Source: Escherichia phage LQ5 | Sequence record: OR677401 | Length of the DNA stretch: 64,000 bases | Reading direction: 5' to 3' (one strand) | Shown here: positions 1-64,000 of the stretch, piece by piece | How the letters are laid out: every line of letters starts with the position of its first letter | How positions within the stretch are numbered: the stretch's first letter is position 1 | Notes under the pieces: model-generated | Told to the model about the DNA's origin: nothing | The model's database searches: none | What the model saw: the letters and a program-made list of their open reading frames with translations, nothing else | Position numbers and translations under genes: made by a program

Positions 1-2
1 CG

Positions 3-479
3 GCTAAATGGTTTACAGAAACATTAAAGAAAGGAATTCGTGGGCACCAGGTATCTAAACCGTCTCCTGGTAAGCTTTATGCTTATATCTATGATGCCAA
101 ACATAAGGATACCCTACCATACTGGGACAAATATCCTTTAATAATTTATCTTGGGTTAGGTAAGCATAATTTAATGTACGGACTGAACTTACACTATATT
201 CCACCTAAAGCACGTCAGCAATTTCTGGAAGAATTGCTGAAGCAATACGCGAGTACGCCTACCATTACGAACTCGACTAAATTAAAAATCGATTGGAGTA
301 AGGTAAAAGGATTCGCTGGTGCAGACGTGATGATTAAGGCTTATATCCCTGGAAATATTAAGGGACCTTTAGTAGAGATAAAACCGTCTGATTGGGCTAA
401 TGTAATAGGATTACCACTTCAGCAATTTGTATCGAAAGGTAAGCGTTACTCAGCTCAGAAAGTTTGGAAGAAGGCATAA
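3..479 (+). CDS. 5'-truncated ORF entering from upstream of the window; by synteny possibly the C-terminal part of a gp2-like DNA end protector
   Basis: Open frame from window edge to TAA at 477-479; no start in window; sits upstream of gp3-like and gp1 homologs. Confidence 0.4.
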
Positions 480-1129
480 TGAATTACCAGAAAATATATT
501 CTTCATTAATTACACGTGCTCAAGGACGAGCACTATCCTGTTATACCGAATCTCATCATATTTTACCTAGATGTATGGGTGGAGGTGATGAATCTACAAA
601 CTTAGTTGATTTAACTCCTGAAGAACATTATTTAGCACATCAACTATTAGTTAAAATGCATCCAGGAAATCCTGGTTTAACTTTTGCAGCTATGACAATG
701 ACTCAAGGCCCTCGTCGTTCTAATAAGCTTTACGGCTGGCTTAAACGTAAGCATTCTGAGAATATCACGGCAACCCAAACAGGAAAGGTTTATTATAATA
801 ATGGCAAGAAGTGTATTAAGCTGTTTCCGGGTGAACCGGTTCCTGAAGGATTTGTAAAGGGCCGAGGATGGAGTCCTACAAAAGGAACCACTCATGATAG
901 GAATAATGGTCATTTTGCCAATAAAGAACTCCAAGCGGAGCTTTCTAAACGGAGATGGGATAAAGCCAGAAAGGAAACTTGTGAACAATTTGGTGTGGAT
1001 ACTATAGAAGAGGCCAAGGATATGGTTCGGGCATTTAAAGCTACATGCCACGAAAGATACTGGATAAAACCAACTATAGCCAAATGGCCTTTTATGACAC
1101 CAGTAAGACTACGTGAATTTATAAAATAA
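479..1129 (+). CDS. HNH homing endonuclease (Mob-like), free-standing
   Basis: ATG at 479 overlaps upstream stop; motif YTESHHILPRCMGGGDESTNLVDLTPEEHYLAH typical of phage HNH endonucleases; paralog of ORF 60287-60943. Confidence 0.8.
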   Translation: MNYQKIYSSLITRAQGRALSCYTESHHILPRCMGGGDESTNLVDLTPEEHYLAHQLLVKMHPGNPGLTFAAMTMTQGPRRSNKLYGWLKRKHSENITATQTGKVYYNNGKKCIKLFPGEPVPEGFVKGRGWSPTKGTTHDRNNGHFANKELQAELSKRRWDKARKETCEQFGVDTIEEAKDMVRAFKATCHERYWIKPTIAKWPFMTPVRLREFIK

Positions 1130-1211
1130 TCTATTATCCCAGCCAGTTATTGAATGGAACAGACCTAGGACCATTATACACTGTCCGGGACTTAAGCAAT
1201 ATAGGAACCCT

Positions 1212-1802
1212 ATGAACGGTTTATTTAACCAAACTAACACTACTAACTTTATCTTAGAGGTTAGTGACGCAGGAATGACGCAGGCATTCAAATTGAACGT
1301 ACAAGATGTAACACTACCGGGTATCCATATTCCGGTCTCAGACGTCCCAGGATCGACCCAGGGCATACATCGTGCTAAGCTGCCAGGTTCTACTGTAGAA
1401 TTCGACCCATTGATTGTGAACTTTCTTGTGGACCGTGAATTGAAATCGTGGCTTGACGTTTATAAGTGGATGTTGTCATTAAACAACTATGTAACCCATG
1501 ATTCAGAAGCCTGGCATCCTAAAGGTCAACCGGAAGCTATCACCCTCCACATCCTTGATAACAACAAACAGAAAATCGTAATGAGCATTCATTACTACGG
1601 CGGTTGGCCATCCGACCTCTCGGAAATCCAGTACTCTTATAAAGAGGATTCTGACCCGGCGATTATCGCCACAGCAACATTCAACTTCAAATCGTTTGCT
1701 GTAGAAATAGATGGTACAATAGTTACAGGTCGTCCACAAATTGATTCGTATGCCGAACAACGAGTGGCTCGTATGTCTATGCATCCATCTATGAGAAAAT
1801 AA
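1212..1802 (+). CDS. tail completion/sheath stabiliser gp3-like (synteny only)
   Basis: 196-aa ORF immediately upstream of gp1 homolog, stop overlaps gp1 start; true start may be internal Met (MTQAFK). Confidence 0.45.
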   Translation: MNGLFNQTNTTNFILEVSDAGMTQAFKLNVQDVTLPGIHIPVSDVPGSTQGIHRAKLPGSTVEFDPLIVNFLVDRELKSWLDVYKWMLSLNNYVTHDSEAWHPKGQPEAITLHILDNNKQKIVMSIHYYGGWPSDLSEIQYSYKEDSDPAIIATATFNFKSFAVEIDGTIVTGRPQIDSYAEQRVARMSMHPSMRK

Positions 1803-2555
1803 TGAAACTAATATCAATTGTAGGAATCAAACGTAGCGGTAAGGATACCGTTGCTAACTATGTAATCGAAAATATGGATTCGGTAAAATTTCAGCTCGCA
1901 GGTCCTATTAAAAAGTATCTGGCTGAAGCCTATGAATACATCTCTGATGACCCTGTATTCGACCGTAGTTACATGCCTAAACTAGATTTTAACTGTTTTG
2001 AAGGTATCGGTTACGACCGTGAAGAAATCATTCCTTTAAAACCATATGATGTGATTGATATCTTTGAAAATGCTATTGTCAAACTGAATAATATCCTTCC
2101 TATTCCAGGAATGGATGTTCGTACCGCATATCATTATGGTCTTACCCCAGTCCAGTATCTGTCTGAAGAAACAAAAGACCAACTGTTTGAAGTAATAAAT
2201 AAAAATAACAATTGGTCAGTACGTCGTCTCATGCAGACCCTTGGGACTGATATTATTGTTAACCAATTTGATAAGATGTATTGGGTTAAGTTGTTCGCTT
2301 TAGACTATTTTGATAAAATATACTCTGATGCGAAATACTATGTCGTACCTGATGTTCGTCAAACACACGAAATTGATTCGCTCAGAGCGATGGGTGCTAC
2401 GATTATTCATGTAGTTCGCGCTGAAACCGGTCAAGTACAAGACTCGCACATCACTGAAGCGGGTCTACCAATTTTACCTGGTGACGTTGTTGTTGAAAAT
2501 AACGGCACTCTTTCTGAACTATACACTACTATTGATAAATTATTAGGAAATAAAA

Positions 2556-2563
<8 letters not shown>
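1802..2563 (+). CDS. 1: deoxynucleoside monophosphate kinase
   Basis: N-terminal P-loop GIKRSGKDT and recalled T4 gp1 blocks (WSVRRLMQ.LGTD, MYWVKLFALDY, HITEAGLPI). Confidence 0.9.
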
Positions 2564-3256
<693 letters not shown>

Positions 3257-3267
3257 TTTAAAAAGGT

Positions 3268-3307
3268 GTTTACAAGGTCTATAGGCATGATACTATAGAC
3301 CTATCAA
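3268..3307 (+). promoter_or_regulatory. early-type promoter cassette: GTTTACA (-35) + conserved TGATACTATAGACCTATCAA box, with inverted repeat GGTCTATAG/CTATAGACC
   Basis: Conserved sequence read directly; repeated at 3835, 12224 with near-identical flanks. Confidence 0.6.
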
Positions 3308-3333
3308 AACAAACTAACCGCACGGAAATCAAA

Positions 3334-3558
3334 ATGAAAACTTATCAAGAATTTATCACCGAAGCTAAAAGACATGAAGATGAACTGCCAATTGTTACAA
3401 AAACCTTTGATGGCACACTGGCTGATTTTAAAAAAGTCCCTAGTGATAAGCTTGCTAAATTGACTGGCTCTATCAATGAAAAAGGTGGCAAGGTCACGTT
3501 TTCTGCTGGCGGCATAGCCAATCTTAAAAAACTTTTGAAAGCCGCTGGCGCTGAATAA
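3334..3558 (+). CDS. internal protein (Ip) with capsid targeting sequence
   Basis: N-terminus MKTYQEFITEA is the conserved T4 internal-protein targeting signal cleaved by the prohead protease. Confidence 0.7.
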   Translation: MKTYQEFITEAKRHEDELPIVTKTFDGTLADFKKVPSDKLAKLTGSINEKGGKVTFSAGGIANLKKLLKAAGAE

Positions 3559-3559
3559 A

Positions 3560-3832
3560 ATGAAATCATACCAAGAATTTATCGCTGAATCTATTCTTAA
3601 TGAAGAAGTAAAAATTAACAAATCTGTTAAGACCATGATTGATAATATAAATCATCTCTATAACATCGATTTGACTAATCACGTAACTTTAGGCAATAAG
3701 CGAAACTTTTTTGTTTTTGATACTTCAGAACTCGACCAGAATCAAATTAACAATATTGAACGTTTTGCTAATGAAAAAGGGCTGCGCCACGAAACAGCTG
3801 GTTATAAAAAGTATGCAATTTATCTAAAATAA
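3560..3832 (+). CDS. internal protein (Ip) with capsid targeting sequence
   Basis: N-terminus MKSYQEFIAES; tandem to previous Ip gene. Confidence 0.65.
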   Translation: MKSYQEFIAESILNEEVKINKSVKTMIDNINHLYNIDLTNHVTLGNKRNFFVFDTSELDQNQINNIERFANEKGLRHETAGYKKYAIYLK

Positions 3833-3834
3833 TT

Positions 3835-3874
3835 GTTTACAAGGTCTATAGGTGTGATACTATAGACCTATCAA
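3835..3874 (+). promoter_or_regulatory. early-type promoter cassette (GTTTACA + TGATACTATAGACCTATCAA)
   Basis: Near-identical copy of cassette at 3268. Confidence 0.6.
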
Positions 3875-3899
3875 AACAAATGAGTGATTGGAGAATAAA

Positions 3900-4085
3900 A
3901 TGAAACGTTGTGAATTAATTAGAAATGTTACTGCACTGGTCGCCGTTACTGCTTTTGGCTTTAGTATGTTTGCAGGATTCATGCTCGATATGCTTTCAAC
4001 TTCCGAGAATATAATCTCTTTAGTAGTGACATTTTTAATTGGTTCAATCTCTTTTGTTATGGATAAAATCTCTAAAGGTGAATAA
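3900..4085 (+). CDS. small hydrophobic membrane protein
   Basis: ATG at 3900 preceded by GGAG; ORF-track start at 3888 is an alternative TTG; hydrophobic 62-aa product. Confidence 0.5.
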   Translation: MKRCELIRNVTALVAVTAFGFSMFAGFMLDMLSTSENIISLVVTFLIGSISFVMDKISKGE

Positions 4086-4486
4086 TGAACGTTGAATATT
4101 ATGTATATGCGGATTATGAAAATAATCCGTCTAAAGATGAAGATAACCGTTTAGGTATTGATGCTTTTGAATCCCCTGCTGCAGCTTGGCAATGGGTTGA
4201 AAGTACTGATATTCCTTACCGTTATATTGAAGTGGTAGACCATGCAGGAAACAAGTATCCTAAGGAAGCATATGTTCCTTCTGGAAAGGTAAATTTCCTT
4301 TTGTTCGCGGGTGATAACTACTATCCACGTGGTGGCTATACCGATTTAATCGCTAAAGCTGCCACTGAAGATGAACTACGTGAAATTGTTAAAGAAAACG
4401 AGAATAAGTTTCTTTACGGCTCCGATCGTTTTGACTGGTGGCAGATTGTTAATGCTAATACCCATACTATTGTAGACGAGGGTTAA
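4085..4486 (+). CDS. hypothetical protein
   Basis: 133-aa ORF, start overlaps upstream stop. Confidence 0.5.
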   Translation: MNVEYYVYADYENNPSKDEDNRLGIDAFESPAAAWQWVESTDIPYRYIEVVDHAGNKYPKEAYVPSGKVNFLLFAGDNYYPRGGYTDLIAKAATEDELREIVKENENKFLYGSDRFDWWQIVNANTHTIVDEG

Positions 4487-4771
4487 ATGCTATACGTTAA
4501 GGTTACTAATCCAGAGAATGGATATAATTCAGACCAGGTTGCAGCAGAGTTACTGATTCGCAACTTTGGCAAAGATGCCGTGCTTGATGTTCAACAGGTT
4601 AATATTGGCCGTAGTTCAAGCGACGTTAAACTCAAAGTTAACGGCCAACGTTATAATTCTGTTAACTTTACTTTTTATACCGCAACTGAAAACGGATTGG
4701 TCGAATACGACATCTTTAAAAATCCTTTGAAGATTGCTTCTATTAAACTTGATTACATTAATATGCTTTAA
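4487..4771 (+). CDS. hypothetical protein
   Basis: 94-aa ORF directly following previous stop. Confidence 0.5.
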   Translation: MLYVKVTNPENGYNSDQVAAELLIRNFGKDAVLDVQQVNIGRSSSDVKLKVNGQRYNSVNFTFYTATENGLVEYDIFKNPLKIASIKLDYINML

Positions 4772-4900
4772 GAATTATGTGATATTATTACTCTATCATT
4801 AATACCCTCTATTACCAAAGGTTCTTCCCTCAAAGAACCTTTCATAATAGACAAGGTCTATTAATTAAACTTACTTTACTTAATTTTATTTGAGGTGTTT

Positions 4901-5167
4901 ATGTTAGTATTAAAATTAGCTTTTTATGACCCTAAAACCAAGACAACAACTACCAAACGTTGTTCTATTTCATATGAATGTCAATTTGGCGAAGTTGAGA
5001 CTGATGGCGAGCCCTTTATGGCAATTGCCGATAGCACATTCGCTAAACCAAAAATAATTCCACTAGTTAACGCTGCGGCTTATCTGGTTGCTCCTGAAGA
5101 AATGACTTATCATACAATTCAGCACATGGCTAAAGATGATAATGCTCCTGCTGGATTTGTAGTTTGA
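4901..5167 (+). CDS. hypothetical protein
   Basis: ATG at 4901 with GAGG 8 nt upstream; ORF-track start 4895 is GTG. Confidence 0.45.
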   Translation: MLVLKLAFYDPKTKTTTTKRCSISYECQFGEVETDGEPFMAIADSTFAKPKIIPLVNAAAYLVAPEEMTYHTIQHMAKDDNAPAGFVV

Positions 5168-5172
5168 TTTAA

Positions 5173-5246
5173 GGCCCTGTAGCTCAATTGGTTAGAGCAT
5201 CCGGCTCATAACTGGCAGGTTTCCGGTTCAAGTCCGGATGGGGCCA
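5173..5246 (+). tRNA. tRNA with CAT anticodon (Met-type gene; probably the AUA-reading Ile tRNA as in T4); no encoded CCA
   Basis: Hand-folded cloverleaf: acceptor GGCCCTG/TGGGGCC, D stem GCTC/GAGC, anticodon loop CTCATAA, T arm TCCGG-TTCAAGT-CCGGA. Confidence 0.75.
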
Positions 5247-5287
5247 TATTTTGAGAACATAAATACTCTTAGAAATAGGAGATATTT

Positions 5288-5953
5288 ATGTTCCATTACA
5301 CTTATAAAATAACAAACAAAATTAATAATAAAATCTATATAGGTGCCCATTCAACCGAAAATTTGAATGATGCATATTTTGGTTCTGGTAAACTCTTAAA
5401 AAAGGCCCAAGCCAAATATGGTATAGAAAATTTCTCTAAAGAAATATTAGAGTTCTTTGACGATAAAACCTCTATGTTTGAGTCAGAAAAGAATATTGTG
5501 ACTGAAGAGTTTTTAAAGCGCCCTGATGTTTATAATTTGAAATTAGGTGGTGAAGGTGGTTGGGACCATTTAAACACTGAAGAATATTTGGATAAAAAGA
5601 AAGAAGCTTCCTTAAAAGGAGTTGCCGCTTTTAAAACCAGATTTGAGAACGACCCAGACCTTAAAGAAAAATATCGTAAAATGGGTTCAGAAAAGTTTAA
5701 ACAACTTTGGGATAATCCTAAGTATAGAGAGAAATTTTCAAATACTAAATCTTTCTTGGGTAAGACCCATTCAGATGAAACCATAAATAAAATGAAAGAA
5801 TCTCACGCCAGAAATAAACATCAACAAGGTGAAAATAATTCCGGATACGGAAAAATGTGGATTCATTCTTTAGAAGAAAAAGTTTCTAAACGTATTAACA
5901 AAACGGATATTATTCCTGAAGGTTGGAATAAAGGCCGTAAAATAAAATTTTGA
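5288..5953 (+). CDS. GIY-YIG homing endonuclease (SegB-like) within the tRNA cluster
   Basis: N-terminal YTYKITNKINNKIYIGAH motif; Lys-rich NUMOD-like C-terminus; lies between the two tRNA genes as T4 segB does. Confidence 0.75.
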   Translation: MFHYTYKITNKINNKIYIGAHSTENLNDAYFGSGKLLKKAQAKYGIENFSKEILEFFDDKTSMFESEKNIVTEEFLKRPDVYNLKLGGEGGWDHLNTEEYLDKKKEASLKGVAAFKTRFENDPDLKEKYRKMGSEKFKQLWDNPKYREKFSNTKSFLGKTHSDETINKMKESHARNKHQQGENNSGYGKMWIHSLEEKVSKRINKTDIIPEGWNKGRKIKF

Positions 5954-5958
5954 ATTAC

Positions 5959-6033
5959 GTCCCGCTGGTGTAATGGATAGCATACGATCCTTCTAAGTTT
6001 GCGGTCCTGGTTCGATCCCAGGGTGGGATACCA
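5959..6033 (+). tRNA. tRNA-Arg (anticodon TCT), CCA encoded
   Basis: Hand-folded: acceptor GTCCCGC/GTGGGAT, anticodon loop CTTCTAA, T arm CCTGG-TTCGATC-CCAGG, 3' ACCA. Confidence 0.8.
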
Positions 6034-6271
6034 AATGAAGACTATTATATAGTCAAGCCGTCGTATGAAGACTGATTACCAGCATTCACCGGCGCAACAA
6101 ACAAGAAACCGGGTCGCTACCGGTAAGTCGTCGGACTGAAGTTCCCTGAATAAGACCCGACTTTAAGGCGTACATGAGTTGACCTCTTAAAGTCCCTTAT
6201 CTCACAGCTGAAACGGCGCACCGAACACTTGCCTAGCAGGTGGAACCCCGACAAGGTTACCCTAGGTTAAA
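6034..6271 (+). ncRNA. candidate stable small RNA(s) downstream of tRNA-Arg (cf. T4 species 1/2 RNAs)
   Basis: ~240 nt with no plausible + strand ORF, several local hairpins (e.g. ACCGG-gtcgcta-CCGGT), ends at an intrinsic terminator. Confidence 0.3.
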
Positions 6272-6299
6272 GGCCCTTCCGAAAGGTTGGGCCTTTTTT
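6272..6299 (+). terminator. intrinsic terminator GGCCC-(12 nt)-GGGCC + T6
   Basis: Hairpin followed by T-run; identical copy at 6897-6925. Confidence 0.7.
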
Positions 6300-6300
6300 G

Positions 6301-6308
6301 TATAAATA
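6301..6308 (+). promoter_or_regulatory. T4-type late promoter TATAAATA
   Basis: Exact TATAAATA about 28 nt upstream of ORF 6337. Confidence 0.45.
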
Positions 6309-6336
6309 TGTAAGTTAAACTAACCTAGGAAATAAT

Positions 6337-6891
6337 ATGAAACTTTTAAAATATTTGAGTTGGGTACTGTTGGTTCCACTGGATTTTATCTCTATGGTTC
6401 TGGCTGTTATCCTTGCACCATTTGTGGTTCCTTTCCACAATAAAAAGACAGGTAAATTACCGTACGGGTTTGATTGGATGATGACATACGATAATCCAAT
6501 TGACGGTGACAAAGGTCATATTAAACGTTGGGCTAAAATCAGGAAAATGCCAGGTGGTGTTTATCTCCAGAGAGTAGCTTGGCTATGGCGAAATAAAGCT
6601 TATAACTTTGCTTATCATAAACTTGGACGCGATTGTAGTTCGGAATTCCATTATCGTGGTAATCCTGACGTAGAATCAGGTTCTCCTGATAAAGCTCATC
6701 ATGGGTGGCTATGGATGTGGAATGACGACGCCTGGGGTGTATTTGCTTCAGTTCCTTATCTTAAGGTTGGTGGAATCACATTTTACCTTCGAGTGTACTG
6801 TGGCTGGAAGCTTAAAAGTCTTTTGTCTCGTAAAATCCCTAAGGCTATGTTAGCCTTCCACATAAACCCATTCCGGTTCTACAAGAACTGA
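6337..6891 (+). CDS. hypothetical protein with N-terminal transmembrane segment
   Basis: 184-aa ORF flanked on both sides by the same 28-nt terminator hairpin. Confidence 0.6.
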   Translation: MKLLKYLSWVLLVPLDFISMVLAVILAPFVVPFHNKKTGKLPYGFDWMMTYDNPIDGDKGHIKRWAKIRKMPGGVYLQRVAWLWRNKAYNFAYHKLGRDCSSEFHYRGNPDVESGSPDKAHHGWLWMWNDDAWGVFASVPYLKVGGITFYLRVYCGWKLKSLLSRKIPKAMLAFHINPFRFYKN

Positions 6892-6896
6892 TTCTA

Positions 6897-6925
6897 GGCC
6901 CTTCCGAAAGGTTGGGCCTTTTTTT
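6897..6925 (+). terminator. intrinsic terminator, duplicate of 6272-6299
   Basis: GGCCC-ttccgaaaggtt-GGGCC + T7. Confidence 0.7.
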
Positions 6926-6949
6926 GTTTCTAAAAAGTTTAAAAAAGAT

Positions 6950-6989
6950 GTTTACTCTTTCGTAGAACATGATACTATAGACCTATCAA
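6950..6989 (+). promoter_or_regulatory. early-type promoter cassette (GTTTACT + TGATACTATAGACCTATCAA)
   Basis: Conserved box read directly. Confidence 0.6.
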
Positions 6990-7013
6990 AACAACAGTGT
7001 GAAGGAGAGTAAA

Positions 7014-7277
7014 ATGGATAATTATGGTGAAGTGTTTAATTTCTTTATGAAATGTGTTCCGGAAGAATTTGGTGCCACAGTTAACGATATTAAGGTTATC
7101 GGTCCTGAACACCCGGTGTATGAAACCTATGCAGTAATGGGTAATGAAGATGGACAGTGGTATACAATTAAAGTTGTGATTAATATGTTCTCAGCTGAAG
7201 GTTACGCCAAATCGTCTACCAAAGTTTACCATGGTAATGATTTTGATGCAGAAAATTATTTCAATAATATGAAATAA
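7014..7277 (+). CDS. hypothetical protein
   Basis: ATG at 7014 after GAAGGAGAG; ORF-track start 6999 is GTG. Confidence 0.55.
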   Translation: MDNYGEVFNFFMKCVPEEFGATVNDIKVIGPEHPVYETYAVMGNEDGQWYTIKVVINMFSAEGYAKSSTKVYHGNDFDAENYFNNMK

Positions 7278-7280
7278 AAC

Positions 7281-7321
7281 GTTTACATGGGCTCATGATT
7301 AAGATATTATGAGCCCATAAT
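7281..7321 (+). promoter_or_regulatory. GTTTACA followed by perfect 10-bp stem-loop ATGGGCTCAT/ATGAGCCCAT enclosing a -10-like TATTAT
   Basis: Inverted repeat read directly; no T-run. Confidence 0.5.
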
Positions 7322-7335
7322 TTGAGGAGAACATA

Positions 7336-7734
7336 ATGAATATCGAAGATAAAGAAATGCAAGAGTTGTATAATTCATTAACACCTGAACAACAAAAATA
7401 TGCCAAAGAACTAGAGAAAGCTCTTACTTTCAACTTGGCAAAAACTGATTGGGCCGCGATGTATGAAGAAAAAACTAGATTAGAAATTGAAGCTGCTGAG
7501 AGAAATGAATGGGTTGTCGAAACCAAGATTTCTGATGGTGGTTGCTCTGTTGAGGTGTCTGCTGTAATTAAAGGTACCCATGGCGAAAAATCATGGGGCT
7601 GGCATAATGAAGCAAACAAACATATTGTTCTCTCAACGTCAAAAACTTATGGCCAAAGGGTTCCTGTATCTAAAGCTATTATTAAGCAAGCTCAATGGGA
7701 AGCCAATGAAATCTGCCTCGCAAAAATGAAATAA
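7336..7734 (+). CDS. hypothetical protein
   Basis: 132-aa ORF with GAGGAGA RBS. Confidence 0.6.
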   Translation: MNIEDKEMQELYNSLTPEQQKYAKELEKALTFNLAKTDWAAMYEEKTRLEIEAAERNEWVVETKISDGGCSVEVSAVIKGTHGEKSWGWHNEANKHIVLSTSKTYGQRVPVSKAIIKQAQWEANEICLAKMK

Positions 7735-7737
7735 AAT

Positions 7738-7773
7738 GTTTACAAACCTCAGAGGACAGGGTATAATGTCCTC
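7738..7773 (+). promoter_or_regulatory. sigma70-like promoter GTTTACA-N17-TATAAT with inverted repeat GAGGACA/TGTCCTC flanking the -10
   Basis: Read directly. Confidence 0.6.
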
Positions 7774-7810
7774 ATGGATTACAAAACGTTAACCAACTGA
7801 AGGAAATACT

Positions 7811-8404
7811 ATGAACACTTTAAAGAAAATCGTTGAATTCATTCGTTCTAAACTGGGCACCGCAATGGCTCAGAACCTGTCAATCGAAGACCAATACACA
7901 AAAGCTGCTTCTACTCTGATTGATAAAATCACTGAACTCCAGACTGCTCATGTTAAGTCTGTGAATGAAGAAAAACGTATTCGTGCATTGGCTAATGAAA
8001 AAGACCAGCTCGCTGCTTCTAAAGAACGTGAAATTCGTAAACTGATTGCCGAAGGCGCTGATGTCCAGGTACATGCTAAACTTGGCCTCCTTTATCGTCG
8101 TACAGCTACCCAGCTTCGTAAGAAAGCCGATGATTATATCGAAATGCGTAATGAAATTAAACTGAAGGTTAAGGAACTTGATGACTCTCGTCAGGAACTA
8201 GCCGTTAAGCTCGAGTACATTCGTGAAACTCGTAATATGGCTGCCCTTGGTATTGCTACTGCCGATGATGTTGTTGAAATCGCTGCACTGACCAAGATTG
8301 ATATTGAAGACACCCTACTGCGTGTAGAAACGTTTAAAGGCCCACAAGTTGGAATGGATACGACTTCTGCTGATATCGAAGACTACATTAATTCACTTAA
8401 GTAA
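7811..8404 (+). CDS. coiled-coil protein, possibly PspA-like
   Basis: 197 aa, heptad-rich charged helices; PspA resemblance is impression only. Confidence 0.55.
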
Positions 8405-8411
8405 TTTTACT

Positions 8412-8434
8412 GGGAGACTTCGGTCTCCCTATTT
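8412..8434 (+). terminator. intrinsic terminator GGGAGAC-TTCG-GTCTCCC
   Basis: UUCG tetraloop hairpin followed by T-rich tract. Confidence 0.6.
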
Positions 8435-8452
8435 GGAGGAGAGGAGAATATT

Positions 8453-8989
8453 ATGGGTTTATATGATAATTTGATATCAAATATTGATTGGTTTAAAAAT
8501 AGTGGTCTTTCCCATGAAACCAATTCAGTTCTTTATAGAATTCGCCAAGACCTAGGCTATTCAAACGATTTCTTAAGCAGAACATCTAGCCGTGGCGATA
8601 CTACCAAATTACCTTTTATTTTTGCTTTAGCTGAAGACCTTTCTTTTGAAGATGCTTTGGAAATTATTGACGTAAATCTGGCTATTCAACGAGTGGAATT
8701 CGCTGGGCTACGCTATTCAGTATACTCTTTAAATGAACCAAGCGATTATAAACAGCTTACTAATGCCGACGATGATTACCATTTAGTATGCTATTTGATG
8801 TTAGAAAATGGTGACCATTTTGGTATGGTCGACCGCCGCCCATCTTACTCTGATATTAAAAATTACGATAAAGACGAGCTTATTATTTTAGCCAATGAGT
8901 ATACATCAGAGATTCGAAAACAACAACGGAAGCTTAATCGTTTTATTGCTGAATGCCGTGAATACGCTAAAGAGGTTCAAAATGTATAA
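8453..8989 (+). CDS. hypothetical protein
   Basis: 178-aa ORF; C-terminal NRFIAECR motif shared with 8982 and 13203 products. Confidence 0.6.
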   Translation: MGLYDNLISNIDWFKNSGLSHETNSVLYRIRQDLGYSNDFLSRTSSRGDTTKLPFIFALAEDLSFEDALEIIDVNLAIQRVEFAGLRYSVYSLNEPSDYKQLTNADDDYHLVCYLMLENGDHFGMVDRRPSYSDIKNYDKDELIILANEYTSEIRKQQRKLNRFIAECREYAKEVQNV

Positions 8990-9332
8990 GCCTAGTAAAA
9001 CCGACCCTGGTTACGCATTAGCAGATTATGATATTGCTATTTCTTTATTCGCTGGACTTGTCACTGGTACGATTGCCGGACTTGTTGGACTAATTGCTGG
9101 TGGAGTCGTTAATGATACGACACAAAACATATTTGAATTGAACCTTGCCTGGATTTGGGTTCCTGCTTTAATAGGGTATTTTATCCCATTGGTCTTTGAT
9201 ATTGCCCAAACCAATAAAATAAACAAGCCACGTAAAAAGAGATATGCTGTATCGATGGCTAATTATAATGAGTATGTAAAACAAACCAAACGTAATGACC
9301 TTGAAACCTTTATTAAGGAATGTAAATCATGA
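8982..9332 (+). CDS. hypothetical membrane protein
   Basis: ATG at 8982 overlaps upstream stop; Gly-rich TM segments; C-terminal ETFIKEC. Confidence 0.55.
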   Translation: MYKPSKTDPGYALADYDIAISLFAGLVTGTIAGLVGLIAGGVVNDTTQNIFELNLAWIWVPALIGYFIPLVFDIAQTNKINKPRKKRYAVSMANYNEYVKQTKRNDLETFIKECKS

Positions 9333-9619
9333 ATAAAATTGAAATCGAAATCCCGGAACACAATGACGAGAAATCTGCAGAAAAGGCTATCTATGCTCTT
9401 CTGAATAAAGTGAATACCATCGAACATGAATGTGAAGCTATTGCCGATAAGTATGGTATCCAATTCGGTACTGGTGATTATGGTTCAGGCCGTACATATT
9501 ATCCTGTCGGTTATGAATGCTCCCAGTGGTTTAAAGATGAAATTGAAAACAACGGTGGTGAAGTTGAAAATGGCGTCGTTACAGTTGGTGCTTGGATCTC
9601 CTCTTCGGCAATGTGCTAA
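9329..9619 (+). CDS. small acidic protein, member 1 of a tandem paralog family (C-terminal W-x-SSS-x-x-C)
   Basis: 96 aa; ends GAWISSSAMC; stop TAA followed by GGA forming the next gene's RBS. Confidence 0.6.
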   Translation: MNKIEIEIPEHNDEKSAEKAIYALLNKVNTIEHECEAIADKYGIQFGTGDYGSGRTYYPVGYECSQWFKDEIENNGGEVENGVVTVGAWISSSAMC

Positions 9620-9628
9620 GGAAACGCT

Positions 9629-9910
9629 ATGATGAATGATTACCATAAAAATAAAGAATTGGCTGAAGCAGTAAATGATATCCATAAAGCTATTCGTCGT
9701 GCCGAGGAAATTGCAAACAAATATGAGACTCATTTTAATATATACCCTGCTCGCGGTATGGGCGGTGACTATTATTCTCCTGGCGCCTTGAAAGCCGACC
9801 TTGCCCACTGGGAAGAATACGGTGAAGCTCAGTACGCTATTGTAAACCAACATGATTACACTACCAGCCTAGAAAATGGTGGTTGGGTGTCCTCTTCTTC
9901 TGAATGTTAA
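9629..9910 (+). CDS. small acidic protein, paralog family member 2
   Basis: 93 aa; ends GGWVSSSSEC. Confidence 0.6.
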   Translation: MMNDYHKNKELAEAVNDIHKAIRRAEEIANKYETHFNIYPARGMGGDYYSPGALKADLAHWEEYGEAQYAIVNQHDYTTSLENGGWVSSSSEC

Positions 9911-9919
9911 GGAAATAAA

Positions 9920-10132
9920 ATGACTATTGATGAAATTGAAAACCAAATCCGTGAATTAGTACGTAAAGGCCAGTCTGTGGCTGACGAAACGGGTGAAGAG
10001 TTCCGTGTTTCTGGTCGTGGAGAATACATTTCTCCAAAGAACCCGGAATATGATGATTACGAATGGGTCCGTGATGACTACGGTATTCCGGAAGGTGAAG
10101 GTTTCTGGTTTACATCCTCTATGTCTTGCTAA
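9920..10132 (+). CDS. small acidic protein, paralog family member 3
   Basis: 70 aa; ends GFWFTSSMSC. Confidence 0.6.
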   Translation: MTIDEIENQIRELVRKGQSVADETGEEFRVSGRGEYISPKNPEYDDYEWVRDDYGIPEGEGFWFTSSMSC

Positions 10133-10143
10133 GGTGATAAAAA

Positions 10144-10368
10144 ATGTCTGATATTAATGAATTAGAAAAAGCTGCACTTGAACTGGCCGCACTGTATAAG
10201 AAAGTAAAAGATATGGCTTCTGCTCAAAGTTTTGGTGTTGAGCTCGACGATTATGACGGTGAAGTTCGTCTCGAAGATTGGCTGAATAGCTCGTGTTATG
10301 GCGAAGAAGCTGGTCGCACCTTCGTTGCTCAGGCCGATGGTAAAATCTGGTATCCGAGCTCATGCTAA
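10144..10368 (+). CDS. small acidic protein, paralog family member 4
   Basis: 74 aa; ends GKIWYPSSC. Confidence 0.6.
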   Translation: MSDINELEKAALELAALYKKVKDMASAQSFGVELDDYDGEVRLEDWLNSSCYGEEAGRTFVAQADGKIWYPSSC

Positions 10369-10589
10369 AATTAAAGAAAAGATACATTCGTAAAATAAAT
10401 GGTCTTCGCGATTATGCCAAAGGTTGGCCGTTAAGTATTATTATGGCTGATAGACACCCGCGTTATAATACTGAGATGACTTATTACAAAAAGTACGATT
10501 CATATTGTCGGTCTAAAGCAGGTCGTTTAGATGGTTCTTATGAAGACTATTTCGGTAAAAAACCTACTCGTATTTCGTTAGGAAAATAA
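10362..10589 (+). CDS. hypothetical basic protein
   Basis: ATG overlaps upstream stop (ATGCTAA). Confidence 0.45.
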   Translation: MLKLKKRYIRKINGLRDYAKGWPLSIIMADRHPRYNTEMTYYKKYDSYCRSKAGRLDGSYEDYFGKKPTRISLGK

Positions 10590-10619
10590 TTTAACCACAT
10601 GGATGTGGTAGGAGGACTT

Positions 10620-10949
10620 ATGCATAAAGATTCAGTATTCAAATATCTTTTGAAAACAAATAAAGAATTCTATATGAATGGACAGGCCTTCTTGTTCGTT
10701 CGTGGTAAACGTGAGATGTTTTACAAATGCGACCTCTCAATGCACCATCATATGTATCACACCCGCGGTGAGCCTATACTGGGGTTCTCTGGTGACGAGA
10801 CTAGACACATAGCTATGTACTACGACCATTTTAAGCTCAATGATTGCGGTGACAACGCTTTGGTCTGGAACCCGTCTTGGCGTCGTTGGGATACAGTAGA
10901 CAATGATAAATTATTTTTAGAATATTGCAGAAGTGATGTACAACTCTAG
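10620..10949 (+). CDS. hypothetical protein
   Basis: Likely start at internal ATG 10620 after AGGAGGA; ORF-track start 10599. Confidence 0.5.
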   Translation: MHKDSVFKYLLKTNKEFYMNGQAFLFVRGKREMFYKCDLSMHHHMYHTRGEPILGFSGDETRHIAMYYDHFKLNDCGDNALVWNPSWRRWDTVDNDKLFLEYCRSDVQL

Positions 10950-10992
10950 AAAATCATGTTACTATTACCCTACACAAACATGAGGAGAACAT

Positions 10993-11232
10993 ATGTGGTA
11001 TTACGCTCCGATGTCCGATAAGTCTAATGAACCGGTACGCATTACTCGCGCCAAGTTTAAAAAGATTTATGGCTTCTCTTATAAGAAGTCTGATTACGGT
11101 GTTCGTTTTGAAGATGCCCACTGTATCAATGACCCTTATGCTGAAGAAATCTCTAATGAGATAATTCCTATCATTAAGAATAATTCTGATGATATGTGGG
11201 AATTGCATAACGATTACGTCGCTGAAATTTAA
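10993..11232 (+). CDS. hypothetical protein
   Basis: 79-aa ORF with GAGGAGAA RBS. Confidence 0.5.
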   Translation: MWYYAPMSDKSNEPVRITRAKFKKIYGFSYKKSDYGVRFEDAHCINDPYAEEISNEIIPIIKNNSDDMWELHNDYVAEI

Positions 11233-11251
11233 GTTTACTGAGGAAAATATT

Positions 11252-12211
11252 ATGATGTTAGTTATTGGTTCTCGTGCACTGCACCACGCTGGTCTGATTG
11301 AAAGTAAGCATATCGAAAATTCTGATTGGGATTTCATTGCCGACCAAGGCTCATGGAATCACTTTAAAGCACGTATGTTCGGCGCCCATGTACACGTTGA
11401 CAATCCTGGTGTCCAGGCTTTCAAATGTATGCATAATGGTAAAGAAACCTATTTTGAAGCTTATATCGTTCGTGCTCTGACTAACGTACGAGAAATTACC
11501 GGTGAGCTTCAAGACGAAGATTTCACTTCAAGCTATCGTCTCCTGAAATATGCTGAAAATCATATTAAAAAGGACCGTCTTACTGGTTTCTATTGGGCCA
11601 CCCCTGATATCTGTCTGGCTATCAAAACCTCTCATCGTTTCCTTAAGAATAATCCGTTCTTCTTGAAAACTATGTCACACATCAAATACCTTCGTAATAA
11701 AGGTATCACCCTTAACGAAGAACTCCAGGAAATTATGCTGCAACGTCAAAAAGAAACGTTGAGCTATTCTCACCCTAAATTGGACGTAAACAAATCATCG
11801 TTCTTTAATGATACCATTTATACGCTGGACCATGACTCTATTCATGAAGCAGTGGCATTGGCAGGGCGCCCTGCATATACCTTTTATATGAAGGAAGGTT
11901 CTGAAGTCATGACCTCTCGTGAGAAGTTCGAGGCTTTGCCTGAAGCTATTAAACTGGCTGGTGTGTATGAAGAAACTTGTGTCCTGGCACTAGAACGTTC
12001 ACAGGTTCCTAATGACTTCAATATTTCACCATCATTAAGTTTCTATATGGCCCTTGAGAAAGTGTGCACCTCAATCACTTCAGGTTGGTTCCGCACTTAT
12101 GCATGGGAAAACTACCAAGCTGTAGTGAATATGTATAAGACTTTAGGTGAAAACGACTACATTGAACGGTTTAAGCGTAACCAACATTTAATTCGTCCTT
12201 TCGAAAAATAA
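11252..12211 (+). CDS. hypothetical protein (~320 aa)
   Basis: ATG at 11252 after GAGGAAA; ORF-track start 11189 lies in upstream gene. Confidence 0.6.
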   Translation: MMLVIGSRALHHAGLIESKHIENSDWDFIADQGSWNHFKARMFGAHVHVDNPGVQAFKCMHNGKETYFEAYIVRALTNVREITGELQDEDFTSSYRLLKYAENHIKKDRLTGFYWATPDICLAIKTSHRFLKNNPFFLKTMSHIKYLRNKGITLNEELQEIMLQRQKETLSYSHPKLDVNKSSFFNDTIYTLDHDSIHEAVALAGRPAYTFYMKEGSEVMTSREKFEALPEAIKLAGVYEETCVLALERSQVPNDFNISPSLSFYMALEKVCTSITSGWFRTYAWENYQAVVNMYKTLGENDYIERFKRNQHLIRPFEK

Positions 12212-12223
12212 TTGCACAAAACA

Positions 12224-12263
12224 GTGTACAAGGTCTATAGGTGTGATACTATAGACCTATCAA
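12224..12263 (+). promoter_or_regulatory. early-type promoter cassette (GTGTACA + TGATACTATAGACCTATCAA)
   Basis: Near-identical to cassettes at 3268 and 3835, including the downstream leader. Confidence 0.6.
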
Positions 12264-12289
12264 AACAACAGAGTGAAATGGAGAATAAA

Positions 12290-12502
12290 ATGAAACTTTC
12301 TAACCAAGCAATCAACATGTTAAACGAAGTTCGTGCAGCTGGTGCTAAATGCCTGATGGTTAACACTCGTGACGGTGACCTTCGTCAAGCATTTGGTGAA
12401 TTGAAATCTGCTGACCTGGTTAAATGTTCAGTTGGTATTGGTAACGCACTTCGTGTATCCTTATCCCCTAAAGGTAAAATGTACTTTTTCAACAAAAAGT
12501 AA
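12290..12502 (+). CDS. hypothetical small protein
   Basis: ATG 12290 after GGAGAATAAA; ORF-track start 12212 lies inside the promoter cassette. Confidence 0.55.
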   Translation: MKLSNQAINMLNEVRAAGAKCLMVNTRDGDLRQAFGELKSADLVKCSVGIGNALRVSLSPKGKMYFFNKK

Positions 12503-12516
12503 GTGAGGAAAATATT

Positions 12517-13203
12517 ATGAATAGTTCTAAAGTGTTTAATAGTCAAGCTCGTGCAGTAGGCGGTTTTGCTCATGCAATTAAAAACGACCAGATTAAAAAC
12601 GAGCCTATGTTCTTTAACTGTGATTTGAATTTTGCTTTTGATAATGGCGGCCCAATTACTCGTAGCTTTATCCAAAATCTTCCTGACGATTGGAAAGACT
12701 CGGATGTAGTATTTGATTCCCGTGTACACATGTTAATGCCTGGCTGGTATCCTGCTATCCCAGGTTATCACCATGATGATGTACCACGTCCGGATATTCC
12801 GGTGGGTCAACACTTTATTACCGCAGGGCAACCTGATTATGATAATCCTCGATACCATTCTGAACATATTCTTGGTCTTGTTAACGCTGATGTGTGTCCT
12901 ACTCATTTTGCAACCGGAACTGCACAGTTCAGTCAGATTCCTGAAGGCGAACTTATCTATCGCCAGTGGCATAAAGAAGTTCTGGAAAAAATTGAGTCCA
13001 ATGAATTAACCAAGTGGGATGCTCCTGACCGCACGTTACTCCAGTTTGATTGGCAAACATGGCATACAGGTTCTCGTGCAGTAAGTAACGGGTGGCGCTG
13101 GTTTGGTCGTGTGTCTCGTAATACAGACCGTGTTAAAAAGATTACAAATGAAATCCGCGTTAATGCTCAAGTATATCTGGAATTCCCTATGGAGGGCTGG
13201 TAA
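12517..13203 (+). CDS. hypothetical protein
   Basis: 228-aa ORF with GAGGAAA RBS. Confidence 0.6.
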   Translation: MNSSKVFNSQARAVGGFAHAIKNDQIKNEPMFFNCDLNFAFDNGGPITRSFIQNLPDDWKDSDVVFDSRVHMLMPGWYPAIPGYHHDDVPRPDIPVGQHFITAGQPDYDNPRYHSEHILGLVNADVCPTHFATGTAQFSQIPEGELIYRQWHKEVLEKIESNELTKWDAPDRTLLQFDWQTWHTGSRAVSNGWRWFGRVSRNTDRVKKITNEIRVNAQVYLEFPMEGW

Positions 13204-13796
13204 TGGCCCTTTATGAACCTGGTTGTATGGGTATTGATACAAACTTCATCCGTCGGTCGGAAAATGCTGGAATTATTATCCCAAGTGGTGAGACTATGAT
13301 TATTAAAAAGTCCTGGCGAAATATTGATGATGGTGATGAAGGAATTTCAGCCAGTACAATAGATTGGTCAGGTTGTACTGCCGAAATGAAACAGCTTTTA
13401 ATTGAGGAATATAAAATGGGCTATATTGTAAACGGCTGGCAACCAGTAAAGAAAATCACTCGCACTGACGATAAGTATATTTGTCTCCAAGATGGAAAGG
13501 CCAGGCTCATTGATACTGAATGGCTTACGTTCGGACGATATGTTGTAGCGTATTTTATTACTTTACTTCCAATGTTAGTGCTGAGTTCATTTTTAATCGA
13601 TGCCAACTGGAATGATGCGCTAGAACGAACTATTATTGGCGCTGGATTAATGAACCTTGCCGCCGCTGGCGCTGCTTTAAGTATTTGGTGCTTGGCTATT
13701 GAAATGCCATGGCGTTTACGTCGTCAACAACGTCTTTACGACGAAGGTAAAATCAAACAGAATTTAAATGAGTTTATTGAGGAATGCCGTAAATGA
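13203..13796 (+). CDS. hypothetical membrane protein
   Basis: Start overlaps upstream stop; hydrophobic segments; C-terminal NEFIEECRK. Confidence 0.55.
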   Translation: MALYEPGCMGIDTNFIRRSENAGIIIPSGETMIIKKSWRNIDDGDEGISASTIDWSGCTAEMKQLLIEEYKMGYIVNGWQPVKKITRTDDKYICLQDGKARLIDTEWLTFGRYVVAYFITLLPMLVLSSFLIDANWNDALERTIIGAGLMNLAAAGAALSIWCLAIEMPWRLRRQQRLYDEGKIKQNLNEFIEECRK

Positions 13797-14029
13797 GTAT
13801 TGCAATTTATATTAAATCTGAGTCATGTGATTCTTACCTGTATTCCTATGATACCGGAACATCAGAAGAGAAAATTAAAGAAGACTTAGAAAGCGATATG
13901 GATATGTTCTGTCCTATTGGTGACTATATGCTTCAAGTGTCTGATAGTGAAAGTCCATCATCAGAAAATAGACTTCAAATTATTATGCAAGATATTTTTA
14001 AACAATCATGGGAACGAGACGATGAGTAA
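13793..14029 (+). CDS. hypothetical acidic protein
   Basis: 78-aa ORF, coupled start. Confidence 0.5.
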   Translation: MSIAIYIKSESCDSYLYSYDTGTSEEKIKEDLESDMDMFCPIGDYMLQVSDSESPSSENRLQIIMQDIFKQSWERDDE

Positions 14030-14471
14030 GAAAGTGAAAGAACTATCTGCCGGTATTTTATTCATGACCGTTGATAAAGAACTGGTCATGGGCCGTGTAA
14101 CAGGCTCTCGTAATCCAGAGAATATGCGTCATAAATGGGACATTCCTAAGGGTCATGTCGAACCAGGCGAAGAGCCTATTCAAGCGGCAATGCGCGAAAC
14201 CGAAGAAGAGATTGGATTCACAGCATACGATCCTGCATTCCTGAAAGACCTAGGTGAGTTCAAATATTCAAGCAATAAGAATCTACATCTGTTCTTATAT
14301 ACAGTGCCTGTGGAACACGAGCAGTTCAAGGATTGCAAATGTACGGCTTACCATACATTCCCTGATGGTCGTACTATTCCTGAATTCGATGCGTTCGCCT
14401 TGATTAAACGTCCGCAATGGGAATATGTCATGGGTAAGTCGATGTTTAAGGTTTTAGATTCGCTCTTTTGA
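14022..14471 (+). CDS. nudE: Nudix hydrolase (NudE-like)
   Basis: Nudix box GHVEPGEEPIQAAMRETEEEIGF; immediately upstream of lysozyme e; start 14022 overlaps upstream stop. Confidence 0.75.
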   Translation: MSKKVKELSAGILFMTVDKELVMGRVTGSRNPENMRHKWDIPKGHVEPGEEPIQAAMRETEEEIGFTAYDPAFLKDLGEFKYSSNKNLHLFLYTVPVEHEQFKDCKCTAYHTFPDGRTIPEFDAFALIKRPQWEYVMGKSMFKVLDSLF

Positions 14472-14499
14472 TATAAATACCTCCTATACTCAGGAGGTA
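14472..14499 (+). promoter_or_regulatory. late promoter TATAAATA followed by hairpin ACCTCCT/AGGAGGT that sequesters the lysozyme RBS
   Basis: Same arrangement as T4 gene e, where early read-through transcripts are translationally silent. Confidence 0.6.
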
Positions 14500-14501
14500 T
14501 T

Positions 14502-14990
14502 ATGGATATTTTTGATATGTTACGTCAAGACGAAGGTCTTGATTTAAATCTTTATAAAGACACTGAAGGTTATTGGACTATTGGTATTGGCCAATTGATT
14601 ACTAAGAACCCTTCTAAAGATGTTGCTCGTGCTGAACTTGATAAGCTTATGGGTCGAGTTTGTAATGGTCGTATTACTATGGCTGAAGCCGAGCAACTCT
14701 TTAATCGATCGGTTGAAAATGCTCGTAGAGCTATTCTGCGTAATCCTAAATTGAAACCTGTTTATGATGTATTGGACGAAGTTCGTCGTTGTGCACTGAT
14801 TAATATGGTATTCCAAATGGGTGAAGCAGGTGTAGCAGGGTTCACTAACTCTTTACGTATGCTCCAACAGAAACGTTGGAACGATGCGGCAGTTAACCTG
14901 GCTCAATCCCGTTGGTATAAACAAACTCCTAATCGTGCTAAGCGTGTTATCGCCACCTTTAAAACCGGCACATGGGCTGCTTATAGATAA
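14502..14990 (+). CDS. e: lysozyme (endolysin)
   Basis: Strong match to recalled T4 lysozyme ([48 protein letters not shown]). Confidence 0.92.
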
Positions 14991-14995
14991 AAGCA

Positions 14996-15035
14996 GTTTA
15001 CATCTCCTAGAATTGTGATAGTATATCTACAGTTA
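14996..15035 (+). promoter_or_regulatory. degenerate early-type promoter cassette
   Basis: GTTTACATCTCC followed by TGATAGTATA box variant. Confidence 0.4.
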
Positions 15036-15077
15036 CTTGAACAGACCAATTAAAATATTTACCTTTAAGGAACCCGT

Positions 15078-15674
15078 ATGAAAACGTATAAAGAATTTAT
15101 CGCCGAAGCTTCTGTAGGAAAGGTCCAAGGCATTAATAAAGATGAGTGGACTTACAAAGGAAACGGCGTTGACAACCCAGGAAATGGTTTTAACGCTAAA
15201 ACAGCTCCTATTGAACGGTACTTGGCTACAAAAGCTTCCGACTTTAAAGCTTTCGCCTGGGAAGGACTTCGCTGGCGTAACGACCTAAATATTGAAGTTG
15301 ACGGACTTAAATTTGCTCATATTGAAGATGTTGTTGCTAGTAACTTAGATGCAGCTTTTGTTAAAGCTGACGGTGACCTTCGTCGCTGGAATTTAAAACT
15401 GTTCTCTAAACGGAAAGGCCCGGTATTTGTACCTAAAGCAGGTAAATGGACTATTGATAATAAATTGGCTAAAGCAGTTAACTTCGCCGGTCTTGAATTT
15501 GCCAAGCACAAATCAACATGGAAAGGTCTTGATGCAATGACTTTCCGTAAAGAATTTGCCGATGTTATGGCTAAAGGCGGCTTTAAGGCAGAAATAGATA
15601 CCTCTAAAGGTACGTTTAAAGACGCTAATATTCAGTACGCTTACGCCGTTGCTAATGCAGCCCGTGGTAATTAA
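15078..15674 (+). CDS. internal protein (IpIII-like) with capsid targeting sequence
   Basis: N-terminus MKTYKEFIAEA; 198 aa. Confidence 0.7.
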   Translation: MKTYKEFIAEASVGKVQGINKDEWTYKGNGVDNPGNGFNAKTAPIERYLATKASDFKAFAWEGLRWRNDLNIEVDGLKFAHIEDVVASNLDAAFVKADGDLRRWNLKLFSKRKGPVFVPKAGKWTIDNKLAKAVNFAGLEFAKHKSTWKGLDAMTFRKEFADVMAKGGFKAEIDTSKGTFKDANIQYAYAVANAARGN

Positions 15675-15698
15675 TAAAGCCGATACTTGATAAAAGTT

Positions 15699-15749
15699 GT
15701 TTACATCTCCTGTAGTCATGATACTATAGACCTATCAACTACAGGAGAT
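15699..15749 (+). promoter_or_regulatory. promoter/stem-loop cassette: GTTTACA, arms ATCTCCTGTAG/CTACAGGAGAT flanking the conserved box; 3' arm holds the RBS
   Basis: Perfect 11-bp inverted repeat read directly. Confidence 0.65.
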
Positions 15750-15754
15750 TAAAA

Positions 15755-16171
15755 ATGACTCGTATCAACCTTACCTTAGTATCTGAATTGGCTGACCAAC
15801 ACTTAATGGCTGAATATCGTGAATTACCACGTGTTTTCGGTGCAGTTCGTAAGCATGTTGCTAATGGTAAACGTGTCCGTGATTTCAAAATCAGTCCTAC
15901 TTTTATCCTTGGCACAGGCCATGTTACATTCTTTTACGATAAGCTTGAATTTTTACGTAAGCGACAAATTGAGCTTATAGCCGAATGTTTAAAACGTGGT
16001 TTTAATATCAAGGATACTACTGTCCAGGACATTAGTGACATTCCTCAGGAATTCCGTGGTGACTATACTCCACACGAAGCTTCTATTGCTATATCTCAGA
16101 CCCGTTTGGATGAAAAAATTGCACAGCGTCCTACCTGGTACAAACATTATGGCAAGGCTATTTACGCTTAA
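15755..16171 (+). CDS. denV: endonuclease V (pyrimidine-dimer DNA glycosylase)
   Basis: 138 aa, near-identical to recalled T4 DenV ([35 protein letters not shown]). Confidence 0.95.
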
Positions 16172-16214
16172 TTAAATCCGTGATAGAATACTTCTATCAA
16201 CTTAAGGAATAACA

Positions 16215-16574
16215 ATGAAAACTTATCAAGAATTTATTACTGAATCTACTCAGCGCATTAACGAAGCTATGTCTCCTGAACAATTGGCTAAGGCTAAAGA
16301 AGGGCTGAACCCATCTGAAGTTTTTAAAGTTACAGGTAAAGACTTTGCTTCCATGGCCACTAACCAAAGTCTGGCTAAAGAACTTAAATCTAAATCTAAC
16401 TTCATTCATGCTACGTGGAATGGTGATTCTCTTACTTCAATAAGTGTGTACAATAAAAAAGGTCTCCTTAAGAGTTCTTATGGCGCGGATGCCATCCGTG
16501 TTTCTAAATCAGATTGGCATAAAAACACTACTAAAGCAGAAAAACCTCATAACCCGGCACTAGACCATCTTTAA
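16215..16574 (+). CDS. internal protein (Ip) with capsid targeting sequence
   Basis: N-terminus MKTYQEFITES. Confidence 0.7.
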   Translation: MKTYQEFITESTQRINEAMSPEQLAKAKEGLNPSEVFKVTGKDFASMATNQSLAKELKSKSNFIHATWNGDSLTSISVYNKKGLLKSSYGADAIRVSKSDWHKNTTKAEKPHNPALDHL

Positions 16575-16582
16575 GGCTTAAT

Positions 16583-16840
16583 ATGAAAACTTACCAAGAA
16601 TTTATTACAGAATCCACTTTAGTTTCTAAACGTTGGAATATGATTGTAAACGTTAAACCTTCCGGCACTGAAGTTTCTATGGCCGACCCTAATGATGACG
16701 AACTTGAGCACGCTTTTAGCTCTAAAGAAACTGACGAGAAAGTGGTTAAGCAACTGGTTGCTGATGCAGATCAACTTCGTAAAGTAGCAGATGTTGTTAA
16801 GCTGTTTACTAAGAAAGGTTTTAAACACGAAGAACGTTAA
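16583..16840 (+). CDS. internal protein (Ip) with capsid targeting sequence
   Basis: N-terminus MKTYQEFITES. Confidence 0.7.
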   Translation: MKTYQEFITESTLVSKRWNMIVNVKPSGTEVSMADPNDDELEHAFSSKETDEKVVKQLVADADQLRKVADVVKLFTKKGFKHEER

Positions 16841-16989
16841 TTAGCATTTTAAATGGGAGCAACCTGGACCTCACAATTCTGTGAGGGACTCCCGCCAACC
16901 TGTAATAAGGTCGAGCCCAAGTGCGGTAATGGGTAAATGCAGAAAGGGACGAATTAATGTGCCAAGGAACGGCCCTCAAAGGAAATACT
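16841..16989 (+). other. structured non-coding leader or small RNA candidate
   Basis: 150 nt without ORF; nested hairpin GGGAG...CCTCACA-attc-TGTGAGG...CTCCC. Confidence 0.35.
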
Positions 16990-17517
16990 ATGAAATTTTT
17001 AACTCCCATTTATCTAACCTTAATGCACGCCTTCGCTGAACGCGCCATTGAACGTTTAGACTCAGACCAATATACCTGGTATGAACCTGCTTCAAGAATG
17101 CAAGAGTTTGGTACTCTTCGACTTGATGGCGGACGCCAAACAGGTAAAACAAGTGCCCTTGCTCAGTTCGCCGCTGATTGGGTTTCCAAGGGTAATGATG
17201 TGATTGTTATGTCGAGTTCTTCGCATCGCTCGCGAGAAATTTGTAATGTAATAAAACAGGTTTCTAAGGCACACCCACATCTCCAAGTCGAAGGTCCTGG
17301 TTTTGTTGTCTATGATACTGTGCGCAGTTTCCTTGATGAAGACAATTTCCATAAGTATCGTGGACTATCTGTTACTCGATTATTGATTATTATCGAAGAG
17401 CCAATGCGCCTTCCAGCGATGGATAAGTTCTATGAAGCTTACCAGGTAATGATTAATAAATTTATGTGCCAAGGCGACAAGCCTTTGCCTCTGTTCTTTG
17501 TGATAGGAATGCAATGA
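16990..17517 (+). CDS. small P-loop NTPase
   Basis: Walker A GGRQTGKTS and Walker B-like LLIIIEEP; ATG 16990 after AAAGGAAA. Confidence 0.6.
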   Translation: MKFLTPIYLTLMHAFAERAIERLDSDQYTWYEPASRMQEFGTLRLDGGRQTGKTSALAQFAADWVSKGNDVIVMSSSSHRSREICNVIKQVSKAHPHLQVEGPGFVVYDTVRSFLDEDNFHKYRGLSVTRLLIIIEEPMRLPAMDKFYEAYQVMINKFMCQGDKPLPLFFVIGMQ

Positions 17518-17810
17518 TGACTGATGAAGAACTTTTTGAGTTCTGTTATTTCTCACGTAAGGTTCGAAGAGAGGACCTTACTGCAAATTTCGAATATGCT
17601 TATTTCTATCCATTAGAATATGTATTCATGACAGGGCCCTTTAAGGGCTCTCGTTTTAGATGTCATGCTCCTAGTATCCGATTAATGAAACAGGTTCCTT
17701 ACTTCACTCTCGAGTTCATCTCAGGGCCTTGTAAGGGTATTATTGCTCGTAGTCTCTTGACTTATGACCAAGAGATTCATATGATTTCTGATTGGAAAAA
17801 ATATGTCTAA
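17514..17810 (+). CDS. hypothetical protein
   Basis: Start overlaps upstream stop (ATGATGA). Confidence 0.5.
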   Translation: MMTDEELFEFCYFSRKVRREDLTANFEYAYFYPLEYVFMTGPFKGSRFRCHAPSIRLMKQVPYFTLEFISGPCKGIIARSLLTYDQEIHMISDWKKYV

Positions 17811-18021
17811 ATTGACAATTGAAGGTTCTGAAGAAGCTCTGAAAAGATTTGTTGAATGGCTTAATGGACCAGGTGAACAAGACTTTCTGGAAGTCTGGGA
17901 TGGCGGTCGGTGGAATGGTAAAGAAATGATTTACCCGACTACCTATATCTCCGTGCAAGGTTGGACTGAAGGCCTTCGTTTGGTAGAATATGATATCGCA
18001 ACTGGCGAGGAAGTGAAATGA
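17803..18021 (+). CDS. hypothetical protein
   Basis: 72-aa coupled ORF. Confidence 0.5.
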   Translation: MSKLTIEGSEEALKRFVEWLNGPGEQDFLEVWDGGRWNGKEMIYPTTYISVQGWTEGLRLVEYDIATGEEVK

Positions 18022-18296
18022 TTGAAGATATCAAGGGTTATAAGCCGCATACCGACGATAAAATCGGTAAAGTAAACGCTATCAAAGATGCTGAAGTTCG
18101 TCTTGGGTTAATGTTTAAAGCTCTGGAAGAAGAACATGTTACTCATTATATGAACTTAGATACCGAAGAGGTTTCTGAACAAGAACTAGACCAGGCTCAT
18201 GAACGCATCACCCAGATTCGTAATGCAATTGACCGTCTGAAAGAAGCAAGCATGTGGGCGTGTCGTTCCGTTTTCCAACCCGAGGAAAAATACTGA
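18018..18296 (+). CDS. hypothetical acidic protein
   Basis: 92-aa coupled ORF. Confidence 0.5.
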   Translation: MIEDIKGYKPHTDDKIGKVNAIKDAEVRLGLMFKALEEEHVTHYMNLDTEEVSEQELDQAHERITQIRNAIDRLKEASMWACRSVFQPEEKY

Positions 18297-18505
18297 TGAA
18301 AATTGAAAGTTTACAAGATTTCCAGCGTATCATCGGTGAAGCCTGTACTGGCTACCACAAATACTTGCTTGATGACCGAATGGCCTGTCTTGAAGAAGGT
18401 GAAGTACAGTATGCAGCCCAACGCCTTGAACAGGTGAAAGAGTTTTACCCTGTACTGGTAGAAATTTGTTCAGCTGCTGGAAAACTTACCCCATTCCAAG
18501 AATAA
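18296..18505 (+). CDS. hypothetical protein
   Basis: ATG 18296 overlaps upstream TGA; ORF-track start 18254. Confidence 0.5.
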   Translation: MKIESLQDFQRIIGEACTGYHKYLLDDRMACLEEGEVQYAAQRLEQVKEFYPVLVEICSAAGKLTPFQE

Positions 18506-18509
18506 AGCA

Positions 18510-18560
18510 GTTTACATCTCCTGTAGACGTGGTACTATAGACCTATCAACTACAGGAGAT
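18510..18560 (+). promoter_or_regulatory. promoter/stem-loop cassette, same arms as 15699
   Basis: GTTTACATCTCCTGTAG ... TGGTACTATAGACCTATCAA ... CTACAGGAGAT. Confidence 0.65.
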
Positions 18561-18566
18561 TACAAA

Positions 18567-19025
18567 ATGTCAGAAATTAATTCAGAAGTATTCATCCGCC
18601 GCAATAAATTACGTCGTCAGTTCGAAACCGAATTCCGTGAACTGAATACGTCCATCAAAAAAGCCGCCATCAAGAGCGGAGTCCCAGCCTTCTTTATTAA
18701 GTACTCTAATCACTTGTTGGACCGTGCTATCCAACGTGAAATCGACGAAAAATACGTTTTTGCTTTATTCAAGCAACTCCATAACCATGTTAAAGAAATT
18801 CATGAATTTTTAATCCAGGAACCTCTACCTGATGTAGAATCCGAAATTGTCCCTGGTAAAGTGTATCGTCCATTGCGTCTCGAAATTACCGATAAAACCT
18901 TATGGCTAGGTATGACAGTAGACCGTAAACATCCTGATAAAGGATATTCCCTTAAATGTCGTATGGCATTTGTTAACTCTAAACGTTTAGAAGGTAAAAC
19001 CAGCACGAAAGTAATCTATCTTTAA
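18567..19025 (+). CDS. regB: RegB-like endoribonuclease (tentative)
   Basis: 152 aa; size and position between denV and tk as in T4; sequence match from memory only. Confidence 0.5.
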   Translation: MSEINSEVFIRRNKLRRQFETEFRELNTSIKKAAIKSGVPAFFIKYSNHLLDRAIQREIDEKYVFALFKQLHNHVKEIHEFLIQEPLPDVESEIVPGKVYRPLRLEITDKTLWLGMTVDRKHPDKGYSLKCRMAFVNSKRLEGKTSTKVIYL

Positions 19026-19037
19026 TAATGAGGTCTC

Positions 19038-19577
19038 ATGAAAAAAGTATTAGCCACTTTACTATTGACAGTTAGTATGTCTGCCCATAGCGTAGAGCCT
19101 ACTTTCAGTAATGAACAACTCGATAATTTACATTATGCGTATGCTTTCGGTGAACAATACCAAAAGTCGGGAAAGTTCAAAGAAAACCCTAATCAAAAAG
19201 GATTAGGATATATTATGGCCGGATTACTATGGCAGGAATCATCTGCCGGAATTAATCAGGGTTTAAATAAAGATAAGCACCATGCTTATGGCATGTTCCA
19301 AAATTACTTGCCTACGTTAAGAAGTCGTGTTCAACAGGTAGGTTGGAAGATGTCTGATAAAGAAATAATCCGTATGGTCCAAAAACGACAGAACAGTGCC
19401 TCTTGGGCCTACATTGAACTGTCTTATTGGATTGATGTTCACAAAGGTGACCTGAGAAAAGCGATTGCTTCTTATAATGCGGGCTGGAACGTCAAAGTAG
19501 GCAGTAAATATGCTTCTGAAGTTCTAGAAAAGGCCAATTATCTAAAATCTAAAAAGATGTTTGAGGCGGTGTATTAA
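19038..19577 (+). CDS. secreted protein with lytic-transglycosylase-like motif
   Basis: Signal peptide MKKVLATLLLTVSMSA; motif ASYNAG. Confidence 0.5.
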   Translation: MKKVLATLLLTVSMSAHSVEPTFSNEQLDNLHYAYAFGEQYQKSGKFKENPNQKGLGYIMAGLLWQESSAGINQGLNKDKHHAYGMFQNYLPTLRSRVQQVGWKMSDKEIIRMVQKRQNSASWAYIELSYWIDVHKGDLRKAIASYNAGWNVKVGSKYASEVLEKANYLKSKKMFEAVY

Positions 19578-19934
19578 ATGATTAAGCAGATGACTATAGC
19601 GCTTATGTTGATTGCTCCGGGAGTATTAGCGTCACAAGTTGGTGATAGTAATAATTCAATTGTCGAGTATGCTACCCGTACAGCAAAAGATTATTGTCAT
19701 CCGAGCAATACTGAATGCATTATCGAATTCAGTTCAAAAATCACAGCTGCTTTTAAAGATGGCCAGAACGACGTAGAGCATCGCCGAATGAAAGAGAAAA
19801 CTCTTTCTAAAAGATACGAGCAACGTCTAAACGTTACTGAATGTATTCCATCTGATAAAAAGTACAAAGAAATGTGCGCGTCTATGGTAGACAGACTCGT
19901 TGACTCATACAACCGAGGATTAAACTCTAAATGA
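19578..19934 (+). CDS. secreted hypothetical protein
   Basis: Signal-peptide-like N-terminus; several Cys. Confidence 0.5.
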   Translation: MIKQMTIALMLIAPGVLASQVGDSNNSIVEYATRTAKDYCHPSNTECIIEFSSKITAAFKDGQNDVEHRRMKEKTLSKRYEQRLNVTECIPSDKKYKEMCASMVDRLVDSYNRGLNSK

Positions 19935-20398
19935 TTATTGATTATATTAAGGGCGATATCGTCGCCCTGTTTCTTCAAGGTAATAATGTTGCACACGGGT
20001 GCAACTGTTTCCACACAATGGGTTCAGGTGTAGCTGGGCAATTGGCTAAGGCTTATCCGCCTATTCTCGCTATCGATAAAACTACTTATTTAGGCAATTT
20101 GGCAAAACTTGGCACGTTTACTCAAGCTACAGGTAATAATGGCCAAATTTGCTATAATTTATATACCCAATACGAACCAGGCCCTAATCTTGATTATGGT
20201 GCTTTAGTAAACTGTATGATAGAATTAAATCAACAAGCAAAAGGTCTTTTGTTTAAACCAAGAATTTATATCCCTCGCATCGGTTGTGGTATTGCTGGTG
20301 GTGATTGGGACAAGGTTTATCAATTGATTAATTTGTTTACTCCTGATATTAATTTAGTGGTGGTAGATTATGAAAGCACATTACCCGCATCCGTTTGA
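19931..20398 (+). CDS. macro-domain protein (ADP-ribose binding/processing)
   Basis: Motifs GDIV...NCFHTMGSGVAGQLAKAYP and IPRIGCGIAGGDWDKV resemble macro-domain signatures. Confidence 0.65.
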   Translation: MIIDYIKGDIVALFLQGNNVAHGCNCFHTMGSGVAGQLAKAYPPILAIDKTTYLGNLAKLGTFTQATGNNGQICYNLYTQYEPGPNLDYGALVNCMIELNQQAKGLLFKPRIYIPRIGCGIAGGDWDKVYQLINLFTPDINLVVVDYESTLPASV

Positions 20399-20582
20399 CC
20401 CTAAAAATAAAGCGGAAATTATTCGACACTGGACTGAAACACGAGTAACTAAATGCCCTATAAAAAGTCAACACAACACCGATAAATGGTATATTGGTGA
20501 ATATGTTGAGTATACTTTTATAGATAAAAATAAACGTAAACAGCATGTAGAAGAATATTGCTTAAAGGTGCAATGGTTATGA
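20370..20582 (+). CDS. hypothetical protein
   Basis: 70-aa ORF overlapping macro gene end. Confidence 0.45.
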   Translation: MKAHYPHPFDPKNKAEIIRHWTETRVTKCPIKSQHNTDKWYIGEYVEYTFIDKNKRKQHVEEYCLKVQWL

Positions 20583-20752
20583 GTCTGAGTAAAGAACAGA
20601 AAGATAAATTGTTTGAGCTTATCCATGAGCTTATGGAACTCAACATAGAATGTGAATTTGATAACTCTCTGGATTGGGATTGGAGAGGTGGTGAAGAGGA
20701 TGAGTTTTCTAAAAAGGAAAATGAATTAATTGCTTATGTAAATAGTCTTTAA
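20573..20752 (+). CDS. hypothetical acidic protein
   Basis: Probable ATG 20573; ORF-track start 20558 is alternative. Confidence 0.4.
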   Translation: MVMSLSKEQKDKLFELIHELMELNIECEFDNSLDWDWRGGEEDEFSKKENELIAYVNSL

Positions 20753-20761
20753 GAAGGTAAT

Positions 20762-21334
20762 ATGGCTCAACTTTATTTTCATTATGCGGCGATGAATTCC
20801 GGGAAAACCGCTTCATTGCTAACGGCAGCTCATAACTACAAAGAACGTGGTATGGGCGTACTCCTTTTAAAGCCTGCGATAGACAATAGAGAATCAAGCC
20901 ATAGCATTTCGTCTCGTATAGGGATTAGTCAAGAGGCTAATGCCGTGACTCCGGATATGGACCTATACGAGTTCTATCGTTGGGCTGAATCTCAAAAAGA
21001 TATCCACTGCGTATTTGTGGATGAAGCACAGTTCTTAGAACCTGCACAGATAAAACAACTGGCAAAGATAGTAGACAATTATAATGTTCCGGTTATGTGC
21101 TATGGGCTAAGAACTGATTTTCAGGGTAAACTGTTTCCTGGCTCTGCTGAATTACTCGCTACGGCAGATAAACTCGTTGAGTACAAAGGTGTGTGCCATT
21201 GTGGCCGTAAAGCTACTATGACTGCTAGGGTCCAGGATGGTATCGCAATTAAGGACGGCGCCCAAGTTTCTATAGGTGGCAACGATTCTTACGTGTCATT
21301 GTGCAGGAAGCACTGGATAGAAATAACGAGTTGA
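20762..21334 (+). CDS. tk: thymidine kinase
   Basis: Match to recalled T4 Tk (YAAMN.GK.ASLL.AAHNYKERGM.VL.LKPAID). Confidence 0.9.
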   Translation: MAQLYFHYAAMNSGKTASLLTAAHNYKERGMGVLLLKPAIDNRESSHSISSRIGISQEANAVTPDMDLYEFYRWAESQKDIHCVFVDEAQFLEPAQIKQLAKIVDNYNVPVMCYGLRTDFQGKLFPGSAELLATADKLVEYKGVCHCGRKATMTARVQDGIAIKDGAQVSIGGNDSYVSLCRKHWIEITS

Positions 21335-21341
21335 GGGTATT

Positions 21342-21620
21342 ATGGACCTAAATTCAAAGATTTTAATTCTAGCGTTCGCTGTGGCTATTTCTTATATTGT
21401 TCTTTCGCCTATCATGGATGATGTGGCTTACAAAAGAGAGATAGAGGTTGTAGCAGCGACGTATAATGCTAATAATAAAGAATGTCCTAATAAAAATGGG
21501 ATGGATTTAATTAAAGCGCATTATATGCTTTCCATTACCTCGCCTATACAGAGGAATTGGGTTGAATATAATTTTAACGACGTGTTCTATTCTTATTGTC
21601 GTAAGCTTAAAAAGCTATAA
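21342..21620 (+). CDS. hypothetical membrane protein
   Basis: 92-aa ORF with N-terminal hydrophobic segment. Confidence 0.5.
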   Translation: MDLNSKILILAFAVAISYIVLSPIMDDVAYKREIEVVAATYNANNKECPNKNGMDLIKAHYMLSITSPIQRNWVEYNFNDVFYSYCRKLKKL

Positions 21621-21623
21621 ATA
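21616..21623 (+). promoter_or_regulatory. T4-type late promoter TATAAATA
   Basis: Exact octamer ~90 nt upstream of rI-like gene. Confidence 0.4.
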
Positions 21624-21712
21624 ATAATACTAACCGTAGAGCTTTAGCTTTTGGTAATCGCTATCGGTTAAGGCCGAAAGGCAAATAGTATAAAACAACA
21701 AAGGACTTTTGT

Positions 21713-22006
21713 ATGGGTATTTTCCGTACAGCGGCTTGTATCCTTATGGCGGGATGTTTAAGCCCTACAGTTTCACTAGCAAATGGTGCCAATGATAAAT
21801 TGATGGATGCATTTGCTAGTAGTGCGATGCCTGTTTATGCGCAAATGAGTAGACCCAGCGTAAAGGCCTCCGAAGACTATTGGGCCTATGTTACGGCTTC
21901 CTGGAAGATTTCAAGTTGTCGGACTATAGAAGCGTGTTCAATTGAAGGTCGGGCCATCGGAGAGCGTTATGTAAAACTAATGAAGGTGGAAGATGAAGTT
22001 CAATGA
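21713..22006 (+). CDS. rI: rI-like lysis-inhibition regulator (periplasmic antiholin)
   Basis: 97 aa as T4 RI; signal-like N-terminus; position after tk. Confidence 0.6.
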   Translation: MGIFRTAACILMAGCLSPTVSLANGANDKLMDAFASSAMPVYAQMSRPSVKASEDYWAYVTASWKISSCRTIEACSIEGRAIGERYVKLMKVEDEVQ

Positions 22007-22376
22007 TTTCGTACCCAGTCGAGGGTCTGAAGTGGATTCTTATATTGGTTGGCTACTGGTTTCTTTAGCCTATTTTAAGTCAGCCCATTTAGAAACCAAA
22101 AGCTATGCAAGACACAAAGCGTATGACTTCTATTATGTAGAAGTTCAAGGACCGCTGGACCAATTTAGTGAGCAATATCTTGGATTCAGTGGCAAAGAAT
22201 ATAAAGCATCATTACCGTCTGCTTCAGACTTGCCTAAGGACCCGGTAGATTTTCTTGACGAGCTTCTTAAAGCATCTGATAAAATCTATGATACCCTTCC
22301 TAAGGCCATCCAGTCGACTTTGGACGATATCACTGGCGTCTTTTACCAGACTAAGTATTTGCTGACGTTAGAATAA
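21993..22376 (+). CDS. hypothetical protein
   Basis: 127-aa coupled ORF. Confidence 0.5.
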   Translation: MKFNDFVPSRGSEVDSYIGWLLVSLAYFKSAHLETKSYARHKAYDFYYVEVQGPLDQFSEQYLGFSGKEYKASLPSASDLPKDPVDFLDELLKASDKIYDTLPKAIQSTLDDITGVFYQTKYLLTLE

Positions 22377-22381
22377 TCAAA

Positions 22382-22407
22382 GGTCTCACTTCGGTGGGAC
22401 CTTTTTT
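22382..22407 (+). terminator. intrinsic terminator GGTCTCAC-TTCG-GTGGGACC + T6
   Basis: Read directly. Confidence 0.7.
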
Positions 22408-22416
22408 CGTTTAGGT

Positions 22417-22456
22417 GTTTACATCCTCTAGGAACATGATACTATAGACCTATCAA
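22417..22456 (+). promoter_or_regulatory. early-type promoter cassette (GTTTACA + TGATACTATAGACCTATCAA)
   Basis: Read directly. Confidence 0.6.
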
Positions 22457-22473
22457 CTAATGAGGAGAACAGT

Positions 22474-22710
22474 ATGAAACTTACAAGTACTACGGTTTCA
22501 TTAGAATATGAAATCAACGGTCGTATCCTTGAGATTAAGATATTCGACGACCGAAGTATCTTCGCTGATTATCGAGGATACAGAATTCGTCTAGAAAAGG
22601 ACGAGCTCAAGGAACCGTGGCTCCTTAAAGACACATTAAAGGGTTGTGGATGTAAACTGAAGACTACCCAAGCCCAAGAATTAATTTCTACTATCAACAA
22701 ATACTGGTGA
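22474..22710 (+). CDS. hypothetical protein
   Basis: 78-aa ORF with GAGGAGAA RBS. Confidence 0.55.
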   Translation: MKLTSTTVSLEYEINGRILEIKIFDDRSIFADYRGYRIRLEKDELKEPWLLKDTLKGCGCKLKTTQAQELISTINKYW

Positions 22711-22714
22711 TATT

Positions 22715-22897
22715 ATGTTAACTACTGAACAGATTGAACAAATCCTTAAACTGGCTACTGCTATTGAACGTGATTCTTATGATAGTGCAGTAGAACATTG
22801 CGAAGGCTATTCATATTCCGCAATAGAGCAGTGTAAACGAGATTTGGATAACTCTAAAGCGGCATTGGTTGAGTATCTTAATGAGTTGAAAGCGTAA
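22715..22897 (+). CDS. hypothetical protein
   Basis: 60-aa ORF. Confidence 0.5.
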   Translation: MLTTEQIEQILKLATAIERDSYDSAVEHCEGYSYSAIEQCKRDLDNSKAALVEYLNELKA

Positions 22898-22922
22898 TGG
22901 CTGATGGCACAGGAGCCTGAAG

Positions 22923-23018
22923 ATGATTTACTATCTTGAACCTTGGGCTTGGTCAACAATGATTATAGGCCCTATTTTAATCGGTTTATTCTTTTCATGG
23001 TTAGTGAGGAAATTGTAA
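22923..23018 (+). CDS. very small hydrophobic peptide (31 aa)
   Basis: ATG 22923 after CAGGAGCC; stop abuts next gene's ATG; below ORF-track cutoff. Confidence 0.4.
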   Translation: MIYYLEPWAWSTMIIGPILIGLFFSWLVRKL

Positions 23019-23216
23019 ATGTTATACGATCCAAATGGTTGTTCTGAAGATGGTGTGATTGCCCTTTTAGCAGATGTTGAAGAATCTGACGATGACGTCT
23101 TTGTTAAAGATTGGGAAGAAAAAGGTGGAATTACGCTCCAACAAGAAAATGATATGATTTGTCTGAATGCAGACCAAGTCGAAGAGCTTTATAGTATTTT
23201 AAAACATAACCGTTGA
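23019..23216 (+). CDS. hypothetical acidic protein
   Basis: 65-aa ORF. Confidence 0.5.
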   Translation: MLYDPNGCSEDGVIALLADVEESDDDVFVKDWEEKGGITLQQENDMICLNADQVEELYSILKHNR

Positions 23217-23226
23217 GGAATAGAAA

Positions 23227-23787
23227 ATGATTATTGAAACAACTGAATTGTTTGGCGAACTGTCCGCTGAAGTAGTTAATAACGCAATTGAGCTTTCACA
23301 AGAAGACGATAAAATCGTACTGACTATCGCTGATATTAAACCGCTTTATGATTTAATGGTTTTAGATAGACACGATTATCTTAACGGTCGGGCTAGTGCT
23401 CCTATCGATATCAATGATGATATGTTTGCCTATATCTATAAAAATGAAACCGGGTTTAATCTGGAAAATGGTATTGAATGTCTGAGCATCAGCGATTCTG
23501 ATAAATTCTTTGATTGTATTTTCAAACTGTTCCAGGAAGAATGCAAGCCGGAAGTTGAATGGAAAGTCCCTGGCCAAGATGCCGTGATTCGTTCTAGTGA
23601 AACCTTTGAAGGTGATGAAGAAGAACTGAATTATGATACTGAATTAACCGTGTATCAACATCAGGGCCGTGATTTGTTATCCTTGACCCAAAGACACGAT
23701 GGTGAAAGTGAAGTGGTATTTACTAAAGACGAACTAAAAGTTTTAGTCTCTTATCTGAACTCTGTTATCCCAACTATGAACTCTTAA
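23227..23787 (+). CDS. hypothetical acidic protein
   Basis: 186-aa ORF. Confidence 0.55.
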   Translation: MIIETTELFGELSAEVVNNAIELSQEDDKIVLTIADIKPLYDLMVLDRHDYLNGRASAPIDINDDMFAYIYKNETGFNLENGIECLSISDSDKFFDCIFKLFQEECKPEVEWKVPGQDAVIRSSETFEGDEEELNYDTELTVYQHQGRDLLSLTQRHDGESEVVFTKDELKVLVSYLNSVIPTMNS

Positions 23788-23797
23788 GGAAAATATT

Positions 23798-24256
23798 ATG
23801 ATTATGATTATCAATGCAAACTCTTGGCACGCTAAACTTCATGACCGTTTTTATGACAGTCATTCTCGACCGCACTCTTTATGTGCTTACTTCTGGAAAA
23901 TGGTTTGGGCTTGTTTTGCTTGTGCTGTTGTTGCAGGTAGTACGCTTTTTGGATTAACTGTTGCAGGTGTTGGTGTATTAGAGCATTTCTTTGTATTAAG
24001 TACCCCTGTTCTGTTGAGTCTAGGGTTTGTTTTAGGATTGGTTGCAATAGCTCTTATTATTGCGCTATCCATTGGTTTGGCATTCGGTGTGATGAATTTA
24101 CACGCATGGTATGATGCCCGTAGAGAAGAAAAGGAATGGCAACGTATTCAAGCTGAGCGTGAAGGCCGAGAAACTAAAGAAAATATCGTTATTCAATACA
24201 TTAAAGCTCGTAAATCTAAGGTCTGTCCGGTAATCCACTTCGAGGACAAAGAATGA
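23798..24256 (+). CDS. membrane protein
   Basis: Long hydrophobic stretches; 152 aa. Confidence 0.55.
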   Translation: MIMIINANSWHAKLHDRFYDSHSRPHSLCAYFWKMVWACFACAVVAGSTLFGLTVAGVGVLEHFFVLSTPVLLSLGFVLGLVAIALIIALSIGLAFGVMNLHAWYDARREEKEWQRIQAEREGRETKENIVIQYIKARKSKVCPVIHFEDKE

Positions 24257-25263
24257 GAACAGTTATGAAAGGCTACTTCGGTAGCCACCTTTATGGAACA
24301 AGTACTCCAGAATCTGATGTTGATTTTAAAGAAATCTTTGTTCCACATCCGCGTGATATTCTGTTAGGTACGGCTATGAACCATACCAACCTGAATACGA
24401 ATAACACTGCTTCCAAAAACACTAAAGATGATGTTGACCACGAGCTTTACAGTCTGAAATATTTCTTTAAACTGGCTGCTGAAGGCGAAACCGTTGCTCT
24501 GGATATGCTCCACACTCCACCTGAAATGGTGGTTAAATCTGATTTACCTGATGTATGGAAATTTATCCAAGACAATCGTTCACGGTTCTATACAACCAAC
24601 ATGAAAGCCTATTTAGGGTACGTCCGTAAGCAAGCTTCTAAATATGGTGTTAAAGGTTCTCGTCTGGCTGCTCTGCGTGGTGTACTGGCAATCGTTAACC
24701 AGATTCCTGAACAGTGGGTTGACTATCAAGAAGGAATCCCTGATAGACTTCGTCGTACTAAGGTAGAAGATATCAAACACAGACTCCCTGAAAATGAGTT
24801 CTGTGAATGGGTATTCCATAACCATGAGAAAACAGGCCCTCAAACGTTCTATACTGTTCTAGGACGTAAGTACCAAACTACTTTGTCTTTAATCGAGCTC
24901 AAGCAATCTCTGAATAAGCTTGATGCTGAATATGGCGAACGTGCTCGTAAGGCTGAAGCTAATGAAGGTATCGATTGGAAAGCTCTGAGCCATGCTTATC
25001 GGGCTGGATATCAATTGTTGGAAATCTACCAAACAGGCGACCTGGTATTCCCATTGCGCGAAGCCTCTATCATTAAGCTGATTAAGGCCGGTGAACTTCC
25101 ATTTAAAGAGGTCCAAGAACTTCTTGAAGACACTGTTGACCTGGTTGAAGTCCTGGCCCTGCAAGCCGCTAAGAACGGTATGCCTGCTAAGGTAGATATG
25201 AAGTTCTGGGACAAGTTTGTTGAAGAGGTATACCTTGACAACCACAACTCTTATTATCGATAA
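24253..25263 (+). CDS. Pol-beta-superfamily nucleotidyltransferase with large C-terminal helical domain
   Basis: N-terminal GS-x3-G-x5-SDVD motif (GSHLYGTSTPESDVDF); 336 aa. Confidence 0.6.
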   Translation: MRTVMKGYFGSHLYGTSTPESDVDFKEIFVPHPRDILLGTAMNHTNLNTNNTASKNTKDDVDHELYSLKYFFKLAAEGETVALDMLHTPPEMVVKSDLPDVWKFIQDNRSRFYTTNMKAYLGYVRKQASKYGVKGSRLAALRGVLAIVNQIPEQWVDYQEGIPDRLRRTKVEDIKHRLPENEFCEWVFHNHEKTGPQTFYTVLGRKYQTTLSLIELKQSLNKLDAEYGERARKAEANEGIDWKALSHAYRAGYQLLEIYQTGDLVFPLREASIIKLIKAGELPFKEVQELLEDTVDLVEVLALQAAKNGMPAKVDMKFWDKFVEEVYLDNHNSYYR

Positions 25264-25270
25264 CGAAGAA

Positions 25271-25459
25271 ATGAAGGTCTTTTTATCATATGGAAGACCC
25301 CATAAAACCCGACGTTGGTATCTTGAAGCTGTCTGTAAAGAAACCGGACGTCGAGTCAATATCAAGTACGTGTGCAAACCTACGCCTAAACAGACAAGAC
25401 AATTTGTTAACTGGGCTATAAATGATATACGCTTCCATAATTTTTGGAGCGCAATTTAG
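25271..25459 (+). CDS. small basic protein
   Basis: ATG 25271 right after NTase stop; 62 aa, Lys/Arg-rich. Confidence 0.35.
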   Translation: MKVFLSYGRPHKTRRWYLEAVCKETGRRVNIKYVCKPTPKQTRQFVNWAINDIRFHNFWSAI

Positions 25460-25480
25460 GAACCTTCGGGTTCCTTTTTT
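25459..25480 (+). terminator. intrinsic terminator GGAACC-TTCG-GGTTCC + T6
   Basis: Identical hairpin at 61751-61772. Confidence 0.75.
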
Positions 25481-25499
25481 GGGTTTAGTGCAAAAAAGA

Positions 25500-25539
25500 G
25501 TTTACACCTTCGTAGAGCATGTTATTATGGACCTATCAA
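25500..25539 (+). promoter_or_regulatory. early-type promoter cassette (GTTTACA + TGTTATTATGGACCTATCAA variant)
   Basis: Read directly. Confidence 0.55.
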
Positions 25540-25565
25540 ATCTACTGAGTGAAATGGAGAATATA

Positions 25566-26546
25566 ATGTTAACTATCAAAATCAACAAAGGTATCTATCG
25601 CGGTAATGTAATCTCTGGTACGTTCATGAGTTCAGGTAAAACCTGGTTCCCTAATAAAATTCATGAATCCGAAGCTCACCTCGGTGATGGCAAGGTATTC
25701 GTACAGATTGATGGTGTTGAACGTGGTGTATGGGTATTCAAATGTGATATCGAAACCGAAGGCGCACCAGCTCCTGCAATGGTTACTGAATCCGCTGAAG
25801 AAATGAAACACCGTATCAACAAACGTTTTAAAGTAATGAACATGATGACTAACGGAATCATCGATGGTAAAATTCGTTCCCTTATAATCTCTGGTGCCGC
25901 AGGTATTGGTAAAACATATTCTTTGGATAAAGCATTACAGAATGCCCACGAAAATGAAACTATCGAATATAAATCAATCAACGGAAAGATTAGTGGAATC
26001 GGTCTTTACGAGCAGCTTTGGAATAACCGCGGCCCTAATAGTGTTCTTCTTATTGATGATGTTGATGTATTCTCTGATATGGATATCCTGAACCTGTTAA
26101 AAGCAGCATTGGATACTGGTGAAAAACGTAAGGTGTGCTGGAGCACTTCAAGTTCTTATCTTGATGATAAAAATATCGATAAAGAATTTGAGTATGAAGG
26201 CACCATCGTGTTCATCACCAACGTTGATATTGACCGTGAATTAGAGCGTGGAACTAAACTTGCTCCACACCTCCAGGCTTTAGTATCGCGTTCAGTTTAC
26301 TTAGACCTCGGAGTTCACTCGAACGAAGAGATTATGGTTCGTGTTGAAGACGTTATCCTGTCCACTGATATGATGCAAAACCGTGGTCTGACTGATGCCG
26401 AGACTTACCAAGCTTTAGCATGGATGAAGGCTAATGTATCTCGTCTTCGTAACGTATCATTACGTACAGCTCTTTATCTGGCGGACTTCATTGCCACCGA
26501 TAAAAATGACTGGAGCGAAATCGCTGAAGTTACACTTCTGAAATAA
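25566..26546 (+). CDS. AAA/P-loop ATPase with ~130-aa N-terminal domain
   Basis: Walker A ISGAAGIGKT, Walker B VLLIDDVD; ATG 25566 after GGAGAATATA. Confidence 0.6.
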   Translation: MLTIKINKGIYRGNVISGTFMSSGKTWFPNKIHESEAHLGDGKVFVQIDGVERGVWVFKCDIETEGAPAPAMVTESAEEMKHRINKRFKVMNMMTNGIIDGKIRSLIISGAAGIGKTYSLDKALQNAHENETIEYKSINGKISGIGLYEQLWNNRGPNSVLLIDDVDVFSDMDILNLLKAALDTGEKRKVCWSTSSSYLDDKNIDKEFEYEGTIVFITNVDIDRELERGTKLAPHLQALVSRSVYLDLGVHSNEEIMVRVEDVILSTDMMQNRGLTDAETYQALAWMKANVSRLRNVSLRTALYLADFIATDKNDWSEIAEVTLLK

Positions 26547-26555
26547 GGGTGAATT

Positions 26556-26897
26556 ATGTTTGAACAATTTATTTACAATCTTTATAACGCAGGTCAGACT
26601 TTTTCCAAAGCTATGAAACAGTCTGTTGAAGACTATACTAATGAATGTAGTACTAAGTTTTCTGAGAAATTCTATAAAAATCCGTGTAGTGGAGGAGACT
26701 TCAGGAGACTGCGCTTGGCCGTTAACACCCAGGCCTTAATAAATCTAGACCGCAAGCAGGTAAAGTTGGCAGGCGACTTCCGAGATGAACTCTGCGCCAT
26801 CAGGAATGAATATCGCATTCGTATTGAACACCAACGGAAAGAGAACACTCAATCCGCATGGTTTAGTGGTCAAGCCGGTGAAAAAAGTTTCTATTAG
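26556..26897 (+). CDS. hypothetical protein
   Basis: 113-aa ORF. Confidence 0.5.
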   Translation: MFEQFIYNLYNAGQTFSKAMKQSVEDYTNECSTKFSEKFYKNPCSGGDFRRLRLAVNTQALINLDRKQVKLAGDFRDELCAIRNEYRIRIEHQRKENTQSAWFSGQAGEKSFY

Positions 26898-26899
26898 TT

Positions 26900-26950
26900 G
26901 TTTACATCTCCGGTAGAAATGATACTATAGACCTATCAACTACTGGAGGT
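26900..26950 (+). promoter_or_regulatory. promoter/stem-loop cassette with arms ATCTCCGGTAG/CTACTGGAGGT
   Basis: Inverted repeat around conserved box; one G-T position relative to 15699 copy. Confidence 0.6.
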
Positions 26951-26954
26951 TATC

Positions 26955-27479
26955 ATGAACGCTAAAGATATTTTTTCACTGATTAATTTTAATAATGGTA
27001 ATTTCAAATCTGAAAAACAAAGCAAGTTCTTTAACGACGTTGCTTGCGGTAATGAGATTACCGTATCTGGAGGAGAGATTTACAAAAGCCGTTGGAACTG
27101 GATTGCTGTCATCGATTCAGTCGGTATTGTAGAGCTCTATAAAAACACTAACAAAAAACGTACTCTTCACTGGAGTCGTGAAACCAACCAAGCTTATCAA
27201 GCTGAACGTAACAAACGTTTAATGCCTACCGAATCCGACCTGGCAAACGTTAAATCTGATATCGCTTATTTCGATAATCTGATTGCTGAACAACAAGCTG
27301 TTATTGATAAGTTTGACGAAATCAAAGCTTGTAAAGAGATTCCTGAATTCATGCGGGAATCAGTAAACGAACAGTACGCCCTCACTTCAGGTCGTATCGA
27401 GCAGTACAAATCACAACGAGCTGAACGCCAAGCTCTGCTTCAGAAATTTGAAGAGCGTTTAAAGACGGTTCTCGCATAA
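26955..27479 (+). CDS. hypothetical protein with C-terminal coiled coil
   Basis: 174 aa; C-terminal segment similar to that of 27543 product. Confidence 0.6.
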   Translation: MNAKDIFSLINFNNGNFKSEKQSKFFNDVACGNEITVSGGEIYKSRWNWIAVIDSVGIVELYKNTNKKRTLHWSRETNQAYQAERNKRLMPTESDLANVKSDIAYFDNLIAEQQAVIDKFDEIKACKEIPEFMRESVNEQYALTSGRIEQYKSQRAERQALLQKFEERLKTVLA

Positions 27480-27482
27480 ACG

Positions 27483-27505
27483 CTTTATACCAAGGATGGT
27501 ATAAT
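27483..27505 (+). promoter_or_regulatory. sigma70-like promoter (CTTTATA ... GGTATAAT)
   Basis: Read directly; downstream leader ACTGAGGAAATTATTATG shared with gene at 35356. Confidence 0.5.
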
Positions 27506-27542
27506 GGTTCTAGGTTCTTAATTACTTACTGAGGAAATTATT

Positions 27543-28385
27543 ATGTCACAGGCAATTAATCAAATTCGTTCTGAAGTTAAAAAAGTTGTTAAATTTGGTC
27601 GTATTCCGAGTTCTAAAGAAGTGGTTGAAAAGGTTCTATATATGATGTGGGACAAGTTCAACGTTTGTACTGTTAAAGATGACTTCACTAAAATCTTTGA
27701 CAAGACCAGGTCGTTTACCTTAGAAGACCGGGTCATGAAAACTCTTCGTAAAACAGGTATGTTGTCTCGTGCTAATGCCAAAATTATTCTTAAAAATTAT
27801 AACAAAGGCTACGACCTCTATGGTCGTTTAATCCAGGCGATGTCATTTGACGAAGTGGTTCAAGACCTTCATGCCAACCAACGACGTCTACTAGCACTAG
27901 GTGCTCGCCTTGCAAAAGGTCAAGATAAACAAATGACCTTTAAGACCAATGGTTCAGGCGATTGGATTATCTTTAATATTGTTAACCACCCCGGAAATGA
28001 AAATGAGTATACCATTTCAACTTTTAGTGGTTGTCAATATGACAACTGGAAGTTCCATCTCCGATTAGCCTTGTCCGAATTAGAACAGCACGGTGTTCTT
28101 AGTTTTGGTGATGCCGAAACTGGGGTGGGTCAGCGTATTAAACTTTATAAAATTAAAGACCTGGCTGAAGAGCATTCAGAACAAGCTCCTAAACCGGAAC
28201 CTGTGCCAGTGCGCAGCAATGAGAAGCATCAAGCCCAGATTGAGTATTTTAGCAATTTGCTTACTTGCTTGAATGTTACAATTCAACAACAAGATGATGA
28301 GATTTTCCGACTCTCTGGTCTGAATGCCAAAGCCAAGGCTGAACGTCAAAAATATATCGATATCCTAAATCTTCTTAAGGATTAA
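27543..28385 (+). CDS. hypothetical protein with C-terminal coiled coil
   Basis: 280 aa; N-terminus MSQAI shared with 35356 ORF. Confidence 0.6.
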   Translation: MSQAINQIRSEVKKVVKFGRIPSSKEVVEKVLYMMWDKFNVCTVKDDFTKIFDKTRSFTLEDRVMKTLRKTGMLSRANAKIILKNYNKGYDLYGRLIQAMSFDEVVQDLHANQRRLLALGARLAKGQDKQMTFKTNGSGDWIIFNIVNHPGNENEYTISTFSGCQYDNWKFHLRLALSELEQHGVLSFGDAETGVGQRIKLYKIKDLAEEHSEQAPKPEPVPVRSNEKHQAQIEYFSNLLTCLNVTIQQQDDEIFRLSGLNAKAKAERQKYIDILNLLKD

Positions 28386-28387
28386 TT

Positions 28388-28603
28388 ATGGAAATTATTG
28401 GTTTTATTCTTGCTTATCTTGTGATAGGATTTATTACTGCTTTGATTGCGCATAAAACAGGCGCGTGGAACCCGGTTAAAATTGAATCAAGCTATGATGC
28501 GGTATTCATTACATTTGTATGGCCAGTATTTTGCTTTGCCTGGTTATGTATGCTAATTCTGTGGCCTATCGCTAAACTCTATGAAAAATTATTTGGACTC
28601 TGA
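28388..28603 (+). CDS. small membrane protein
   Basis: 71 aa, two hydrophobic helices. Confidence 0.5.
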   Translation: MEIIGFILAYLVIGFITALIAHKTGAWNPVKIESSYDAVFITFVWPVFCFAWLCMLILWPIAKLYEKLFGL

Positions 28604-28604
28604 T

Positions 28605-29474
28605 ATGAACATTAAAACACGTAAAGAATATTCCATCTATGACCATGACACGACTCGTCGTATCGCTATCGATCGGCTGGCAGACTTTGGCCATATTTGT
28701 AATGGTAATTATACTTATGGTGTAGGTCGTAAAGGGACTTATATTAGTTCTTTGAACGATTATTGCCGTTGCCCTGCTCATTTATTTGGTGCAACACTGC
28801 GAGCTAATATCAAAGACCTCTTGGCTACCGCAGGACGTATTTCTACGGTTCCTGTCAATATCAAGAATATTAATTTTACGGCTCGTAACCTAGTCATTAA
28901 TATTCTGCCTGACGGTATTCAAGTTCGTTTCCGTCCTACCTCAAAAGGTAATAAGGCCCTTCGTGAAGCATTCGAAACCTTATTCAGAGAGGCAATGACC
29001 CGTATTAAGGCAGTAGAATCATATAAAGTTACAACCGATGAATATGCTGATTGTTTTGAGCGGGCTGATGCAGTGTATTTTAATGTTAAACTAACTCGTG
29101 AATATCTTTTGTCTTATGCCCCTTATCAATCCCAACAAAAGGACCCACAAATGGAACGTCGTATCTCTGCAGTATCATGTGACAGTGTAGGCCAGTATGC
29201 GGCCTATGACAAATTCAAAACCACTGCTGTACCAAGCCCATTCAATTCCGAACCGTATCATTGGAAAATTAAACCCGAGAATTCTTTGGTGGTTACTAAC
29301 CCTACGATGAAACCTATCGAGAAGTATCATGAGGACCACCTCCAGGAATCAATCCACCGTTTAAACGGCCAGATCGAAGATGAGAAAAAGAGTATCCAAG
29401 ACGTATTGATTCGCATCAAGAACATGGAACTCCAGCGTGACAAGCTCCGCGCGGCAGTATTAGCTCTAAAATAA
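28605..29474 (+). CDS. hypothetical protein with C-terminal coiled coil
   Basis: ATG 28605 just after upstream TGA; ORF-track start 28581. Confidence 0.55.
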   Translation: MNIKTRKEYSIYDHDTTRRIAIDRLADFGHICNGNYTYGVGRKGTYISSLNDYCRCPAHLFGATLRANIKDLLATAGRISTVPVNIKNINFTARNLVINILPDGIQVRFRPTSKGNKALREAFETLFREAMTRIKAVESYKVTTDEYADCFERADAVYFNVKLTREYLLSYAPYQSQQKDPQMERRISAVSCDSVGQYAAYDKFKTTAVPSPFNSEPYHWKIKPENSLVVTNPTMKPIEKYHEDHLQESIHRLNGQIEDEKKSIQDVLIRIKNMELQRDKLRAAVLALK

Positions 29475-29475
29475 T

Positions 29476-29505
29476 GTTTACATCCAAGGATGGATGGAGT
29501 ATAAT
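29476..29505 (+). promoter_or_regulatory. sigma70-like promoter GTTTACA-N17-TATAAT
   Basis: Read directly. Confidence 0.55.
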
Positions 29506-29531
29506 CTTTTAAATCTACTGAGGAGAATATC

Positions 29532-30542
29532 ATGACTCGTACTGAATACATCAATGCCTTTACTACGTATATCACTACCAACACCCCTCCGTTAACCCCA
29601 TACGAGGTAATAGTTTCTAATATCAATAAATGGGTCGACCAAATTGATGATGCATTATCGCGCTGTTTCAAAGCTGAAATCGAAAAGATTGCAGGCCGTT
29701 TGTGCATTCATGATATCATTAAAACATTTAAAGGTTCTCGACTGCTTTCGCGCCTGGTCAATAAGGACATCCTTTCTGAGTTCGGTAAAGAGAAATACCC
29801 AGGTTCCAACCGTGTTGTTAACTACAAATGGTTTGGTGATACCATAAAAGGTTATATCAAAATTAAAGGTATGGACCCTAATAGTTTATTTCCGCAACGT
29901 TGGGTTAGCGAATTCAAGGCTAACTCTGCATTAATTCTCAAAGCGGCCTCTAAAACTATAGTTTCCGGTGATTGTCGTACTATTCACCCGATGGCTAATT
30001 GCATGATTAAAACAAATAGTTATAAAGGAAAAGCTATTATTTCTGTTATTTGGTCACCTAATAGGAAACCTAAAGATGATGCGGAAGTTGTAAAGTATCA
30101 AGATATTGCTTACGATACCTTGAATACTATCGAACAAGCTTTAGCTCTGATGGATACCGTAGAGAAATATGAGACCCAAGAAGTTAAACACCACTTAGGC
30201 TGGAAAGGATATGAAGTCTTAGTAACAGTCCGTGAAATCAAATGTACCGTTCCAAAAACTGATGCTGAAATTTACCAAGAAAAATGTGAGGAAATTGTGA
30301 ACACTGATAAAGAGCCTGCTACATTAGAAGATTTGATTAACGACTTGAACAGCCCTATCATGGCCCCTACACCAATTACTAAATCCAAGTTACCAGAAGT
30401 CGTTGCCTTGGAAAAAGCGTATAAAGACGCCCTTGCTATCAACAAAAAACTGACTGGCCAATATACCGCCGCCAAGAAACTTTGGGAAGAGTCTACCAAT
30501 CGTTTAGACCGTCTTGAACAGGCTCTGGAGCTGCTGAAATGA
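29532..30542 (+). CDS. hypothetical protein with C-terminal coiled coil
   Basis: 336-aa ORF with GAGGAGAA RBS. Confidence 0.6.
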   Translation: MTRTEYINAFTTYITTNTPPLTPYEVIVSNINKWVDQIDDALSRCFKAEIEKIAGRLCIHDIIKTFKGSRLLSRLVNKDILSEFGKEKYPGSNRVVNYKWFGDTIKGYIKIKGMDPNSLFPQRWVSEFKANSALILKAASKTIVSGDCRTIHPMANCMIKTNSYKGKAIISVIWSPNRKPKDDAEVVKYQDIAYDTLNTIEQALALMDTVEKYETQEVKHHLGWKGYEVLVTVREIKCTVPKTDAEIYQEKCEEIVNTDKEPATLEDLINDLNSPIMAPTPITKSKLPEVVALEKAYKDALAINKKLTGQYTAAKKLWEESTNRLDRLEQALELLK

Positions 30543-30760
30543 AATACCAATTAGCTGAAGATATTGACCAAACTATTCCTGATTGGAATGCCATTATTAA
30601 AATTGTCGAACGTCGTGAAAAAGCTTCTAAGAACGTTCCGAACTGTCCGGAATGTGGAACTGAACAGGTTCAATTGGTCCATTGGCAGACTAGTAATCTT
30701 CGTTACAAATGCCGCCATTGTAAACATAAATTTGAGCGAGAAGAAAATGGCAAAGCGTAA
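30539..30760 (+). CDS. small zinc-ribbon protein
   Basis: CPECG ... CRHCKHKF cysteine pairs; 73 aa. Confidence 0.5.
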
Positions 30761-30983
30761 AGAATATGTAGAGGCTGCCGATAAGGCAGTCCGCGAACTT
30801 ACTCTAGCTTATTATAAAGAGCACGGTAAATTTCCGGACAGTTATTCAGTATTGAAATCTGCTTTAACTCGCTCGTATAATAATATACTATCTGATGTGT
30901 ATAATTTAAAATATGAGCACATGGAAAAATACGGAACAGAACTCGACCGTTCTGAAGCATTCAAACAAATATTAGGAATTTAA
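30747..30983 (+). CDS. hypothetical protein
   Basis: ATG 30747; overlaps upstream gene end by 14 nt. Confidence 0.45.
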
Positions 30984-30984
30984 A

Positions 30985-31248
30985 ATGTTTAAAGTTTATG
31001 GTTATGATTCAAATATTCACCGTTGTGTTTTCTGTGATAATGCCAAACGACTGCTTGAGGTTAAGAAACAACCTTACGAATTCATTAACGTGATGCCTGA
31101 AAAAGGTGTGTTTGATGATGAGAAGATTGCCGAACTCCTGGCTGCTCTTGGACGCGAATCTCAGGTAGGTTTGACTATGCCTCAGGTATTTGCTCCGGAC
31201 GGAACTTCTATTGGTGGCTTTGACCAACTGCGAGCTTATTTCAAATGA
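30985..31248 (+). CDS. nrdC: thioredoxin/glutaredoxin NrdC
   Basis: 87 aa, near-identical to recalled T4 NrdC (MFKVYGYDSNIH.CV.CDNAKRLL). Confidence 0.92.
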   Translation: MFKVYGYDSNIHRCVFCDNAKRLLEVKKQPYEFINVMPEKGVFDDEKIAELLAALGRESQVGLTMPQVFAPDGTSIGGFDQLRAYFK

Positions 31249-31406
31249 TTGAATTAATGTTGGTTGTTTTGTATCTTATCATCGGTATTGGTTATGCTAA
31301 GACCCTAGCTAAATTAGATGATTCAGGTGACTTTTGTTCATGGCTGACGTCTATGATTTGTTGGCCTTTATTTCTGGTTGGTGCTTCATTCTGGAACTTC
31401 AAATGA
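31245..31406 (+). CDS. small hydrophobic peptide (53 aa)
   Basis: ATG overlaps nrdC stop (ATGA); below ORF-track cutoff. Confidence 0.4.
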   Translation: MIELMLVVLYLIIGIGYAKTLAKLDDSGDFCSWLTSMICWPLFLVGASFWNFK

Positions 31407-31591
31407 CTGAATTTGATACAGCTTATGGAACCTGCGCAAGAGAGTTTACAAGTGAGTTTGATACTCCTGCGCCTAGTAAAGAAACCGTATTGGCAAATCT
31501 CCCGGATTGGTTAAAAGAAGAAGCCAACGAATGGGGCTGGACTGATACTTGTGTACGTGACCAGCTATTTGAATTTATGGTGGAATTATGA
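31403..31591 (+). CDS. hypothetical acidic protein
   Basis: ATG 31403 overlaps previous TGA; ORF-track start 31334. Confidence 0.4.
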   Translation: MTEFDTAYGTCAREFTSEFDTPAPSKETVLANLPDWLKEEANEWGWTDTCVRDQLFEFMVEL

Positions 31592-31896
31592 TTGAATTAA
31601 ACGAACAAACCATTTTTCTAGGTGATGGTACCGAAGATGACCTAGAGTATAAACTATACGAATATATGGTTTGGCTGGCTAAAGCAGAAGGTGTAGACTT
31701 TGCTGTAGCTCATCCATATGGCGAGAACACCGTTGTAATCGGTGGCACTGCTTATGAAGTCCAATGGCAATACGTTGGCCTTGAATCTGAAGAATTTGAA
31801 GAAGATGAACACGGTGATTGGCATCCAGTCGGTCCTTGGTACTGGGAACACGGTGAACCTGATTTTGAAGTAAGTAGTTGGTGGTGTGACAGTTAA
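31588..31896 (+). CDS. hypothetical acidic protein
   Basis: 102-aa coupled ORF. Confidence 0.5.
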   Translation: MIELNEQTIFLGDGTEDDLEYKLYEYMVWLAKAEGVDFAVAHPYGENTVVIGGTAYEVQWQYVGLESEEFEEDEHGDWHPVGPWYWEHGEPDFEVSSWWCDS

Positions 31897-31942
31897 GCCA
31901 TGGTATGTCGCTCGGTGGAAAACTACCGAGCCAGAGGAACCT

Positions 31943-31972
31943 GTTTACAACGATTCCGAAATAGAGTATAAT
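31943..31972 (+). promoter_or_regulatory. sigma70-like promoter GTTTACA-N17-TATAAT
   Basis: Read directly. Confidence 0.5.
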
Positions 31973-32018
31973 GAACCTTCAAACAATGATTTAATTGATA
32001 TGGAATATGGGTTTTACT

Positions 32019-32204
32019 ATGAAAACTGAACTGATTTATACTGAAAAGTTAAATGGCGGTAAAGTCTGGAAACTTCTTATTAAAGGAAGTCCTACTGATC
32101 AGTTTATGGCCACTTGTGTAGGGTTATACACCCGTCCTACTAAAAAGATGATTCGTCAATTTAAACGGTTGCATCGCTCGTTTTATAGTACATTTGAAAA
32201 ATAA
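32019..32204 (+). CDS. hypothetical basic protein
   Basis: ORF-track start 31995 is TTG; ATG 32019 preferred but no clear RBS. Confidence 0.35.
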   Translation: MKTELIYTEKLNGGKVWKLLIKGSPTDQFMATCVGLYTRPTKKMIRQFKRLHRSFYSTFEK

Positions 32205-32235
32205 TAAATACCCTTATCTAATAATGGTAAGGGTA
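32203..32235 (+). promoter_or_regulatory. late-promoter-like AATAAATA plus hairpin TACCCTTA/TAAGGGTA over the RBS of the GIY-YIG gene
   Basis: 8-bp inverted repeat read directly. Confidence 0.45.
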
Positions 32236-32241
32236 TAGGTC

Positions 32242-33315
32242 ATGCAAGATTTCGGGCATTGGGCGGTATTTGAAGAAGTTGATATTAAAAATTATATTGG
32301 ATTTGTGTATGTAATCACTTTTGAAGATGGCAAAAAATATGTCGGTGCTAAAAAGATTTGGAAACGAATCAAAGCTGCACCTTGCACATTTAAACGTGGT
32401 CCTAAAAAAGGGTTTGAGGAATCTGATTGGAAAACCTATACCTCATCATCCAATGAATTGAACGCAATGATAGAAAAGGGTATAAGTCCAAAAGAATATC
32501 TTATTGTAGGATGGTACCCTACTTGGGGTAAAACTCTTATGGCAGAAATGGAAATGCAATTAGCCAATGATGTTTTACGAGACCCTATGTGGCTCAATAA
32601 ACAAATTGGCGGGCATTTCAACCCTAACTGCTTTGACGATTTAACAGAGGATGATATTGCAAGATGGATGGAATTTGATAAAGGGAATGAGCATGTTTCT
32701 TGGCCTATGATGTATAAAATTGGCCAGAAAACCAAGTACGTTAAACCTGATGAAGTTAGTGAGTATATTAAATCTGGATGGCAATTTGGTCGTTCTAAAA
32801 TGGAAAAACATTCTGTTACCTATAATTGCTCTAAATTTACTATATGGGACTATGAAGAAAACAAGCCGGTGGAAGTAATAAATCAAAACGAATTCGCTCG
32901 TAATAATGATTTAAGTAGCAACCATTTAACAAGGCTTCTTCAAGGAACCCTCGACCTAATTAAAGACCGATGGGGCCTTCCACCAGATATTGCTCGTCAG
33001 CGTTATAAATTTCAGGACGTTTCTTCAGGAACAAAATTTTTATCCAATTCCGAGTTAGAAGAATTTTACGGTATGACTCGCGGTCAGGCTAACAAAGCTA
33101 TTAAAGATGGAAGAGCTGTTAAATTAGTAGTCGAAAGCAAAGAAGACCATATTAAAAAACTTGGCTCTATCGAATTGGTAAAAACCGAAAAGACAAAAGT
33201 TACGTCTCAAGTAATGCTTAACAGTTTTAAAGATATAGTTAATCCTATGACTACTGCCGAAAAATCAGAAATGATTGAATGGTTGGAAAGTTATATAACT
33301 TATTTGAAATCTTAA
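32242..33315 (+). CDS. GIY-YIG homing endonuclease (Seg-like), free-standing
   Basis: N-terminal YIGFVYVITFEDGKKYVGAKK motif; 357 aa. Confidence 0.7.
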   Translation: MQDFGHWAVFEEVDIKNYIGFVYVITFEDGKKYVGAKKIWKRIKAAPCTFKRGPKKGFEESDWKTYTSSSNELNAMIEKGISPKEYLIVGWYPTWGKTLMAEMEMQLANDVLRDPMWLNKQIGGHFNPNCFDDLTEDDIARWMEFDKGNEHVSWPMMYKIGQKTKYVKPDEVSEYIKSGWQFGRSKMEKHSVTYNCSKFTIWDYEENKPVEVINQNEFARNNDLSSNHLTRLLQGTLDLIKDRWGLPPDIARQRYKFQDVSSGTKFLSNSELEEFYGMTRGQANKAIKDGRAVKLVVESKEDHIKKLGSIELVKTEKTKVTSQVMLNSFKDIVNPMTTAEKSEMIEWLESYITYLKS

Positions 33316-33331
33316 TGAGGAAATCGCTTAA

Positions 33332-33454
33332 ATGATTAATTTTTATGGCTATACATTTTATGCTTTAGCCGAATCTCTGAACGATGCGGTTCGTATTATG
33401 GGTGTTGAGTATCCTGCTCAATGGTTATTTGTTGTAACTAACATGTGGGTTCTT
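33332..33454 (+). CDS. small ORF (40 aa)
   Basis: ATG 33332 after GAGGAAA; fills gap before next gene. Confidence 0.3.
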
Positions 33455-33456
33455 TA

Positions 33457-33672
33457 ATGAACAAATTTCGTAATGCTGTTTCTGATATCCTGGCCAATAT
33501 TACATTAGTTCTGTTTATCGTATGCCTTTTAATCCTGGCTATTCCGTTTGGATTGCTGTTCATGATTATTGGTGCTCTGAGTACTGAAAAAGGTCTTGAA
33601 GGGTCTGAGTTCGAAAAACGAATCCAGGCTGTTCATAGTGTTATTGCAAAAATGATGAAGGTGAAAGAATGA
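33457..33672 (+). CDS. small membrane protein
   Basis: ATG 33457; ORF-track start 33445 is GTG. Confidence 0.45.
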   Translation: MNKFRNAVSDILANITLVLFIVCLLILAIPFGLLFMIIGALSTEKGLEGSEFEKRIQAVHSVIAKMMKVKE

Positions 33673-33980
33673 AACGTTTTGAAGAATATGTAGCTTTGAA
33701 TTGGACCGCTTGGGACAAGTTTGGTGATGATTGGTACTTCCATGACTGTGACCTGAACCCGGAATTCTTTAAAGGTAAGGAAGAAGACCTCAAGGACATC
33801 TACGCTTTATCAGAGATTCATGGTATTAAACCTACTGTCTATTTCTCTTTTGATGATACCGGGTTCCTTGTACAGATTTATGTTCCTTATGAAACTGTTG
33901 ATGACGAAGCTGTTTGTGAAGAAGTTCTAAAAACCTGGGACTACCAAGGAGTTATTTCCTGTGGACCAAAAGTTAACTAA
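33669..33980 (+). CDS. hypothetical acidic protein
   Basis: 103-aa coupled ORF. Confidence 0.5.
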   Translation: MKRFEEYVALNWTAWDKFGDDWYFHDCDLNPEFFKGKEEDLKDIYALSEIHGIKPTVYFSFDDTGFLVQIYVPYETVDDEAVCEEVLKTWDYQGVISCGPKVN

Positions 33981-34278
33981 AATTGAGATTTACGGTATCC
34001 CTGAGACAGTCATGCGCTGTCCAGGGTGCATTGCTGTTCTATCGCTCCTAAATTCCCTTTCTATCCCATATACTTTCTATCCTGTGATTAACCAGACGCC
34101 GTCAGGCGCAGTATATGACAAGCCTCTTATAGTATCATTGGCCAAACGTGCAGGCTTCAAGAGCTTAGCGATACGCTATCCTGTCATATTTGTCGATAAT
34201 AAGAAAATAGAAAATATTCCTGCCTTCAAATCGCTTTTGATTGAACTTGGTTATGACCGAGATTTAATTGAAGATTAG
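33961..34278 (+). CDS. glutaredoxin/NrdH-like redox protein (CPGC)
   Basis: KIEIYG strand followed by CPGC motif; probable GTG start. Confidence 0.45.
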   Translation: MDQKLTKIEIYGIPETVMRCPGCIAVLSLLNSLSIPYTFYPVINQTPSGAVYDKPLIVSLAKRAGFKSLAIRYPVIFVDNKKIENIPAFKSLLIELGYDRDLIED

Positions 34279-34279
34279 T

Positions 34280-34333
34280 GTTTACTTCCTCTCCTCACGT
34301 GTTATAGTCTATCCTATCAACACATGAGGAGAA
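34280..34333 (+). promoter_or_regulatory. promoter/stem-loop cassette variant (GTTTACT; arms CTCCTCACGTG/CACATGAGGAG)
   Basis: Read directly. Confidence 0.5.
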
Positions 34334-34337
34334 CATT

Positions 34338-34520
34338 ATGACTATCCAAGATAAAGAAATTAAAGCCGACCAGTATTATTTGGTAAATGGGCGTGCGGTT
34401 CGTGTAATTGCTGCTAGCGATTCAGACGTATGGTACCGTGTACTAGACCATAGAAATATTCCATTGATGGTATGTGACCGTAGTTTGTTTTGTTCGATAG
34501 CTAAGGAAATTAAATTATGA
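34338..34520 (+). CDS. hypothetical protein
   Basis: 60-aa ORF with GAGGAGAA RBS. Confidence 0.5.
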   Translation: MTIQDKEIKADQYYLVNGRAVRVIAASDSDVWYRVLDHRNIPLMVCDRSLFCSIAKEIKL

Positions 34521-34771
34521 GCCTGAAATTACACTCAATGAAAAATATCATTACCCTTAATCTGGATGATGAGCGCCTGATTTTTCTCACCGTCACTGAT
34601 AAGAATATTGAAATTGCAAATGGTCCTAAGACTTATTGTTGCCCAGTGAAGAATTGGAAACATGTAACCTTTTTGACCCTGTGCGACCGTCTGAAAGATA
34701 TTAAGTTAGATTTGGATGTCAAAGATGTCCAATACATTAAAAATCTTATTGGATACAAACTGCTGAGGTAA
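34517..34771 (+). CDS. hypothetical protein
   Basis: 84-aa coupled ORF. Confidence 0.5.
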   Translation: MSLKLHSMKNIITLNLDDERLIFLTVTDKNIEIANGPKTYCCPVKNWKHVTFLTLCDRLKDIKLDLDVKDVQYIKNLIGYKLLR

Positions 34772-34773
34772 CT

Positions 34774-35067
34774 ATGGGTAAAACTATTCGTCGTAAAGAA
34801 TTGTCTGTAAAAGATTTTTATTATTCCGGACGTCGTAAAGCACCGGACGGCGTAAGTCAGGAACTGGTTGAAGAAAATATCTTCCGTTCTGACAAGTGGA
34901 AACGTATGCGCGGTGTTGATTCTGAAGTTAAGAACGAAATGAACCGCCAGCTTCGTAAAGAAGTGAGAAAGCTGAAAAAAGATGTTTACAATGACGATGA
35001 ACCTGATTACAATACTTCTCATCGAGTTGCAAAACGTAAATCAAACGAGTGTTATCGTTACAGCTGA
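34774..35067 (+). CDS. hypothetical basic protein
   Basis: 97-aa ORF. Confidence 0.5.
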   Translation: MGKTIRRKELSVKDFYYSGRRKAPDGVSQELVEENIFRSDKWKRMRGVDSEVKNEMNRQLRKEVRKLKKDVYNDDEPDYNTSHRVAKRKSNECYRYS

Positions 35068-35074
35068 GGAAAAT

Positions 35075-35287
35075 ATGAATCCACAATCTTTATTGTCACA
35101 ACGTATTGCTGAAGAACGTCGTCAATTCTTTGAAAATATGAGAGCCCAAGGTATTGATGACGAACGTTTTCTAATTTGGTTTTGGGACCACAAGCACTCA
35201 AGCTGCTCCGGTGCTTTGTTACTTTCCGCTGGAATGATGTACGAAGGCTGGAAAGGTGCATTAAAATATAAATTGAAACAGCAATAA
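35075..35287 (+). CDS. hypothetical protein
   Basis: ATG 35075 after GAGGAAAA; ORF-track start 34982. Confidence 0.45.
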   Translation: MNPQSLLSQRIAEERRQFFENMRAQGIDDERFLIWFWDHKHSSCSGALLLSAGMMYEGWKGALKYKLKQQ

Positions 35288-35322
35288 TTTACAAACTCTT
35301 GGGACCAGAGTATAATGGTCCC
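35288..35322 (+). promoter_or_regulatory. sigma70-like promoter TTTACA-N17-TATAAT with inverted repeat GGGACCA/TGGTCCC around the -10
   Basis: Read directly. Confidence 0.55.
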
Positions 35323-35355
35323 ACGGATTATAAATTTTTAACTGAGGAAATTATT

Positions 35356-35685
35356 ATGTCACAAGCTATTAAAAACGTACTGAACTCTTTCGCTTTCGAT
35401 AAAGTAAACGAACTGATGAATACCGGTTTTGTGACTCCTGAAATTCTTGACCAATGGGTTGCTGAACTGCTGCCAATCATGCACTCTAAAGACCAGAAAA
35501 TTGGTAAGAACGGTATTCGTGAAATCCTGGTTCAATATATCCTTGATGAATTCGATGTCGCTGCCTTTGGTGTAGAATCTAAAGCTTGGGCCCCTGGTGA
35601 AATCACGGATAAAACCATCCGTCGTATGAAAAACCAACGTAAGAAAAAATTCGTTGACCTGAAAATTGTTAAGGCAGCGAAATGA
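35356..35685 (+). CDS. hypothetical protein
   Basis: ATG 35356; N-terminus MSQAI and leader shared with 27543 gene. Confidence 0.55.
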   Translation: MSQAIKNVLNSFAFDKVNELMNTGFVTPEILDQWVAELLPIMHSKDQKIGKNGIREILVQYILDEFDVAAFGVESKAWAPGEITDKTIRRMKNQRKKKFVDLKIVKAAK

Positions 35686-35948
35686 TTAAAATAAAACTCT
35701 CTAATTACGATAAAAACTTGGAAATGATTGCTATGAAAGAAGAACTCTTGAATGATGTCCACTTTACAGGTTATGCAGTTCAATTTAATGGTGATGGGAC
35801 TCTCCAGATTGAGGGTGACCACTTTATCATCGAATACGAATTTAAACAGTATTGGCTGTATGCAAAAGATGAGGTTGGCGGTGTTGATTACGTCGACGAG
35901 TTCGATAACCTAGATGATGCCTTGGAAGGAGCTCGATTCCTACAATGA
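35682..35948 (+). CDS. hypothetical acidic protein
   Basis: 88-aa coupled ORF. Confidence 0.5.
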   Translation: MIKIKLSNYDKNLEMIAMKEELLNDVHFTGYAVQFNGDGTLQIEGDHFIIEYEFKQYWLYAKDEVGGVDYVDEFDNLDDALEGARFLQ

Positions 35949-36208
35949 AACCCATATCCACCACCCTCGCCTACGAAGGTCTCGGATTTTTCTTAATAGA
36001 TAACTGTATGGATGTTGAGTTTGTTTGTGGTGAGACTTCTTTAGTATGGAAGTCTCATATTTCCAAATACAACCATCGTGAATATCCAAGTCTTTTTAAA
36101 GAATTTTGTGGATATATGTCTGAACATGGATGTACTGATACAATTTCTTATTCCGAGTTCACACAAATCCTTGAAACCGTATTTCAGGCTTATTGCTTAC
36201 TCCGTTGA
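35945..36208 (+). CDS. hypothetical protein
   Basis: 87-aa coupled ORF. Confidence 0.5.
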   Translation: MKPISTTLAYEGLGFFLIDNCMDVEFVCGETSLVWKSHISKYNHREYPSLFKEFCGYMSEHGCTDTISYSEFTQILETVFQAYCLLR

Positions 36209-36243
36209 TGCTTTAAAAGGGTCTTCAAATACTATGATATAAT
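36209..36243 (+). promoter_or_regulatory. promoter-like region upstream of gene 55 (TGATATAAT)
   Basis: Extended -10 TGATATAAT with box resembling the conserved cassette. Confidence 0.4.
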
Positions 36244-36274
36244 AGACCTATGATTTGAGTTATCTGAGGTAACA

Positions 36275-36832
36275 ATGACCGAAATTAAACTGACTAAAAA
36301 TAACTATGTAAATAATAAGGAGCTTCTGAAAGCTATCACCCAATGGAAAACAGAACTCAGAGAAAATACCGATCCTAATAAAATAGTTCGCCAGAACGAC
36401 GTTATCGGCTTGGCTATTATGCTCATTGCTGAAGGACTAAGTAAACGTTTCAACTTCTCAGGATATACCCAATCTTGGAAGCAAGAAATGATTGCTGATG
36501 GAATCGAAGCTTCGATTAAAGGTCTTCACAACTTCGACGAAACAAAATACGACAACCCACATGCATATATCACTATGGCTTGTTTTAATGCCTTCGTTCA
36601 GCGTATCAAAAAAGAACGTAAAGAAATGGCAAAGAAATATAGCTACTTCGTCCATAATGTCTATGACAGTAATGATGACGACATGGTAGGTATTGCAGAT
36701 GAAACCTTTATCCAAGATATCTACGACAAAATGACTCAGTATGAAACCTCTTTAACTAAAGCACCAGGGTCTGATAAGAGTGCCGAACCTAAAGTTGGTG
36801 AATTGGATTTTTTATATGGAACATCAGATTAA
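36275..36832 (+). CDS. 55: late-transcription sigma factor gp55
   Basis: 185 aa, very strong match to recalled T4 gp55 ([51 protein letters not shown]). Confidence 0.95.
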
Positions 36833-37046
36833 TATCACTCCACTTTTAGATGGAATGGAAGACTTCGAAGCACTCCCTTATTTTATTAAATTGATATTAC
36901 GGGATGTTAAAGGCCTTCCTATTGATATTGACCCACTTAACGTCAGGAATATTGAATTCACTTCTCCTGATAATAACGTAGATTATCGTTATCATGTTGA
37001 GAACGCTAATTTCTACTTCACTATTGAATTGACTCCAAAGGATTAA
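36816..37046 (+). CDS. hypothetical protein
   Basis: ATG 36816 overlapping gp55 end; ORF-track start 36780. Confidence 0.45.
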
Positions 37047-37047
37047 T

Positions 37048-37359
37048 ATGCAAAGCCATGACATTTCTCAATTGACCGATGAGCAAATTGAAGAAGCCCA
37101 GCAACGTTTAGAAGAGCACAATATTAAAGAAGCTAATTCTCAAGCGGCTAAGATTCTTAAGAAGAATGCTCGTGAAATCCGTCGTTTAAATCTCCATGCC
37201 CAAGGCGCTGTACTTGAAAACAACTTTGAAGCATATAAGTACGCTTTAATTAAATTACGCGGTATTTACCGTCAACCTGTTACTGATGAACTTGTTCAAT
37301 TGATGTGGGAATCTACCCGCAAACAAATTTGGGAAATCGTCAATGGCCCTAGTAAATAA
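37048..37359 (+). CDS. hypothetical protein
   Basis: 103-aa ORF. Confidence 0.5.
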   Translation: MQSHDISQLTDEQIEEAQQRLEEHNIKEANSQAAKILKKNAREIRRLNLHAQGAVLENNFEAYKYALIKLRGIYRQPVTDELVQLMWESTRKQIWEIVNGPSK

Positions 37360-37543
37360 ACCCTTTAAACGGCTTCTTATTGGGGCCGCCTTTAGACTTC
37401 GCTCATACAGTAATATCTGTATTAAGCAGTCCGAAACCGAATATAAAATGGTCGGCCAGTATTCCGATGGAATTTTTCGGATTGAGCCTGTAGCCAAGGT
37501 TTGGGTAGATTCTCATCAACTTAAGAAATGGTGGCAACGATGA
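37343..37543 (+). CDS. hypothetical basic protein
   Basis: 66-aa ORF, weak RBS. Confidence 0.35.
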   Translation: MALVNKPFKRLLIGAAFRLRSYSNICIKQSETEYKMVGQYSDGIFRIEPVAKVWVDSHQLKKWWQR

Positions 37544-37601
37544 TAACGTGGACAGGTGGCTAATGAAAGACGAATACGAAAAAGTTTAAGAGGTTGTATG
37601 A

Positions 37602-37775
37602 ATGACGAATTCGATGGATTTTGATAAGATTAAATCTGACAAAAACGAGATGATACTTCAATTTGAAGCCGCTCGTATTAAAGCAGAAAATGAAGGTACT
37701 ATTACCTATAAGCCTATCAAGTTCAGGTCTAATCACGAACCTCTGTACGGTGTATTAGTTGGTAAAGGAGCTTAG
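37602..37775 (+). CDS. small ORF (57 aa)
   Basis: ATG 37602 after AAGAGG; stop inside terminator loop; below ORF-track cutoff. Confidence 0.4.
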   Translation: MTNSMDFDKIKSDKNEMILQFEAARIKAENEGTITYKPIKFRSNHEPLYGVLVGKGA

Positions 37776-37786
37776 GCTCCTTTTTT
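37767..37786 (+). terminator. intrinsic terminator GGAGC-TTAG-GCTCC + T6
   Basis: Read directly. Confidence 0.7.
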
Positions 37787-37809
37787 GCTTTCTAAACGGA
37801 TGATAAAAT
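37786..37809 (+). promoter_or_regulatory. MotA-type middle promoter (TGCTT box, 13 nt, TAAAAT)
   Basis: TGCTT at 37786-37790, -10 TAAAAT at 37804-37809; same spacing as promoter at 60257. Confidence 0.45.
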
Positions 37810-37815
37810 AAATCT

Positions 37816-38670
37816 ATGAAATACATTACATACCTGACAATATATTCCGGGACTAAGCTTCCACCGTTTTATATAGGGTCCACTACTTTAGAGAAGCATT
37901 TAAAAGGATACCATGGGAGCGTCCTTTCTAAAGCATATAAAGAAATCTATAACAAGGAGCTTTTAGAGCATCCTGAATTATTTGACTCATGTATTGTAAG
38001 TGAACACCCTACAAGAGAAGAGGCTTTAGAAGCTGAAAGAATGTACCAGTTAAGAACCGATGCGGCCCAAAATCCTCTATTCTTTAATATGGCTGTCGCA
38101 GCTCCTAAAGGATTCTTTGGGCTTTCGCTACCTAAAGAGCAACACCCTCTTTACGGCTCTCATAATGCTAAAGGATATATTCATTCCTATAATCCTGTTA
38201 CATTAGAACAAACCTTTGCACCTACAGTCCCCGAAGGATACGTAGAAGGTCGTTCTCCTAATTATAAAGCGTCTAGTCATAATAAGGGTAAGAAGTGGTA
38301 TAACAATGGCGTTGATAAAGGATTATTTGTAGAAGGAAAACAACCTGAATCTTGGGTCCTTGGCAGTTTTCTAACCGATGAACATAAGAAAAACTTGAAA
38401 AAGACCGATGGGATATATGACCCTGATATTCAAAAAGAATTAAAAGAGCTTTGGATTTCTACTGGATTTTTGCCACCGTATAAATTTAGAGAAATAGCTT
38501 TAGCTAAAGGTTTTATGGATGGTAATTATCACAATTTGGTTTATAAAATTTTTAAGCCTACAGTTACAATTACTAGACCTAAGAAAATCTGGGCTAATGA
38601 CGGCATAAAAAGCTTTATGATTTCTGAGATAGAATTTAATAGTGAAATACATTATAAAGGTAGATTATGA
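37816..38670 (+). CDS. GIY-YIG homing endonuclease (Seg-like), free-standing
   Basis: N-terminal YITYLTIYSGTKLPPFYIGST motif; Lys-rich C-terminal half. Confidence 0.7.
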   Translation: MKYITYLTIYSGTKLPPFYIGSTTLEKHLKGYHGSVLSKAYKEIYNKELLEHPELFDSCIVSEHPTREEALEAERMYQLRTDAAQNPLFFNMAVAAPKGFFGLSLPKEQHPLYGSHNAKGYIHSYNPVTLEQTFAPTVPEGYVEGRSPNYKASSHNKGKKWYNNGVDKGLFVEGKQPESWVLGSFLTDEHKKNLKKTDGIYDPDIQKELKELWISTGFLPPYKFREIALAKGFMDGNYHNLVYKIFKPTVTITRPKKIWANDGIKSFMISEIEFNSEIHYKGRL

Positions 38671-39689
38671 AAATTTTGAATATAGGTGATTTGCATATCG
38701 GAGTAAAAGCCGATGACCCTTGGATTCAGGAAATCCAGCTTAACGGTATTAAACAGGCTGTAGAATATTCTAAAGCAAACAATATTGATACATGGATTCA
38801 ATATGGTGATTGGTTCGATGTACGCAAGGCTATCACCCATAAATGTATGGAATTTAATCGCGGTCTGGTGGAAATTATCAGCGATGCAGGTATTAAAGTC
38901 CATGTTATAATTGGTAACCATGATGCAACGTTTAAAAATAGCATAACTCCTAATGCGGTTTCTGAACTTCTTACTCAGTATGAAAATTTTACTGTTTACG
39001 AGAAACCTACTACGGTTAACTTTGATGGCACCGAAATTGATTTGATTCCATGGATGTGTGAAGAAAACACGACCGATATCATGGACCATATCAAAAATAC
39101 CACAGCAGATTTCTGTATAGGTCACTGGGAATTAAATGGTTTCTATTTCTATAAAGGAATGAAATCTCATGGTTTAGAACCTGATTTCCTTAAGAAGTAT
39201 AAGCAAGTATGGTCTGGCCACTTCCACACCATTTCTGATGCGGCAAACGTTAAGTATATTGGTACGCCCTGGACCCTAACTGCGGGTGATGAGAACGACC
39301 CTCGTGGCTTCTGGATTTTCGATACAGAAACCCATAAAATGGATTTCATCATCAATGAAACTTGTTGGCACCGTAAGATTCATTACCCGAATGCGACTAT
39401 CGATTACAAAGATTTTACAAATATTGCGGTTCGTGTTATAGTCGATAAAATTGATGACGGGCTTACTAAGTTCGAATCAGAGCTTGAAAAGGTTGTCCAC
39501 TCTTTGCGTATTGTGTCTAAGGTAGATAACAGTGTTGATATCGATGATTCTGAAGAGGAAGATGAAGTTAAGTCCCTCTTGGATATGATGTATGATTATA
39601 TCGATGCCCTCCCTGATGGCCACACTGAAGACGATGTTAAAGCCCTTAAGACTATGGCCGCACAACTTTATAATGAGGTTACACGATGA
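38667..39689 (+). CDS. 47: recombination endonuclease subunit gp47 (Mre11/SbcD-like)
   Basis: 340 aa; strong match to recalled T4 gp47 (GDLHIGVKADD, IQYGDWFDVRKAITHK, GHWELNGFYFYKGMKSHGLEPDFLK). Confidence 0.92.
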   Translation: MKILNIGDLHIGVKADDPWIQEIQLNGIKQAVEYSKANNIDTWIQYGDWFDVRKAITHKCMEFNRGLVEIISDAGIKVHVIIGNHDATFKNSITPNAVSELLTQYENFTVYEKPTTVNFDGTEIDLIPWMCEENTTDIMDHIKNTTADFCIGHWELNGFYFYKGMKSHGLEPDFLKKYKQVWSGHFHTISDAANVKYIGTPWTLTAGDENDPRGFWIFDTETHKMDFIINETCWHRKIHYPNATIDYKDFTNIAVRVIVDKIDDGLTKFESELEKVVHSLRIVSKVDNSVDIDDSEEEDEVKSLLDMMYDYIDALPDGHTEDDVKALKTMAAQLYNEVTR

Positions 39690-39949
39690 CTTTAGATGAA
39701 TTCAAAAAATCAGGCCTTGAACTAGAACACGACTGCATCGTTATTGATGACGATAACCAAACGAATATCATTAAGTTCTGGTTTGAAGCCGTGAGCACTC
39801 GCGATACCAACGAGCTTATTAAAGTTTATGTTGCTACTGATTGGGCTGTGGAATTTAGCTTTAATGTAATGGTAGATGATACTCCAGAAACATTAATTCA
39901 TATGGCTGAATCATGCATCAAGGATGCTTATAATGATGAAAATGTATAA
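39686..39949 (+). CDS. hypothetical acidic protein
   Basis: 87-aa coupled ORF between 47 and 46. Confidence 0.55.
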   Translation: MTLDEFKKSGLELEHDCIVIDDDNQTNIIKFWFEAVSTRDTNELIKVYVATDWAVEFSFNVMVDDTPETLIHMAESCIKDAYNDENV

Positions 39950-40148
39950 ACATGATTTTCATATTGGCGATGGCTGGTTCGGTAATGTAGAATGGGACGT
40001 GGATGGTTCTTGGTATACCGGAACTATGTATGTCACTTCTGAATATTCTGAAGGTGTTTCATGGGCCATGGAACTTGACGACGTGTTTGCTTCTTCCGAA
40101 GAAATGCTAGAATATGCTGAACAAACAATTCGTGAGAACAATACATGA
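39924..40148 (+). CDS. hypothetical acidic protein
   Basis: 74-aa ORF; start uncertain. Confidence 0.4.
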   Translation: MLIMMKMYKHDFHIGDGWFGNVEWDVDGSWYTGTMYVTSEYSEGVSWAMELDDVFASSEEMLEYAEQTIRENNT

Positions 40149-41827
40149 AGACTTTTAAGTTAAAGAAAGTAACGTATAAAAATATTATGTCGGTAGGCCA
40201 GCAACCTATTACAATCCAACTTGACAAGGTCCAAAAGACCTTAGTCACCGGTAAAAATGGTGCTGGGAAATCTACGTTCCTTGAAGCCGTTACATTTGCT
40301 CTGTTCGGTAAGCCTTTTCGTGATGTTAAGAAAGGGCAGTTGATTAACTCAAGTAATAAGAAAGACCTTTTGGTCGAACTGTGGATGGAATATGATGGCA
40401 AAGAATACTACATCAAACGTGGGCAAAAACCGAACGTTTTTGAAATCTCTTGTGGCGGTGAACGTCTTGATGAATCTGCCAGCAGTAAAGACTTCCAAGC
40501 AGAATTTGAACAGCTTATCGGAATGTCCTATGCAAGCTTCAAACAGATTGTCGTACTTGGTACAGCAGGGTATACCCCTTTCATGGGTTTGTCGACCCCT
40601 GCGCGCCGAAAGCTTGTGGAAGACCTCTTAGAGGTTTCTGTATTAGCGGATATGGATAAGTTGAACAAATCTTTGATTCGCGAGACTAATAGCCAAATCC
40701 AAGTAATAGACGTTAAGCAGGATTCTATTACCCAACAGATTAAAATTTATAATGACAACGAAGAACGTCAACGTAAATTATCCGGCGAGAACGCAGCAAG
40801 ACTACAAGTAATGTATGACGAGCTCGTTAAAGAAGCCAGGACTGCGAAGGGCCATATAGAAAAACTAACTGATGAATTACTCAATGTCATTGTCGACGAT
40901 GACCCTAGCAACTCCATGAGTGACCTGAGCAATAAAGGGTTTGCAATCAAGAATGATATGGCAACCTTTACTAAGGTCGTGAAATTATACGAAACCGGTG
41001 GTAGTTGTCCTACATGTATGCAAGGATTGGAAGAGCATGGAAATATCCTTACTAAAATTAAGGATAAGAACTTTGAGCTTCAAAAATCTTTGGATAAGAT
41101 TAACGAGCAATACCAAGAGCTCAAACTTATTAAAGACCAAGTAACTGAGCAACGTAATAAAGCGCTGGCTATTAAATCTCAGATAGCTACTCATAAGCAA
41201 CAAGCTGTTACTGCTGTAGAGAAAGCTAAAAAGGTTAAAGTATTAATCGACCAAGCCGCTGCTGAGTTCGTAAGTAATGCCGAAGAGATTGCAGCGCTTC
41301 AAGCAGAGCTTGATAAAATCGTCTCTACCAAATCGTCCTTGGTAATGGAAAAATACCATCGTGGAATTCTGACAGAAATGTTGAAGGATACAGGTATTAA
41401 AGGTTCCATTATTAAGAAATACATTCCTATCTTTAATAAGCAGATAAATTCTTATTTGAAGATTATGGAAGCCGACTACGTCTTTACACTAGACGAAGAG
41501 TTCAATGAGACGATTAAATCACGTGGGCGTGAAGACTTTAGTTATGCTTCATTTTCACAGGGTGAGAAAGCACGTATTGATATCGCACTACTTTTTACAT
41601 GGCGTGATATTGCTTCTAAGGTATCAGGTGTTAATATCAGCACGTTAATTCTTGATGAGGTATTTGACAGTGCTACTGACGCTGAAGGCGTTAAGACCAT
41701 TGCAACCATCTTGAATAGCCTTGAGGATACGAACGTGTTCATTATCTCTCACCGAGACCATGACCCACAAGCATATGGCCAACATCTTCAAATGAAGAAA
41801 GTTGGACGATTCACGGTGTTGGAATGA
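40145..41827 (+). CDS. 46: recombination endonuclease subunit gp46 (Rad50/SbcC-like ATPase)
   Basis: 560 aa; Walker A GKNGAGKST, coiled-coil middle, signature/Walker B near C-terminus. Confidence 0.92.
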   Translation: MKTFKLKKVTYKNIMSVGQQPITIQLDKVQKTLVTGKNGAGKSTFLEAVTFALFGKPFRDVKKGQLINSSNKKDLLVELWMEYDGKEYYIKRGQKPNVFEISCGGERLDESASSKDFQAEFEQLIGMSYASFKQIVVLGTAGYTPFMGLSTPARRKLVEDLLEVSVLADMDKLNKSLIRETNSQIQVIDVKQDSITQQIKIYNDNEERQRKLSGENAARLQVMYDELVKEARTAKGHIEKLTDELLNVIVDDDPSNSMSDLSNKGFAIKNDMATFTKVVKLYETGGSCPTCMQGLEEHGNILTKIKDKNFELQKSLDKINEQYQELKLIKDQVTEQRNKALAIKSQIATHKQQAVTAVEKAKKVKVLIDQAAAEFVSNAEEIAALQAELDKIVSTKSSLVMEKYHRGILTEMLKDTGIKGSIIKKYIPIFNKQINSYLKIMEADYVFTLDEEFNETIKSRGREDFSYASFSQGEKARIDIALLFTWRDIASKVSGVNISTLILDEVFDSATDAEGVKTIATILNSLEDTNVFIISHRDHDPQAYGQHLQMKKVGRFTVLE

Positions 41828-42015
41828 GTGATTTTATAACAGGCCAGCATTTGTTGGCCGTTCCTGAACTAAAGCGGTATGTTTTAGTTAATAACTTCTC
41901 TGGAGACGAACATCTTGTTACTGAAGATTATCTCCGAAATGCTTTTACGACAGAGTATGATAAAATCATGTCGAACAGGAACCCTGCCTGGTTCGTTTAT
42001 GAATACTTTGATTAA
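41824..42015 (+). CDS. hypothetical protein
   Basis: 63-aa coupled ORF. Confidence 0.5.
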   Translation: MSDFITGQHLLAVPELKRYVLVNNFSGDEHLVTEDYLRNAFTTEYDKIMSNRNPAWFVYEYFD

Positions 42016-42077
42016 ACGTTAAGTGCTTTAAAATATTGATTTATAATACATCTACCAACCAAATGAGAGAAAATATT

Positions 42078-42491
42078 ATGTTTGCTAACGCTATTACTGT
42101 TAAAGATATCCAAGTTAAAACCATTCGTACCGATTCCAACCCGCACAATCAAAATCGTATTCGTAAATCATGGGTACTGAATATTGATACCAACTCTGCA
42201 CGTCGTCTGCAGTCTCTTCCACAAGAAACTAAGTTCATGCTCTACGGTATCATTGATAACGACGTATCTGATAAGTGGGTAGAAATCATGCGTCGTCATT
42301 ATAACGATTCGCTGGCCGCAGGTGCTAAACTGGTTATCGACCGTGATGGTTCTGAACGTCTCGAAGATGATTATTGCGTAGATTTTGACGAACAGTTGCT
42401 TGAAGCCGGTGCTATTGTTGCTTCCCAGATTCCAGAGTATATTGAATCTCTGCCTGAATCCATTCGTAAACAAATGATCGTTATTGCTTAA
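42078..42491 (+). CDS. rpbA: RNA polymerase binding protein RpbA-like
   Basis: 137 aa directly upstream of gene 45 as in T4; ATG 42078 after GAGAGAAAA. Confidence 0.55.
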   Translation: MFANAITVKDIQVKTIRTDSNPHNQNRIRKSWVLNIDTNSARRLQSLPQETKFMLYGIIDNDVSDKWVEIMRRHYNDSLAAGAKLVIDRDGSERLEDDYCVDFDEQLLEAGAIVASQIPEYIESLPESIRKQMIVIA

Positions 42492-42515
42492 TTTTTGACT
42501 TGATAAGGAAACATT

Positions 42516-43214
42516 ATGAAATTCTCTAAAGAAACTCTGAACATTCTGAAAAACTTCTCCAGTATTAACCCAGGTATCATGCTTAAGCCTGGTAACACTA
42601 TTCTAACTCGTTCAGTAACGGGTGCAAGTTATGGTGAAGCTACTGTAAGCGATACCTTTGATATCGAAGCCGCAATCTATGATTTGAACGGCTTCTTAAG
42701 TATTCTGTCATTGGTATCTGATAGTGCTGAAGTTTCGGTAAGTGAAGACCAAACCACCTTAATTATTAAAGACCAACGTTCAACTATTAAATGGCCTATT
42801 GCCGACCCAAGTACAATTGCATTCCCAAGCAAAGCTATTCCATTCCCGGTGGCTGAAGTTATTTTTGACCTTAAAGCCGAAGATTACCAACAGTTGATGC
42901 GTGTGTCCTCTGGATTGAGTATTGATACATTTGCTATCACTGTAGACAACGGTAAAATTGTAATCAATGGCTACAAACAAGTTGATGATAAGGACCTGGC
43001 ACGTCCATTGTATTCCTTAGTGGTTGCAGACCATGATGGTCCTGAATTCAAATTCATTATCAACAAAACCAATATGAAAATGATGCCTGCTGATTACCAT
43101 GTATTGCTATGGGCTCGTGGTGAAGGTCAGGATGCTCGTTTCGCAGCCAAGTTTGAAGGTTCACAAGCTTCTTATGTATTGGCTATGGAAGCAGGCTCAA
43201 GCCACTCGTTCTAA
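42516..43214 (+). CDS. 45: sliding clamp gp45
   Basis: 232 aa; strong match to recalled T4 gp45 (INPGIMLK.G, TIKWPIADPSTIAFP, KFIINKTNMKMMPADY). Confidence 0.95.
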   Translation: MKFSKETLNILKNFSSINPGIMLKPGNTILTRSVTGASYGEATVSDTFDIEAAIYDLNGFLSILSLVSDSAEVSVSEDQTTLIIKDQRSTIKWPIADPSTIAFPSKAIPFPVAEVIFDLKAEDYQQLMRVSSGLSIDTFAITVDNGKIVINGYKQVDDKDLARPLYSLVVADHDGPEFKFIINKTNMKMMPADYHVLLWARGEGQDARFAAKFEGSQASYVLAMEAGSSHSF

Positions 43215-43780
43215 TGTACATTTGCTATCATAATACAATAACAAATACCAAAACTAAGGATGTCTACCATTATTTCGGTAGACACCGTGTTACTCCTGAA
43301 GAATATTATGGTACTGGTAAATTTGTTAAGAAATGCAAACGAGAAAATGCTATAACTCCTGGTGTTTGGGAGTTTAGTATTGAGGTTGTCCACAAAGCGG
43401 ATACATTTAAAGAAGCCAAACTTATTGAAGAGGCACTTGTTAAAGAAGGTATTGCCAAGTATGGTTCACGTTGTGTTAATAAAGCTCCCGGTGGTCCGGG
43501 TGGTGTAGATTTCCACAGTGCTGAATCTAAACGTAAGATGTCTATCAGCCGAACCGGAAAATCAAGAACATTTTCCGAAAGCCATAAGCTTAATTGCTCT
43601 AAATGGCAACGCTCTGAAATATGGCAGAATTATGAAGAGCTCCGTAAGATTTGGATAGAACTTGGTATGCCTAAAAAGGGTAGATTTAGTACGCTTTTAC
43701 AAAATTATGGATATAATTATTCTGCAAACGAATTGAATAAAATTGTTAAACATTTTAATGAGGAAAATAATAATGAGTAA
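43214..43780 (+). CDS. homing-endonuclease-like ORF inserted between genes 45 and 44
   Basis: 188 aa; Lys/Ser-rich NUMOD-like repeats (SAESKRKMSISRTGKSRTFSESHK); no T4 gene at this position; family unassigned. Confidence 0.5.
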   Translation: MYICYHNTITNTKTKDVYHYFGRHRVTPEEYYGTGKFVKKCKRENAITPGVWEFSIEVVHKADTFKEAKLIEEALVKEGIAKYGSRCVNKAPGGPGGVDFHSAESKRKMSISRTGKSRTFSESHKLNCSKWQRSEIWQNYEELRKIWIELGMPKKGRFSTLLQNYGYNYSANELNKIVKHFNEENNNE

Positions 43781-44750
43781 AGTGGTAAATGGTTTAACTA
43801 TTAATGAAAATGACTTCATGTGGGAACAGAAATATCGTCCGGGTACTTTATCTGAATGTATTCTGCCTGCACATGATAAAGAAACTCTCCAAGCCATTGT
43901 TAATAAGGGTCTAATCCCTAACATTATCCTAGTCTCTGCTTCACCAGGCACAGGTAAAACTACCGTAGCTAAAGCATTGTGTGCTGATACAAATTCAGAT
44001 ATGCTTTTTGTTAACGGTTCCGACTGCCGTATTGATTTCGTTCGTAATGAACTTACTCGTTTTGCATCTTCCAAATCTATCGAAGGTAAACGTAAGGTAA
44101 TTGTTATCGACGAATTCGACCGCGCAGGTGTTGCTGAAGCTCAACGTCACCTTCGTTCATTCTTAGAGGCCTATTCCTCAAACTGTTCTGTAATTATTAC
44201 AGCAAACAATATTGATGGTATTATCGGCCCACTTCAATCCCGTTGTCGTGTTATTAAATTTGGTGAAGCCACTCCAGCCGACCAAACATCCATGATGAAA
44301 GAAATGATTCATCGTGCTGTAGCAATCTGTAAAAACGAAAATATCGAAGTCGAAGACCTTAAAGTTATTGCTGCCTTAGTTAAACAAAACTTTCCTGACT
44401 TCCGTAAAACAGTTAACCAACTGGACCGTTACTCATCCGGTGGTAAAATCGATACAGGCATTTTGAGTATTGTAATGAATACCAATTCGCCTATCGATGA
44501 AGTAGTGGCTGCACTTAAAGATAAAAACTTTAAAGAACTCCGTGCATTAGCTCCACGCCATGTCAATGACTATTCCAACTTTATTATGTCGCTGGCTAAC
44601 GAACTCTATGGTAAATTGCCTGGGCCAAGCATTGTTAGAATGTACGAAATTGTCGGTGAAAATAACCAATACCATGGTATTGCGGCCAACCCAGAAATTC
44701 ACATGACTTATCTGTTCATCCAACTTGCTCTGGAGCTCCAATGGCTATAA
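43773..44750 (+). CDS. 44: clamp loader large subunit gp44
   Basis: Strong match to recalled T4 gp44 (EQKYRP, SPGTGKTTVAKALC, RKVIVIDEFDR, YEIVGENNQYHGIAAN); start 43773 overlaps upstream stop. Confidence 0.95.
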   Translation: MSKVVNGLTINENDFMWEQKYRPGTLSECILPAHDKETLQAIVNKGLIPNIILVSASPGTGKTTVAKALCADTNSDMLFVNGSDCRIDFVRNELTRFASSKSIEGKRKVIVIDEFDRAGVAEAQRHLRSFLEAYSSNCSVIITANNIDGIIGPLQSRCRVIKFGEATPADQTSMMKEMIHRAVAICKNENIEVEDLKVIAALVKQNFPDFRKTVNQLDRYSSGGKIDTGILSIVMNTNSPIDEVVAALKDKNFKELRALAPRHVNDYSNFIMSLANELYGKLPGPSIVRMYEIVGENNQYHGIAANPEIHMTYLFIQLALELQWL

Positions 44751-45313
44751 GTCTTTTTGATGATGACGTCGAACTGAACGAACATGAAGTTGCTTGGAAA
44801 TCACGTAATGACGCTGCAATTCAAGCCTTGGCCGATTCATTTAAAGAAAAGGCTGAAAACGAACTGTTCGCTATTATGAACGATATCACGTATGGTAAGA
44901 ACCAACGTAACCTGGCTCAATCGGAAAACTATAATCAATTTTGGCTCGATAATAGTTTGAGCCAACATGTGGATTGCATTATGCAAGCTGCAATGGTTAA
45001 CTGTTTGAAACTTGATGACCAAAGTCATTTCAACTATCTTTTACACGCAGTTCCTAAGGGTAAGAGATTTGGTAAATGGGCTAAGGCCCGTGATGATGAA
45101 GTTAGTGTAGTTTTTATTACTCGTTTATTGATGAAATACCATTCAATTAATAATGATGACGCTTATCGTTATCTCGAGACTTATAAAATTAAAGGACATC
45201 TTCCAGCGGTTCTTAAGAAGATGAAAGGGCTGGTTACTGACGAGTTCCTGAAATCCGTAACCAAAAATGTTAAAGAACAAAAAGACTTGAAAAAGAAAGC
45301 ATTGGAATGGTAA
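44741..45313 (+). CDS. 62: clamp loader small subunit gp62
   Basis: 190 aa, coupled to gp44 end; T4 gene order 44-62-regA. Confidence 0.85.
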   Translation: MAISLFDDDVELNEHEVAWKSRNDAAIQALADSFKEKAENELFAIMNDITYGKNQRNLAQSENYNQFWLDNSLSQHVDCIMQAAMVNCLKLDDQSHFNYLLHAVPKGKRFGKWAKARDDEVSVVFITRLLMKYHSINNDDAYRYLETYKIKGHLPAVLKKMKGLVTDEFLKSVTKNVKEQKDLKKKALEW

Positions 45314-45319
45314 ATTAAA

Positions 45320-45682
45320 ATGATTGAAATTACTCTGAAACAACCTGAAGACTTCTTGAAAGTGAAAGAGACCCTAACTCGTATGGGTATCGCTAATAAT
45401 AAAGAAAAGAAACTATATCAATCCTGCCACATTCTGCAAAAGCAAGGGCTATATTATATCGTCCACTTTAAAGAGATGTTACGTATGGATGGCCGCCAAG
45501 TTGATATCGATGGTGAAGACTATCAACGTCGAGATTCAATTGCCCAGCTTCTTAAGGAGTGGGGACTGATTGATATCGTAGACGACTCTGAGCTGTTCGA
45601 AATCACTAATAATTTCCGTGTCATTTCCTTTAAGCAGAAAAATGACTGGGAACTACTGTCTAAATACACAATCGGTAATTAA
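45320..45682 (+). CDS. regA: translational repressor RegA
   Basis: 120 aa, near-identical to recalled T4 RegA (MIEITLK.PEDFLKVKETLTRMGIANNK). Confidence 0.92.
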   Translation: MIEITLKQPEDFLKVKETLTRMGIANNKEKKLYQSCHILQKQGLYYIVHFKEMLRMDGRQVDIDGEDYQRRDSIAQLLKEWGLIDIVDDSELFEITNNFRVISFKQKNDWELLSKYTIGN

Positions 45683-45692
45683 ATTAAGCAAA

Positions 45693-45712
45693 GGGACTTC
45701 GGTCCCCTTTTT
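45693..45712 (+). terminator. hairpin GGGAC-TTCG-GTCCC + T-run between regA and 43
   Basis: Read directly; may also be part of a gene 43 translational operator. Confidence 0.55.
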
Positions 45713-45770
45713 GGAGTATAATAATTCATCAACAAACAAAAGACAATCACTCGTCTATAAAGGAAATGAA

Positions 45771-48482
45771 ATGCAAGAATTCTATTTGACAGTCGAACAA
45801 ATCGGTGATAATATTCTCGAACGTTACATCGATAAAAATGGTAACGAACGTAGTCGTGAAGTTCCATACAAGCCTACAATGTTTATGCATGCTAATCCAG
45901 AGCAAGCCGTAAAATACATTGATATCTATGGTAAGGGTTGTGTTAAGAAAGAATTCGACTCTATGCGTGATGCATCCCAATGGATGAAACGTATGGATGA
46001 TATGGGCCTCGAAGCCCTGGGTATGGACGACTATAAATTAGCCTATTTGTCTGATACCTATCGTAAAGAAATCAAATATGATTCTTCTAAGATTCGTATT
46101 GCTAACTTCGACATCGAGGTAACATCTCCTGATGGATTCCCTGAACCAGCTCAGGCTAAACATCCTATCGATGCCATTACCCACTACGACTCGATTGACG
46201 ATAAATTCTATGTATTCGACCTTTTAGTTTCGCCTTATGGTACTGTTGAAGAGTGGTCGATTAAAATCGCTGAGAAACTCCAAGACGAAGGTGGTGACGA
46301 AGTTCCACAGGAAATCATTGACAAAATCGTTTATCTTCCGTTTAATTCTGAAGAAGAAATGATGCTTGAGTACTTGAATTTCTGGCAACAGAAAACTCCT
46401 GTGATTTTGACTGGATGGAACGTTGAGTCGTTTGACGTACCGTACGTTTATAACCGTCTGAAAAATCTGTTCGGTGAGAACACTGCTAAGCGATTAAGCC
46501 CACATCGTAAAACTCGTGTTAAAGTTATTGAGAACATGTACGGTGCTCGTGAAATCATTACATTGTTCGGTATCTCTGTTCTGGATTATATCGACCTCTA
46601 TAAAAAATTCAGCTTCACCAACCAGCCTTCTTATTCTCTGGATTATGTTTCTGAATATGAATTGAAAGTGGGTAAGTTGAAATATGATGGTCCAATCTCT
46701 AAGTTACGTGAGACGAACCACCAACGATATATTTCCTATAACATTATCGACGTATATCGTGTAGTGCAGATTGATATGAAGCGTCAGTTCATTCTTCTGA
46801 GTTTGGACATGGGTTATTATGCCAAGATGCAGATTCAGTCGGTGTTCAGTCCAATTAAGACTTGGGACGCTATTATCTTTAATAGCCTTAAAGAGCAAGG
46901 CAAGGTAATTCCACAAGCTCGTTCACACGTGGTTCAACCTTATCCCGGTGCTTTCGTTAAGGAACCTATTCCTAACGCTTACAAATATGTAATGAGTTTC
47001 GACCTTACATCTCTGTACCCGAGTATCATTCGACAAGTGAATATAAGCCCAGAGACCATCGCAGGGACATTCGCTAACGCACCGATACATGAATATATTG
47101 CCGGAACAGCTCCGCGTCCTAGCGACGTCTACAGTTGCTCTCCTAACGGCATGATGTACTATAAAGACCGCGATGGTGTGATTCCTACAGAAATCACCAA
47201 GGTGTTCTTACAACGTAAAGAACATAAAGGTTATATGCTTGCAGCTCAACGTAATGGTGAGTTAATTAAAGAAGCATTAGAAAATCCTAATCTCTCGGTT
47301 GATAGTCCACTGGATATCGATTATCGTTTTGACTTCTCTGACGAAATCAAAGCCAAGATTAAAACGCTGTCAGCACCTTCTTTAAGAGAAATGTTGTTCA
47401 GAGCTGAACGTACCGAAGTTGCAGGTATGACTGCTCAGATTAACCGTAAGTTGCTTATCAACTCCCTTTATGGTGCACTTGGTAACGTATGGTTCCGTTA
47501 TTACGACCTCAGGAACGCAACTGCAATCACATTGTTTGGTCAAATGGCCCTCCAATGGATTGAACGTAAGGTTAACGAATATCTGAATAGCGTGTGTAAG
47601 ACTGAAAACCAGAAGTTCGTGCTCTATGGTGATACTGACTCCATTTATGTTAAGGCGGATGCAATCATCAATAAAGTAGGCGAAGACAAATTCCGTGATA
47701 CTAACCACTGGGTTGACTTCTTAGATAAATTTGCACGTGAACGTATGGAACCGGCTATTGATGCAGGCTTCCGTGAGATGTGCGAGTACATGAACAACAA
47801 ACAGCACTTGATGTTCATGGACCGAGAAGCTATCGCAGGTCCTCCACTTGGTTCTAAAGGTCTTGGTGGATTCTGGACAGGTAAGAAACGTTATGCACTG
47901 AACGTTTGGGACATGGAAGGTACTCGTTATGCCGAACCGCACTTGAAAATCATGGGTCTCGAAACCCAGAAATCAAGTACACCTAAAGCAGTTCAGAAAG
48001 CTCTGAAAGAATGTATCCGTCGTATGCTTCAGGAAGGCGAGGCCTCTTTGCAAGAATATTTCAAACAGTTTAATAAGGAATTTAACGAACTAAACTATGT
48101 AAGCATTGCAGCAGTATCCAGTGCTAACAACATCGAGAAATATAATGAAGGTGGATTCCCGGGTTCTAAATGTCCATACCACATCAAAGGTTGCTTAGCT
48201 TACATGCGTGCTTCTGCAGGTGATTTGACTATGCCTCGTATCGTTGATGGTGAAAAGGTATATGTACTGCCACTTAAAGAAGGCAACCCGTTTGGTGAAG
48301 CTTGTATGGCATGGCCGTCAGGTATTGAACTTCCGGTTCAGATTCGTGACCAAGTCCTCCGTTGGATGGACTACAACGTACTGTTCCAAAAGACCTTTAT
48401 CAAACCTCTGACCGGTTTTACTGAGTCTGCTAAAATCGACTACGAGAAAAAAGCAACATTATTTGATATGTTCGACTTTTAA
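45771..48482 (+). CDS. 43: DNA polymerase gp43 (family B)
   Basis: 903 aa, collinear with recalled T4/RB69 gp43 incl. exonuclease FDIEVT and polymerase YGDTDS motifs; uninterrupted. Confidence 0.97.
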   Translation: MQEFYLTVEQIGDNILERYIDKNGNERSREVPYKPTMFMHANPEQAVKYIDIYGKGCVKKEFDSMRDASQWMKRMDDMGLEALGMDDYKLAYLSDTYRKEIKYDSSKIRIANFDIEVTSPDGFPEPAQAKHPIDAITHYDSIDDKFYVFDLLVSPYGTVEEWSIKIAEKLQDEGGDEVPQEIIDKIVYLPFNSEEEMMLEYLNFWQQKTPVILTGWNVESFDVPYVYNRLKNLFGENTAKRLSPHRKTRVKVIENMYGAREIITLFGISVLDYIDLYKKFSFTNQPSYSLDYVSEYELKVGKLKYDGPISKLRETNHQRYISYNIIDVYRVVQIDMKRQFILLSLDMGYYAKMQIQSVFSPIKTWDAIIFNSLKEQGKVIPQARSHVVQPYPGAFVKEPIPNAYKYVMSFDLTSLYPSIIRQVNISPETIAGTFANAPIHEYIAGTAPRPSDVYSCSPNGMMYYKDRDGVIPTEITKVFLQRKEHKGYMLAAQRNGELIKEALENPNLSVDSPLDIDYRFDFSDEIKAKIKTLSAPSLREMLFRAERTEVAGMTAQINRKLLINSLYGALGNVWFRYYDLRNATAITLFGQMALQWIERKVNEYLNSVCKTENQKFVLYGDTDSIYVKADAIINKVGEDKFRDTNHWVDFLDKFARERMEPAIDAGFREMCEYMNNKQHLMFMDREAIAGPPLGSKGLGGFWTGKKRYALNVWDMEGTRYAEPHLKIMGLETQKSSTPKAVQKALKECIRRMLQEGEASLQEYFKQFNKEFNELNYVSIAAVSSANNIEKYNEGGFPGSKCPYHIKGCLAYMRASAGDLTMPRIVDGEKVYVLPLKEGNPFGEACMAWPSGIELPVQIRDQVLRWMDYNVLFQKTFIKPLTGFTESAKIDYEKKATLFDMFDF

Positions 48483-48484
48483 GT

Positions 48485-48526
48485 GTTTACATACCACAAG
48501 GAACGTGGTAGTATCCTTCCTATCAA
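48485..48526 (+). promoter_or_regulatory. early-type promoter cassette variant
   Basis: GTTTACA + TGGTAGTATCCTTCCTATCAA. Confidence 0.5.
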
Positions 48527-48544
48527 CTACATGAGGAAATTACA

Positions 48545-48781
48545 ATGGAAGCTTTAATCGTTAGTGCTGGTGTTTTAGGATTCGGTTCTCTGGTTATTAT
48601 GTTCATCGGTTACTTTTTACCATGGATTCTGGCTCTTCTGCGAGGCACTCGTAGTAATGTCGGAATTTTCTTCCTTAATCTCCTGTTAGGCTGGACGATG
48701 ATTGGTTGGGTAGTGGCTTTAATCTGGGCTATCGTCGCTGAACGTAAATCAAACGCACAAATCATTATTGTTAAGCAATGA
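48545..48781 (+). CDS. imm: superinfection immunity protein Imm-like
   Basis: 78-aa two-TM protein with LLGWTMIGWVVALIWA motif; position after gene 43. Confidence 0.7.
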   Translation: MEALIVSAGVLGFGSLVIMFIGYFLPWILALLRGTRSNVGIFFLNLLLGWTMIGWVVALIWAIVAERKSNAQIIIVKQ

Positions 48782-48915
48782 AAATAATTATTTTATTTCT
48801 TATAATGACTGCCTTTACCATTTATTGGGCAGTGGCAATTCCGCCAATGATTCCGACACTAATCATCGGATGGATTATTCTTATAGCACAAATTAAGTAT
48901 AACTGTTTTAATTGA
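48778..48915 (+). CDS. small hydrophobic peptide (45 aa)
   Basis: ATG overlaps imm stop; below ORF-track cutoff. Confidence 0.45.
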   Translation: MKIIILFLIMTAFTIYWAVAIPPMIPTLIIGWIILIAQIKYNCFN

Positions 48916-48922
48916 GGATATT

Positions 48923-49423
48923 ATGAAAAAGTTAATTATCGCAATGAGTATGCTCCTATCAGGTTGTGCGGTCCAATATGGTGATGCAGTTTCGGCTGAT
49001 GAAGTTGGTAAAGCTCGTATCGCAGCTGAACAGAAACAATTCGATGGCGAAATGAAATTCCGTGCAGGTTCTGGACTTGTGTACACCCGAGCCAATAATC
49101 AATGTGGTAATAACTGTGCAAAATATGCTCAAAGGGAAATCGAATTCCAACGTGAACAAGAGTCTAAGCGTGAAGCGGTACTAGCCAAACACCAGGCAGA
49201 AATGAAGCGTCAAGATGATTTGTACAAAAAGCAGAAACTGTATGCGATGTGCGTAAACCATATCAATCTACAGATTTCCATCCACGAGGCTCGTTATTAC
49301 GAAATGCTCGAAACCGAGAGCTTCGGTAAAGCTCGTGATTATAAGAAACAAATCGATAAGCTCAAGACCAAAGCACCGGCGGCAATAAAACAGTGTATTG
49401 AAATCGGTAAAGATAAGATTTAA
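48923..49423 (+). CDS. lipoprotein
   Basis: Signal peptide with lipobox LLSGC; 166 aa. Confidence 0.6.
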   Translation: MKKLIIAMSMLLSGCAVQYGDAVSADEVGKARIAAEQKQFDGEMKFRAGSGLVYTRANNQCGNNCAKYAQREIEFQREQESKREAVLAKHQAEMKRQDDLYKKQKLYAMCVNHINLQISIHEARYYEMLETESFGKARDYKKQIDKLKTKAPAAIKQCIEIGKDKI

Positions 49424-49439
49424 GCAATACCAATTTATT

Positions 49440-49470
49440 AAAAATAGTGTATAATGTACCTACATTCACT
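49440..49470 (+). promoter_or_regulatory. promoter (TGTATAAT) overlapping palindrome AATGTA-cc-TACATT
   Basis: Read directly upstream of the sugar-activation operon. Confidence 0.45.
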
Positions 49471-49483
49471 TGAGGAACAGATA

Positions 49484-51157
49484 ATGAAAAAGGTTGTTAT
49501 TTTAGGCGCGGGTCTTGGCTCACGGTTGTATCCAATTACCAACGAAATCCCGAAGGTACTGGTTAACTACAAACAACATACTGTATTAAAACATTTGTAT
49601 GATTTGTATAGTAATCAATCAGATGAAATTATTCTGGTTATTCACAGCAAATTTAACGACCTCGTTAAAGGCTATATTAAATCCATTAACATGATTAATA
49701 GTGATAAGCCCAAATTCACTATTCGTAACGTTGATGTTGCCAATGGTTCGGCTCATGCTATCGATTGCATTGCCGAAGATATCATTGGGCACAATGTCTT
49801 GTTTAACTGGTGTGATATTATTCCTGAAGGTCATAAAGTTGAGTGGGATAACGACTACTGTTATACCTATGGGACTGACTGTCGTTTTACATTTGAAGAA
49901 CCGTACTTGCGTGAAATTGGTACCGGTGGTGGTGTGGTTGGTTTGTATCAGGTTGCTAATTGGACAGGCTTCAACCGTTCTAATTATGGCGAAGACCTTG
50001 CTGATAACCTGGATTCGATGGTCCATTTGACCGAACGTAAGCTGGACTTTGTAGTTGATGTCGGTGACAAATTGAAACTGGCTAAGGCCCATGAAGATTC
50101 TGAAATTAACCGTGAATTTAATAAATTAGAGTTCACTGAGAATCTAGCTATTAAAGTACCTACAAACGAATTAGGTAAAGAAATCCAATCTAAAGAAATC
50201 AATTGGTACAATTCTATTGATTCTGAATTCGTTCCTAGCATTGTAGACTTTGCTCCAGGTGAATTCATTAAAATGGAACGTATCTTTGGTCGAACCATGG
50301 CAGATGCCTACCGGTTTATGTCTAAAGAAACTAAAGTCCTAATGGTTTATAAGGTTATTAGTGCATTACGTTCGTTCGGTGGAACTATCGATAATCCGTC
50401 CGATGAGCAATGGTATTCTGATGTTAAGAAAGAAGTATTGGACAAGGTCCTTATTCGTAATGCTTCTATTGCCGGATTGATTGAAGGCTTTGCTCCACAG
50501 GGTATTACCCATGTTAACGACTTCAAGGTAGGCGACCCAGAAAAACTTCTTCGTCACGCCTTAGAAATTCTGTCTGAACATAAAGAACCGTACCAACTTA
50601 TTCATGGCGACCCGCACTACAGTAATATTATGTTGTCGGACGAAGGTAATATTAAAATCATCGACCCACGTGGTTATTTTGGTAATAGTTCTAAAGGCCC
50701 TGCGATTTATGATGAAGCTAAGGTGCTTTATTCTATCGATGGTTATGACAAATTTAACTCTGACCCTCTATGGGGCGGATTAACTCGTAACGGAACTCGT
50801 GTATTCGTTGATATTGAAAAGGTTATGCCTTTAGATGATATTCCGATGTGTACATTTAAGCACAAGCTCTGGATTGCCGTTATTTGGATGGCATTGGCAG
50901 GTTACTTTAAAAATAACCCTCTGAAAGCTCTGGGCGCTTATTACAATGGGCTATATCAACTGAGTGTGCTGCTGAAGCGGCATCCTCGTAAGCGTAAGCT
51001 TATCACAGGTGAATTCGTTGATGAAGTTCGCGACCCTATCACGGCTCAAATTATCACTCGTTGTCCTGATAAGTGGGTTTTGCTTGACCAAGAAACTGGT
51101 GTAAAATATAAACCTACAGGTTCTACCGAACTCCACAAACAATGGAAGAAAATTTAA
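49484..51157 (+). CDS. bifunctional sugar-1-phosphate nucleotidyltransferase / APH-fold sugar kinase
   Basis: N-terminal ILGAGLGSRLYPIT..PKVLV; C-terminal HGDPHYSNIM ... IIDPRG kinase catalytic loop; ATG 49484. Confidence 0.7.
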   Translation: MKKVVILGAGLGSRLYPITNEIPKVLVNYKQHTVLKHLYDLYSNQSDEIILVIHSKFNDLVKGYIKSINMINSDKPKFTIRNVDVANGSAHAIDCIAEDIIGHNVLFNWCDIIPEGHKVEWDNDYCYTYGTDCRFTFEEPYLREIGTGGGVVGLYQVANWTGFNRSNYGEDLADNLDSMVHLTERKLDFVVDVGDKLKLAKAHEDSEINREFNKLEFTENLAIKVPTNELGKEIQSKEINWYNSIDSEFVPSIVDFAPGEFIKMERIFGRTMADAYRFMSKETKVLMVYKVISALRSFGGTIDNPSDEQWYSDVKKEVLDKVLIRNASIAGLIEGFAPQGITHVNDFKVGDPEKLLRHALEILSEHKEPYQLIHGDPHYSNIMLSDEGNIKIIDPRGYFGNSSKGPAIYDEAKVLYSIDGYDKFNSDPLWGGLTRNGTRVFVDIEKVMPLDDIPMCTFKHKLWIAVIWMALAGYFKNNPLKALGAYYNGLYQLSVLLKRHPRKRKLITGEFVDEVRDPITAQIITRCPDKWVLLDQETGVKYKPTGSTELHKQWKKI

Positions 51158-51516
51158 TGCATCTGTGTTTTGATATCGATAATACCATTACTCACTGGCA
51201 AGATGACCGTGATTACGAAAACTTTAAACCGGACACCGAAATGGTGTCCATGATTAATAAGCTTTATGATGAAGGGTACGAGATTACCTTGTTCACTGCC
51301 CGTGGTATGACTTCATGCGGCCCGGGTCGAATCTTGGTTGAAGTAGTTCCTGCATTAGTTAAGAACCTTGAAAAGATTGGATTGAAATATCACAATCTGC
51401 TTACACATAAGCCGAGTTATACTTTTATCATCGATGACCGAGCAATCCGTCCTGACCACTTTAAAGAAATGGTTCGTGAAGGAACTCTTGAAACCTATAA
51501 GGCATATCATCCGTGA
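51157..51516 (+). CDS. HAD-superfamily phosphatase
   Basis: DxDxT motif FDIDNTIT near N-terminus; ATG 51157 overlaps upstream TAA. Confidence 0.65.
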   Translation: MHLCFDIDNTITHWQDDRDYENFKPDTEMVSMINKLYDEGYEITLFTARGMTSCGPGRILVEVVPALVKNLEKIGLKYHNLLTHKPSYTFIIDDRAIRPDHFKEMVREGTLETYKAYHP

Positions 51517-52049
51517 AACCAAAAATCATTGTTATCGACGGCCCGGATAATTCCGGGAAGTCTACTTTAATTGAATCACTTTTATCTGATAAGAAATATC
51601 GTCTTATCGATTTCCCTAAAAAGATTAACGGCAAATGCATTTCATTAGGGACTGATAATGACAAGGCTTTAGTCGAGACGTTGTATAAGTTTTTAGACCC
51701 TAATTTTGTCTACATCTTAGACCGTGGGTATCCTAGTAATATTGTTTACTCTGGATTCCTTCGTGGTGAAATGGACCCTTATGTAGAATTAGCAGATTGG
51801 ATTGATTTCAAAAAAGAATTCAATATCATTGAGATTATTTTAACCCGTAATCCATTAGATGAAGACTTTGAAGATGACCTTATTAAATTAACCAAAGATG
51901 AGTTCAACCTAACTATCCAGCAATATGAAACATGTTTTGAAAACGTGTTTAAAATCTTAAATCACGACGGCCATAATAACTTGCTTAACGTCGATATGGT
52001 AGAATTAAAACGTCTGAATGAATATATTGAAAATAAGGTGAATAAATGA
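51513..52049 (+). CDS. P-loop nucleotide/nucleoside kinase-like protein
   Basis: Walker A IVIDGPDNSGKST; probable GTG start overlapping upstream stop. Confidence 0.55.
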   Translation: MKPKIIVIDGPDNSGKSTLIESLLSDKKYRLIDFPKKINGKCISLGTDNDKALVETLYKFLDPNFVYILDRGYPSNIVYSGFLRGEMDPYVELADWIDFKKEFNIIEIILTRNPLDEDFEDDLIKLTKDEFNLTIQQYETCFENVFKILNHDGHNNLLNVDMVELKRLNEYIENKVNK

Positions 52050-52744
52050 AACACATTACCGCTGTTAGTTTTGAAAACGCGTTTAAGCAAATGAACGAAG
52101 AAATCCTGGAAGCTCCACAGTTTGCAGTTGATTCTCGTATCGGCCGTTGTTATGAAATTGGTTCTGCTTCGGTAGAAGTACTGGATGCAAGCACCTATAA
52201 ATTCACCGACCCTCGTATTAATCGTATCAACTATGATTATGCCGAATCCTTTTGGAAGTTTATGATTTCTGGTGGTACTGACGCTGCTGAAGCATTTAAG
52301 GAATATCCTAATGTTGCTAAGTTCATTGATAAGCCGAAAAGTGACGTATTGCCTGCAAACTTCAACACTTTCTATGGACCTCGAATTGTGGCCCAACTCC
52401 CGGCCCTACTTAAAGAGCTTAAAGAGAAGCCTAACTCAAGACGAGTTGTGTTCCAAATTCTCCAAGAACAAGACCAGGCCCTCCTTGATTCTGACGAATC
52501 CTTAGAATACCCATGTACCGATTCGGTGACATATTATATTCGTGATGGACGTCTGTATGCACATACTCATATGCGTTCACAGAACTGTGCTATCGTTATG
52601 CAGCTGGATTTCTATCTGCAGGGTAAACTGATGGCCTTTATTGCTGAACAGTGTGGTGTTGGTCTGGGTACGTATTCCCATACTATGGTTAGTGCACACG
52701 TATTTGAACGTGATTTTGACTACGTTCGAGGATTCCTGAAATGA
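52046..52744 (+). CDS. 42: thymidylate-synthase-family pyrimidine hydroxymethylase (gene 42 position; divergent)
   Basis: Core PCTDSVTYYIRDGRLYAHTHMRSQN parallels recalled T4 gp42 FMCTNTVQYLIRD...NMRSND. Confidence 0.6.
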   Translation: MKHITAVSFENAFKQMNEEILEAPQFAVDSRIGRCYEIGSASVEVLDASTYKFTDPRINRINYDYAESFWKFMISGGTDAAEAFKEYPNVAKFIDKPKSDVLPANFNTFYGPRIVAQLPALLKELKEKPNSRRVVFQILQEQDQALLDSDESLEYPCTDSVTYYIRDGRLYAHTHMRSQNCAIVMQLDFYLQGKLMAFIAEQCGVGLGTYSHTMVSAHVFERDFDYVRGFLK

Positions 52745-53634
52745 GTTTGTTTATCGTTCCTATTTTCAGTATGCGTAGTTACGAAACAGGTGAATATGCC
52801 GTCCTTAAGGACGGTAATTTTCAACTCCATTTAAACCGTGCTTGCCCAGGTGATTATCTGGCTTATCCTAGAAATTCGAGCGATATCAAAGAATGCATTG
52901 AATTATTTCCTGAACTGAATTTTGTACCGCTTTGGTATAAAGAAAATGCTTATGAAACTCGTAAACATTTTTGGTCTGAAAACGAGTTCGTTGTTGATTC
53001 GTTAATCGAATACTATGACTGCTCAGGATTGGTAACCGATATCACAGGTTATGATGGCACTCAGACTGTACAATTCAACTTTAACATTACAATGGACCCT
53101 GAAGTTCCTCGTTATTATATCGACGAGTTTATTGATACCGACGTGTCCTCAGTTGAACGTTCGATTTATACCACAGTCCTGAATCAATGTCAGAAAGACG
53201 TCCTGGTGTCACGAGGTGCGTCCTCTGATAAGATTTTTGTAGACCAAAAGGTAATTAATCCGGCAGTAATTGAGCGTTACTCTGAAGGCCTAGCGCCTAT
53301 TAAAATTGATGGTATTTTCCACCCATTCCGTATTTCGGATAAGTGTTATCAATTCGAAAGAGTTGTAGACCAAGCTGCGGCTGAAGGTGCTCGTCTTTAT
53401 ATCACCGACCCGAATGATTCATTTAAGCGTGAAGACTATCGTCCTGATGTAGAGATTATTAAATTCAAACCGAGTAAGGTTGAATATTATCAGATTCTGA
53501 AATCAAGACCTCATATCATTTATCATGAGAATCCCGGTTTAGTATTCCATCCTGGTCTGGCTGAATTCATTTATTTCGGTGCCCATATCCATTCTGAGCA
53601 CGAAATGCCAAGTTATGAGGACGTGGTCCTTTAA
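52741..53634 (+). CDS. uncharacterised protein in the beta-glucosyltransferase position; putative DNA sugar transferase
   Basis: 297 aa, coupled to hydroxymethylase; no similarity to recalled T4 beta-gt. Confidence 0.5.
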   Translation: MSLFIVPIFSMRSYETGEYAVLKDGNFQLHLNRACPGDYLAYPRNSSDIKECIELFPELNFVPLWYKENAYETRKHFWSENEFVVDSLIEYYDCSGLVTDITGYDGTQTVQFNFNITMDPEVPRYYIDEFIDTDVSSVERSIYTTVLNQCQKDVLVSRGASSDKIFVDQKVINPAVIERYSEGLAPIKIDGIFHPFRISDKCYQFERVVDQAAAEGARLYITDPNDSFKREDYRPDVEIIKFKPSKVEYYQILKSRPHIIYHENPGLVFHPGLAEFIYFGAHIHSEHEMPSYEDVVL

Positions 53635-53649
53635 CGCTGTAAATGTGAA

Positions 53650-53660
53650 GTGATATAATT
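53650..53660 (+). promoter_or_regulatory. promoter-like extended -10 (TGATATAAT) upstream of uvsX
   Basis: Read directly. Confidence 0.35.
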
Positions 53661-53711
53661 ACCCTATCTTAAAACGTGAGTAAAATATAATGATGCCTAT
53701 GGAAAAATATA

Positions 53712-54884
53712 ATGTCTGATTTAAAATCCCGTTTGATTAAAGCTTCTACTTCTAAAATGACTGCCGACCTGACCAAATCTAAATTGTTTAATGGTCGTGA
53801 CGAAGTTCCTACTCGTATCCCTATGCTGAATATTGCATTAGGCGGTGCGTTGAATGCAGGCTTACAATCAGGTTTGACAATCTTTGCTGCTCCATCTAAA
53901 CACTTTAAAACGTTGTTTGGACTTACCATGGTTGCGGCATATATGAAGAAATATCCAGACGCAATTTGTTTGTTCTACGACTCTGAGTTTGGTGCTTCAG
54001 AATCTTATTTCCGTTCGATGGGTGTTGATTTAGAACGTGTGGTTCATACACCAATCCAGTCAGTCGAACAGCTTAAAGTTGATATGACCAACCAATTAGA
54101 AGAAATTACTCGTGGCGAAAAGGTTATTATCTTTATCGACTCTATCGGTAACACTGCTTCTAAGAAAGAAACCGAAGATGCTTTGAACGAGAAAGTTGTA
54201 GGTGATATGACTCGTGCTAAATCACTGAAATCTCTGTTCCGTATCGTAACACCTTATCTGACCATCAAAGATATCCCTTGTGTAGCAATTAACCATACGG
54301 CTATGGAAATTGGTGGAATGTACCCTAAAGAGATTATGGGTGGTGGTACTGGTATTCTGTACTCTGCTTCTACCGTGTTCTTTATCTCTAAACGTCAGGT
54401 TAAAGATGGTACTGAGCTCACTGGTTATGACTTCACACTGAAGGCCGAGAAATCTCGTACGGTTAAAGAGAAATCAACGTTCCCGATTACAGTGAACTTC
54501 GAAGGTGGTATCGACCCATTCAGTGGATTGCTTGAAATGGCTACTGATATCGGCTTTGTCGTGAAACCTAAAGCTGGTTGGTATAATCGTGCATTCCTTG
54601 ACGAAACCACAGGTGAAATGGTTCAAGAAGAAAAAGCATGGCGTGCTAAAGCTACCGATTGTGTCGAGTTCTGGGGACCGCTGTTTAAACATGCCCCGTT
54701 CCGTGAAGCAATCGAGAATAAGTATAAGCTCGGTGCAATTAATTCTATTAAAGAAGTTGACGATGCAGTGAACGACCTTATTAACTCTCGTGTCTCTAAG
54801 AACGTTGCTGTTAAATTAGGTGGTAATGCCCAAAGCGCCGCTGATATCGAAAACGATTTAGAAGAGATGGATTTAGATGACTGA
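53712..54884 (+). CDS. uvsX: recombinase UvsX (RecA-like)
   Basis: 390 aa, strong match to recalled T4 UvsX (MSDLKSRLIKASTSK, GEKVIIFIDSIGN, MGGGTG). Confidence 0.95.
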   Translation: MSDLKSRLIKASTSKMTADLTKSKLFNGRDEVPTRIPMLNIALGGALNAGLQSGLTIFAAPSKHFKTLFGLTMVAAYMKKYPDAICLFYDSEFGASESYFRSMGVDLERVVHTPIQSVEQLKVDMTNQLEEITRGEKVIIFIDSIGNTASKKETEDALNEKVVGDMTRAKSLKSLFRIVTPYLTIKDIPCVAINHTAMEIGGMYPKEIMGGGTGILYSASTVFFISKRQVKDGTELTGYDFTLKAEKSRTVKEKSTFPITVNFEGGIDPFSGLLEMATDIGFVVKPKAGWYNRAFLDETTGEMVQEEKAWRAKATDCVEFWGPLFKHAPFREAIENKYKLGAINSIKEVDDAVNDLINSRVSKNVAVKLGGNAQSAADIENDLEEMDLDD

Positions 54885-55206
54885 TTTATCTGATTTAGAT
54901 AATTTTGTTAAAGATACCGAAGAGGGTCCTAGTGACCCTCGTTATTATGAGAAATCATTAGATATAATCCGTAAGTCAATGGGATCGGTTAAGCAGGAAA
55001 TTATGCTTACTTTACCCGATGGCACTGCTCACATCGTTTATGTGATGAATATTGTTATTGAGAAAGATGGAAAAGTGTCGGTTGATTTCGGAACACCTTC
55101 CGAAGACCGAAAAGAAGAGCTGGCGCTTCATGTAGAAAAATGTGTTACAATGCAAATACAAGAAGAACTGGATAAAATTAAATCTAAGAGGTGGTGGAAG
55201 TGGTAG
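54877..55206 (+). CDS. 40: gp40-like head vertex assembly chaperone (synteny)
   Basis: 109-aa ORF between uvsX and 41. Confidence 0.55.
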   Translation: MTDLSDLDNFVKDTEEGPSDPRYYEKSLDIIRKSMGSVKQEIMLTLPDGTAHIVYVMNIVIEKDGKVSVDFGTPSEDRKEELALHVEKCVTMQIQEELDKIKSKRWWKW

Positions 55207-56630
55207 AAACTATTTTGGCTCAACTGCTAGGCAATAGTGATTATTTCACTAAGGTCTGGCCTTATATGAATGATTCTTATTTTGACCAGGGTCCTGCAAA
55301 GACCCTTTTCAAAGAAATTAAAAAACATGTCAATGAATATAATGCAGTGCCTTCTAAGAACGCATTGAGCATTGCATTAGATAACAGTACGCTTTCAGAA
55401 GTTGAACACCAAGGCGCTAAAGAGCTTTTAAGTTCGCTGAATGCCGGACCTGAAGACCAAGAATGGTTGGTTAAAGAGACGGAGAAATACGTTCAGAAAG
55501 CAGCGATGTATAATGCAACTTCAAAAATCATTGAAATCCAAACTAATGCCGACCTTCCGGTTGAGCAACAAAATAGAAAACTTCCAGGTATTGGTGCTAT
55601 TCCGGATATCATGCGTGATGCATTATCGATTTGTTTCGATTCTGAATTAGGTCATGACTGGATGGATGACTATGAAGAACGATTCAAAAGTTATTCCGAT
55701 AAAGCACGTAAGGTTCCATTCCGTCTTAATATTCTGAATAAGATTACCAAGGGTGGTGCTGAGTTTGGTACTGAAAACGTATTGTTGGCAGGAACAAACG
55801 TAGGTAAGTCTCTTGGTCTTTGTTCATTGGCTGCTGATTACCTTCAATCTGGTTACGATGTTCTTTATATCTCCATGGAGATGGCAGAGGAAGTATGTGC
55901 TAAGCGTATCGATGCCAACCTTCTGGACGTGTCGCTGGATGATATCGATGATGGTCACGTCTCGTGGCCTGAATATAAAGCTAAGATGGATAAATGGCGT
56001 TCAACTGCTACTTTAGGTCGTTTAAAGATTAAACAGTATCCTACTGGCGGTGCTAATGCCGATACATTCCGTGCATTATTAAACGAATACAAGCTCAAAC
56101 AAAACTTTGTCCCACAGGTCGTTATCGTTGACTACTTGGCTATCTGTGCATCGTCTCGTACGAAAGTTTTCTCTGAAAACAGTTACGGATTGATTAAGAT
56201 GGTTGCTGAAGAACTACGTGGACTTGCAGTAGAGAAGAAATTACTGTTGTGGACTGCAGCCCAGACTACTCGTGGTGCGAACGTTGCAGCCGAAATCGAT
56301 ATGGCCGATATTGCTGAATCCTTTGGTATTGCACATACTGCAGACTTCATGTTGGGTGTGGTCGAGACAGAAGAGTTCGCTCAGATGGGTATGCAGATGG
56401 TTAAGCAGCTTAAATCTCGTTATGGTGATAAGAGCTACTACAACAAATTTAAGATTGGTGTTAAGAAAGGAAATCAACGTTGGTATGAAGTTGAAGACGA
56501 TTCCAACCCAGGTCCAGTGAACACGGTACGTGAGGCTACAGGTGAGATGAATCGCCAAGCCGAGGTCAATCGACAGACGCGTGTTAATAGAAGTGATTTG
56601 GACGATTTAGCAGCATCTATCAAATTTTAA
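55200..56630 (+). CDS. 41: replicative DNA helicase gp41
   Basis: GTG at 55200 gives MVETILAQL aligning with T4 MVEIILSHL; Walker A GTNVGKSLG; ORF-track start 55191. Confidence 0.93.
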   Translation: MVETILAQLLGNSDYFTKVWPYMNDSYFDQGPAKTLFKEIKKHVNEYNAVPSKNALSIALDNSTLSEVEHQGAKELLSSLNAGPEDQEWLVKETEKYVQKAAMYNATSKIIEIQTNADLPVEQQNRKLPGIGAIPDIMRDALSICFDSELGHDWMDDYEERFKSYSDKARKVPFRLNILNKITKGGAEFGTENVLLAGTNVGKSLGLCSLAADYLQSGYDVLYISMEMAEEVCAKRIDANLLDVSLDDIDDGHVSWPEYKAKMDKWRSTATLGRLKIKQYPTGGANADTFRALLNEYKLKQNFVPQVVIVDYLAICASSRTKVFSENSYGLIKMVAEELRGLAVEKKLLLWTAAQTTRGANVAAEIDMADIAESFGIAHTADFMLGVVETEEFAQMGMQMVKQLKSRYGDKSYYNKFKIGVKKGNQRWYEVEDDSNPGPVNTVREATGEMNRQAEVNRQTRVNRSDLDDLAASIKF

Positions 56631-56650
56631 GGAGCTTCGGCTCCTTTTTT
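56631..56650 (+). terminator. intrinsic terminator GGAGC-TTCG-GCTCC + T6
   Basis: Read directly after gene 41 stop. Confidence 0.75.
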
Positions 56651-56660
56651 GTTTTTAAGG

Positions 56661-56700
56661 GTTTACATCTCCTGTAGGCGTGATACTATAGACCTATCAA
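56661..56700 (+). promoter_or_regulatory. early-type promoter cassette (GTTTACA + TGATACTATAGACCTATCAA)
   Basis: Read directly. Confidence 0.6.
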
Positions 56701-56713
56701 CTTGGAGAACAAA

Positions 56714-57031
56714 ATGAAAACCATCGACTGTAAAGCAGAATATAAAGTGTATTATCACGGAAGTTGTAGTGTTGCTAATATCGGTAATATGCTTTGTCCT
56801 CCTGAGGAGACAGGAGTTCTGTCTGAAACCGGTCGTAAGAAAAACCTAAATCGTGTGTTCTTTACTGAAGATATCGGTTTGGCTAAGATTTATGCTGGAC
56901 GTGCAGCTCGTTCAGTGGGAGGAGAACCCCGTCTTTATCGTGTAATTGCTCCGGTGGATGTGGTTTGTTTAAATGATACTAAAGGCGCTACGGTTTATCA
57001 TGCTGAATGGGCCTTCTGCGAGGAAATCTAA
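56714..57031 (+). CDS. hypothetical protein
   Basis: ATG 56714 after GGAG; ORF-track start 56702. Confidence 0.5.
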   Translation: MKTIDCKAEYKVYYHGSCSVANIGNMLCPPEETGVLSETGRKKNLNRVFFTEDIGLAKIYAGRAARSVGGEPRLYRVIAPVDVVCLNDTKGATVYHAEWAFCEEI

Positions 57032-57226
57032 ATGTCTGAATCAATTAAAGTAAAATTTGTCGGCCATTTCGCCAACGGTGATACCGCTACCAAAGAAGCT
57101 TCAGTGCGTGAAAACGATATCGTGTGGGTGACTACCCAATTCGCTGAAGTCAATAATATTTTGGTTAAGGCGTATGTCGACGACGTAGAAGTTTATGAAC
57201 ATGATGCCCGTATTGAGGAAATCTAA
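57032..57226 (+). CDS. dmd: Dmd-like antitoxin (inhibitor of RnlA/LsoA-type toxins)
   Basis: 64 aa; VKFVGHF ... VWVTTQFAEVNNILVKAYVDD parallels recalled T4 Dmd. Confidence 0.55.
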   Translation: MSESIKVKFVGHFANGDTATKEASVRENDIVWVTTQFAEVNNILVKAYVDDVEVYEHDARIEEI

Positions 57227-57367
57227 ATGGAAGAATTTGAATGTGTAGTATGTGGTTGTTCGGTCTGTGAAGACCAGGCAGTATTTGATGCTTGGGACAA
57301 CGCAACCTGTTTAGACTGTGACAGCGAATTCGAAGAAATTGCTCATAAACATGAAGGCGAGGAATAA
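57227..57367 (+). CDS. small zinc-ribbon peptide (46 aa)
   Basis: CVVCGCSVC ... CLDCD; abuts dmd stop and next gene start; below ORF-track cutoff. Confidence 0.45.
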   Translation: MEEFECVVCGCSVCEDQAVFDAWDNATCLDCDSEFEEIAHKHEGEE

Positions 57368-57607
57368 ATGAATATCGTACTAATGAAACCAACTCCTAGC
57401 TCTTTTTGGAATAAATCTTTCGGTAAGCATAATATGTTTATCCAACGTACCGTAAACAACTGGGAACTAGTTCTTTCAGTGGGCCACAACGATTATGAAC
57501 AAGAATACGTAGAGTTCTTCGAATTTCCTGTGAAGCCCACTAAGCGTCAGATTCGTCAGACAAAACGTAAATTCCGTAAAATTTCTTTGGAAGATTCATT
57601 AAAATAA
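57368..57607 (+). CDS. hypothetical basic protein
   Basis: 79-aa ORF. Confidence 0.5.
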   Translation: MNIVLMKPTPSSFWNKSFGKHNMFIQRTVNNWELVLSVGHNDYEQEYVEFFEFPVKPTKRQIRQTKRKFRKISLEDSLK

Positions 57608-57608
57608 A

Positions 57609-57649
57609 GTTTACAACGGTCTATGGTAGTGATACTATGGACCTATCAA
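57609..57649 (+). promoter_or_regulatory. early-type promoter cassette (GTTTACA + TGATACTATGGACCTATCAA)
   Basis: Read directly. Confidence 0.6.
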
Positions 57650-57666
57650 CTACCGAGGAGAACATT

Positions 57667-57960
57667 ATGAAAAAGTTATTAATCGCAGCAATCCTTACAG
57701 TAGCGTCATGTGGCACGGCTCCAGTTACGGCTGGATTGGATAAAGACCTTTGTGAATGGTCTATGACTGCAGACCAAGAATCGGTTGAACATCAGATTTA
57801 TGCTGATATCATGAACATCACTAAACGCGACCGCCCTGATATGGTTAAAGAAGTGTCAGACCAATTGGCTTCAAGCGGTGTTATGCAATATAACTATGTT
57901 TTGTATTGCGATGCCAATTTCGATAACAAAAATATCGTTAAAGAGGTGACAGGTGAATAA
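57667..57960 (+). CDS. sp: Spackle (Sp) periplasmic superinfection-exclusion protein
   Basis: Signal/lipobox MKKLLIAAILTVASC then GLDKDLCEWSMTADQ ... GVMQYNYVLYCD matching recalled T4 Sp; ATG 57667. Confidence 0.7.
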   Translation: MKKLLIAAILTVASCGTAPVTAGLDKDLCEWSMTADQESVEHQIYADIMNITKRDRPDMVKEVSDQLASSGVMQYNYVLYCDANFDNKNIVKEVTGE

Positions 57961-58393
57961 GATTAACAGAAATTTAGTTATCAAAAAACTTCGTTGTAAA
58001 AATCCAAATGCACAAGCATACAGGATGTTTTGGAGCGACGACCACCAATACCTAGGTTATTTTCTTGTTGATAGCGATGATCGAATTACAATGGCTCATA
58101 AACTTCTTAACAGAGAATTAAACCATTGGCAAGAACTTATTGCGGTGAGGTCTAAATTATTTTCTCGCAATACAATGCACCAATTGGTTTATTTTTTCGC
58201 CGAAGGTATTCCTGACAAGGTTGAGTTTGATGGATTCGAATTTAAAGACATCCTCCCAGACAACGAATTGAACGACCGCGTTAATATGGACATCCCTAGC
58301 AAGTATATCAAAAACAGTCTGTTGAAAATTCTGGAAGCTCCGGTTTATTCAATAGATGACCAGATTTTTAATGCCTTTATGAATCGAGGTTAA
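57953..58393 (+). CDS. hypothetical protein
   Basis: 146-aa ORF. Confidence 0.5.
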   Translation: MNKINRNLVIKKLRCKNPNAQAYRMFWSDDHQYLGYFLVDSDDRITMAHKLLNRELNHWQELIAVRSKLFSRNTMHQLVYFFAEGIPDKVEFDGFEFKDILPDNELNDRVNMDIPSKYIKNSLLKILEAPVYSIDDQIFNAFMNRG

Positions 58394-58394
58394 T

Positions 58395-58616
58395 ATGTTT
58401 GTCTTAACTCAATTCTCTAAAGCCGTGTATAGTTACTCTTGTCAGTGGGAAGTCTTTATCGATTCTCCTTCACCTAAGTATGGTGTTTTTGGACGAGTAA
58501 CTACTCAAGCTTATGTCGCACGGCCGACTAAGCGCCAGCTTCGTAAACTTAAAAAGGCCCATCGCCAACTGATTGAGAGAAGGGAACAATATGAGTGCAA
58601 TGTGTACGGGCTCTAA
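58395..58616 (+). CDS. hypothetical protein
   Basis: 73-aa ORF. Confidence 0.5.
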   Translation: MFVLTQFSKAVYSYSCQWEVFIDSPSPKYGVFGRVTTQAYVARPTKRQLRKLKKAHRQLIERREQYECNVYGL

Positions 58617-58782
58617 GATTTCTGTATTCGAATTATTCGAAGAGTATGAAATCGTATCAAAGGACCAAGAAGCTATCCATATTATTGCCGGTGATGGTGT
58701 GACTTGGATTATTCCACTTTACCACGAAGATACGTACGAAGTCACTGATGCAAATGGTGATAAAGCTATTTTCGTAATATAA
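58591..58782 (+). CDS. hypothetical acidic protein
   Basis: ATG 58591 after GAAGGGAA; ORF-track start 58573 is TTG. Confidence 0.4.
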   Translation: MSAMCTGSKISVFELFEEYEIVSKDQEAIHIIAGDGVTWIIPLYHEDTYEVTDANGDKAIFVI

Positions 58783-58785
58783 ATA
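58778..58785 (+). promoter_or_regulatory. T4-type late promoter TATAAATA
   Basis: Exact octamer 14 nt upstream of small ORF 58799. Confidence 0.45.
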
Positions 58786-58798
58786 AGGCCAGGAGCCT

Positions 58799-58960
58799 AT
58801 GAAATCTTTTAAAGAAGTTATGAACGAAGATATGGTCGCAGGCGATGCAGGTGGAAACCCATCTAATATTGCCTCCGGAACTACCTCAGGCGCAGTCGTC
58901 AACAAAGGGCCTGAACAAATCCCATCTAAAAAGCGTAAAGAAAAATCCGAAAACGAATGA
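58799..58960 (+). CDS. small Gly/Ser-rich basic protein (53 aa)
   Basis: ATG after AGGAGCC; late promoter upstream; below ORF-track cutoff. Confidence 0.45.
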   Translation: MKSFKEVMNEDMVAGDAGGNPSNIASGTTSGAVVNKGPEQIPSKKRKEKSENE

Positions 58961-58986
58961 TATAATGGCTCTATTAATTTAGAGCC
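58961..58986 (+). promoter_or_regulatory. TATAAT followed by stem-loop GGCTCTA/TAGAGCC upstream of gene 61
   Basis: Read directly. Confidence 0.4.
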
Positions 58987-58998
58987 CAAGGAAAAATA

Positions 58999-60027
58999 AT
59001 GTCATATGTCGATAGAGAATTTGCTGTACGTGCCTTGAATTACCAACCTAAATTCAGACAAGTAACCGGTAGTGATTTTAAATTAAACTGCCGTTGTCGT
59101 GTATGTGGCGACTCCCTAAAAGATGAAAACAAAGCTCGTTTTTGGGCCTATCCGGCCAATGACGGCTCCGTAATGCTGCACTGTTTTAACTGTGACTATT
59201 CAGCAGGAATTAAGAAGTATCTATACGAATATGAGCCTGATTTATATCGAGAATATATTCTTGAGAAACATAAAGAGCAATCGTTCGGGAGACAAGCTGC
59301 ACCTAAGGTGGAGATATCAGAAAAGATTAAAGCCAAGATGCCTGTCATCGAAAAGCTTAATTTCTGTGAACGTCTGGATAGAATGCCAAAGGACCATCCT
59401 ATTATCAAATATGTAACACTACGTTGCATTCCTGAAAACAAATGGAATCGCTTATGGTTTACTAAAGAATGGCCGGCATTGGTGAACTCTGTCAATCCAG
59501 GGACCTATTCTAAAGAAATGCCTGAGCCTCGTTTGGTTATTCCAATTTTCAATAAGAATAAACAAATTGAAAGTTTTCAGGGTCGAGCCTTACGTAAAGA
59601 TGCTCCACAAAAATATATTACAATAAAAGCTCATGACCAAGCTACAAAAATATATGGAATGGATACAGTTGACGAACGTCAGTTGGTGTGGGTAATGGAA
59701 GGCCCTATTGACTCTTTGTTTGTTCCGAATGCAATAGCAATTACTGGCGGGTCGTTGGACTTGGCTATGGTTCCATGTAAAGAAACTCGTGCCTGGGTAA
59801 TGGACAATGAACCCCGCCATCCTGACACAATTAAGCGTATGCAACGATTAGTTGATGCTGGCGAAAGGGTTCTATTCTGGGACAAGGCTCCATGGCCTTC
59901 TAAAGATATAAATGATATGATTATGAAAGATAAAGCTGATATAAATGATGTACTGGCATATATGAAAGCTAATATAGCCCAAGGTTTAATGGCAAAAATG
60001 AGACTTTCAAAATATTCTAAAATTTAG
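58999..60027 (+). CDS. 61: DNA primase gp61
   Basis: 342 aa; zinc ribbon CRCRVCGD ... CFNC, and PRLVIPI, EGPIDSLF, DNEPRHPDTIKRM blocks matching recalled T4 gp61. Confidence 0.92.
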   Translation: MSYVDREFAVRALNYQPKFRQVTGSDFKLNCRCRVCGDSLKDENKARFWAYPANDGSVMLHCFNCDYSAGIKKYLYEYEPDLYREYILEKHKEQSFGRQAAPKVEISEKIKAKMPVIEKLNFCERLDRMPKDHPIIKYVTLRCIPENKWNRLWFTKEWPALVNSVNPGTYSKEMPEPRLVIPIFNKNKQIESFQGRALRKDAPQKYITIKAHDQATKIYGMDTVDERQLVWVMEGPIDSLFVPNAIAITGGSLDLAMVPCKETRAWVMDNEPRHPDTIKRMQRLVDAGERVLFWDKAPWPSKDINDMIMKDKADINDVLAYMKANIAQGLMAKMRLSKYSKI

Positions 60028-60224
60028 GCAGGAACTCCGCTAAAGAATCCAATTATGCTTAATACGTGTTCCATTGTAACCGCTGGTAAAATTATCCCTT
60101 GGCTAGCGGCTACAGGGACTACTAGAAGATTCCAAAGGAATACGTCTAGCGCAAGAAAACCTAACATCATTTTCTTGTCTTTCTTTTCGGCCAATTTCCA
60201 GATTTGGTAAAAAATACTGCCCAT
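60024..60224 (-). CDS. antisense small membrane protein (66 aa)
   Basis: Only convincing minus-strand gene: AGGAGG 5 nt before ATG; T4-type late promoter TATAAATA upstream on minus strand. Confidence 0.55.
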   Translation of the reverse strand: MGSIFYQIWKLAEKKDKKMMLGFLALDVFLWNLLVVPVAASQGIILPAVTMEHVLSIIGFFSGVPA

Positions 60225-60245
60225 GTTATCCTCCTGTTAAATTAA

Positions 60246-60253
60246 TATTTATA
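60246..60253 (-). promoter_or_regulatory. T4-type late promoter TATAAATA (minus strand)
   Basis: Reverse complement of TATTTATA at 60246-60253, ~20 nt upstream of minus-strand gene. Confidence 0.5.
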
Positions 60254-60254
60254 A

Positions 60255-60281
60255 CTTGCTTTACAAATTAATGATACAATT
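60255..60281 (+). promoter_or_regulatory. MotA-type middle promoter (TGCTT box, 13 nt, TACAAT)
   Basis: TGCTT at 60257-60261, -10 TACAAT at 60275-60280. Confidence 0.45.
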
Positions 60282-60286
60282 ATCCC

Positions 60287-60943
60287 ATGAATTACGAAAA
60301 AATATACCAGGAATTAATATCTAAAGGAAAATTAAGAGGTTCTAAGCGGTCTTTATCATATTATACGGAAGAACACCATGTTATACCTAGATGTATGAAT
60401 GGTTCTGATGATAAAAACAATTTAGTTGCTTTATTGCCAAGAGAACACTTTGTAGCTCATAGGCTTTTAACAAAAATATATCCCGAAGTAAAAGGTCTAC
60501 ATTATGCTGTTAATTTAATGAGATATAATAAAGGAGTTAAATTAACTAGTAGAACTATAGCCACGTTAAGAGAAAATAACGCTAAAGCATTTTCAGGAAA
60601 AAATAACCCGATGTTTGGTAAACCTTCCTGGATTAGAGGGATGAAAACTCCTGAAGAAACTAAAGCCAAAATGCGCCTGGCTCATAAAGATAAAATTATA
60701 TCTGATGAAGCCAAGGCCAATATGAGTAAAGCTAGAAAAGGAAGATTTAGTGGTAAAGATTCCCCTAGATATGGTTTACCGAATCCTAGGCGTGGAGAAA
60801 TATGGAATAGTTACGATATGCTTTACGAATTATGGGTTTACAATAATAAACCTAAACGCACCAAATTTAATAAAATAGCTGTTGATAATGGATATCCTGA
60901 TATTTGTTATCGACGAATGATAGAAAACTTTAATAGGAAATAA
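60287..60943 (+). CDS. HNH homing endonuclease (Mob-like), free-standing
   Basis: YTEEHHVIPRCMNGSDDKNNLVALLPREHFVAH; paralog of 479-1129. Confidence 0.8.
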   Translation: MNYEKIYQELISKGKLRGSKRSLSYYTEEHHVIPRCMNGSDDKNNLVALLPREHFVAHRLLTKIYPEVKGLHYAVNLMRYNKGVKLTSRTIATLRENNAKAFSGKNNPMFGKPSWIRGMKTPEETKAKMRLAHKDKIISDEAKANMSKARKGRFSGKDSPRYGLPNPRRGEIWNSYDMLYELWVYNNKPKRTKFNKIAVDNGYPDICYRRMIENFNRK

Positions 60944-60947
60944 TATA

Positions 60948-61469
60948 ATGGCATTTTTTAACGAATGTAGTGGTTTGATTTCTGGTGTTGATAAAGCTGA
61001 GGAAGCTTATTTTAATGCTCTGATTCATGAAGATAAAGACCCTCTGCAGGTTATGCTTGATATGCAGAAATCATTACAGGTCCGTTTGGCTACTGAAAAA
61101 TCTGAATTTAACTCTAACCCCGATGAACTGGCTACTGCAGGTCAAGTTGTCGATTGGCTTCGCAACCAGAAAGATTATATTGATGACGAATTCCGTGAAC
61201 TGTTGACTTCTCTTGGTGGCATGAGCAATGGCGAAAAAGATGCATCTGCAGTATGGAAGCCTTGGAAAGCTCAACATGCTGAACGTCGTGAAACCCTGAT
61301 TAACGATTTGTCTCCTGAAGACCAGCTCGAAATTAAATTCGAAATGATTGATATTCTGCACTTTGTTCTGAATATGTTCCAAGGTCTTGGACTGACTGCT
61401 GAAGAAATCTTTAAACTGTATTACCTGAAAAATGCCGAGAACTTTGCTCGCCAGGACCGAGGTTATTAA
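60948..61469 (+). CDS. 56: dCTPase/dUTPase gp56
   Basis: 173 aa, strong match to recalled T4 gp56 (DPLQVMLDMQ, DDEFRELLTSLG, SPEDQLEIKFE, EEIFKLYYLKN). Confidence 0.92.
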   Translation: MAFFNECSGLISGVDKAEEAYFNALIHEDKDPLQVMLDMQKSLQVRLATEKSEFNSNPDELATAGQVVDWLRNQKDYIDDEFRELLTSLGGMSNGEKDASAVWKPWKAQHAERRETLINDLSPEDQLEIKFEMIDILHFVLNMFQGLGLTAEEIFKLYYLKNAENFARQDRGY

Positions 61470-61471
61470 GT

Positions 61472-61479
61472 TATAAATA
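61472..61479 (+). promoter_or_regulatory. T4-type late promoter TATAAATA upstream of soc
   Basis: Exact octamer ~30 nt before soc ATG. Confidence 0.5.
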
Positions 61480-61510
61480 CACCTGTAATTAAACAACAAA
61501 GGAGTTAATT

Positions 61511-61744
61511 ATGGGTGGTTTCGTTAATATTAAAACCTTTACGCATCCGGCTGGTGAAGGTAAAGAAGTTAAAGGTGTTGAAGTATCTGTCCCGTTTGAA
61601 ATCTATTCAAACGAGCATCGTATTGCGAATGCACACTATCAGACATTTCCTTCTGAAAAGGCGGCATACACTACTGTAGTAACTGATGCAGCCGATTGGC
61701 GAACTAAGAACGCGGCGATGTTTACGCCTACCCCAGTAGTTTAA
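61511..61744 (+). CDS. soc: small outer capsid protein Soc
   Basis: 77 aa; VNIKTF ... AHYQTFPSEKAAY matching recalled T4 Soc. Confidence 0.8.
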   Translation: MGGFVNIKTFTHPAGEGKEVKGVEVSVPFEIYSNEHRIANAHYQTFPSEKAAYTTVVTDAADWRTKNAAMFTPTPVV

Positions 61745-61750
61745 TTATAA

Positions 61751-61772
61751 GGAACCTTCGGGTTCCTTTTTT
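61751..61772 (+). terminator. intrinsic terminator GGAACC-TTCG-GGTTCC + T6
   Basis: Identical to 25459-25480. Confidence 0.75.
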
Positions 61773-61782
61773 GGTTTTAAGG

Positions 61783-61815
61783 GTTTACTTTCTAAGAAGG
61801 TTATGTTAAGATGGT
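61783..61815 (+). promoter_or_regulatory. early-type promoter (GTTTACT ... TAAGAT)
   Basis: Read directly; weaker match. Confidence 0.4.
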
Positions 61816-61838
61816 CTTATCTTATAGAGGAGAATGCT

Positions 61839-62048
61839 ATGTTAAATCGTTGGATTAAACCAAATAAAACTTTAGATGAAATTATCGCTAATCATGTATT
61901 GAAAAAGTACTTCTATACGCCTTGGTATACCGAAGTTATTGTCCATTCATTTATGATGCATGAAGACGGTTCTATCGAATTTAATGCCGAAATCCGTCAC
62001 GAGACTGATGATATCGATAAAGTTGAATTTAAACGAGGTTTCCTATGA
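61839..62048 (+). CDS. hypothetical protein
   Basis: ATG 61839 after AGAGGAGAA; ORF-track start 61803. Confidence 0.5.
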   Translation: MLNRWIKPNKTLDEIIANHVLKKYFYTPWYTEVIVHSFMMHEDGSIEFNAEIRHETDDIDKVEFKRGFL

Positions 62049-62362
62049 TTCGTTGGCTTAAGAATTTTTTCAAGACCAAACCTGGTGAAGGGGTGGTTCC
62101 TATCTCAGGTCTGAAGGAATATGTTTATGTGGGCGATGGTATGATGGAAGAAGTTATACGGCAACCTGAAAAAGCAGGTAATGTGGGCCTGGGCACCCTT
62201 CCTTTGAATTCTAAAAAGTTTAAAGAGCATCTAGAAGCTCGTCGCACAAGCCATATTGATACCACTCCTATTATGGTTGCGGCTGCTGTTAGTTCATGGA
62301 CTGGTGATTCTTCTTATTCTGACTCAGGAAGCTGTGGCTCATCGTCCGGCTCGTGTGATTGA
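62045..62362 (+). CDS. hypothetical protein
   Basis: 105-aa coupled ORF. Confidence 0.5.
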   Translation: MIRWLKNFFKTKPGEGVVPISGLKEYVYVGDGMMEEVIRQPEKAGNVGLGTLPLNSKKFKEHLEARRTSHIDTTPIMVAAAVSSWTGDSSYSDSGSCGSSSGSCD

Positions 62363-62562
62363 TGAAACCTTTATCATGGCTTAAAGATTGGCTAGACCGT
62401 CCTGGTGATTATCTTGATGACGGGTGGTTGGACCAAGCTAATGCAGAAATGAAACGCGAGTCCGAAGAATGGATTCTTAAAGGTATCCGTGAAGAACGCG
62501 AAAAGAAATTAGAACGCGAAGCTCTTAGAATTATGCGTGACATCTATGGGGATAAATCATGA
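62359..62562 (+). CDS. hypothetical protein
   Basis: 67-aa coupled ORF. Confidence 0.5.
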
Positions 62563-62726
62563 CTACTGAAGAGGCCGAAAAACAAGCTAAAGAGGCACTG
62601 GATTTGCTTCTTAAAATTGGTAGTAAAATGATGGAAGAAAACGAGAAATACATCCAAGAAAATAAAATTCCGGATGGTCCTTTAGTAGGTAAACTAAAAA
62701 GAGGAAAATATAATGAAAGTCTATGA
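62559..62726 (+). CDS. small ORF (55 aa)
   Basis: ATG overlaps upstream TGA; stop overlaps next ATG; below ORF-track cutoff. Confidence 0.45.
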
Positions 62727-63204
62727 ACTCGAATTCCATGTACGTGATTCTGCCGGACAAACGCGACCTTATGATGCTACGGCATGTCTTATCCTTGTCG
62801 ATAATGGCACGAATTCTATAACCCAGTTAGAAACACGATTAAAAGATATTAAGCTTCCAGAAAATATTATGATGAAGGCGTATCATAATAAAAATGTTGA
62901 TGTTGCTGAAGGTTGTCCTTTTAGCCTGGCTGAAGCATTACATATCAAGGGTTATCGTTATCCGGCGGACCCATACGCCGAAGGAACCATGGATATTTTC
63001 TATAAGGATAGAGATAAAATGGCAAATGAGCGTCTTAAAGGTCGTACATATTTGATTTCCGCTACCGAAGACCTTACTGAAGTCGAACGTCAGATTTGGA
63101 AACACTTTGATATTGGATTGCGCTTTACCATGACTGAAGACGCTATTTGCGATGCTAAGGCGCGAGCTCGTATGTATGGCTACGGTCCTATCGGTGGTTA
63201 CTAA
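62713..63204 (+). CDS. hypothetical protein
   Basis: 163-aa ORF after GAGGAAAATATA. Confidence 0.55.
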
Positions 63205-63392
63205 TGGACTTGTTTGATATGTTCGTCATTCCGGACCCTGAGCCTGAAACAACTCAGGAGCCGCCTGTTGACCTTGTCAACGAACTTGATATGATTATAC
63301 AGAAGCATGGTTTTAAGTTGCCTAAAGATGTTCTTAGTGACCTAGCTTCTTATTACTTAGACCCTCCACCCTGGGCTCCTTGGGTAAAATAA
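63204..63392 (+). CDS. hypothetical acidic protein
   Basis: 62-aa coupled ORF. Confidence 0.5.
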   Translation: MDLFDMFVIPDPEPETTQEPPVDLVNELDMIIQKHGFKLPKDVLSDLASYYLDPPPWAPWVK

Positions 63393-63394
63393 AG

Positions 63395-63445
63395 TTTTAC
63401 ACCTCCTCCCTTCATGTTATAATGACCTCTAAATCACTGGAGGTC
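63395..63445 (+). promoter_or_regulatory. promoter (TTTTACA-N-TATAAT) with downstream hairpin GACCTC/GAGGTC covering the RBS
   Basis: Read directly. Confidence 0.5.
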
Positions 63446-63447
63446 AT

Positions 63448-64000
63448 ATGAACATCGAACAAAAATGTCTTTATCAAGACCGAATCAATTCCAAATTCTC
63501 AAAACACGAACAGAATCTTTTAGAAAAATGTCTGGATGCTAAAAAAGACCCTAACTTCCATTACGACCTTGACAAACTGGTTCGCAAGCATGTTACTTCA
63601 GCGGTTCCAGTAGAGTTGTATCGTGGGATTACCACCAGAGAACTTGAGCAATTAGAGCTCCTTTCAGTAGGGTGTCAATGGTCTCCTGGTCGAGTTACTT
63701 CTTTTAGTACACAATACTCACAGGCTCGTCAGTTCGCAGGGGCATGGGAATATGGAACCAGAACCATTTTAAGTCTCAGGAATGCACCGTTCATTTTCGA
63801 CTACTATAACCATGCTATCGACCTTGTTCTTGCAGGGAATGTAGATGAGCTTGAAATAGATGAAACCCGTATAGACCTCTACGATATGGTCGAAACTGAA
63901 TGTGAGTTCATGGTCTCCAGCCAATCACGATTTGAGATTGTGGAAATCGAAACTATCAAAAGGGACCCGTACGAAATCGAGTACAAAACAATTCATTTAA
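63448..64000 (+). CDS. Mod-type ADP-ribosyltransferase, 3'-truncated by window end
   Basis: R-S-ExE arrangement (YRG ... SFSTQ ... ECEFM); position after soc as T4 modB/modA; no stop in window. Confidence 0.55.
   Translation, partial: MNIEQKCLYQDRINSKFSKHEQNLLEKCLDAKKDPNFHYDLDKLVRKHVTSAVPVELYRGITTRELEQLELLSVGCQWSPGRVTSFSTQYSQARQFAGAWEYGTRTILSLRNAPFIFDYYNHAIDLVLAGNVDELEIDETRIDLYDMVETECEFMVSSQSRFEIVEIETIKRDPYEIEYKTIHL

Follow-up and report, generated by a model that had tools for sequence, protein, structure and literature searches.

A reduced Dhakavirus version of the arabinosyl-5-hydroxycytosine gene cluster predicted in Escherichia phage LQ5

Introduction

Described relatives of the gene cluster reported here include those of phages whose DNA carries arabinosylated 5-hydroxycytosine. 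For RB69 (Mosigvirus), the original report proposed arabinosyl-hydroxymethylcytosine (ara-hmC; PMC6024577), and the base has since been re-determined by NMR/MS as arabinosyl-5-hydroxycytosine (Lee et al., NAR 2026, PMC13326640; also PMC13390438), with mono- and di-arabinosyl forms. RB69 gp48 has been demonstrated to synthesize 5-hydroxy-dCMP, to incorporate 18O2 and to bind flavin (PMC13326640), and the enzyme in PDB 9IQU is a flavin/O2-dependent dCMP 5-hydroxylase. The substitution D169N (E. coli ThyA numbering) is the mark of these 5-hydroxy-dCMP synthases, and all D169N homologues tested by Lee et al. yielded 5-hydroxy-dC (PMC13326640). As summarized in the same paper, the characterized AfhE orthologue is of the arabinose-5-P 1-kinase/UDP-arabinose pyrophosphorylase type, its kinase acting on arabinose 5-phosphate.

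Variations on this scheme have been described. Shewanella phage Thanatos (TH1_060-TH1_065), reported to be mono-arabinosylated (PMC13326640), has a single transferase of the family described below and, within the 17-kb locus around its cluster, no isomerase. Acinetobacter phage DLP3 (Lazarusvirus) encodes an isomerase along with two additional GT-B transferases and makes tri-arabinosyl-5-hydroxycytosine (PMC13326640). In Rhizobium phage RL38JI (Pootjesviridae), a D169N hydroxylase lies beside a thymidylate-kinase-like kinase and a first transferase, and the product is hexosyl-5-hydroxycytosine with galactose and glucose, a UDP-galactopyranose mutase taking part (PMC13326640). The system is thus already known from studies of 2025-2026 that resolved its pathway in related phages, and Lee et al. 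already named the Dhakaviruses among the genera with a syntenic cluster (PMC13326640); the literature searched reports no chemistry for any Dhakavirus.

Results

The window analyzed is a stretch of 64,000 nucleotides from Escherichia phage LQ5 (OR677401), 95-98% identical to the published Dhakavirus genomes QL01, WG01, Bp7 and IME08. Between imm (48545-48781) and uvsX (53712-54884), where T4 has the order imm, 42, b-gt, segA, uvsX, sit five genes on the + strand, consecutive ones overlapping at their stop and start codons; two small ORFs, one of 45 aa and a lipoprotein-like one of 166 aa, lie between imm and the cluster. The first junction is an overlap of 16 nt (or 1 nt with an alternative start of the second gene) and the following three are GTGA, ATGA and ATGA, with translational coupling across all five genes. 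Since the GC content of the cluster (0.392) is close to that of the window (0.390), base composition gives no hint that the cluster was acquired recently. A sequence-only reading of this DNA had described the arrangement, and its ORFs, strand, placement and junction overlaps were all verified; Pfam, PHROG and TIGR searches concur with its domain calls for a fusion protein, a HAD phosphatase, a P-loop kinase and a thymidylate-synthase-family protein. Its statement that the window lacks an alpha-gt or beta-gt was likewise borne out by tblastn searches of the window and of the complete genome of QL01, a 98% identical phage, neither of which turned up a homologue of either T4 gene.

The nature of the modified base is indicated by the fourth gene (52046..52744, +, 232 aa), whose product matches Pfam Thymidylat_synt (4.8e-14), has its catalytic Cys at aa 157 (EYPC), and aligns with PDB 9iqu/9iqc/9ir2 at E=1.5e-125 and 79% identity, 9iqu itself being 98.7% identical to RB69 gp48. 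Identity amounts to ~78-79% with RB69 gp48 as against 25.6% with T4 gp42. In a MAFFT alignment with ThyA, T4 gp42, QL01 td, RB69 gp48 and 9iqu, we recognized the signature L143E, D169N and N177D, plus W80A and G173V, with D169N lying in RSQN (aa 177-180) and N177D in QLD (aa 186-188). L143E and N177D are common to the LQ5 protein and T4 gp42, whereas D169N, W80A and G173V set it apart from both ThyA and gp42; D169, W80 and G173 are all kept in gp42 and in the phage's own td. The alternative of a folate-dependent dCMP hydroxymethylase like T4 gp42, giving arabinosyl-hmC or another non-glucose sugar on hydroxymethylcytosine, would accommodate the conserved fold and catalytic Cys, the two shared substitutions, the first proposal for RB69 and the gene 42 ascribed to JS98-type phages in older comparative papers (PMC2993671). 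It is nevertheless very improbable, given the far greater similarity to the solved hydroxylase, the three substitutions foreign to ThyA and gp42, the 5-hydroxy-dC made by every tested D169N homologue and the chemistry of RB69 DNA. The gene is better regarded as a putative dCMP 5-hydroxylase (5-hydroxy-dCMP synthase), and its earlier designation as a hydroxymethylase, together with arabinosyl-hmC as the RB69-type product, has to be given up; what survives of that proposal is an RB69-type coupling of sugar activation to pyrimidine modification with a sugar other than glucose.

The first gene encodes a bifunctional AfhE-type enzyme (49484..51157, +, 557 aa; listed as an ORF at 49454-51157). The start at 49484 is the more likely one, because a GAGGA Shine-Dalgarno sequence (49472-49476) precedes it, the ATG at 49454 falls within a TATAAT (49450-49455), PHROG and RB69 alignments of the ORF begin at residue 11 and the QL01 RefSeq gene has the same start. 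The protein matches NTP_transferase (PF00483, 2.5e-8), APH (PF01636, 9e-6) and phrog_4098 (5.8e-269), and the catalytic motifs of both halves are retained, namely GLGSRL (aa 10-15) in the N-terminal sugar-1-phosphate nucleotidyltransferase and HGDPHYSN (aa 374-381) and IID (aa 392-394) in the C-terminal APH-fold kinase. It is homologous to RB69 gp53:52 across its full length (42% identity), with 44% identity to DLP1 and Thanatos. In bacteria, its homologues occur as fusions with HAD and SIS/GutQ (arabinose-5-P isomerase) domains, which identifies it as a sugar-pathway enzyme, as had been supposed; a role in choline or aminoglycoside metabolism was rejected for the same reason. As for the former label "anomeric sugar kinase", in the characterized orthologue the substrate is arabinose 5-phosphate, from which the HAD enzyme then strips the 5-phosphate. 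By analogy, the fusion is predicted to convert D-arabinose-5-P to arabinose-1,5-bisphosphate, and arabinose-1-P and UTP to UDP-arabinofuranose.

The second gene (51142..51516, +, 124 aa; 119 aa from the alternative start at 51157, a TAATG overlap, as in the QL01 annotation) encodes a small AfhF-type HAD phosphatase with motif I DIDNT at aa 11-15. It matches the AfhF phosphatase in PDB 9iqw (E=2.8e-53), 1xpj (E=2.8e-12) and phrog_1238, shows a weak Pfam HAD match and is 62% identical to RB69 gp51; its predicted reaction leads from arabinose-1,5-bisphosphate to arabinose-1-phosphate. RefSeq relatives of this gene carry the wrong label "phosphoheptose isomerase". The third gene (51513..52049, +, 178 aa), starting with a GTG that overlaps the upstream stop codon, encodes a P-loop thymidylate-kinase-like nucleotide kinase with a Walker A motif GPDNSGKS (aa 10-17) and DRG (aa 70-72), matching phrog_761 (2.8e-40) and, weakly, TMK/CMK P-loop families and YorR (PDB 2axp/3kb2, 0.032). 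Its RB69 orthologue is gp45 (38% identity), and its putative substrate is most likely 5-hydroxy-dCMP or the arabinosylated form.

The fifth gene (52741..53634, +, 297 aa) gave no match in Pfam, and its product is the orthologue of RB69 gp46:47 (66% identity), DLP3 gp79 and Thanatos TH1_063 ("arabinosyltransferase 1"), with weak matches in Rhizobium phages (25% identity). The glycosyltransferase fold for which a check had been suggested previously is of the GT-B type, and the protein has no sequence similarity to T4 a-gt or b-gt. By orthology it is predicted to add the first, and here sole, arabinose to the 5-OH of 5-hydroxycytosine; the exact reaction of the family stays putative because single DLP3 transferases failed to arabinosylate 5hoC-DNA in vitro (PMC13326640) and the one in Thanatos reportedly forms UDP-xylose (PMC12838424). 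An HMM search of the window and the whole QL01 genome found one member of the family, and neither contained a homologue of the RB69 gp55 isomerase, gp50 (U32 family), gp49 or the gp3 second transferase, although a divergent second transferase might escape tblastn, HMM and Pfam. The SIS sugar-phosphate isomerase, for which a search elsewhere in the genome had been proposed, is thus not encoded anywhere in the near-identical QL01 genome. The support genes gp56 (dCTPase/dUTPase; 60948..61469, +; 86% to RB69 gp56, mapping to QL01 gp027 "gp56 dCTPase") and gp1 (1802..2563, +; mapping to QL01 gp145 "deoxynucleoside monophosphate kinase") are present as claimed, and alc, denA and denB were, like these, found in the window or in QL01.

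That the sugar genes might serve host envelope sugars (capsule, LPS, heptose), merely adjoining a nucleotide-metabolism gene, is suggested by the RefSeq and PHROG names "phosphoheptose isomerase" and "capsule biosynthesis phosphatase", by a match of the HAD protein to the TIGR01689 capsule phosphatase (1.6e-14, below the family cut-off), and by the LPS and cell-wall enzymes that are the structural neighbors of the transferase. We consider this scarcely credible, as all five genes are translationally coupled, the sugar genes travel with the hydroxylase in Mosigvirus, Lazarusvirus, Shewanella and Klebsiella phages, orthologues have been shown to make UDP-arabinose and arabinosylated DNA (PMC13326640), and Thanatos requires its fusion orthologue for propagation (PMC12838424).

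A more substantial alternative, which we nonetheless regard as unlikely, is 5-hydroxycytosine combined with a sugar or nucleotide carrier other than those of UDP-D-arabinofuranose (another pentose, or a CDP or GDP carrier). It arises because the fusion lineage of Dhakavirus and the Klebsiella phage is divergent and no arabinose-5-P isomerase is encoded. The fusion shares 42-45% identity with its counterparts in the chemically verified phages RB69, DLP1 and Thanatos, which are 53-57% identical among themselves, and in a neighbor-joining tree it branches basally, outside them (bootstrap 62%, 124/200), so that its substrate could differ from theirs; the hydroxylase, HAD protein and transferase, by contrast, are nearest to RB69. 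Among phage records, the transferase occurs in 356 and the isomerase in only 276, and the 5-hydroxycytosine of RL38JI bears other sugars. However, the basal position has low bootstrap support, the outgroup (bacterial SIS-isomerase fusions) and the ingroup are both tied to arabinose-5-P, and the transferase and HAD protein are at least as close to RB69 as those of the arabinose users DLP1 and Thanatos. E. coli itself makes arabinose-5-P through KdsD and GutQ (PMC6024577), and Thanatos is reported as arabinosylated even though the 17-kb locus around its cluster lacks an isomerase.

Discussion

The 9iqu and 9iqw matches, the signature residues, the coupling of the genes, the support genes and the lack of a-gt and b-gt all count for the block being, very probably, the counterpart in Dhakavirus of the arabinosyl-5-hydroxycytosine pathway of RB69, HY126, DLP3 and Thanatos. 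The comparison with RB69-group phages that had been proposed yielded orthologues of all five proteins in the same pol-uvsX interval (RB69 gp45-gp55 plus gp3; Afh proteins in HY126, likewise a Mosigvirus), with RB69 identities of 79% for the hydroxylase, 66% for transferase 1, 62% for the HAD protein, 42% for the fusion and 38% for the kinase; the signature residues are common to both phages, as are the support genes for gp56 and gp1. The Dhakavirus cluster differs from that of RB69 in having a fusion of a divergent lineage and a kinase gene that precedes the hydroxylase, where RB69 has it behind the transferase. The sugar genes are closest to a kv_tblp2-type cluster of Klebsiella phage (PQ819475; fusion 80%, HAD 84%, kinase 76%, hydroxylase 85%), which has the order fusion-HAD-kinase...hydroxylase-transferase and no isomerase in the locus, and which keeps between kinase and hydroxylase the U32-family and small gp49-like genes lost in Dhakavirus. 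DLP3/DLP1 (gp76-gp83) have the same five core genes (39-71% identity) and also miss the U32-family gene. Thanatos has an RB69-type fusion (54% to RB69), a longer HAD protein (196 aa) and a U32-family gene 79% identical to RB69 gp50, and RL38JI lacks AfhE/AfhF-type sugar activation. The one new detail is the reduced cluster, without isomerase, U32-family gene or second transferase, and with a divergent fusion.

All steps of the pathway in LQ5 are proposed from orthology. The gp56 enzyme would convert dCTP to dCMP and thereby clear dCTP, allowing complete replacement of cytosine by the modified base. The hydroxylase, using flavin and O2 in place of methylene-tetrahydrofolate, would form 5-hydroxy-dCMP, in contrast to the folate-dependent hydroxymethylation of T4. 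Phosphorylation to the triphosphate would follow by gp1 (the RB69 gp1 orthologue gp159 phosphorylates 5-hydroxy-dCMP; PMC13326640) and/or the kinase of the cluster, with host Ndk, and the phage polymerase would insert 5-hydroxy-dC in place of dC. Where T4 draws on host UDP-glucose, the sugar donor would here be phage-made: given that no phage isomerase was found, D-arabinose-5-phosphate would come from host KdsD/GutQ and the Kdo precursor pool, to be phosphorylated at C1 by the kinase half of the fusion, relieved of its 5-phosphate by the HAD enzyme and turned into UDP-arabinofuranose by the nucleotidyltransferase half. The GT-B enzyme would then link arabinose and the 5-hydroxyl by an ether-type glycosidic bond. 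As a single transferase is encoded, the predicted product is 5-O-mono-arabinosyl-5-hydroxycytosine in place of cytosine, rather than arabinosyl-hmC, a reading for which Thanatos, reported as mono-arabinosylated and with a single transferase of the family and no isomerase in its 17-kb locus, is the best precedent.

By a rough estimate, the demand for arabinose-5-P would match the Kdo flux in order of magnitude, and without a phage isomerase the host supply may limit modification. The modified base would shield the phage DNA against restriction and CRISPR nucleases, and would provide the self/non-self mark for the cytosine-specific functions of the phage (denA, denB, alc).

The locus and its gene boundaries

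Five plus-strand genes coupled by overlapping stops and starts are present between imm and uvsX, where the sequence-only reading had placed them, and their open reading frames fill 49454-53634 without a gap. In order, they encode a fusion enzyme (49484-51157), a small HAD phosphatase (51142-51516), a P-loop kinase (51513-52049), a predicted hydroxylase of the thymidylate synthase fold (52046-52744) and a putative transferase (52741-53634); in T4, the same slot reads imm, 42, b-gt, segA, uvsX. The later junctions are the overlaps GTGA at 51513, ATGA at 52046 and ATGA at 52741, while the fusion and HAD genes share either a 16-nt overlap (start 51142) or a TAATG overlap (start 51157). The starts at 49454 and 51142 were called mechanically and are probably too long. 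For the fusion gene 49484 is the most likely start, because GAGGA lies 7 nt upstream of it, because the ATG at 49454 falls within a TATAAT hexamer (49450-49455), because homology to PHROG 4098 and RB69 starts at the second methionine, and because the QL01 RefSeq record has the same start. The HAD gene may begin at 51157, with GGAAG 9 nt upstream. Apart from this TATAAT, a scan of the cluster for promoters and terminators did not outperform shuffled sequence.

The window comes from a Dhakavirus, a JS98-like relative of T4. QL01, WG01, Bp7, MX01, IME08 and about 45 other records match the 4.2-kb region at 95-98% identity, and QL01 is collinear with the window throughout (95-99% identity), except for a few differences the size of homing endonucleases. 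Most differences from QL01 are indeed open reading frames of homing-endonuclease type (MobB-like HNH/NUMOD3, GIY-YIG), located at 479-1129, 5288-5953, 37816-38670 and 60287-60943, the last of which adjoins gp56 and is absent from QL01. Upstream, the cluster is flanked by DNA polymerase, imm, a 45-aa hydrophobic ORF (48778-48915; 58% identical to its RB69 homologue ORF054) and a 166-aa protein (48923-49423) with the lipoprotein-type signal MKKLIIAMSMLLSGC, assigned to phrog_1754 without a function; downstream follow uvsX, 40 and 41. The two small genes between imm and the cluster are not obviously members of a modification pathway.

A predicted 5-hydroxy-dCMP synthase

The product of 52046-52744 has a thymidylate synthase fold (Pfam 4.8e-14), and among solved structures PDB 9iqu, 9iqc and 9ir2 are nearest to it (E=1.5e-125, 79% identity), whereas T4 dCMP hydroxymethylase (PDB 1b49) is matched with an E-value of only 4.7e-6. 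RB69 gp48 and the 9iqu sequence are 98.7% identical, and as 9iqz of the same series is labelled 'phage HY126 glycosyltransferase', we infer that the entries are those of He et al. for HY126. To compare diagnostic residues, we aligned the protein with E. coli ThyA (used for numbering), T4 gp42, QL01 td, RB69 gp48 and 9iqu. It shares E143, C146, N169, D177, A80 and V173 with RB69 gp48 and 9iqu, and thus carries the 5-hydroxy-dCMP synthase signature (D169N, N177D, L143D/E and catalytic Cys146); in T4 gp42, and in the td that the phage itself encodes, D169, G173 and the folate-contacting W80 are kept. RB69 gp48 and DLP3 gp80 bind a flavin and convert dCMP to 5-hydroxy-dCMP with oxygen taken from O2, and Asn at ThyA position 169 marks this synthesis in nine further homologues (Lee et al., PMC13326640). 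At 79% identity to the RB69/HY126 enzyme, the hydroxylase of LQ5 is likewise predicted to bind flavin and to use O2.

A dCMP hydroxymethylase of the T4 type was considered for this gene and rejected, the protein being 25.6% identical to gp42 and carrying N169, A80 and V173 in place of the D, W and G of gp42. The sequence-only reading had proposed a non-glucose hypermodification of the RB69 type, built on hydroxymethylcytosine: the general idea stands, and the chemistry has to be replaced, since the enzyme bears the signature of a hydroxylase and not of a hydroxymethylase. The base of RB69 itself is arabinosyl-5-hydroxycytosine and not arabinosyl-hmC (PMC13326640; PMC13390438).

Sugar activation and the divergent fusion enzyme

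Both Pfam domains of the fusion enzyme, a nucleotidyltransferase and an APH-fold kinase, were found, with the GxGxR and HxDxxxxN/IID motifs intact, and homology extends over the full length to RB69 gp53:52 (42%), DLP1 (44%) and Thanatos TH1_060 (44%), each with E<=1e-140. As the work of He et al. is summarised by Lee et al. (PMC13326640), AfhE of HY126, the orthologue of this protein, adds a phosphate to C1 of arabinose-5-P and, at a later step, makes UDP-arabinose from arabinose-1-P. By sequence, the LQ5 protein is of the AfhE / RB69 gp53:52 type, with arabinose phosphates as predicted substrates. A LicA/LicC-like choline kinase/cytidylyltransferase was also considered, 1jyk being the best PDB sequence match, and was rejected because of the activity reported for the orthologue and because sugar-phosphate domains (HAD and SIS) are joined to it in bacterial homologues. 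In the metagenomic proteins P0185, P0191 and P0210 (922-946 aa), HAD, SIS (GutQ-like arabinose-5-P isomerase), nucleotidyltransferase and kinase regions occur in one polypeptide, so that the whole arabinose-activation route is fused in a single protein, which hints at a use of NDP-arabinose in bacteria beyond phage DNA modification.

The HAD protein (51142-51516), a small phosphatase with a DxDxT motif, matches PDB 9iqw (E=2.8e-53) and is 62% identical to RB69 gp51, and corresponds to AfhF / RB69 gp51; AfhF removes the 5-phosphate, as summarised in PMC13326640. The thymidylate-kinase-like P-loop kinase (51513-52049; phrog_761, Walker A present) is the orthologue of RB69 gp45 and DLP3 gp78, with 38% identity to RB69 gp45 and 38-44% across RB69, DLP1 and Thanatos.

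The hydroxylase, HAD and transferase sequences follow the expected phage relationships. Unlike these, the fusion enzymes of the window and of the Klebsiella phage kv_tblp2 form a divergent branch, with 42-45% identity to those of RB69, DLP1 and Thanatos, which share 53-57% among themselves. In a neighbour-joining tree rooted on bacterial homologues, this branch lies outside the chemically verified arabinosylators in 124 of 200 bootstraps (62%); our trees are simple distance trees and, given only 62% bootstrap support, nothing is built on this placement. It leaves a small chance that the isomerase-less cluster of the Dhakaviruses and the Klebsiella phage, with its divergent fusion enzyme, activates another pentose or uses another nucleotide carrier, in which case these phages would carry a 5-hydroxycytosine glycoside not yet described. 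We consider this improbable: the transferase and phosphatase are as near to those of RB69 as are those of other arabinose-using phages, HAD and GutQ-like SIS domains accompany the fusion enzyme in its bacterial homologues, and arabinose-5-P is made by E. coli itself. Activation of arabinose remains the preferred reading.

The predicted DNA arabinosyltransferase

The 297-aa product of 52741-53634 is without a sequence match in Pfam, NCBIfam or the PDB, and its fold was therefore taken from a structure model. The model, built from 51 homologues (pLDDT 95.2, pTM 0.90), has a GT-B fold, and its top match and score are identical to those given by Lee et al. for RB69 gp46:47. Identity is 66% to RB69 gp47+46, which is in reality a single gene, and about 50% to the DLP1 and Thanatos orthologues. 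The protein is predicted to be a first DNA arabinosyltransferase, of the type of RB69 gp46:47 and DLP3 gp79. An HMM search over six-frame ORFs for paralogues returned only the gene itself. The Thanatos orthologue TH1_063 (7995-8897 of the fetched locus, L009) is reported to make UDP-xylose in vitro when given UTP and xylose-1-P (PMC12838424), and single DLP3 transferases showed no activity on 5hoC-DNA (Lee et al., PMC13326640).

The proposal of a DNA hypermodification module withstood both checks set for these proteins: a transferase fold is present in the 297-aa protein, and the fusion enzyme is linked to sugar phosphates and not to choline.

Absent and accessory genes

Gene absences rest on tblastn, HMM and Pfam searches of the window and of the complete genome of QL01, a 98%-identical Dhakavirus. 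An SIS-domain isomerase, which the sequence-only reading had proposed to seek elsewhere in the genome, was found in neither: tblastn with RB69 gp55, the arabinose-5-P isomerase (DLP3 gp83), gave no match in the window or in QL01. The isomerase is also missing from the loci fetched for Thanatos (17 kb around the cluster) and the Klebsiella phage. In the phage collection, the transferase occurs in 356 records and the isomerase in only 276, which together with its absence from several cluster carriers indicates that it is an optional and not a universal feature of the cluster. RB69 queries for the U32-family protein (gp50), the gp49-like protein and gp3, representing the GT-B transferases that attach a second or third arabinose (DLP3 gp76/77), likewise matched neither the window nor QL01 in tblastn; the slot between rIIA and gene 39 of QL01 holds two small ORFs only. 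Ten larger unassigned ORFs of the window contained no glycosyltransferase domain by Pfam; several were homing endonucleases or DUFs, and three (284, 336 and 280 aa) matched no family. Homologues of T4 a-gt and b-gt were sought by tblastn in the window and in QL01 and none was found, as first supposed. The lack of additional transferases predicts a mono-arabinosyl product and does not exclude membership in this type of cluster. The accessory genes gp56 dCTPase (60948-61469; 86% to RB69) and gp1 dNMP kinase (1802-2563) are present.

Compared with RB69, the window is thus without the isomerase, the U32-family gp50, gp49 and the second transferase, and the kinase has shifted to a position ahead of the hydroxylase. 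Klebsiella phage kv_tblp2 comes closest in gene order (fusion-HAD-kinase-U32-small ORF-hydroxylase-transferase), and its sugar genes share 76-84% identity with their counterparts in the window. Thanatos has a single transferase, and its DNA is reported to be mono-arabinosylated (PMC13326640).

The 'peptidase' of RB69-type clusters belongs to the Peptidase_U32 family (Pfam 7.4e-11) and is the most conserved cluster protein, with 79-86% identity among RB69 (gp50, L001:6837-8006), Thanatos (TH1_065, L009:9462-10598) and the Klebsiella phage (L010:4907-6067); the window does not have it, and neither Dhakavirus nor DLP1 carries it. Among the members of the U32 family are the O2-independent hydroxylases RlhA, which forms 5-hydroxycytidine in 23S rRNA, TrhP and UbiU/V. 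The phage protein could serve as a backup to the O2-dependent hydroxylase by making 5-hydroxycytosine anaerobically, its only match to such hydroxylases being a weak one to UbiU (E=9e-4); Lee et al. label it only as a 'sugar or heterocycle reductase' (PMC13326640). The anaerobic ribonucleotide reductase genes nrdD/nrdG are not annotated anywhere in QL01 (including 38000-42100). We take these genes to lie between gene 55 and gene 49 in T4, and in the corresponding region of the window (33300-36300) no large ORF is present, as judged by ORF size. Together with the missing U32 gene, annotation and ORF sizes suggest that the phage lacks oxygen-independent versions of these steps.

The gene 49 (endonuclease VII) position of QL01, IME08 and KIT01 is occupied in the window by a 357-aa ORF (32242-33315) with an N-terminal SegE-type GIY-YIG domain (Pfam 5e-34), an arrangement shared with PSD9, E33, ABTNLS3, FB and Bp7; QL01 gp49 gave no tblastn match in the 64-kb window.

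Discussion

Functional statements for LQ5 rest on homology, the individual steps having been shown in orthologues. We propose that gp56 would supply dCMP, which the hydroxylase would convert to 5-hydroxy-dCMP; gp1, perhaps with the extra kinase, would take this toward the triphosphate for incorporation by the polymerase. The gp1 orthologue of RB69 phosphorylates 5-hydroxy-dCMP (PMC13326640), and gp56 and gp1 together would force complete replacement of cytosine. On the sugar side, the kinase domain of the fusion enzyme would convert arabinose-5-P to the 1,5-bisphosphate, the HAD enzyme would yield arabinose-1-P and the nucleotidyltransferase domain UDP-arabinofuranose, from which the GT-B enzyme would glycosylate the 5-hydroxyl. 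Virion DNA would accordingly carry 5-O-arabinosyl-5-hydroxy-2'-deoxycytidine where dC is otherwise found. Two features would be specific to the Dhakaviruses. As no isomerase is encoded by the phage, the arabinose-5-P precursor would have to come from the host enzymes KdsD/GutQ, our argument on host arabinose-5-P flux being a rough estimate; and as a single transferase is encoded, the product should be mono-arabinosyl, as reported for Thanatos. No chemical analysis of any Dhakavirus DNA was found in the searchable literature, outside which He et al. (2026) and Mahler et al. (2025) lie.

The module first noted from the sequence is real and correctly located, partly mis-assigned, and already known. 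It is not a new system: the chemistry and enzymology of RB69, HY126, DLP3 and others were published in 2025-2026, Lee et al. (PMC13326640) list the Dhakaviruses among the genera with a syntenic cluster, and IME08 gp43 had been recognised as homologous to the fusion protein over the full length (Thomas et al., 2018). Petrov et al. (2010) raised the question of what JS98-type phages do with 'gene 42' without glucosyltransferases, to which the inferred pathway offers an answer.

Our analysis gives new annotations to five genes, which some 50 public Dhakavirus genomes label as 'hypothetical', 'thymidylate synthase', 'thymidylate kinase', 'phosphoheptose isomerase' or 'RNA polymerase binding protein'. 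Misleading among the Dhakavirus labels are 'phosphoheptose isomerase' for the HAD protein, 'thymidylate synthase' or 'dCMP hydroxymethylase' for the hydroxylase and, in several records (C6, IME341, vB_EcoM_005, SHP1), 'RNA polymerase binding protein' for the transferase.

What interest remains is modest and attaches to the cluster's minimal form, isomerase-less and with a single transferase, in which the substrate of transferase 1 (the RB69 gp46:47 type), the role of the extra kinase, and the dependence on host arabinose-5-P and oxygen could be studied in a simple setting. For a genus used in therapy and biocontrol, the predicted DNA chemistry bears on behaviour in sequencing and cloning, and on which restriction, CRISPR and type IV systems these phages would escape or trigger.

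Follow-up and report, generated by a model that had tools for sequence, protein, structure and literature searches.

Bacteriophage T4 carries, between gene 61 and dam/56, a small open reading frame (ORF) that is named dam.1 in the T4T record (ADJ39749.1, HM137666) and that has no annotation in the reference T4 records NC_000866.4, AF158101.6 and X01416. This gene, which belongs to the family phrog_2024, codes for a protein of the 60–74 aa class; it is on the opposite strand, it overlaps gene 61 stop to stop, and it is laid out as promoter, Shine–Dalgarno (SD) sequence and ATG. The core of the protein reads W-N-x4-P-x-A-x3-G-x3-P-x-(V/I)-(T/P)-x-(E/D). The gene is not mentioned in the literature that we searched on dam.1, on antisense transcription or late promoters at T4 gene 61, on T4 ribosome profiling and unannotated ORFs, on CRISPRi-ART and on HIDEN-SEQ.

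Other described systems are relevant to parts of this locus. Regarding expression, the T4 late genes e and soc are small, lie among early genes and are preceded by the late box TATAAATA; gene e requires a hairpin that sequesters its SD in order to remain silent in early read-through RNA. Regarding the product, the T4 antiholin RI, the holin T, the i-spanin PseT.3 and Imm are membrane-anchored envelope proteins, some of which have the N-terminus inside and a periplasmic C-terminus. In bacteria, regulators of the AcrZ, MgtR and KdpF type have fewer than 70 aa, a single transmembrane (TM) helix with conserved polar or aromatic residues, and no enzymatic domain.

The window analysed here is a stretch of 64,000 nucleotides of Escherichia phage LQ5 (OR677401), a Dhakavirus, which is a JS98-like relative of T4. 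An earlier note on this DNA had described, between gene 61 and an HNH endonuclease gene, a lone antisense gene of 66 aa with a perfect AGGAGG 5 nt before its ATG, an exact T4 late promoter about 20 nt further upstream, and a stop codon overlapping that of gene 61. Each of these elements is present. The minus-strand ATG ORF runs from 60224 to 60024 and codes for 66 aa followed by TAA, MGSIFYQIWKLAEKKDKKMMLGFLALDVFLWNLLVVPVAASQGIILPAVTMEHVLSIIGFFSGVPA; "about 20 nt" is a fair description of a promoter whose box is separated from AGGAGG by 10 nt (18 nt from first base to first base). The features of the locus, and those elsewhere in the window that bear on its expression, are as follows.

36275..36829, plus strand: gene 55, the late sigma factor that reads the TATAAATA box (tblastn, 100% identical to IME08 gp55)
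42513..43211: gene of the gp45 clamp, also encoded in the window
58999..60027, plus strand: gene 61, DNA primase (primase annotation in relatives; 62% identical to T4 gp61)
60024..60027: interlocked stops, TAA of the small gene (60026..60024, minus strand) and TAG of gene 61 (60025..60027, plus strand)
60024..60224, minus strand: coding sequence of the small gene, 66 codons and TAA, Dhakavirus member of the Dam.1 / phrog_2024 family
60027..60101, minus strand: residues 42–66, conserved turn and tail (G43-x3-P47-x-V-T-x-E52), then a short hydrophobic helix
60102..60170, minus strand: residues 19–41, predicted TM helix (holds the 19 residues that score highest on both hydropathy scales)
60171..60224, minus strand: residues 1–18, basic amphipathic N-terminal segment, predicted cytoplasmic (net charge +3; hydrophobic moment 1.38 per residue)
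60224..60222, minus strand: ATG of the 66-aa ORF, read from the sequence
60230..60235, minus strand: SD sequence AGGAGG, with the 5-nt spacer ATAAC (60229..60225) before the ATG
60238..60240, minus strand: predicted transcription start, from the box-to-start rule in PMC2988020 (5' leader of about 15 nt)
60246..60253, minus strand: T4-type late promoter box, exact TATAAATA, the -10 element recognised by RNA polymerase with gp55
60287..60943, plus strand: MobE-like HNH homing endonuclease gene (mobE annotation in IME08 and VR5)

The word "lone" holds in the sense that this is the sole minus-strand ORF of at least 40 aa in the 64-kb window that starts with ATG, is preceded by an SD and occupies a gap left by the plus-strand ORFs. 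In VR5, a carefully annotated close relative of which two stretches were compared (about 56 kb together, syntenic with most of the window), the same ORF, gp029, is the only feature off the common strand. A plus-strand ORF of 51 aa in the gap (60055..60210) was considered and rejected: it is without a counterpart in T4, whose early-strand gap ORFs are 20–28 aa long, and the substitution pattern matches the minus-strand frame.

The small ORF is an already catalogued hypothetical gene and not a new discovery, since many phage records list it. The identical protein is found in NCBI under AKU42685.1, AND75701.1, UKH48973.1 and WEY10168.1, each time as a "hypothetical protein". The annotations of JS98, JS10 and IME08, like the reference records of T4, omit the ORF, and elsewhere the protein is wrongly labelled a dCTP pyrophosphatase or a packaging ATPase.

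The window protein has the size, the location, the strand, the stop-to-stop overlap and the promoter-SD-ATG layout of Dam.1 of T4T, together with its core motif, and it matches the phrog_2024 profile over its full length (E=5.8e-28, residues 1–64 on profile positions 1–64 of 65). It differs from the T4 protein in that it belongs to a JS98-type subfamily, which is only about 20% identical to the T4 type overall and 40% identical over the 25-residue core. The two types are old subtypes which occur in tandem in some phages (Gaprivervirus), and for this reason they must be regarded as paralogs rather than simple orthologs.

The ORF and its promoter are conserved in related phages. The gene sits on the opposite strand between gene 61 and dam/56, tail-to-tail with gene 61, in the window, T4/T4T, VR5, JS10, VR26, Q7622, PM2, CIP9, PEi20, Moon, p000v and NC-G; the arrangement with gene 61 recurs, with position and orientation unchanged, in many hundreds of enterobacterial Tevenvirinae records. 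The overlap of 4 nt is the same in T4, VR5, JS10, VR26, CIP9, Moon and p000v, and it is longer in PM2 and Q7622 (21–24 nt). Disruption of the frame in close relatives was seen only beside a second, intact paralog: one of the tandem copies is pseudogenised in VR7 and NC-G, and the other copy is intact.

The ratio dN/dS is 0.06–0.5 overall and 0.06–0.19 within a subtype, and between genera pS reaches 0.7–0.8 (saturation) versus a pN of 0.13–0.32. These values point to clear purifying selection on the small protein across genera. Within its subtype it is as conserved as its essential neighbour, gp61 (window versus Marfa, 76% identity for the small protein and 68% for gp61). The family appears in only one group of phages. 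When 5.8 billion proteins were searched with a profile, 109 short homologues (41–74 aa) came back, all the named ones of which come from T4-like phages or enterobacterial assemblies, and an exhaustive profile search of 1.84 billion representatives returned only 8 clusters; a profile made from relatives recovers the T4 type and the other subtypes. Neither search gave a relative from outside T4-like phage contigs, and neither gave an informative name. On the basis of these comparisons, the ORF is almost certainly a real protein-coding gene.

We now turn to the signals upstream. Taken alone, TATAAATA is within chance (6 matches on both strands of the window, versus 7.1 ± 2.3 in shuffled sequences); the box at 60253..60246 is the only one of them on the minus strand. 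The composite ATAAATA-N8–16-AGGAGG-N4–9-ATG occurs twice in the window and in none of 100 shuffles. The only other composite match belongs to the lysozyme gene e, a classic late gene, and is at 14472..14504 for an ORF at 14502..14990, where the late box is likewise a few nt upstream of a strong SD. The soc gene of the window (61511) has its TATAAATA at 61472. Both e and soc share the strand of the early genes, unlike the small gene.

The upstream region was compared in 13 gene copies, which represent 12 intact lineages and 1 pseudogenised copy: a late box (T/A/G/C-ATAAATA, or ATTAAATA) lies 5–12 nt before GGAG in 12/12 intact lineages and also in the pseudogenised copy. The sequence flanking the box varies among lineages and the position of the box is conserved, as is GGAG(G), which is found 3–7 nt before the ATG in all the lineages compared. 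The MobE-like gene is inserted 33 nt upstream of the box, and it is missing from JS10, JS98, QL01 and WG01, which have kept the small gene and its promoter. Besides this phage, only a few relatives have the perfect TATAAATA. Most close relatives, including the closest Dhakaviruses that lack mobE, have a weaker-looking box, AATAAATA; the A(-13) of these nearest relatives is the commonest natural variant among T4 late promoters (PMC2988020).

The early and middle transcripts of T4 are all of one polarity, and its late promoters consist of a box that precedes the transcription start by about one helical turn, a -35 element being unneeded (PMC2988020). It follows from this common polarity that a gene on the opposite strand can only be late. 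A sigma-70 promoter that would allow early expression from the minus strand was looked for, and the candidate was rejected as a weak 9/12 match of a kind that occurs at chance frequency. The leader and the start region of the small gene are unstructured (-1.4 kcal/mol, z +1.15), as expected if a gene on the opposite strand does not need a hairpin such as that of gene e to sequester its SD. Strand and promoter, together with the gp55 and gp45 that the window encodes, make late expression of the small gene likely. As to other kinds of small gene, a type I toxin-like hydrophobic peptide (Hok/TisB type), whose translation mRNA structure and an overlapping antitoxin RNA would hold off, was considered and does not fit: the start region is unstructured, and a search of the window for separate small-RNA signals or Rfam families gave nothing besides two tRNAs.

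The earlier note also called the product hydrophobic, and its hydropathy bears this out, with one clear TM-grade segment at residues ~19–41; the C-terminal 25 residues are hydrophobic too, more weakly so. The net charge of the N-terminal segment is positive in all the subtypes examined (+2 to +7). The AlphaFold2 model has a helix at residues 2–11, a continuous helix at 14–41 (pLDDT 83–86), a loop at 42–50 and a last helix at 51–62, with a mean pLDDT of 75. In an alignment of 24 sequences across subtypes, W31 and P37 are invariant in the whole family, N32 (nearly invariant, Asp in one member), A39, G43 and P47 being at least 90% conserved. Hydropathy, charge distribution and the AlphaFold2 model agree in suggesting that the product is very probably a membrane protein, and we consider that T-even-type phages have here, with good probability, a true late gene coding for such a protein.

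Its topology is predicted with less assurance. Residues 42–66 are predicted to be periplasmic or interfacial or, alternatively, to form a weak second membrane span, in which case both ends of the protein would be cytoplasmic. The models slightly favour a single-pass protein with the N-terminus inside and the C-terminus outside; a two-helix hairpin is the less probable of the two, but a serious contender.

Sequence and structure comparisons give no direct indication of function. The window protein has no match in Pfam or NCBIfam even at E<=10, the searches of Pfam, NCBIfam and PDB sequences with this protein and with 24 diverse members gave nothing significant, and a Foldseek comparison of the AlphaFold2 model with viral predicted structures returned family members only. 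As similarity to characterised families and structures was not found, any functional proposal is based on the anatomy of the protein.

We propose the following sequence of events. After the onset of DNA replication, RNA polymerase with gp55, gp33 and gp45 would start about 6 nt downstream of TATAAATA and produce an mRNA with a short leader, which should be efficiently translated. In T4, the predicted start would correspond to a plus-strand position near 17,722 of NC_000866.4. The product would then insert into the inner membrane, its basic N-terminus in the cytoplasm, the helix ~19–41 across the bilayer and the tail of about 25 residues in the periplasm or at the interface. There, it would most likely act as a small accessory subunit that binds a larger membrane protein through the W-N...P face of its helix and the G-x3-P-x-V-T-x-E tail. 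Judging from anatomy, small bacterial regulators of the AcrZ, MgtR and KdpF type are most plausibly the class whose working mode it shares: the size, the single helix, its conserved polar and aromatic residues and the lack of an enzymatic domain are the same, even if there is no homology and the protein considered here is phage-encoded and predicted to be late. The predicted topology also resembles that of some members of the group formed by RI, T, PseT.3 and Imm. However, the globular domains of RI, T and the spanin are far longer than the predicted periplasmic tail, and Imm and Sp are products of early genes on the other strand.

As for the process concerned, we would guess at a late envelope event, for instance the timing or the inhibition of lysis, and not at hole formation by the protein itself. 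That the protein is an accessory of the envelope or of lysis late in infection is our best guess, and a tentative one. To our knowledge, decades of hunts for amber, temperature-sensitive and rapid-lysis mutants of T4 have assigned no locus here, which disfavours an essential function or a strong role in lysis inhibition. More speculatively, the Dam.1 family could be an unrecognised late component of T-even phages, either as a membrane partner that tunes the clock formed by holin T and antiholin RI, or another envelope step, or as a dual-function locus whose mRNA silences primase as an antisense and whose protein acts in the membrane.

Among the other explanations, the one that survives best supposes that the protein is a two-helix hairpin with both termini in the cytoplasm, which serves another late membrane-linked process, for example prohead initiation at the membrane or the blocking of a membrane-bound abortive-infection effector of the host. 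The hydrophobic length of residues 19–66, with its tight conserved turn S/T-x-G (41–43), could form a hairpin, and a family that is restricted to enterobacterial Tevenvirinae, has ancient paralogs and has undergone duplication and loss fits the usual picture of accessory genes for host interaction. However, acidic, His or Pro residues are conserved in the second segment, which includes PP, E, H and R in Kanagawavirus and Moonvirus members and would make a poor span: the insertion energies sum to 5–14 kcal/mol for the tail, versus 0.8–3.6 kcal/mol for the first helix, and the helix that AlphaFold2 predicts there (51–62) has only 12 residues, too few to cross the bilayer. Moreover, neither genomic context nor homology gave a link to head assembly or to a defence system. 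We consider this explanation rather unlikely.

A second possibility is that the main product of the locus is an antisense RNA, made late and directed at the primase gene, which would be shut off by convergent transcription or by duplex formation, the ORF being secondary. Late transcription converging into gene 61, as the earlier note proposed, is indeed consistent with the geometry of the locus and with what follows the stop codon. No terminator-like site was found on the minus strand from 60024 to 58800, and no stable fold just after the stop of the small gene (z -0.01); without a terminator after the ORF, transcription is expected to continue into gene 61 in the antisense direction. The conservation of the tail-to-tail overlap in many genera also speaks for a role of the RNA. 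On the contrary, a function of the RNA only would leave unexplained the strong purifying selection on the protein in the face of saturated synonymous sites, and the SD and the ATG are conserved everywhere. The small gene of phage NC-G is separated from gene 61 by a stable hairpin with a U-run behind it (-14 kcal/mol, z -4.0), which a simple terminator scan missed; read-through is thus not universally kept. That RNA is the main product is therefore improbable. Antisense action may nonetheless occur as a by-product: transcription into gene 61 is probably a side effect of the expression of the membrane protein, and it could help silence leftover primase mRNA.

The hypothesis of a hole former is about as doubtful. 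The protein would be a holin or a pinholin, a second lysis effector beside the T4-type holin T, and it is indeed small, predicted to be embedded in the membrane and probably late. The family member of phage OE5505 is named "Holin" in UniProt, a label that we rejected, since it cites no supporting test and the same protein is mislabelled otherwise elsewhere. Two of the 24 relatives give faint matches to PF11351 GTA_holin_3TM (best E=0.08); all the matches to holin profiles are non-significant, and faint ones of this kind are about what chance would produce when 24 proteins are scanned at E<=10. The charged cytoplasmic C-terminal domain of a holin is absent: the charges are N-terminal and the protein has a hydrophobic end, ...GFFSGVPA. 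Nor is the gene linked to the lysozyme gene e, which is 45 kb away at 14502. Furthermore, these phages already have holin T, and we know of no rapid-lysis screen that has struck this locus.

Last, the idea that the ORF arose by chance in an intergenic spacer is already refuted, as we read them, by the comparative data and has a negligible probability: it would account for the absence of the ORF from the early annotations of T4, JS98, JS10 and IME08 and for a TATAAATA that is expected by chance in AT-rich DNA, but neither for a frame that is intact in hundreds of genomes of at least 10 genera despite saturated synonymous change, nor for the conserved spacing of promoter, SD and ATG, nor for a composite signal that is absent from all the shuffles.

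This study thus confirms a hypothetical gene that had been catalogued before, and does not reveal an element of a new kind. T4 is one of the viruses that have been studied best, and yet its records NC_000866.4 and AF158101.6 lack a gene that selection conserves in many hundreds of T-even-type genomes and that bears textbook signals for late expression. Studies that use the coordinates of the reference annotation, such as those based on the CRISPRi-ART library, which was built from annotated CDSs, will have missed it. For the genomes of T4-like phages of Klebsiella, E. coli, Salmonella and Enterobacter considered for phage therapy, the gene adds one more conserved predicted membrane protein, which would be of practical relevance if it is true that the protein has an effect on the timing of lysis, on host range or on the evasion of defences. 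The locus also offers a clean natural setting in which to ask whether late transcription from the opposite direction turns off an early gene of replication.

The minus strand carries, between gene 61 (primase) and the gene of a mobE-like HNH endonuclease, a reading frame of 66 codons with the signals of a late gene. Each element of this arrangement described in the earlier note is found in the window, and only exact positions had to be corrected:

60224..60024, minus strand: small gene, ATG start, 66 codons and TAA (read from the sequence)
60235..60230, minus strand: AGGAGG, 5 bases upstream of the ATG (read from the sequence)
60253..60246, minus strand: late-promoter octamer TATAAATA (exact match)
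60026..60024, minus strand: TAA of the small gene, interlocked with the TAG of gene 61 (60025..60027, plus strand)

The octamer alone is not enriched: TATAAATA occurs 6 times on the two strands, versus 7.1 ± 2.3 times in dinucleotide-preserving shuffles, the copy of the small gene being the sole one on the minus strand. Two matches to the composite ATAAATA-N8-16-AGGAGG-N4-9-ATG were found in the window and none in 100 shuffles. The other match precedes the ORF 14502..14990, the homologue of T4 lysozyme (gene e), a textbook late gene, and is thus a built-in positive control. The small gene is also alone, as had been claimed, in that no other minus-strand ORF of at least 40 aa in the window combines an ATG, a Shine-Dalgarno (SD) sequence and a gap between plus-strand ORFs. 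In VR5, a close relative that is carefully annotated, its counterpart gp029 is the only opposite-strand feature listed in two stretches, some 56 kb in all, that share synteny with most of the window.

The family comprises two subtypes, JS98-type (that of the window) and T4-type, which are only about 20% identical overall and share the core W-N-x4-P-x-A-x3-G-x3-P-x-(V/I)-(T/P)-x-(E/D). Nei-Gojobori counts on codon alignments give, between genera, a pS of 0.7–0.8 (synonymous divergence is saturated) versus a pN of 0.13–0.32; within subtypes, dN/dS is 0.06–0.19 (JS98-type) and 0.1–0.5 (T4-type). Judged from sequence identity, the small protein is about as conserved within its subtype as its essential neighbour gp61 (76% and 68% identity, respectively, between the window and Klebsiella phage Marfa). 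The two subtypes are ancient paralogs, and both lie in tandem on the antisense strand in the Gapriverviruses VR26 and VR25. Tandem copies were located in the following sequence extracts:

L019 (VR26): 1495..1692 and 1701..1901
L017 (phage labelled VR7, VR20 in another listing): 1295..1492 and about 1500..1699
L027 (NC-G): 701..876 and 896..1093

In the VR7-labelled phage, a nonsense codon and a frameshift interrupt the JS98-type copy and the T4-type copy is intact; in NC-G, a frameshifted JS98-type copy is followed by an intact T4/Mosigvirus-type copy. Disruption in close relatives, which the earlier note would have taken as evidence against the gene, is therefore seen only where a second copy remains, which favours a function with redundancy rather than a lack of function.

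The promoter is conserved along with the frame. A box containing TAAATA lies 5–12 nt upstream of GGAG in 12 of the 12 intact lineages, as well as in the pseudogenised NC-G copy, the copies compared being from Dhaka-, Tequatro-, Mosig-, Gapriver-, Gelderland-, Kanagawa-, Moon- and Mosugukvirus and from Klebsiella phages. The box reads TATAAATA, AATAAATA, GATAAATA, CATAAATA or ATTAAATA, and the sequence that flanks it is not conserved across these lineages. Among 50 listed T4 late promoters, 32 are perfect, nine have an A at −13 and the others have single deviations, bar two exceptions, one of which is a TA-to-AT change (PMC2988020). In T4, all transcripts of the early and middle classes run in a single direction, while late transcripts have either polarity (PMC2988020). 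The late sigma factor and the clamp are both encoded in the window:

36275..36829: gp55, late sigma factor gene
42513..43211: gp45, clamp gene

The conserved box, the polarity rule and the presence of gp55 and gp45 make the predicted late expression of the small gene, as first proposed, well supported on sequence logic. The short leader and start region are predicted to be unstructured (−1.4 kcal/mol, z +1.15).

The layout of promoter and SD sequence is like that of T4 e and soc, late genes embedded in the early region. Unlike them, the small gene sits on the opposite strand, and therefore needs no hairpin to mask its SD sequence. In the gene e homologue of the window (14472..14504 and ORF 14502..14990, plus strand), TATAAATA is followed by CCTCCT...AGGAGG; the same arrangement is described for T4 gene e, where the ribosome site is masked in early read-through RNA and free in the late transcript (PMC3014915). 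Exact copies of TATAAATA also lie on the plus strand at 58778..58785, inside a small hairpin immediately ahead of the 61.1 homologue (58799..58960), and at 61472..61479, upstream of soc (61511..61744).

The mobE-like gene (60287..60943, plus strand) is present in LQ5, E33, IME08, VR5 and a few others, and absent from JS98, JS10, QL01 and WG01. The inserted gene borders directly on the late promoter, and the box of this promoter begins with T in the window, E33 and IME08, and with A in the mobE-less phages and in the mobE-bearing VR5. Back-to-back with the late box, at 60256..60280 (plus strand), TTGCTTTA, 11 nt and TACAAT end 6 nt before the mobE ATG (60287), which has no SD sequence; this looks like a candidate middle promoter of the MotA-box type. 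A similar GCTTTA...TATAAT lies upstream of gene 56 in mobE-less relatives. Elsewhere, the window has two tRNA genes (Met-CAT and Arg-TCT; 5173..5246 and 5959..6033) and several stretches of 270–600 bp devoid of plus-strand ORFs of at least 60 aa, among them 37544..37815 and 63393..64000.

That the product is a small membrane protein is supported by one strong transmembrane segment, at residues ~19–41, which is the best by two hydropathy scales. Residues 1–18 are basic and amphipathic (net charge +3 in the window, +2 to +7 in other subtypes), so that the N-terminus should be cytoplasmic by the positive-inside rule. Residues 44–66 are hydrophobic, as a two-helix hairpin would have it, yet they contain prolines and the conserved E52/H53 (D/D in T4), and their summed insertion energies are 5–14 kcal/mol versus 0.8–3.6 for the first segment. 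The AlphaFold2 model, built from an alignment of 25 sequences (mean pLDDT 75), has a helix at 2–11, a long helix at 14–41, a loop at 42–50 and a 12-residue helix at 51–62. We lean towards a single-pass protein whose short tail is periplasmic or interfacial; the hairpin is possible, if somewhat doubtful. Nothing significantly similar was found in Pfam, NCBIfam or PDB sequences, with the single protein or 24 diverse members as queries, and Foldseek against viral models returned family members only.

The locus is established as a 66-codon frame under selection, with a conserved promoter, SD and ATG layout, in a conserved convergent position and encoding one strong transmembrane helix. The gp55-containing RNA polymerase would initiate about 6 nt past the box; the short mRNA would be translated and its product would insert into the inner membrane, where it would act as other proteins of less than 70 aa with one transmembrane helix do, its conserved W-N...P face and tail contacting a larger membrane protein. 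Very tentatively, this could be an accessory role in the envelope or in lysis timing. No mutant from the classical T4 screens is known to map here, an argument against a function that is essential or that contributes strongly to lysis inhibition. A late membrane regulator so far unrecognised, and/or a dual RNA/protein locus, is a rather improbable reading.

A scan of the minus strand from 60024 to 58800 found nothing like a terminator, and the 70 nt past the stop codon are no more stably folded than shuffled sequence (z −0.01). The late transcript is therefore predicted to run antisense into gene 61, as in the earlier note. It is nonetheless unlikely that the locus exists chiefly for antisense to gene 61: the small-gene frame is under selection, and NC-G, where the two genes do not overlap, has a strong hairpin and U-run between them (L027 about 1091..1121, plus strand; −14 kcal/mol, z −4.0, then UAUUUU). 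This hairpin, which the simple terminator scan missed, looks like a terminator, possibly bidirectional, and has no counterpart in the window. That the product is a hole-forming holin is less probable than the accessory role, and very unlikely, for the family lacks a charged C-terminal domain and matched no holin profile.

The small gene does not represent a novel type of element. Its region shares 99.8% identity with Escherichia phage vB_EcoM-E33 and, over the first 753 bases of the query (as far as the mobE insertion), 100% with QL01; these two phages are Dhakaviruses (JS98-like T4 relatives, Tevenvirinae). Four NCBI accessions have the exact protein, all as "hypothetical protein", and it matches the uncharacterised family phrog_2024 over its full length (E=5.8e-28). 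The JS98-type is found by tblastn in 138 phage records, the T4-type in 698, and further subtypes in hundreds more, from phages of Klebsiella, Salmonella, Enterobacter, Citrobacter, Edwardsiella and Pectobacterium. When 1.84 billion representative proteins were searched exhaustively with a profile, 8 clusters only came up, and a further profile search, of 5.8 billion proteins, gave 109 short homologues (41–74 aa), of which those with a named source are all hypothetical proteins of T4-like phages or enterobacterial assemblies; on these searches, the family appears to be restricted to enterobacterial Tevenvirinae. Some sources name family members (P0020, P0064, P0076, P0099) "DNA packaging ATPase", "Holin" (the UniProt name of one relative) or "dCTP pyrophosphatase"; these labels, probably carried over from neighbouring genes or automated guesses, are annotation artefacts to which we give no weight.

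In T4, the 309-bp "intergenic" gap of the reference records between dam and 61 holds an intact homologue, a 66-codon ORF at the equivalent place (NC_000866.4 17738..17938, plus strand; 2739..2939 in our extract L005) with GATAAATA and AGGAGG upstream. The T4T record is the only T4 record to annotate it, as "dam.1, hypothetical protein"; it is unannotated in the references NC_000866.4 and AF158101.6 and in the original 1984 sequence X01416.1, and the exact protein is present in the protein collection without an NCBI accession. Our literature search found no paper that mentions it. The small gene is already catalogued, as phrog_2024, as Dam.1 in T4T and as "hypothetical protein" across numerous GenBank records, and uncharacterised, and the reference annotation of T4 omits it.
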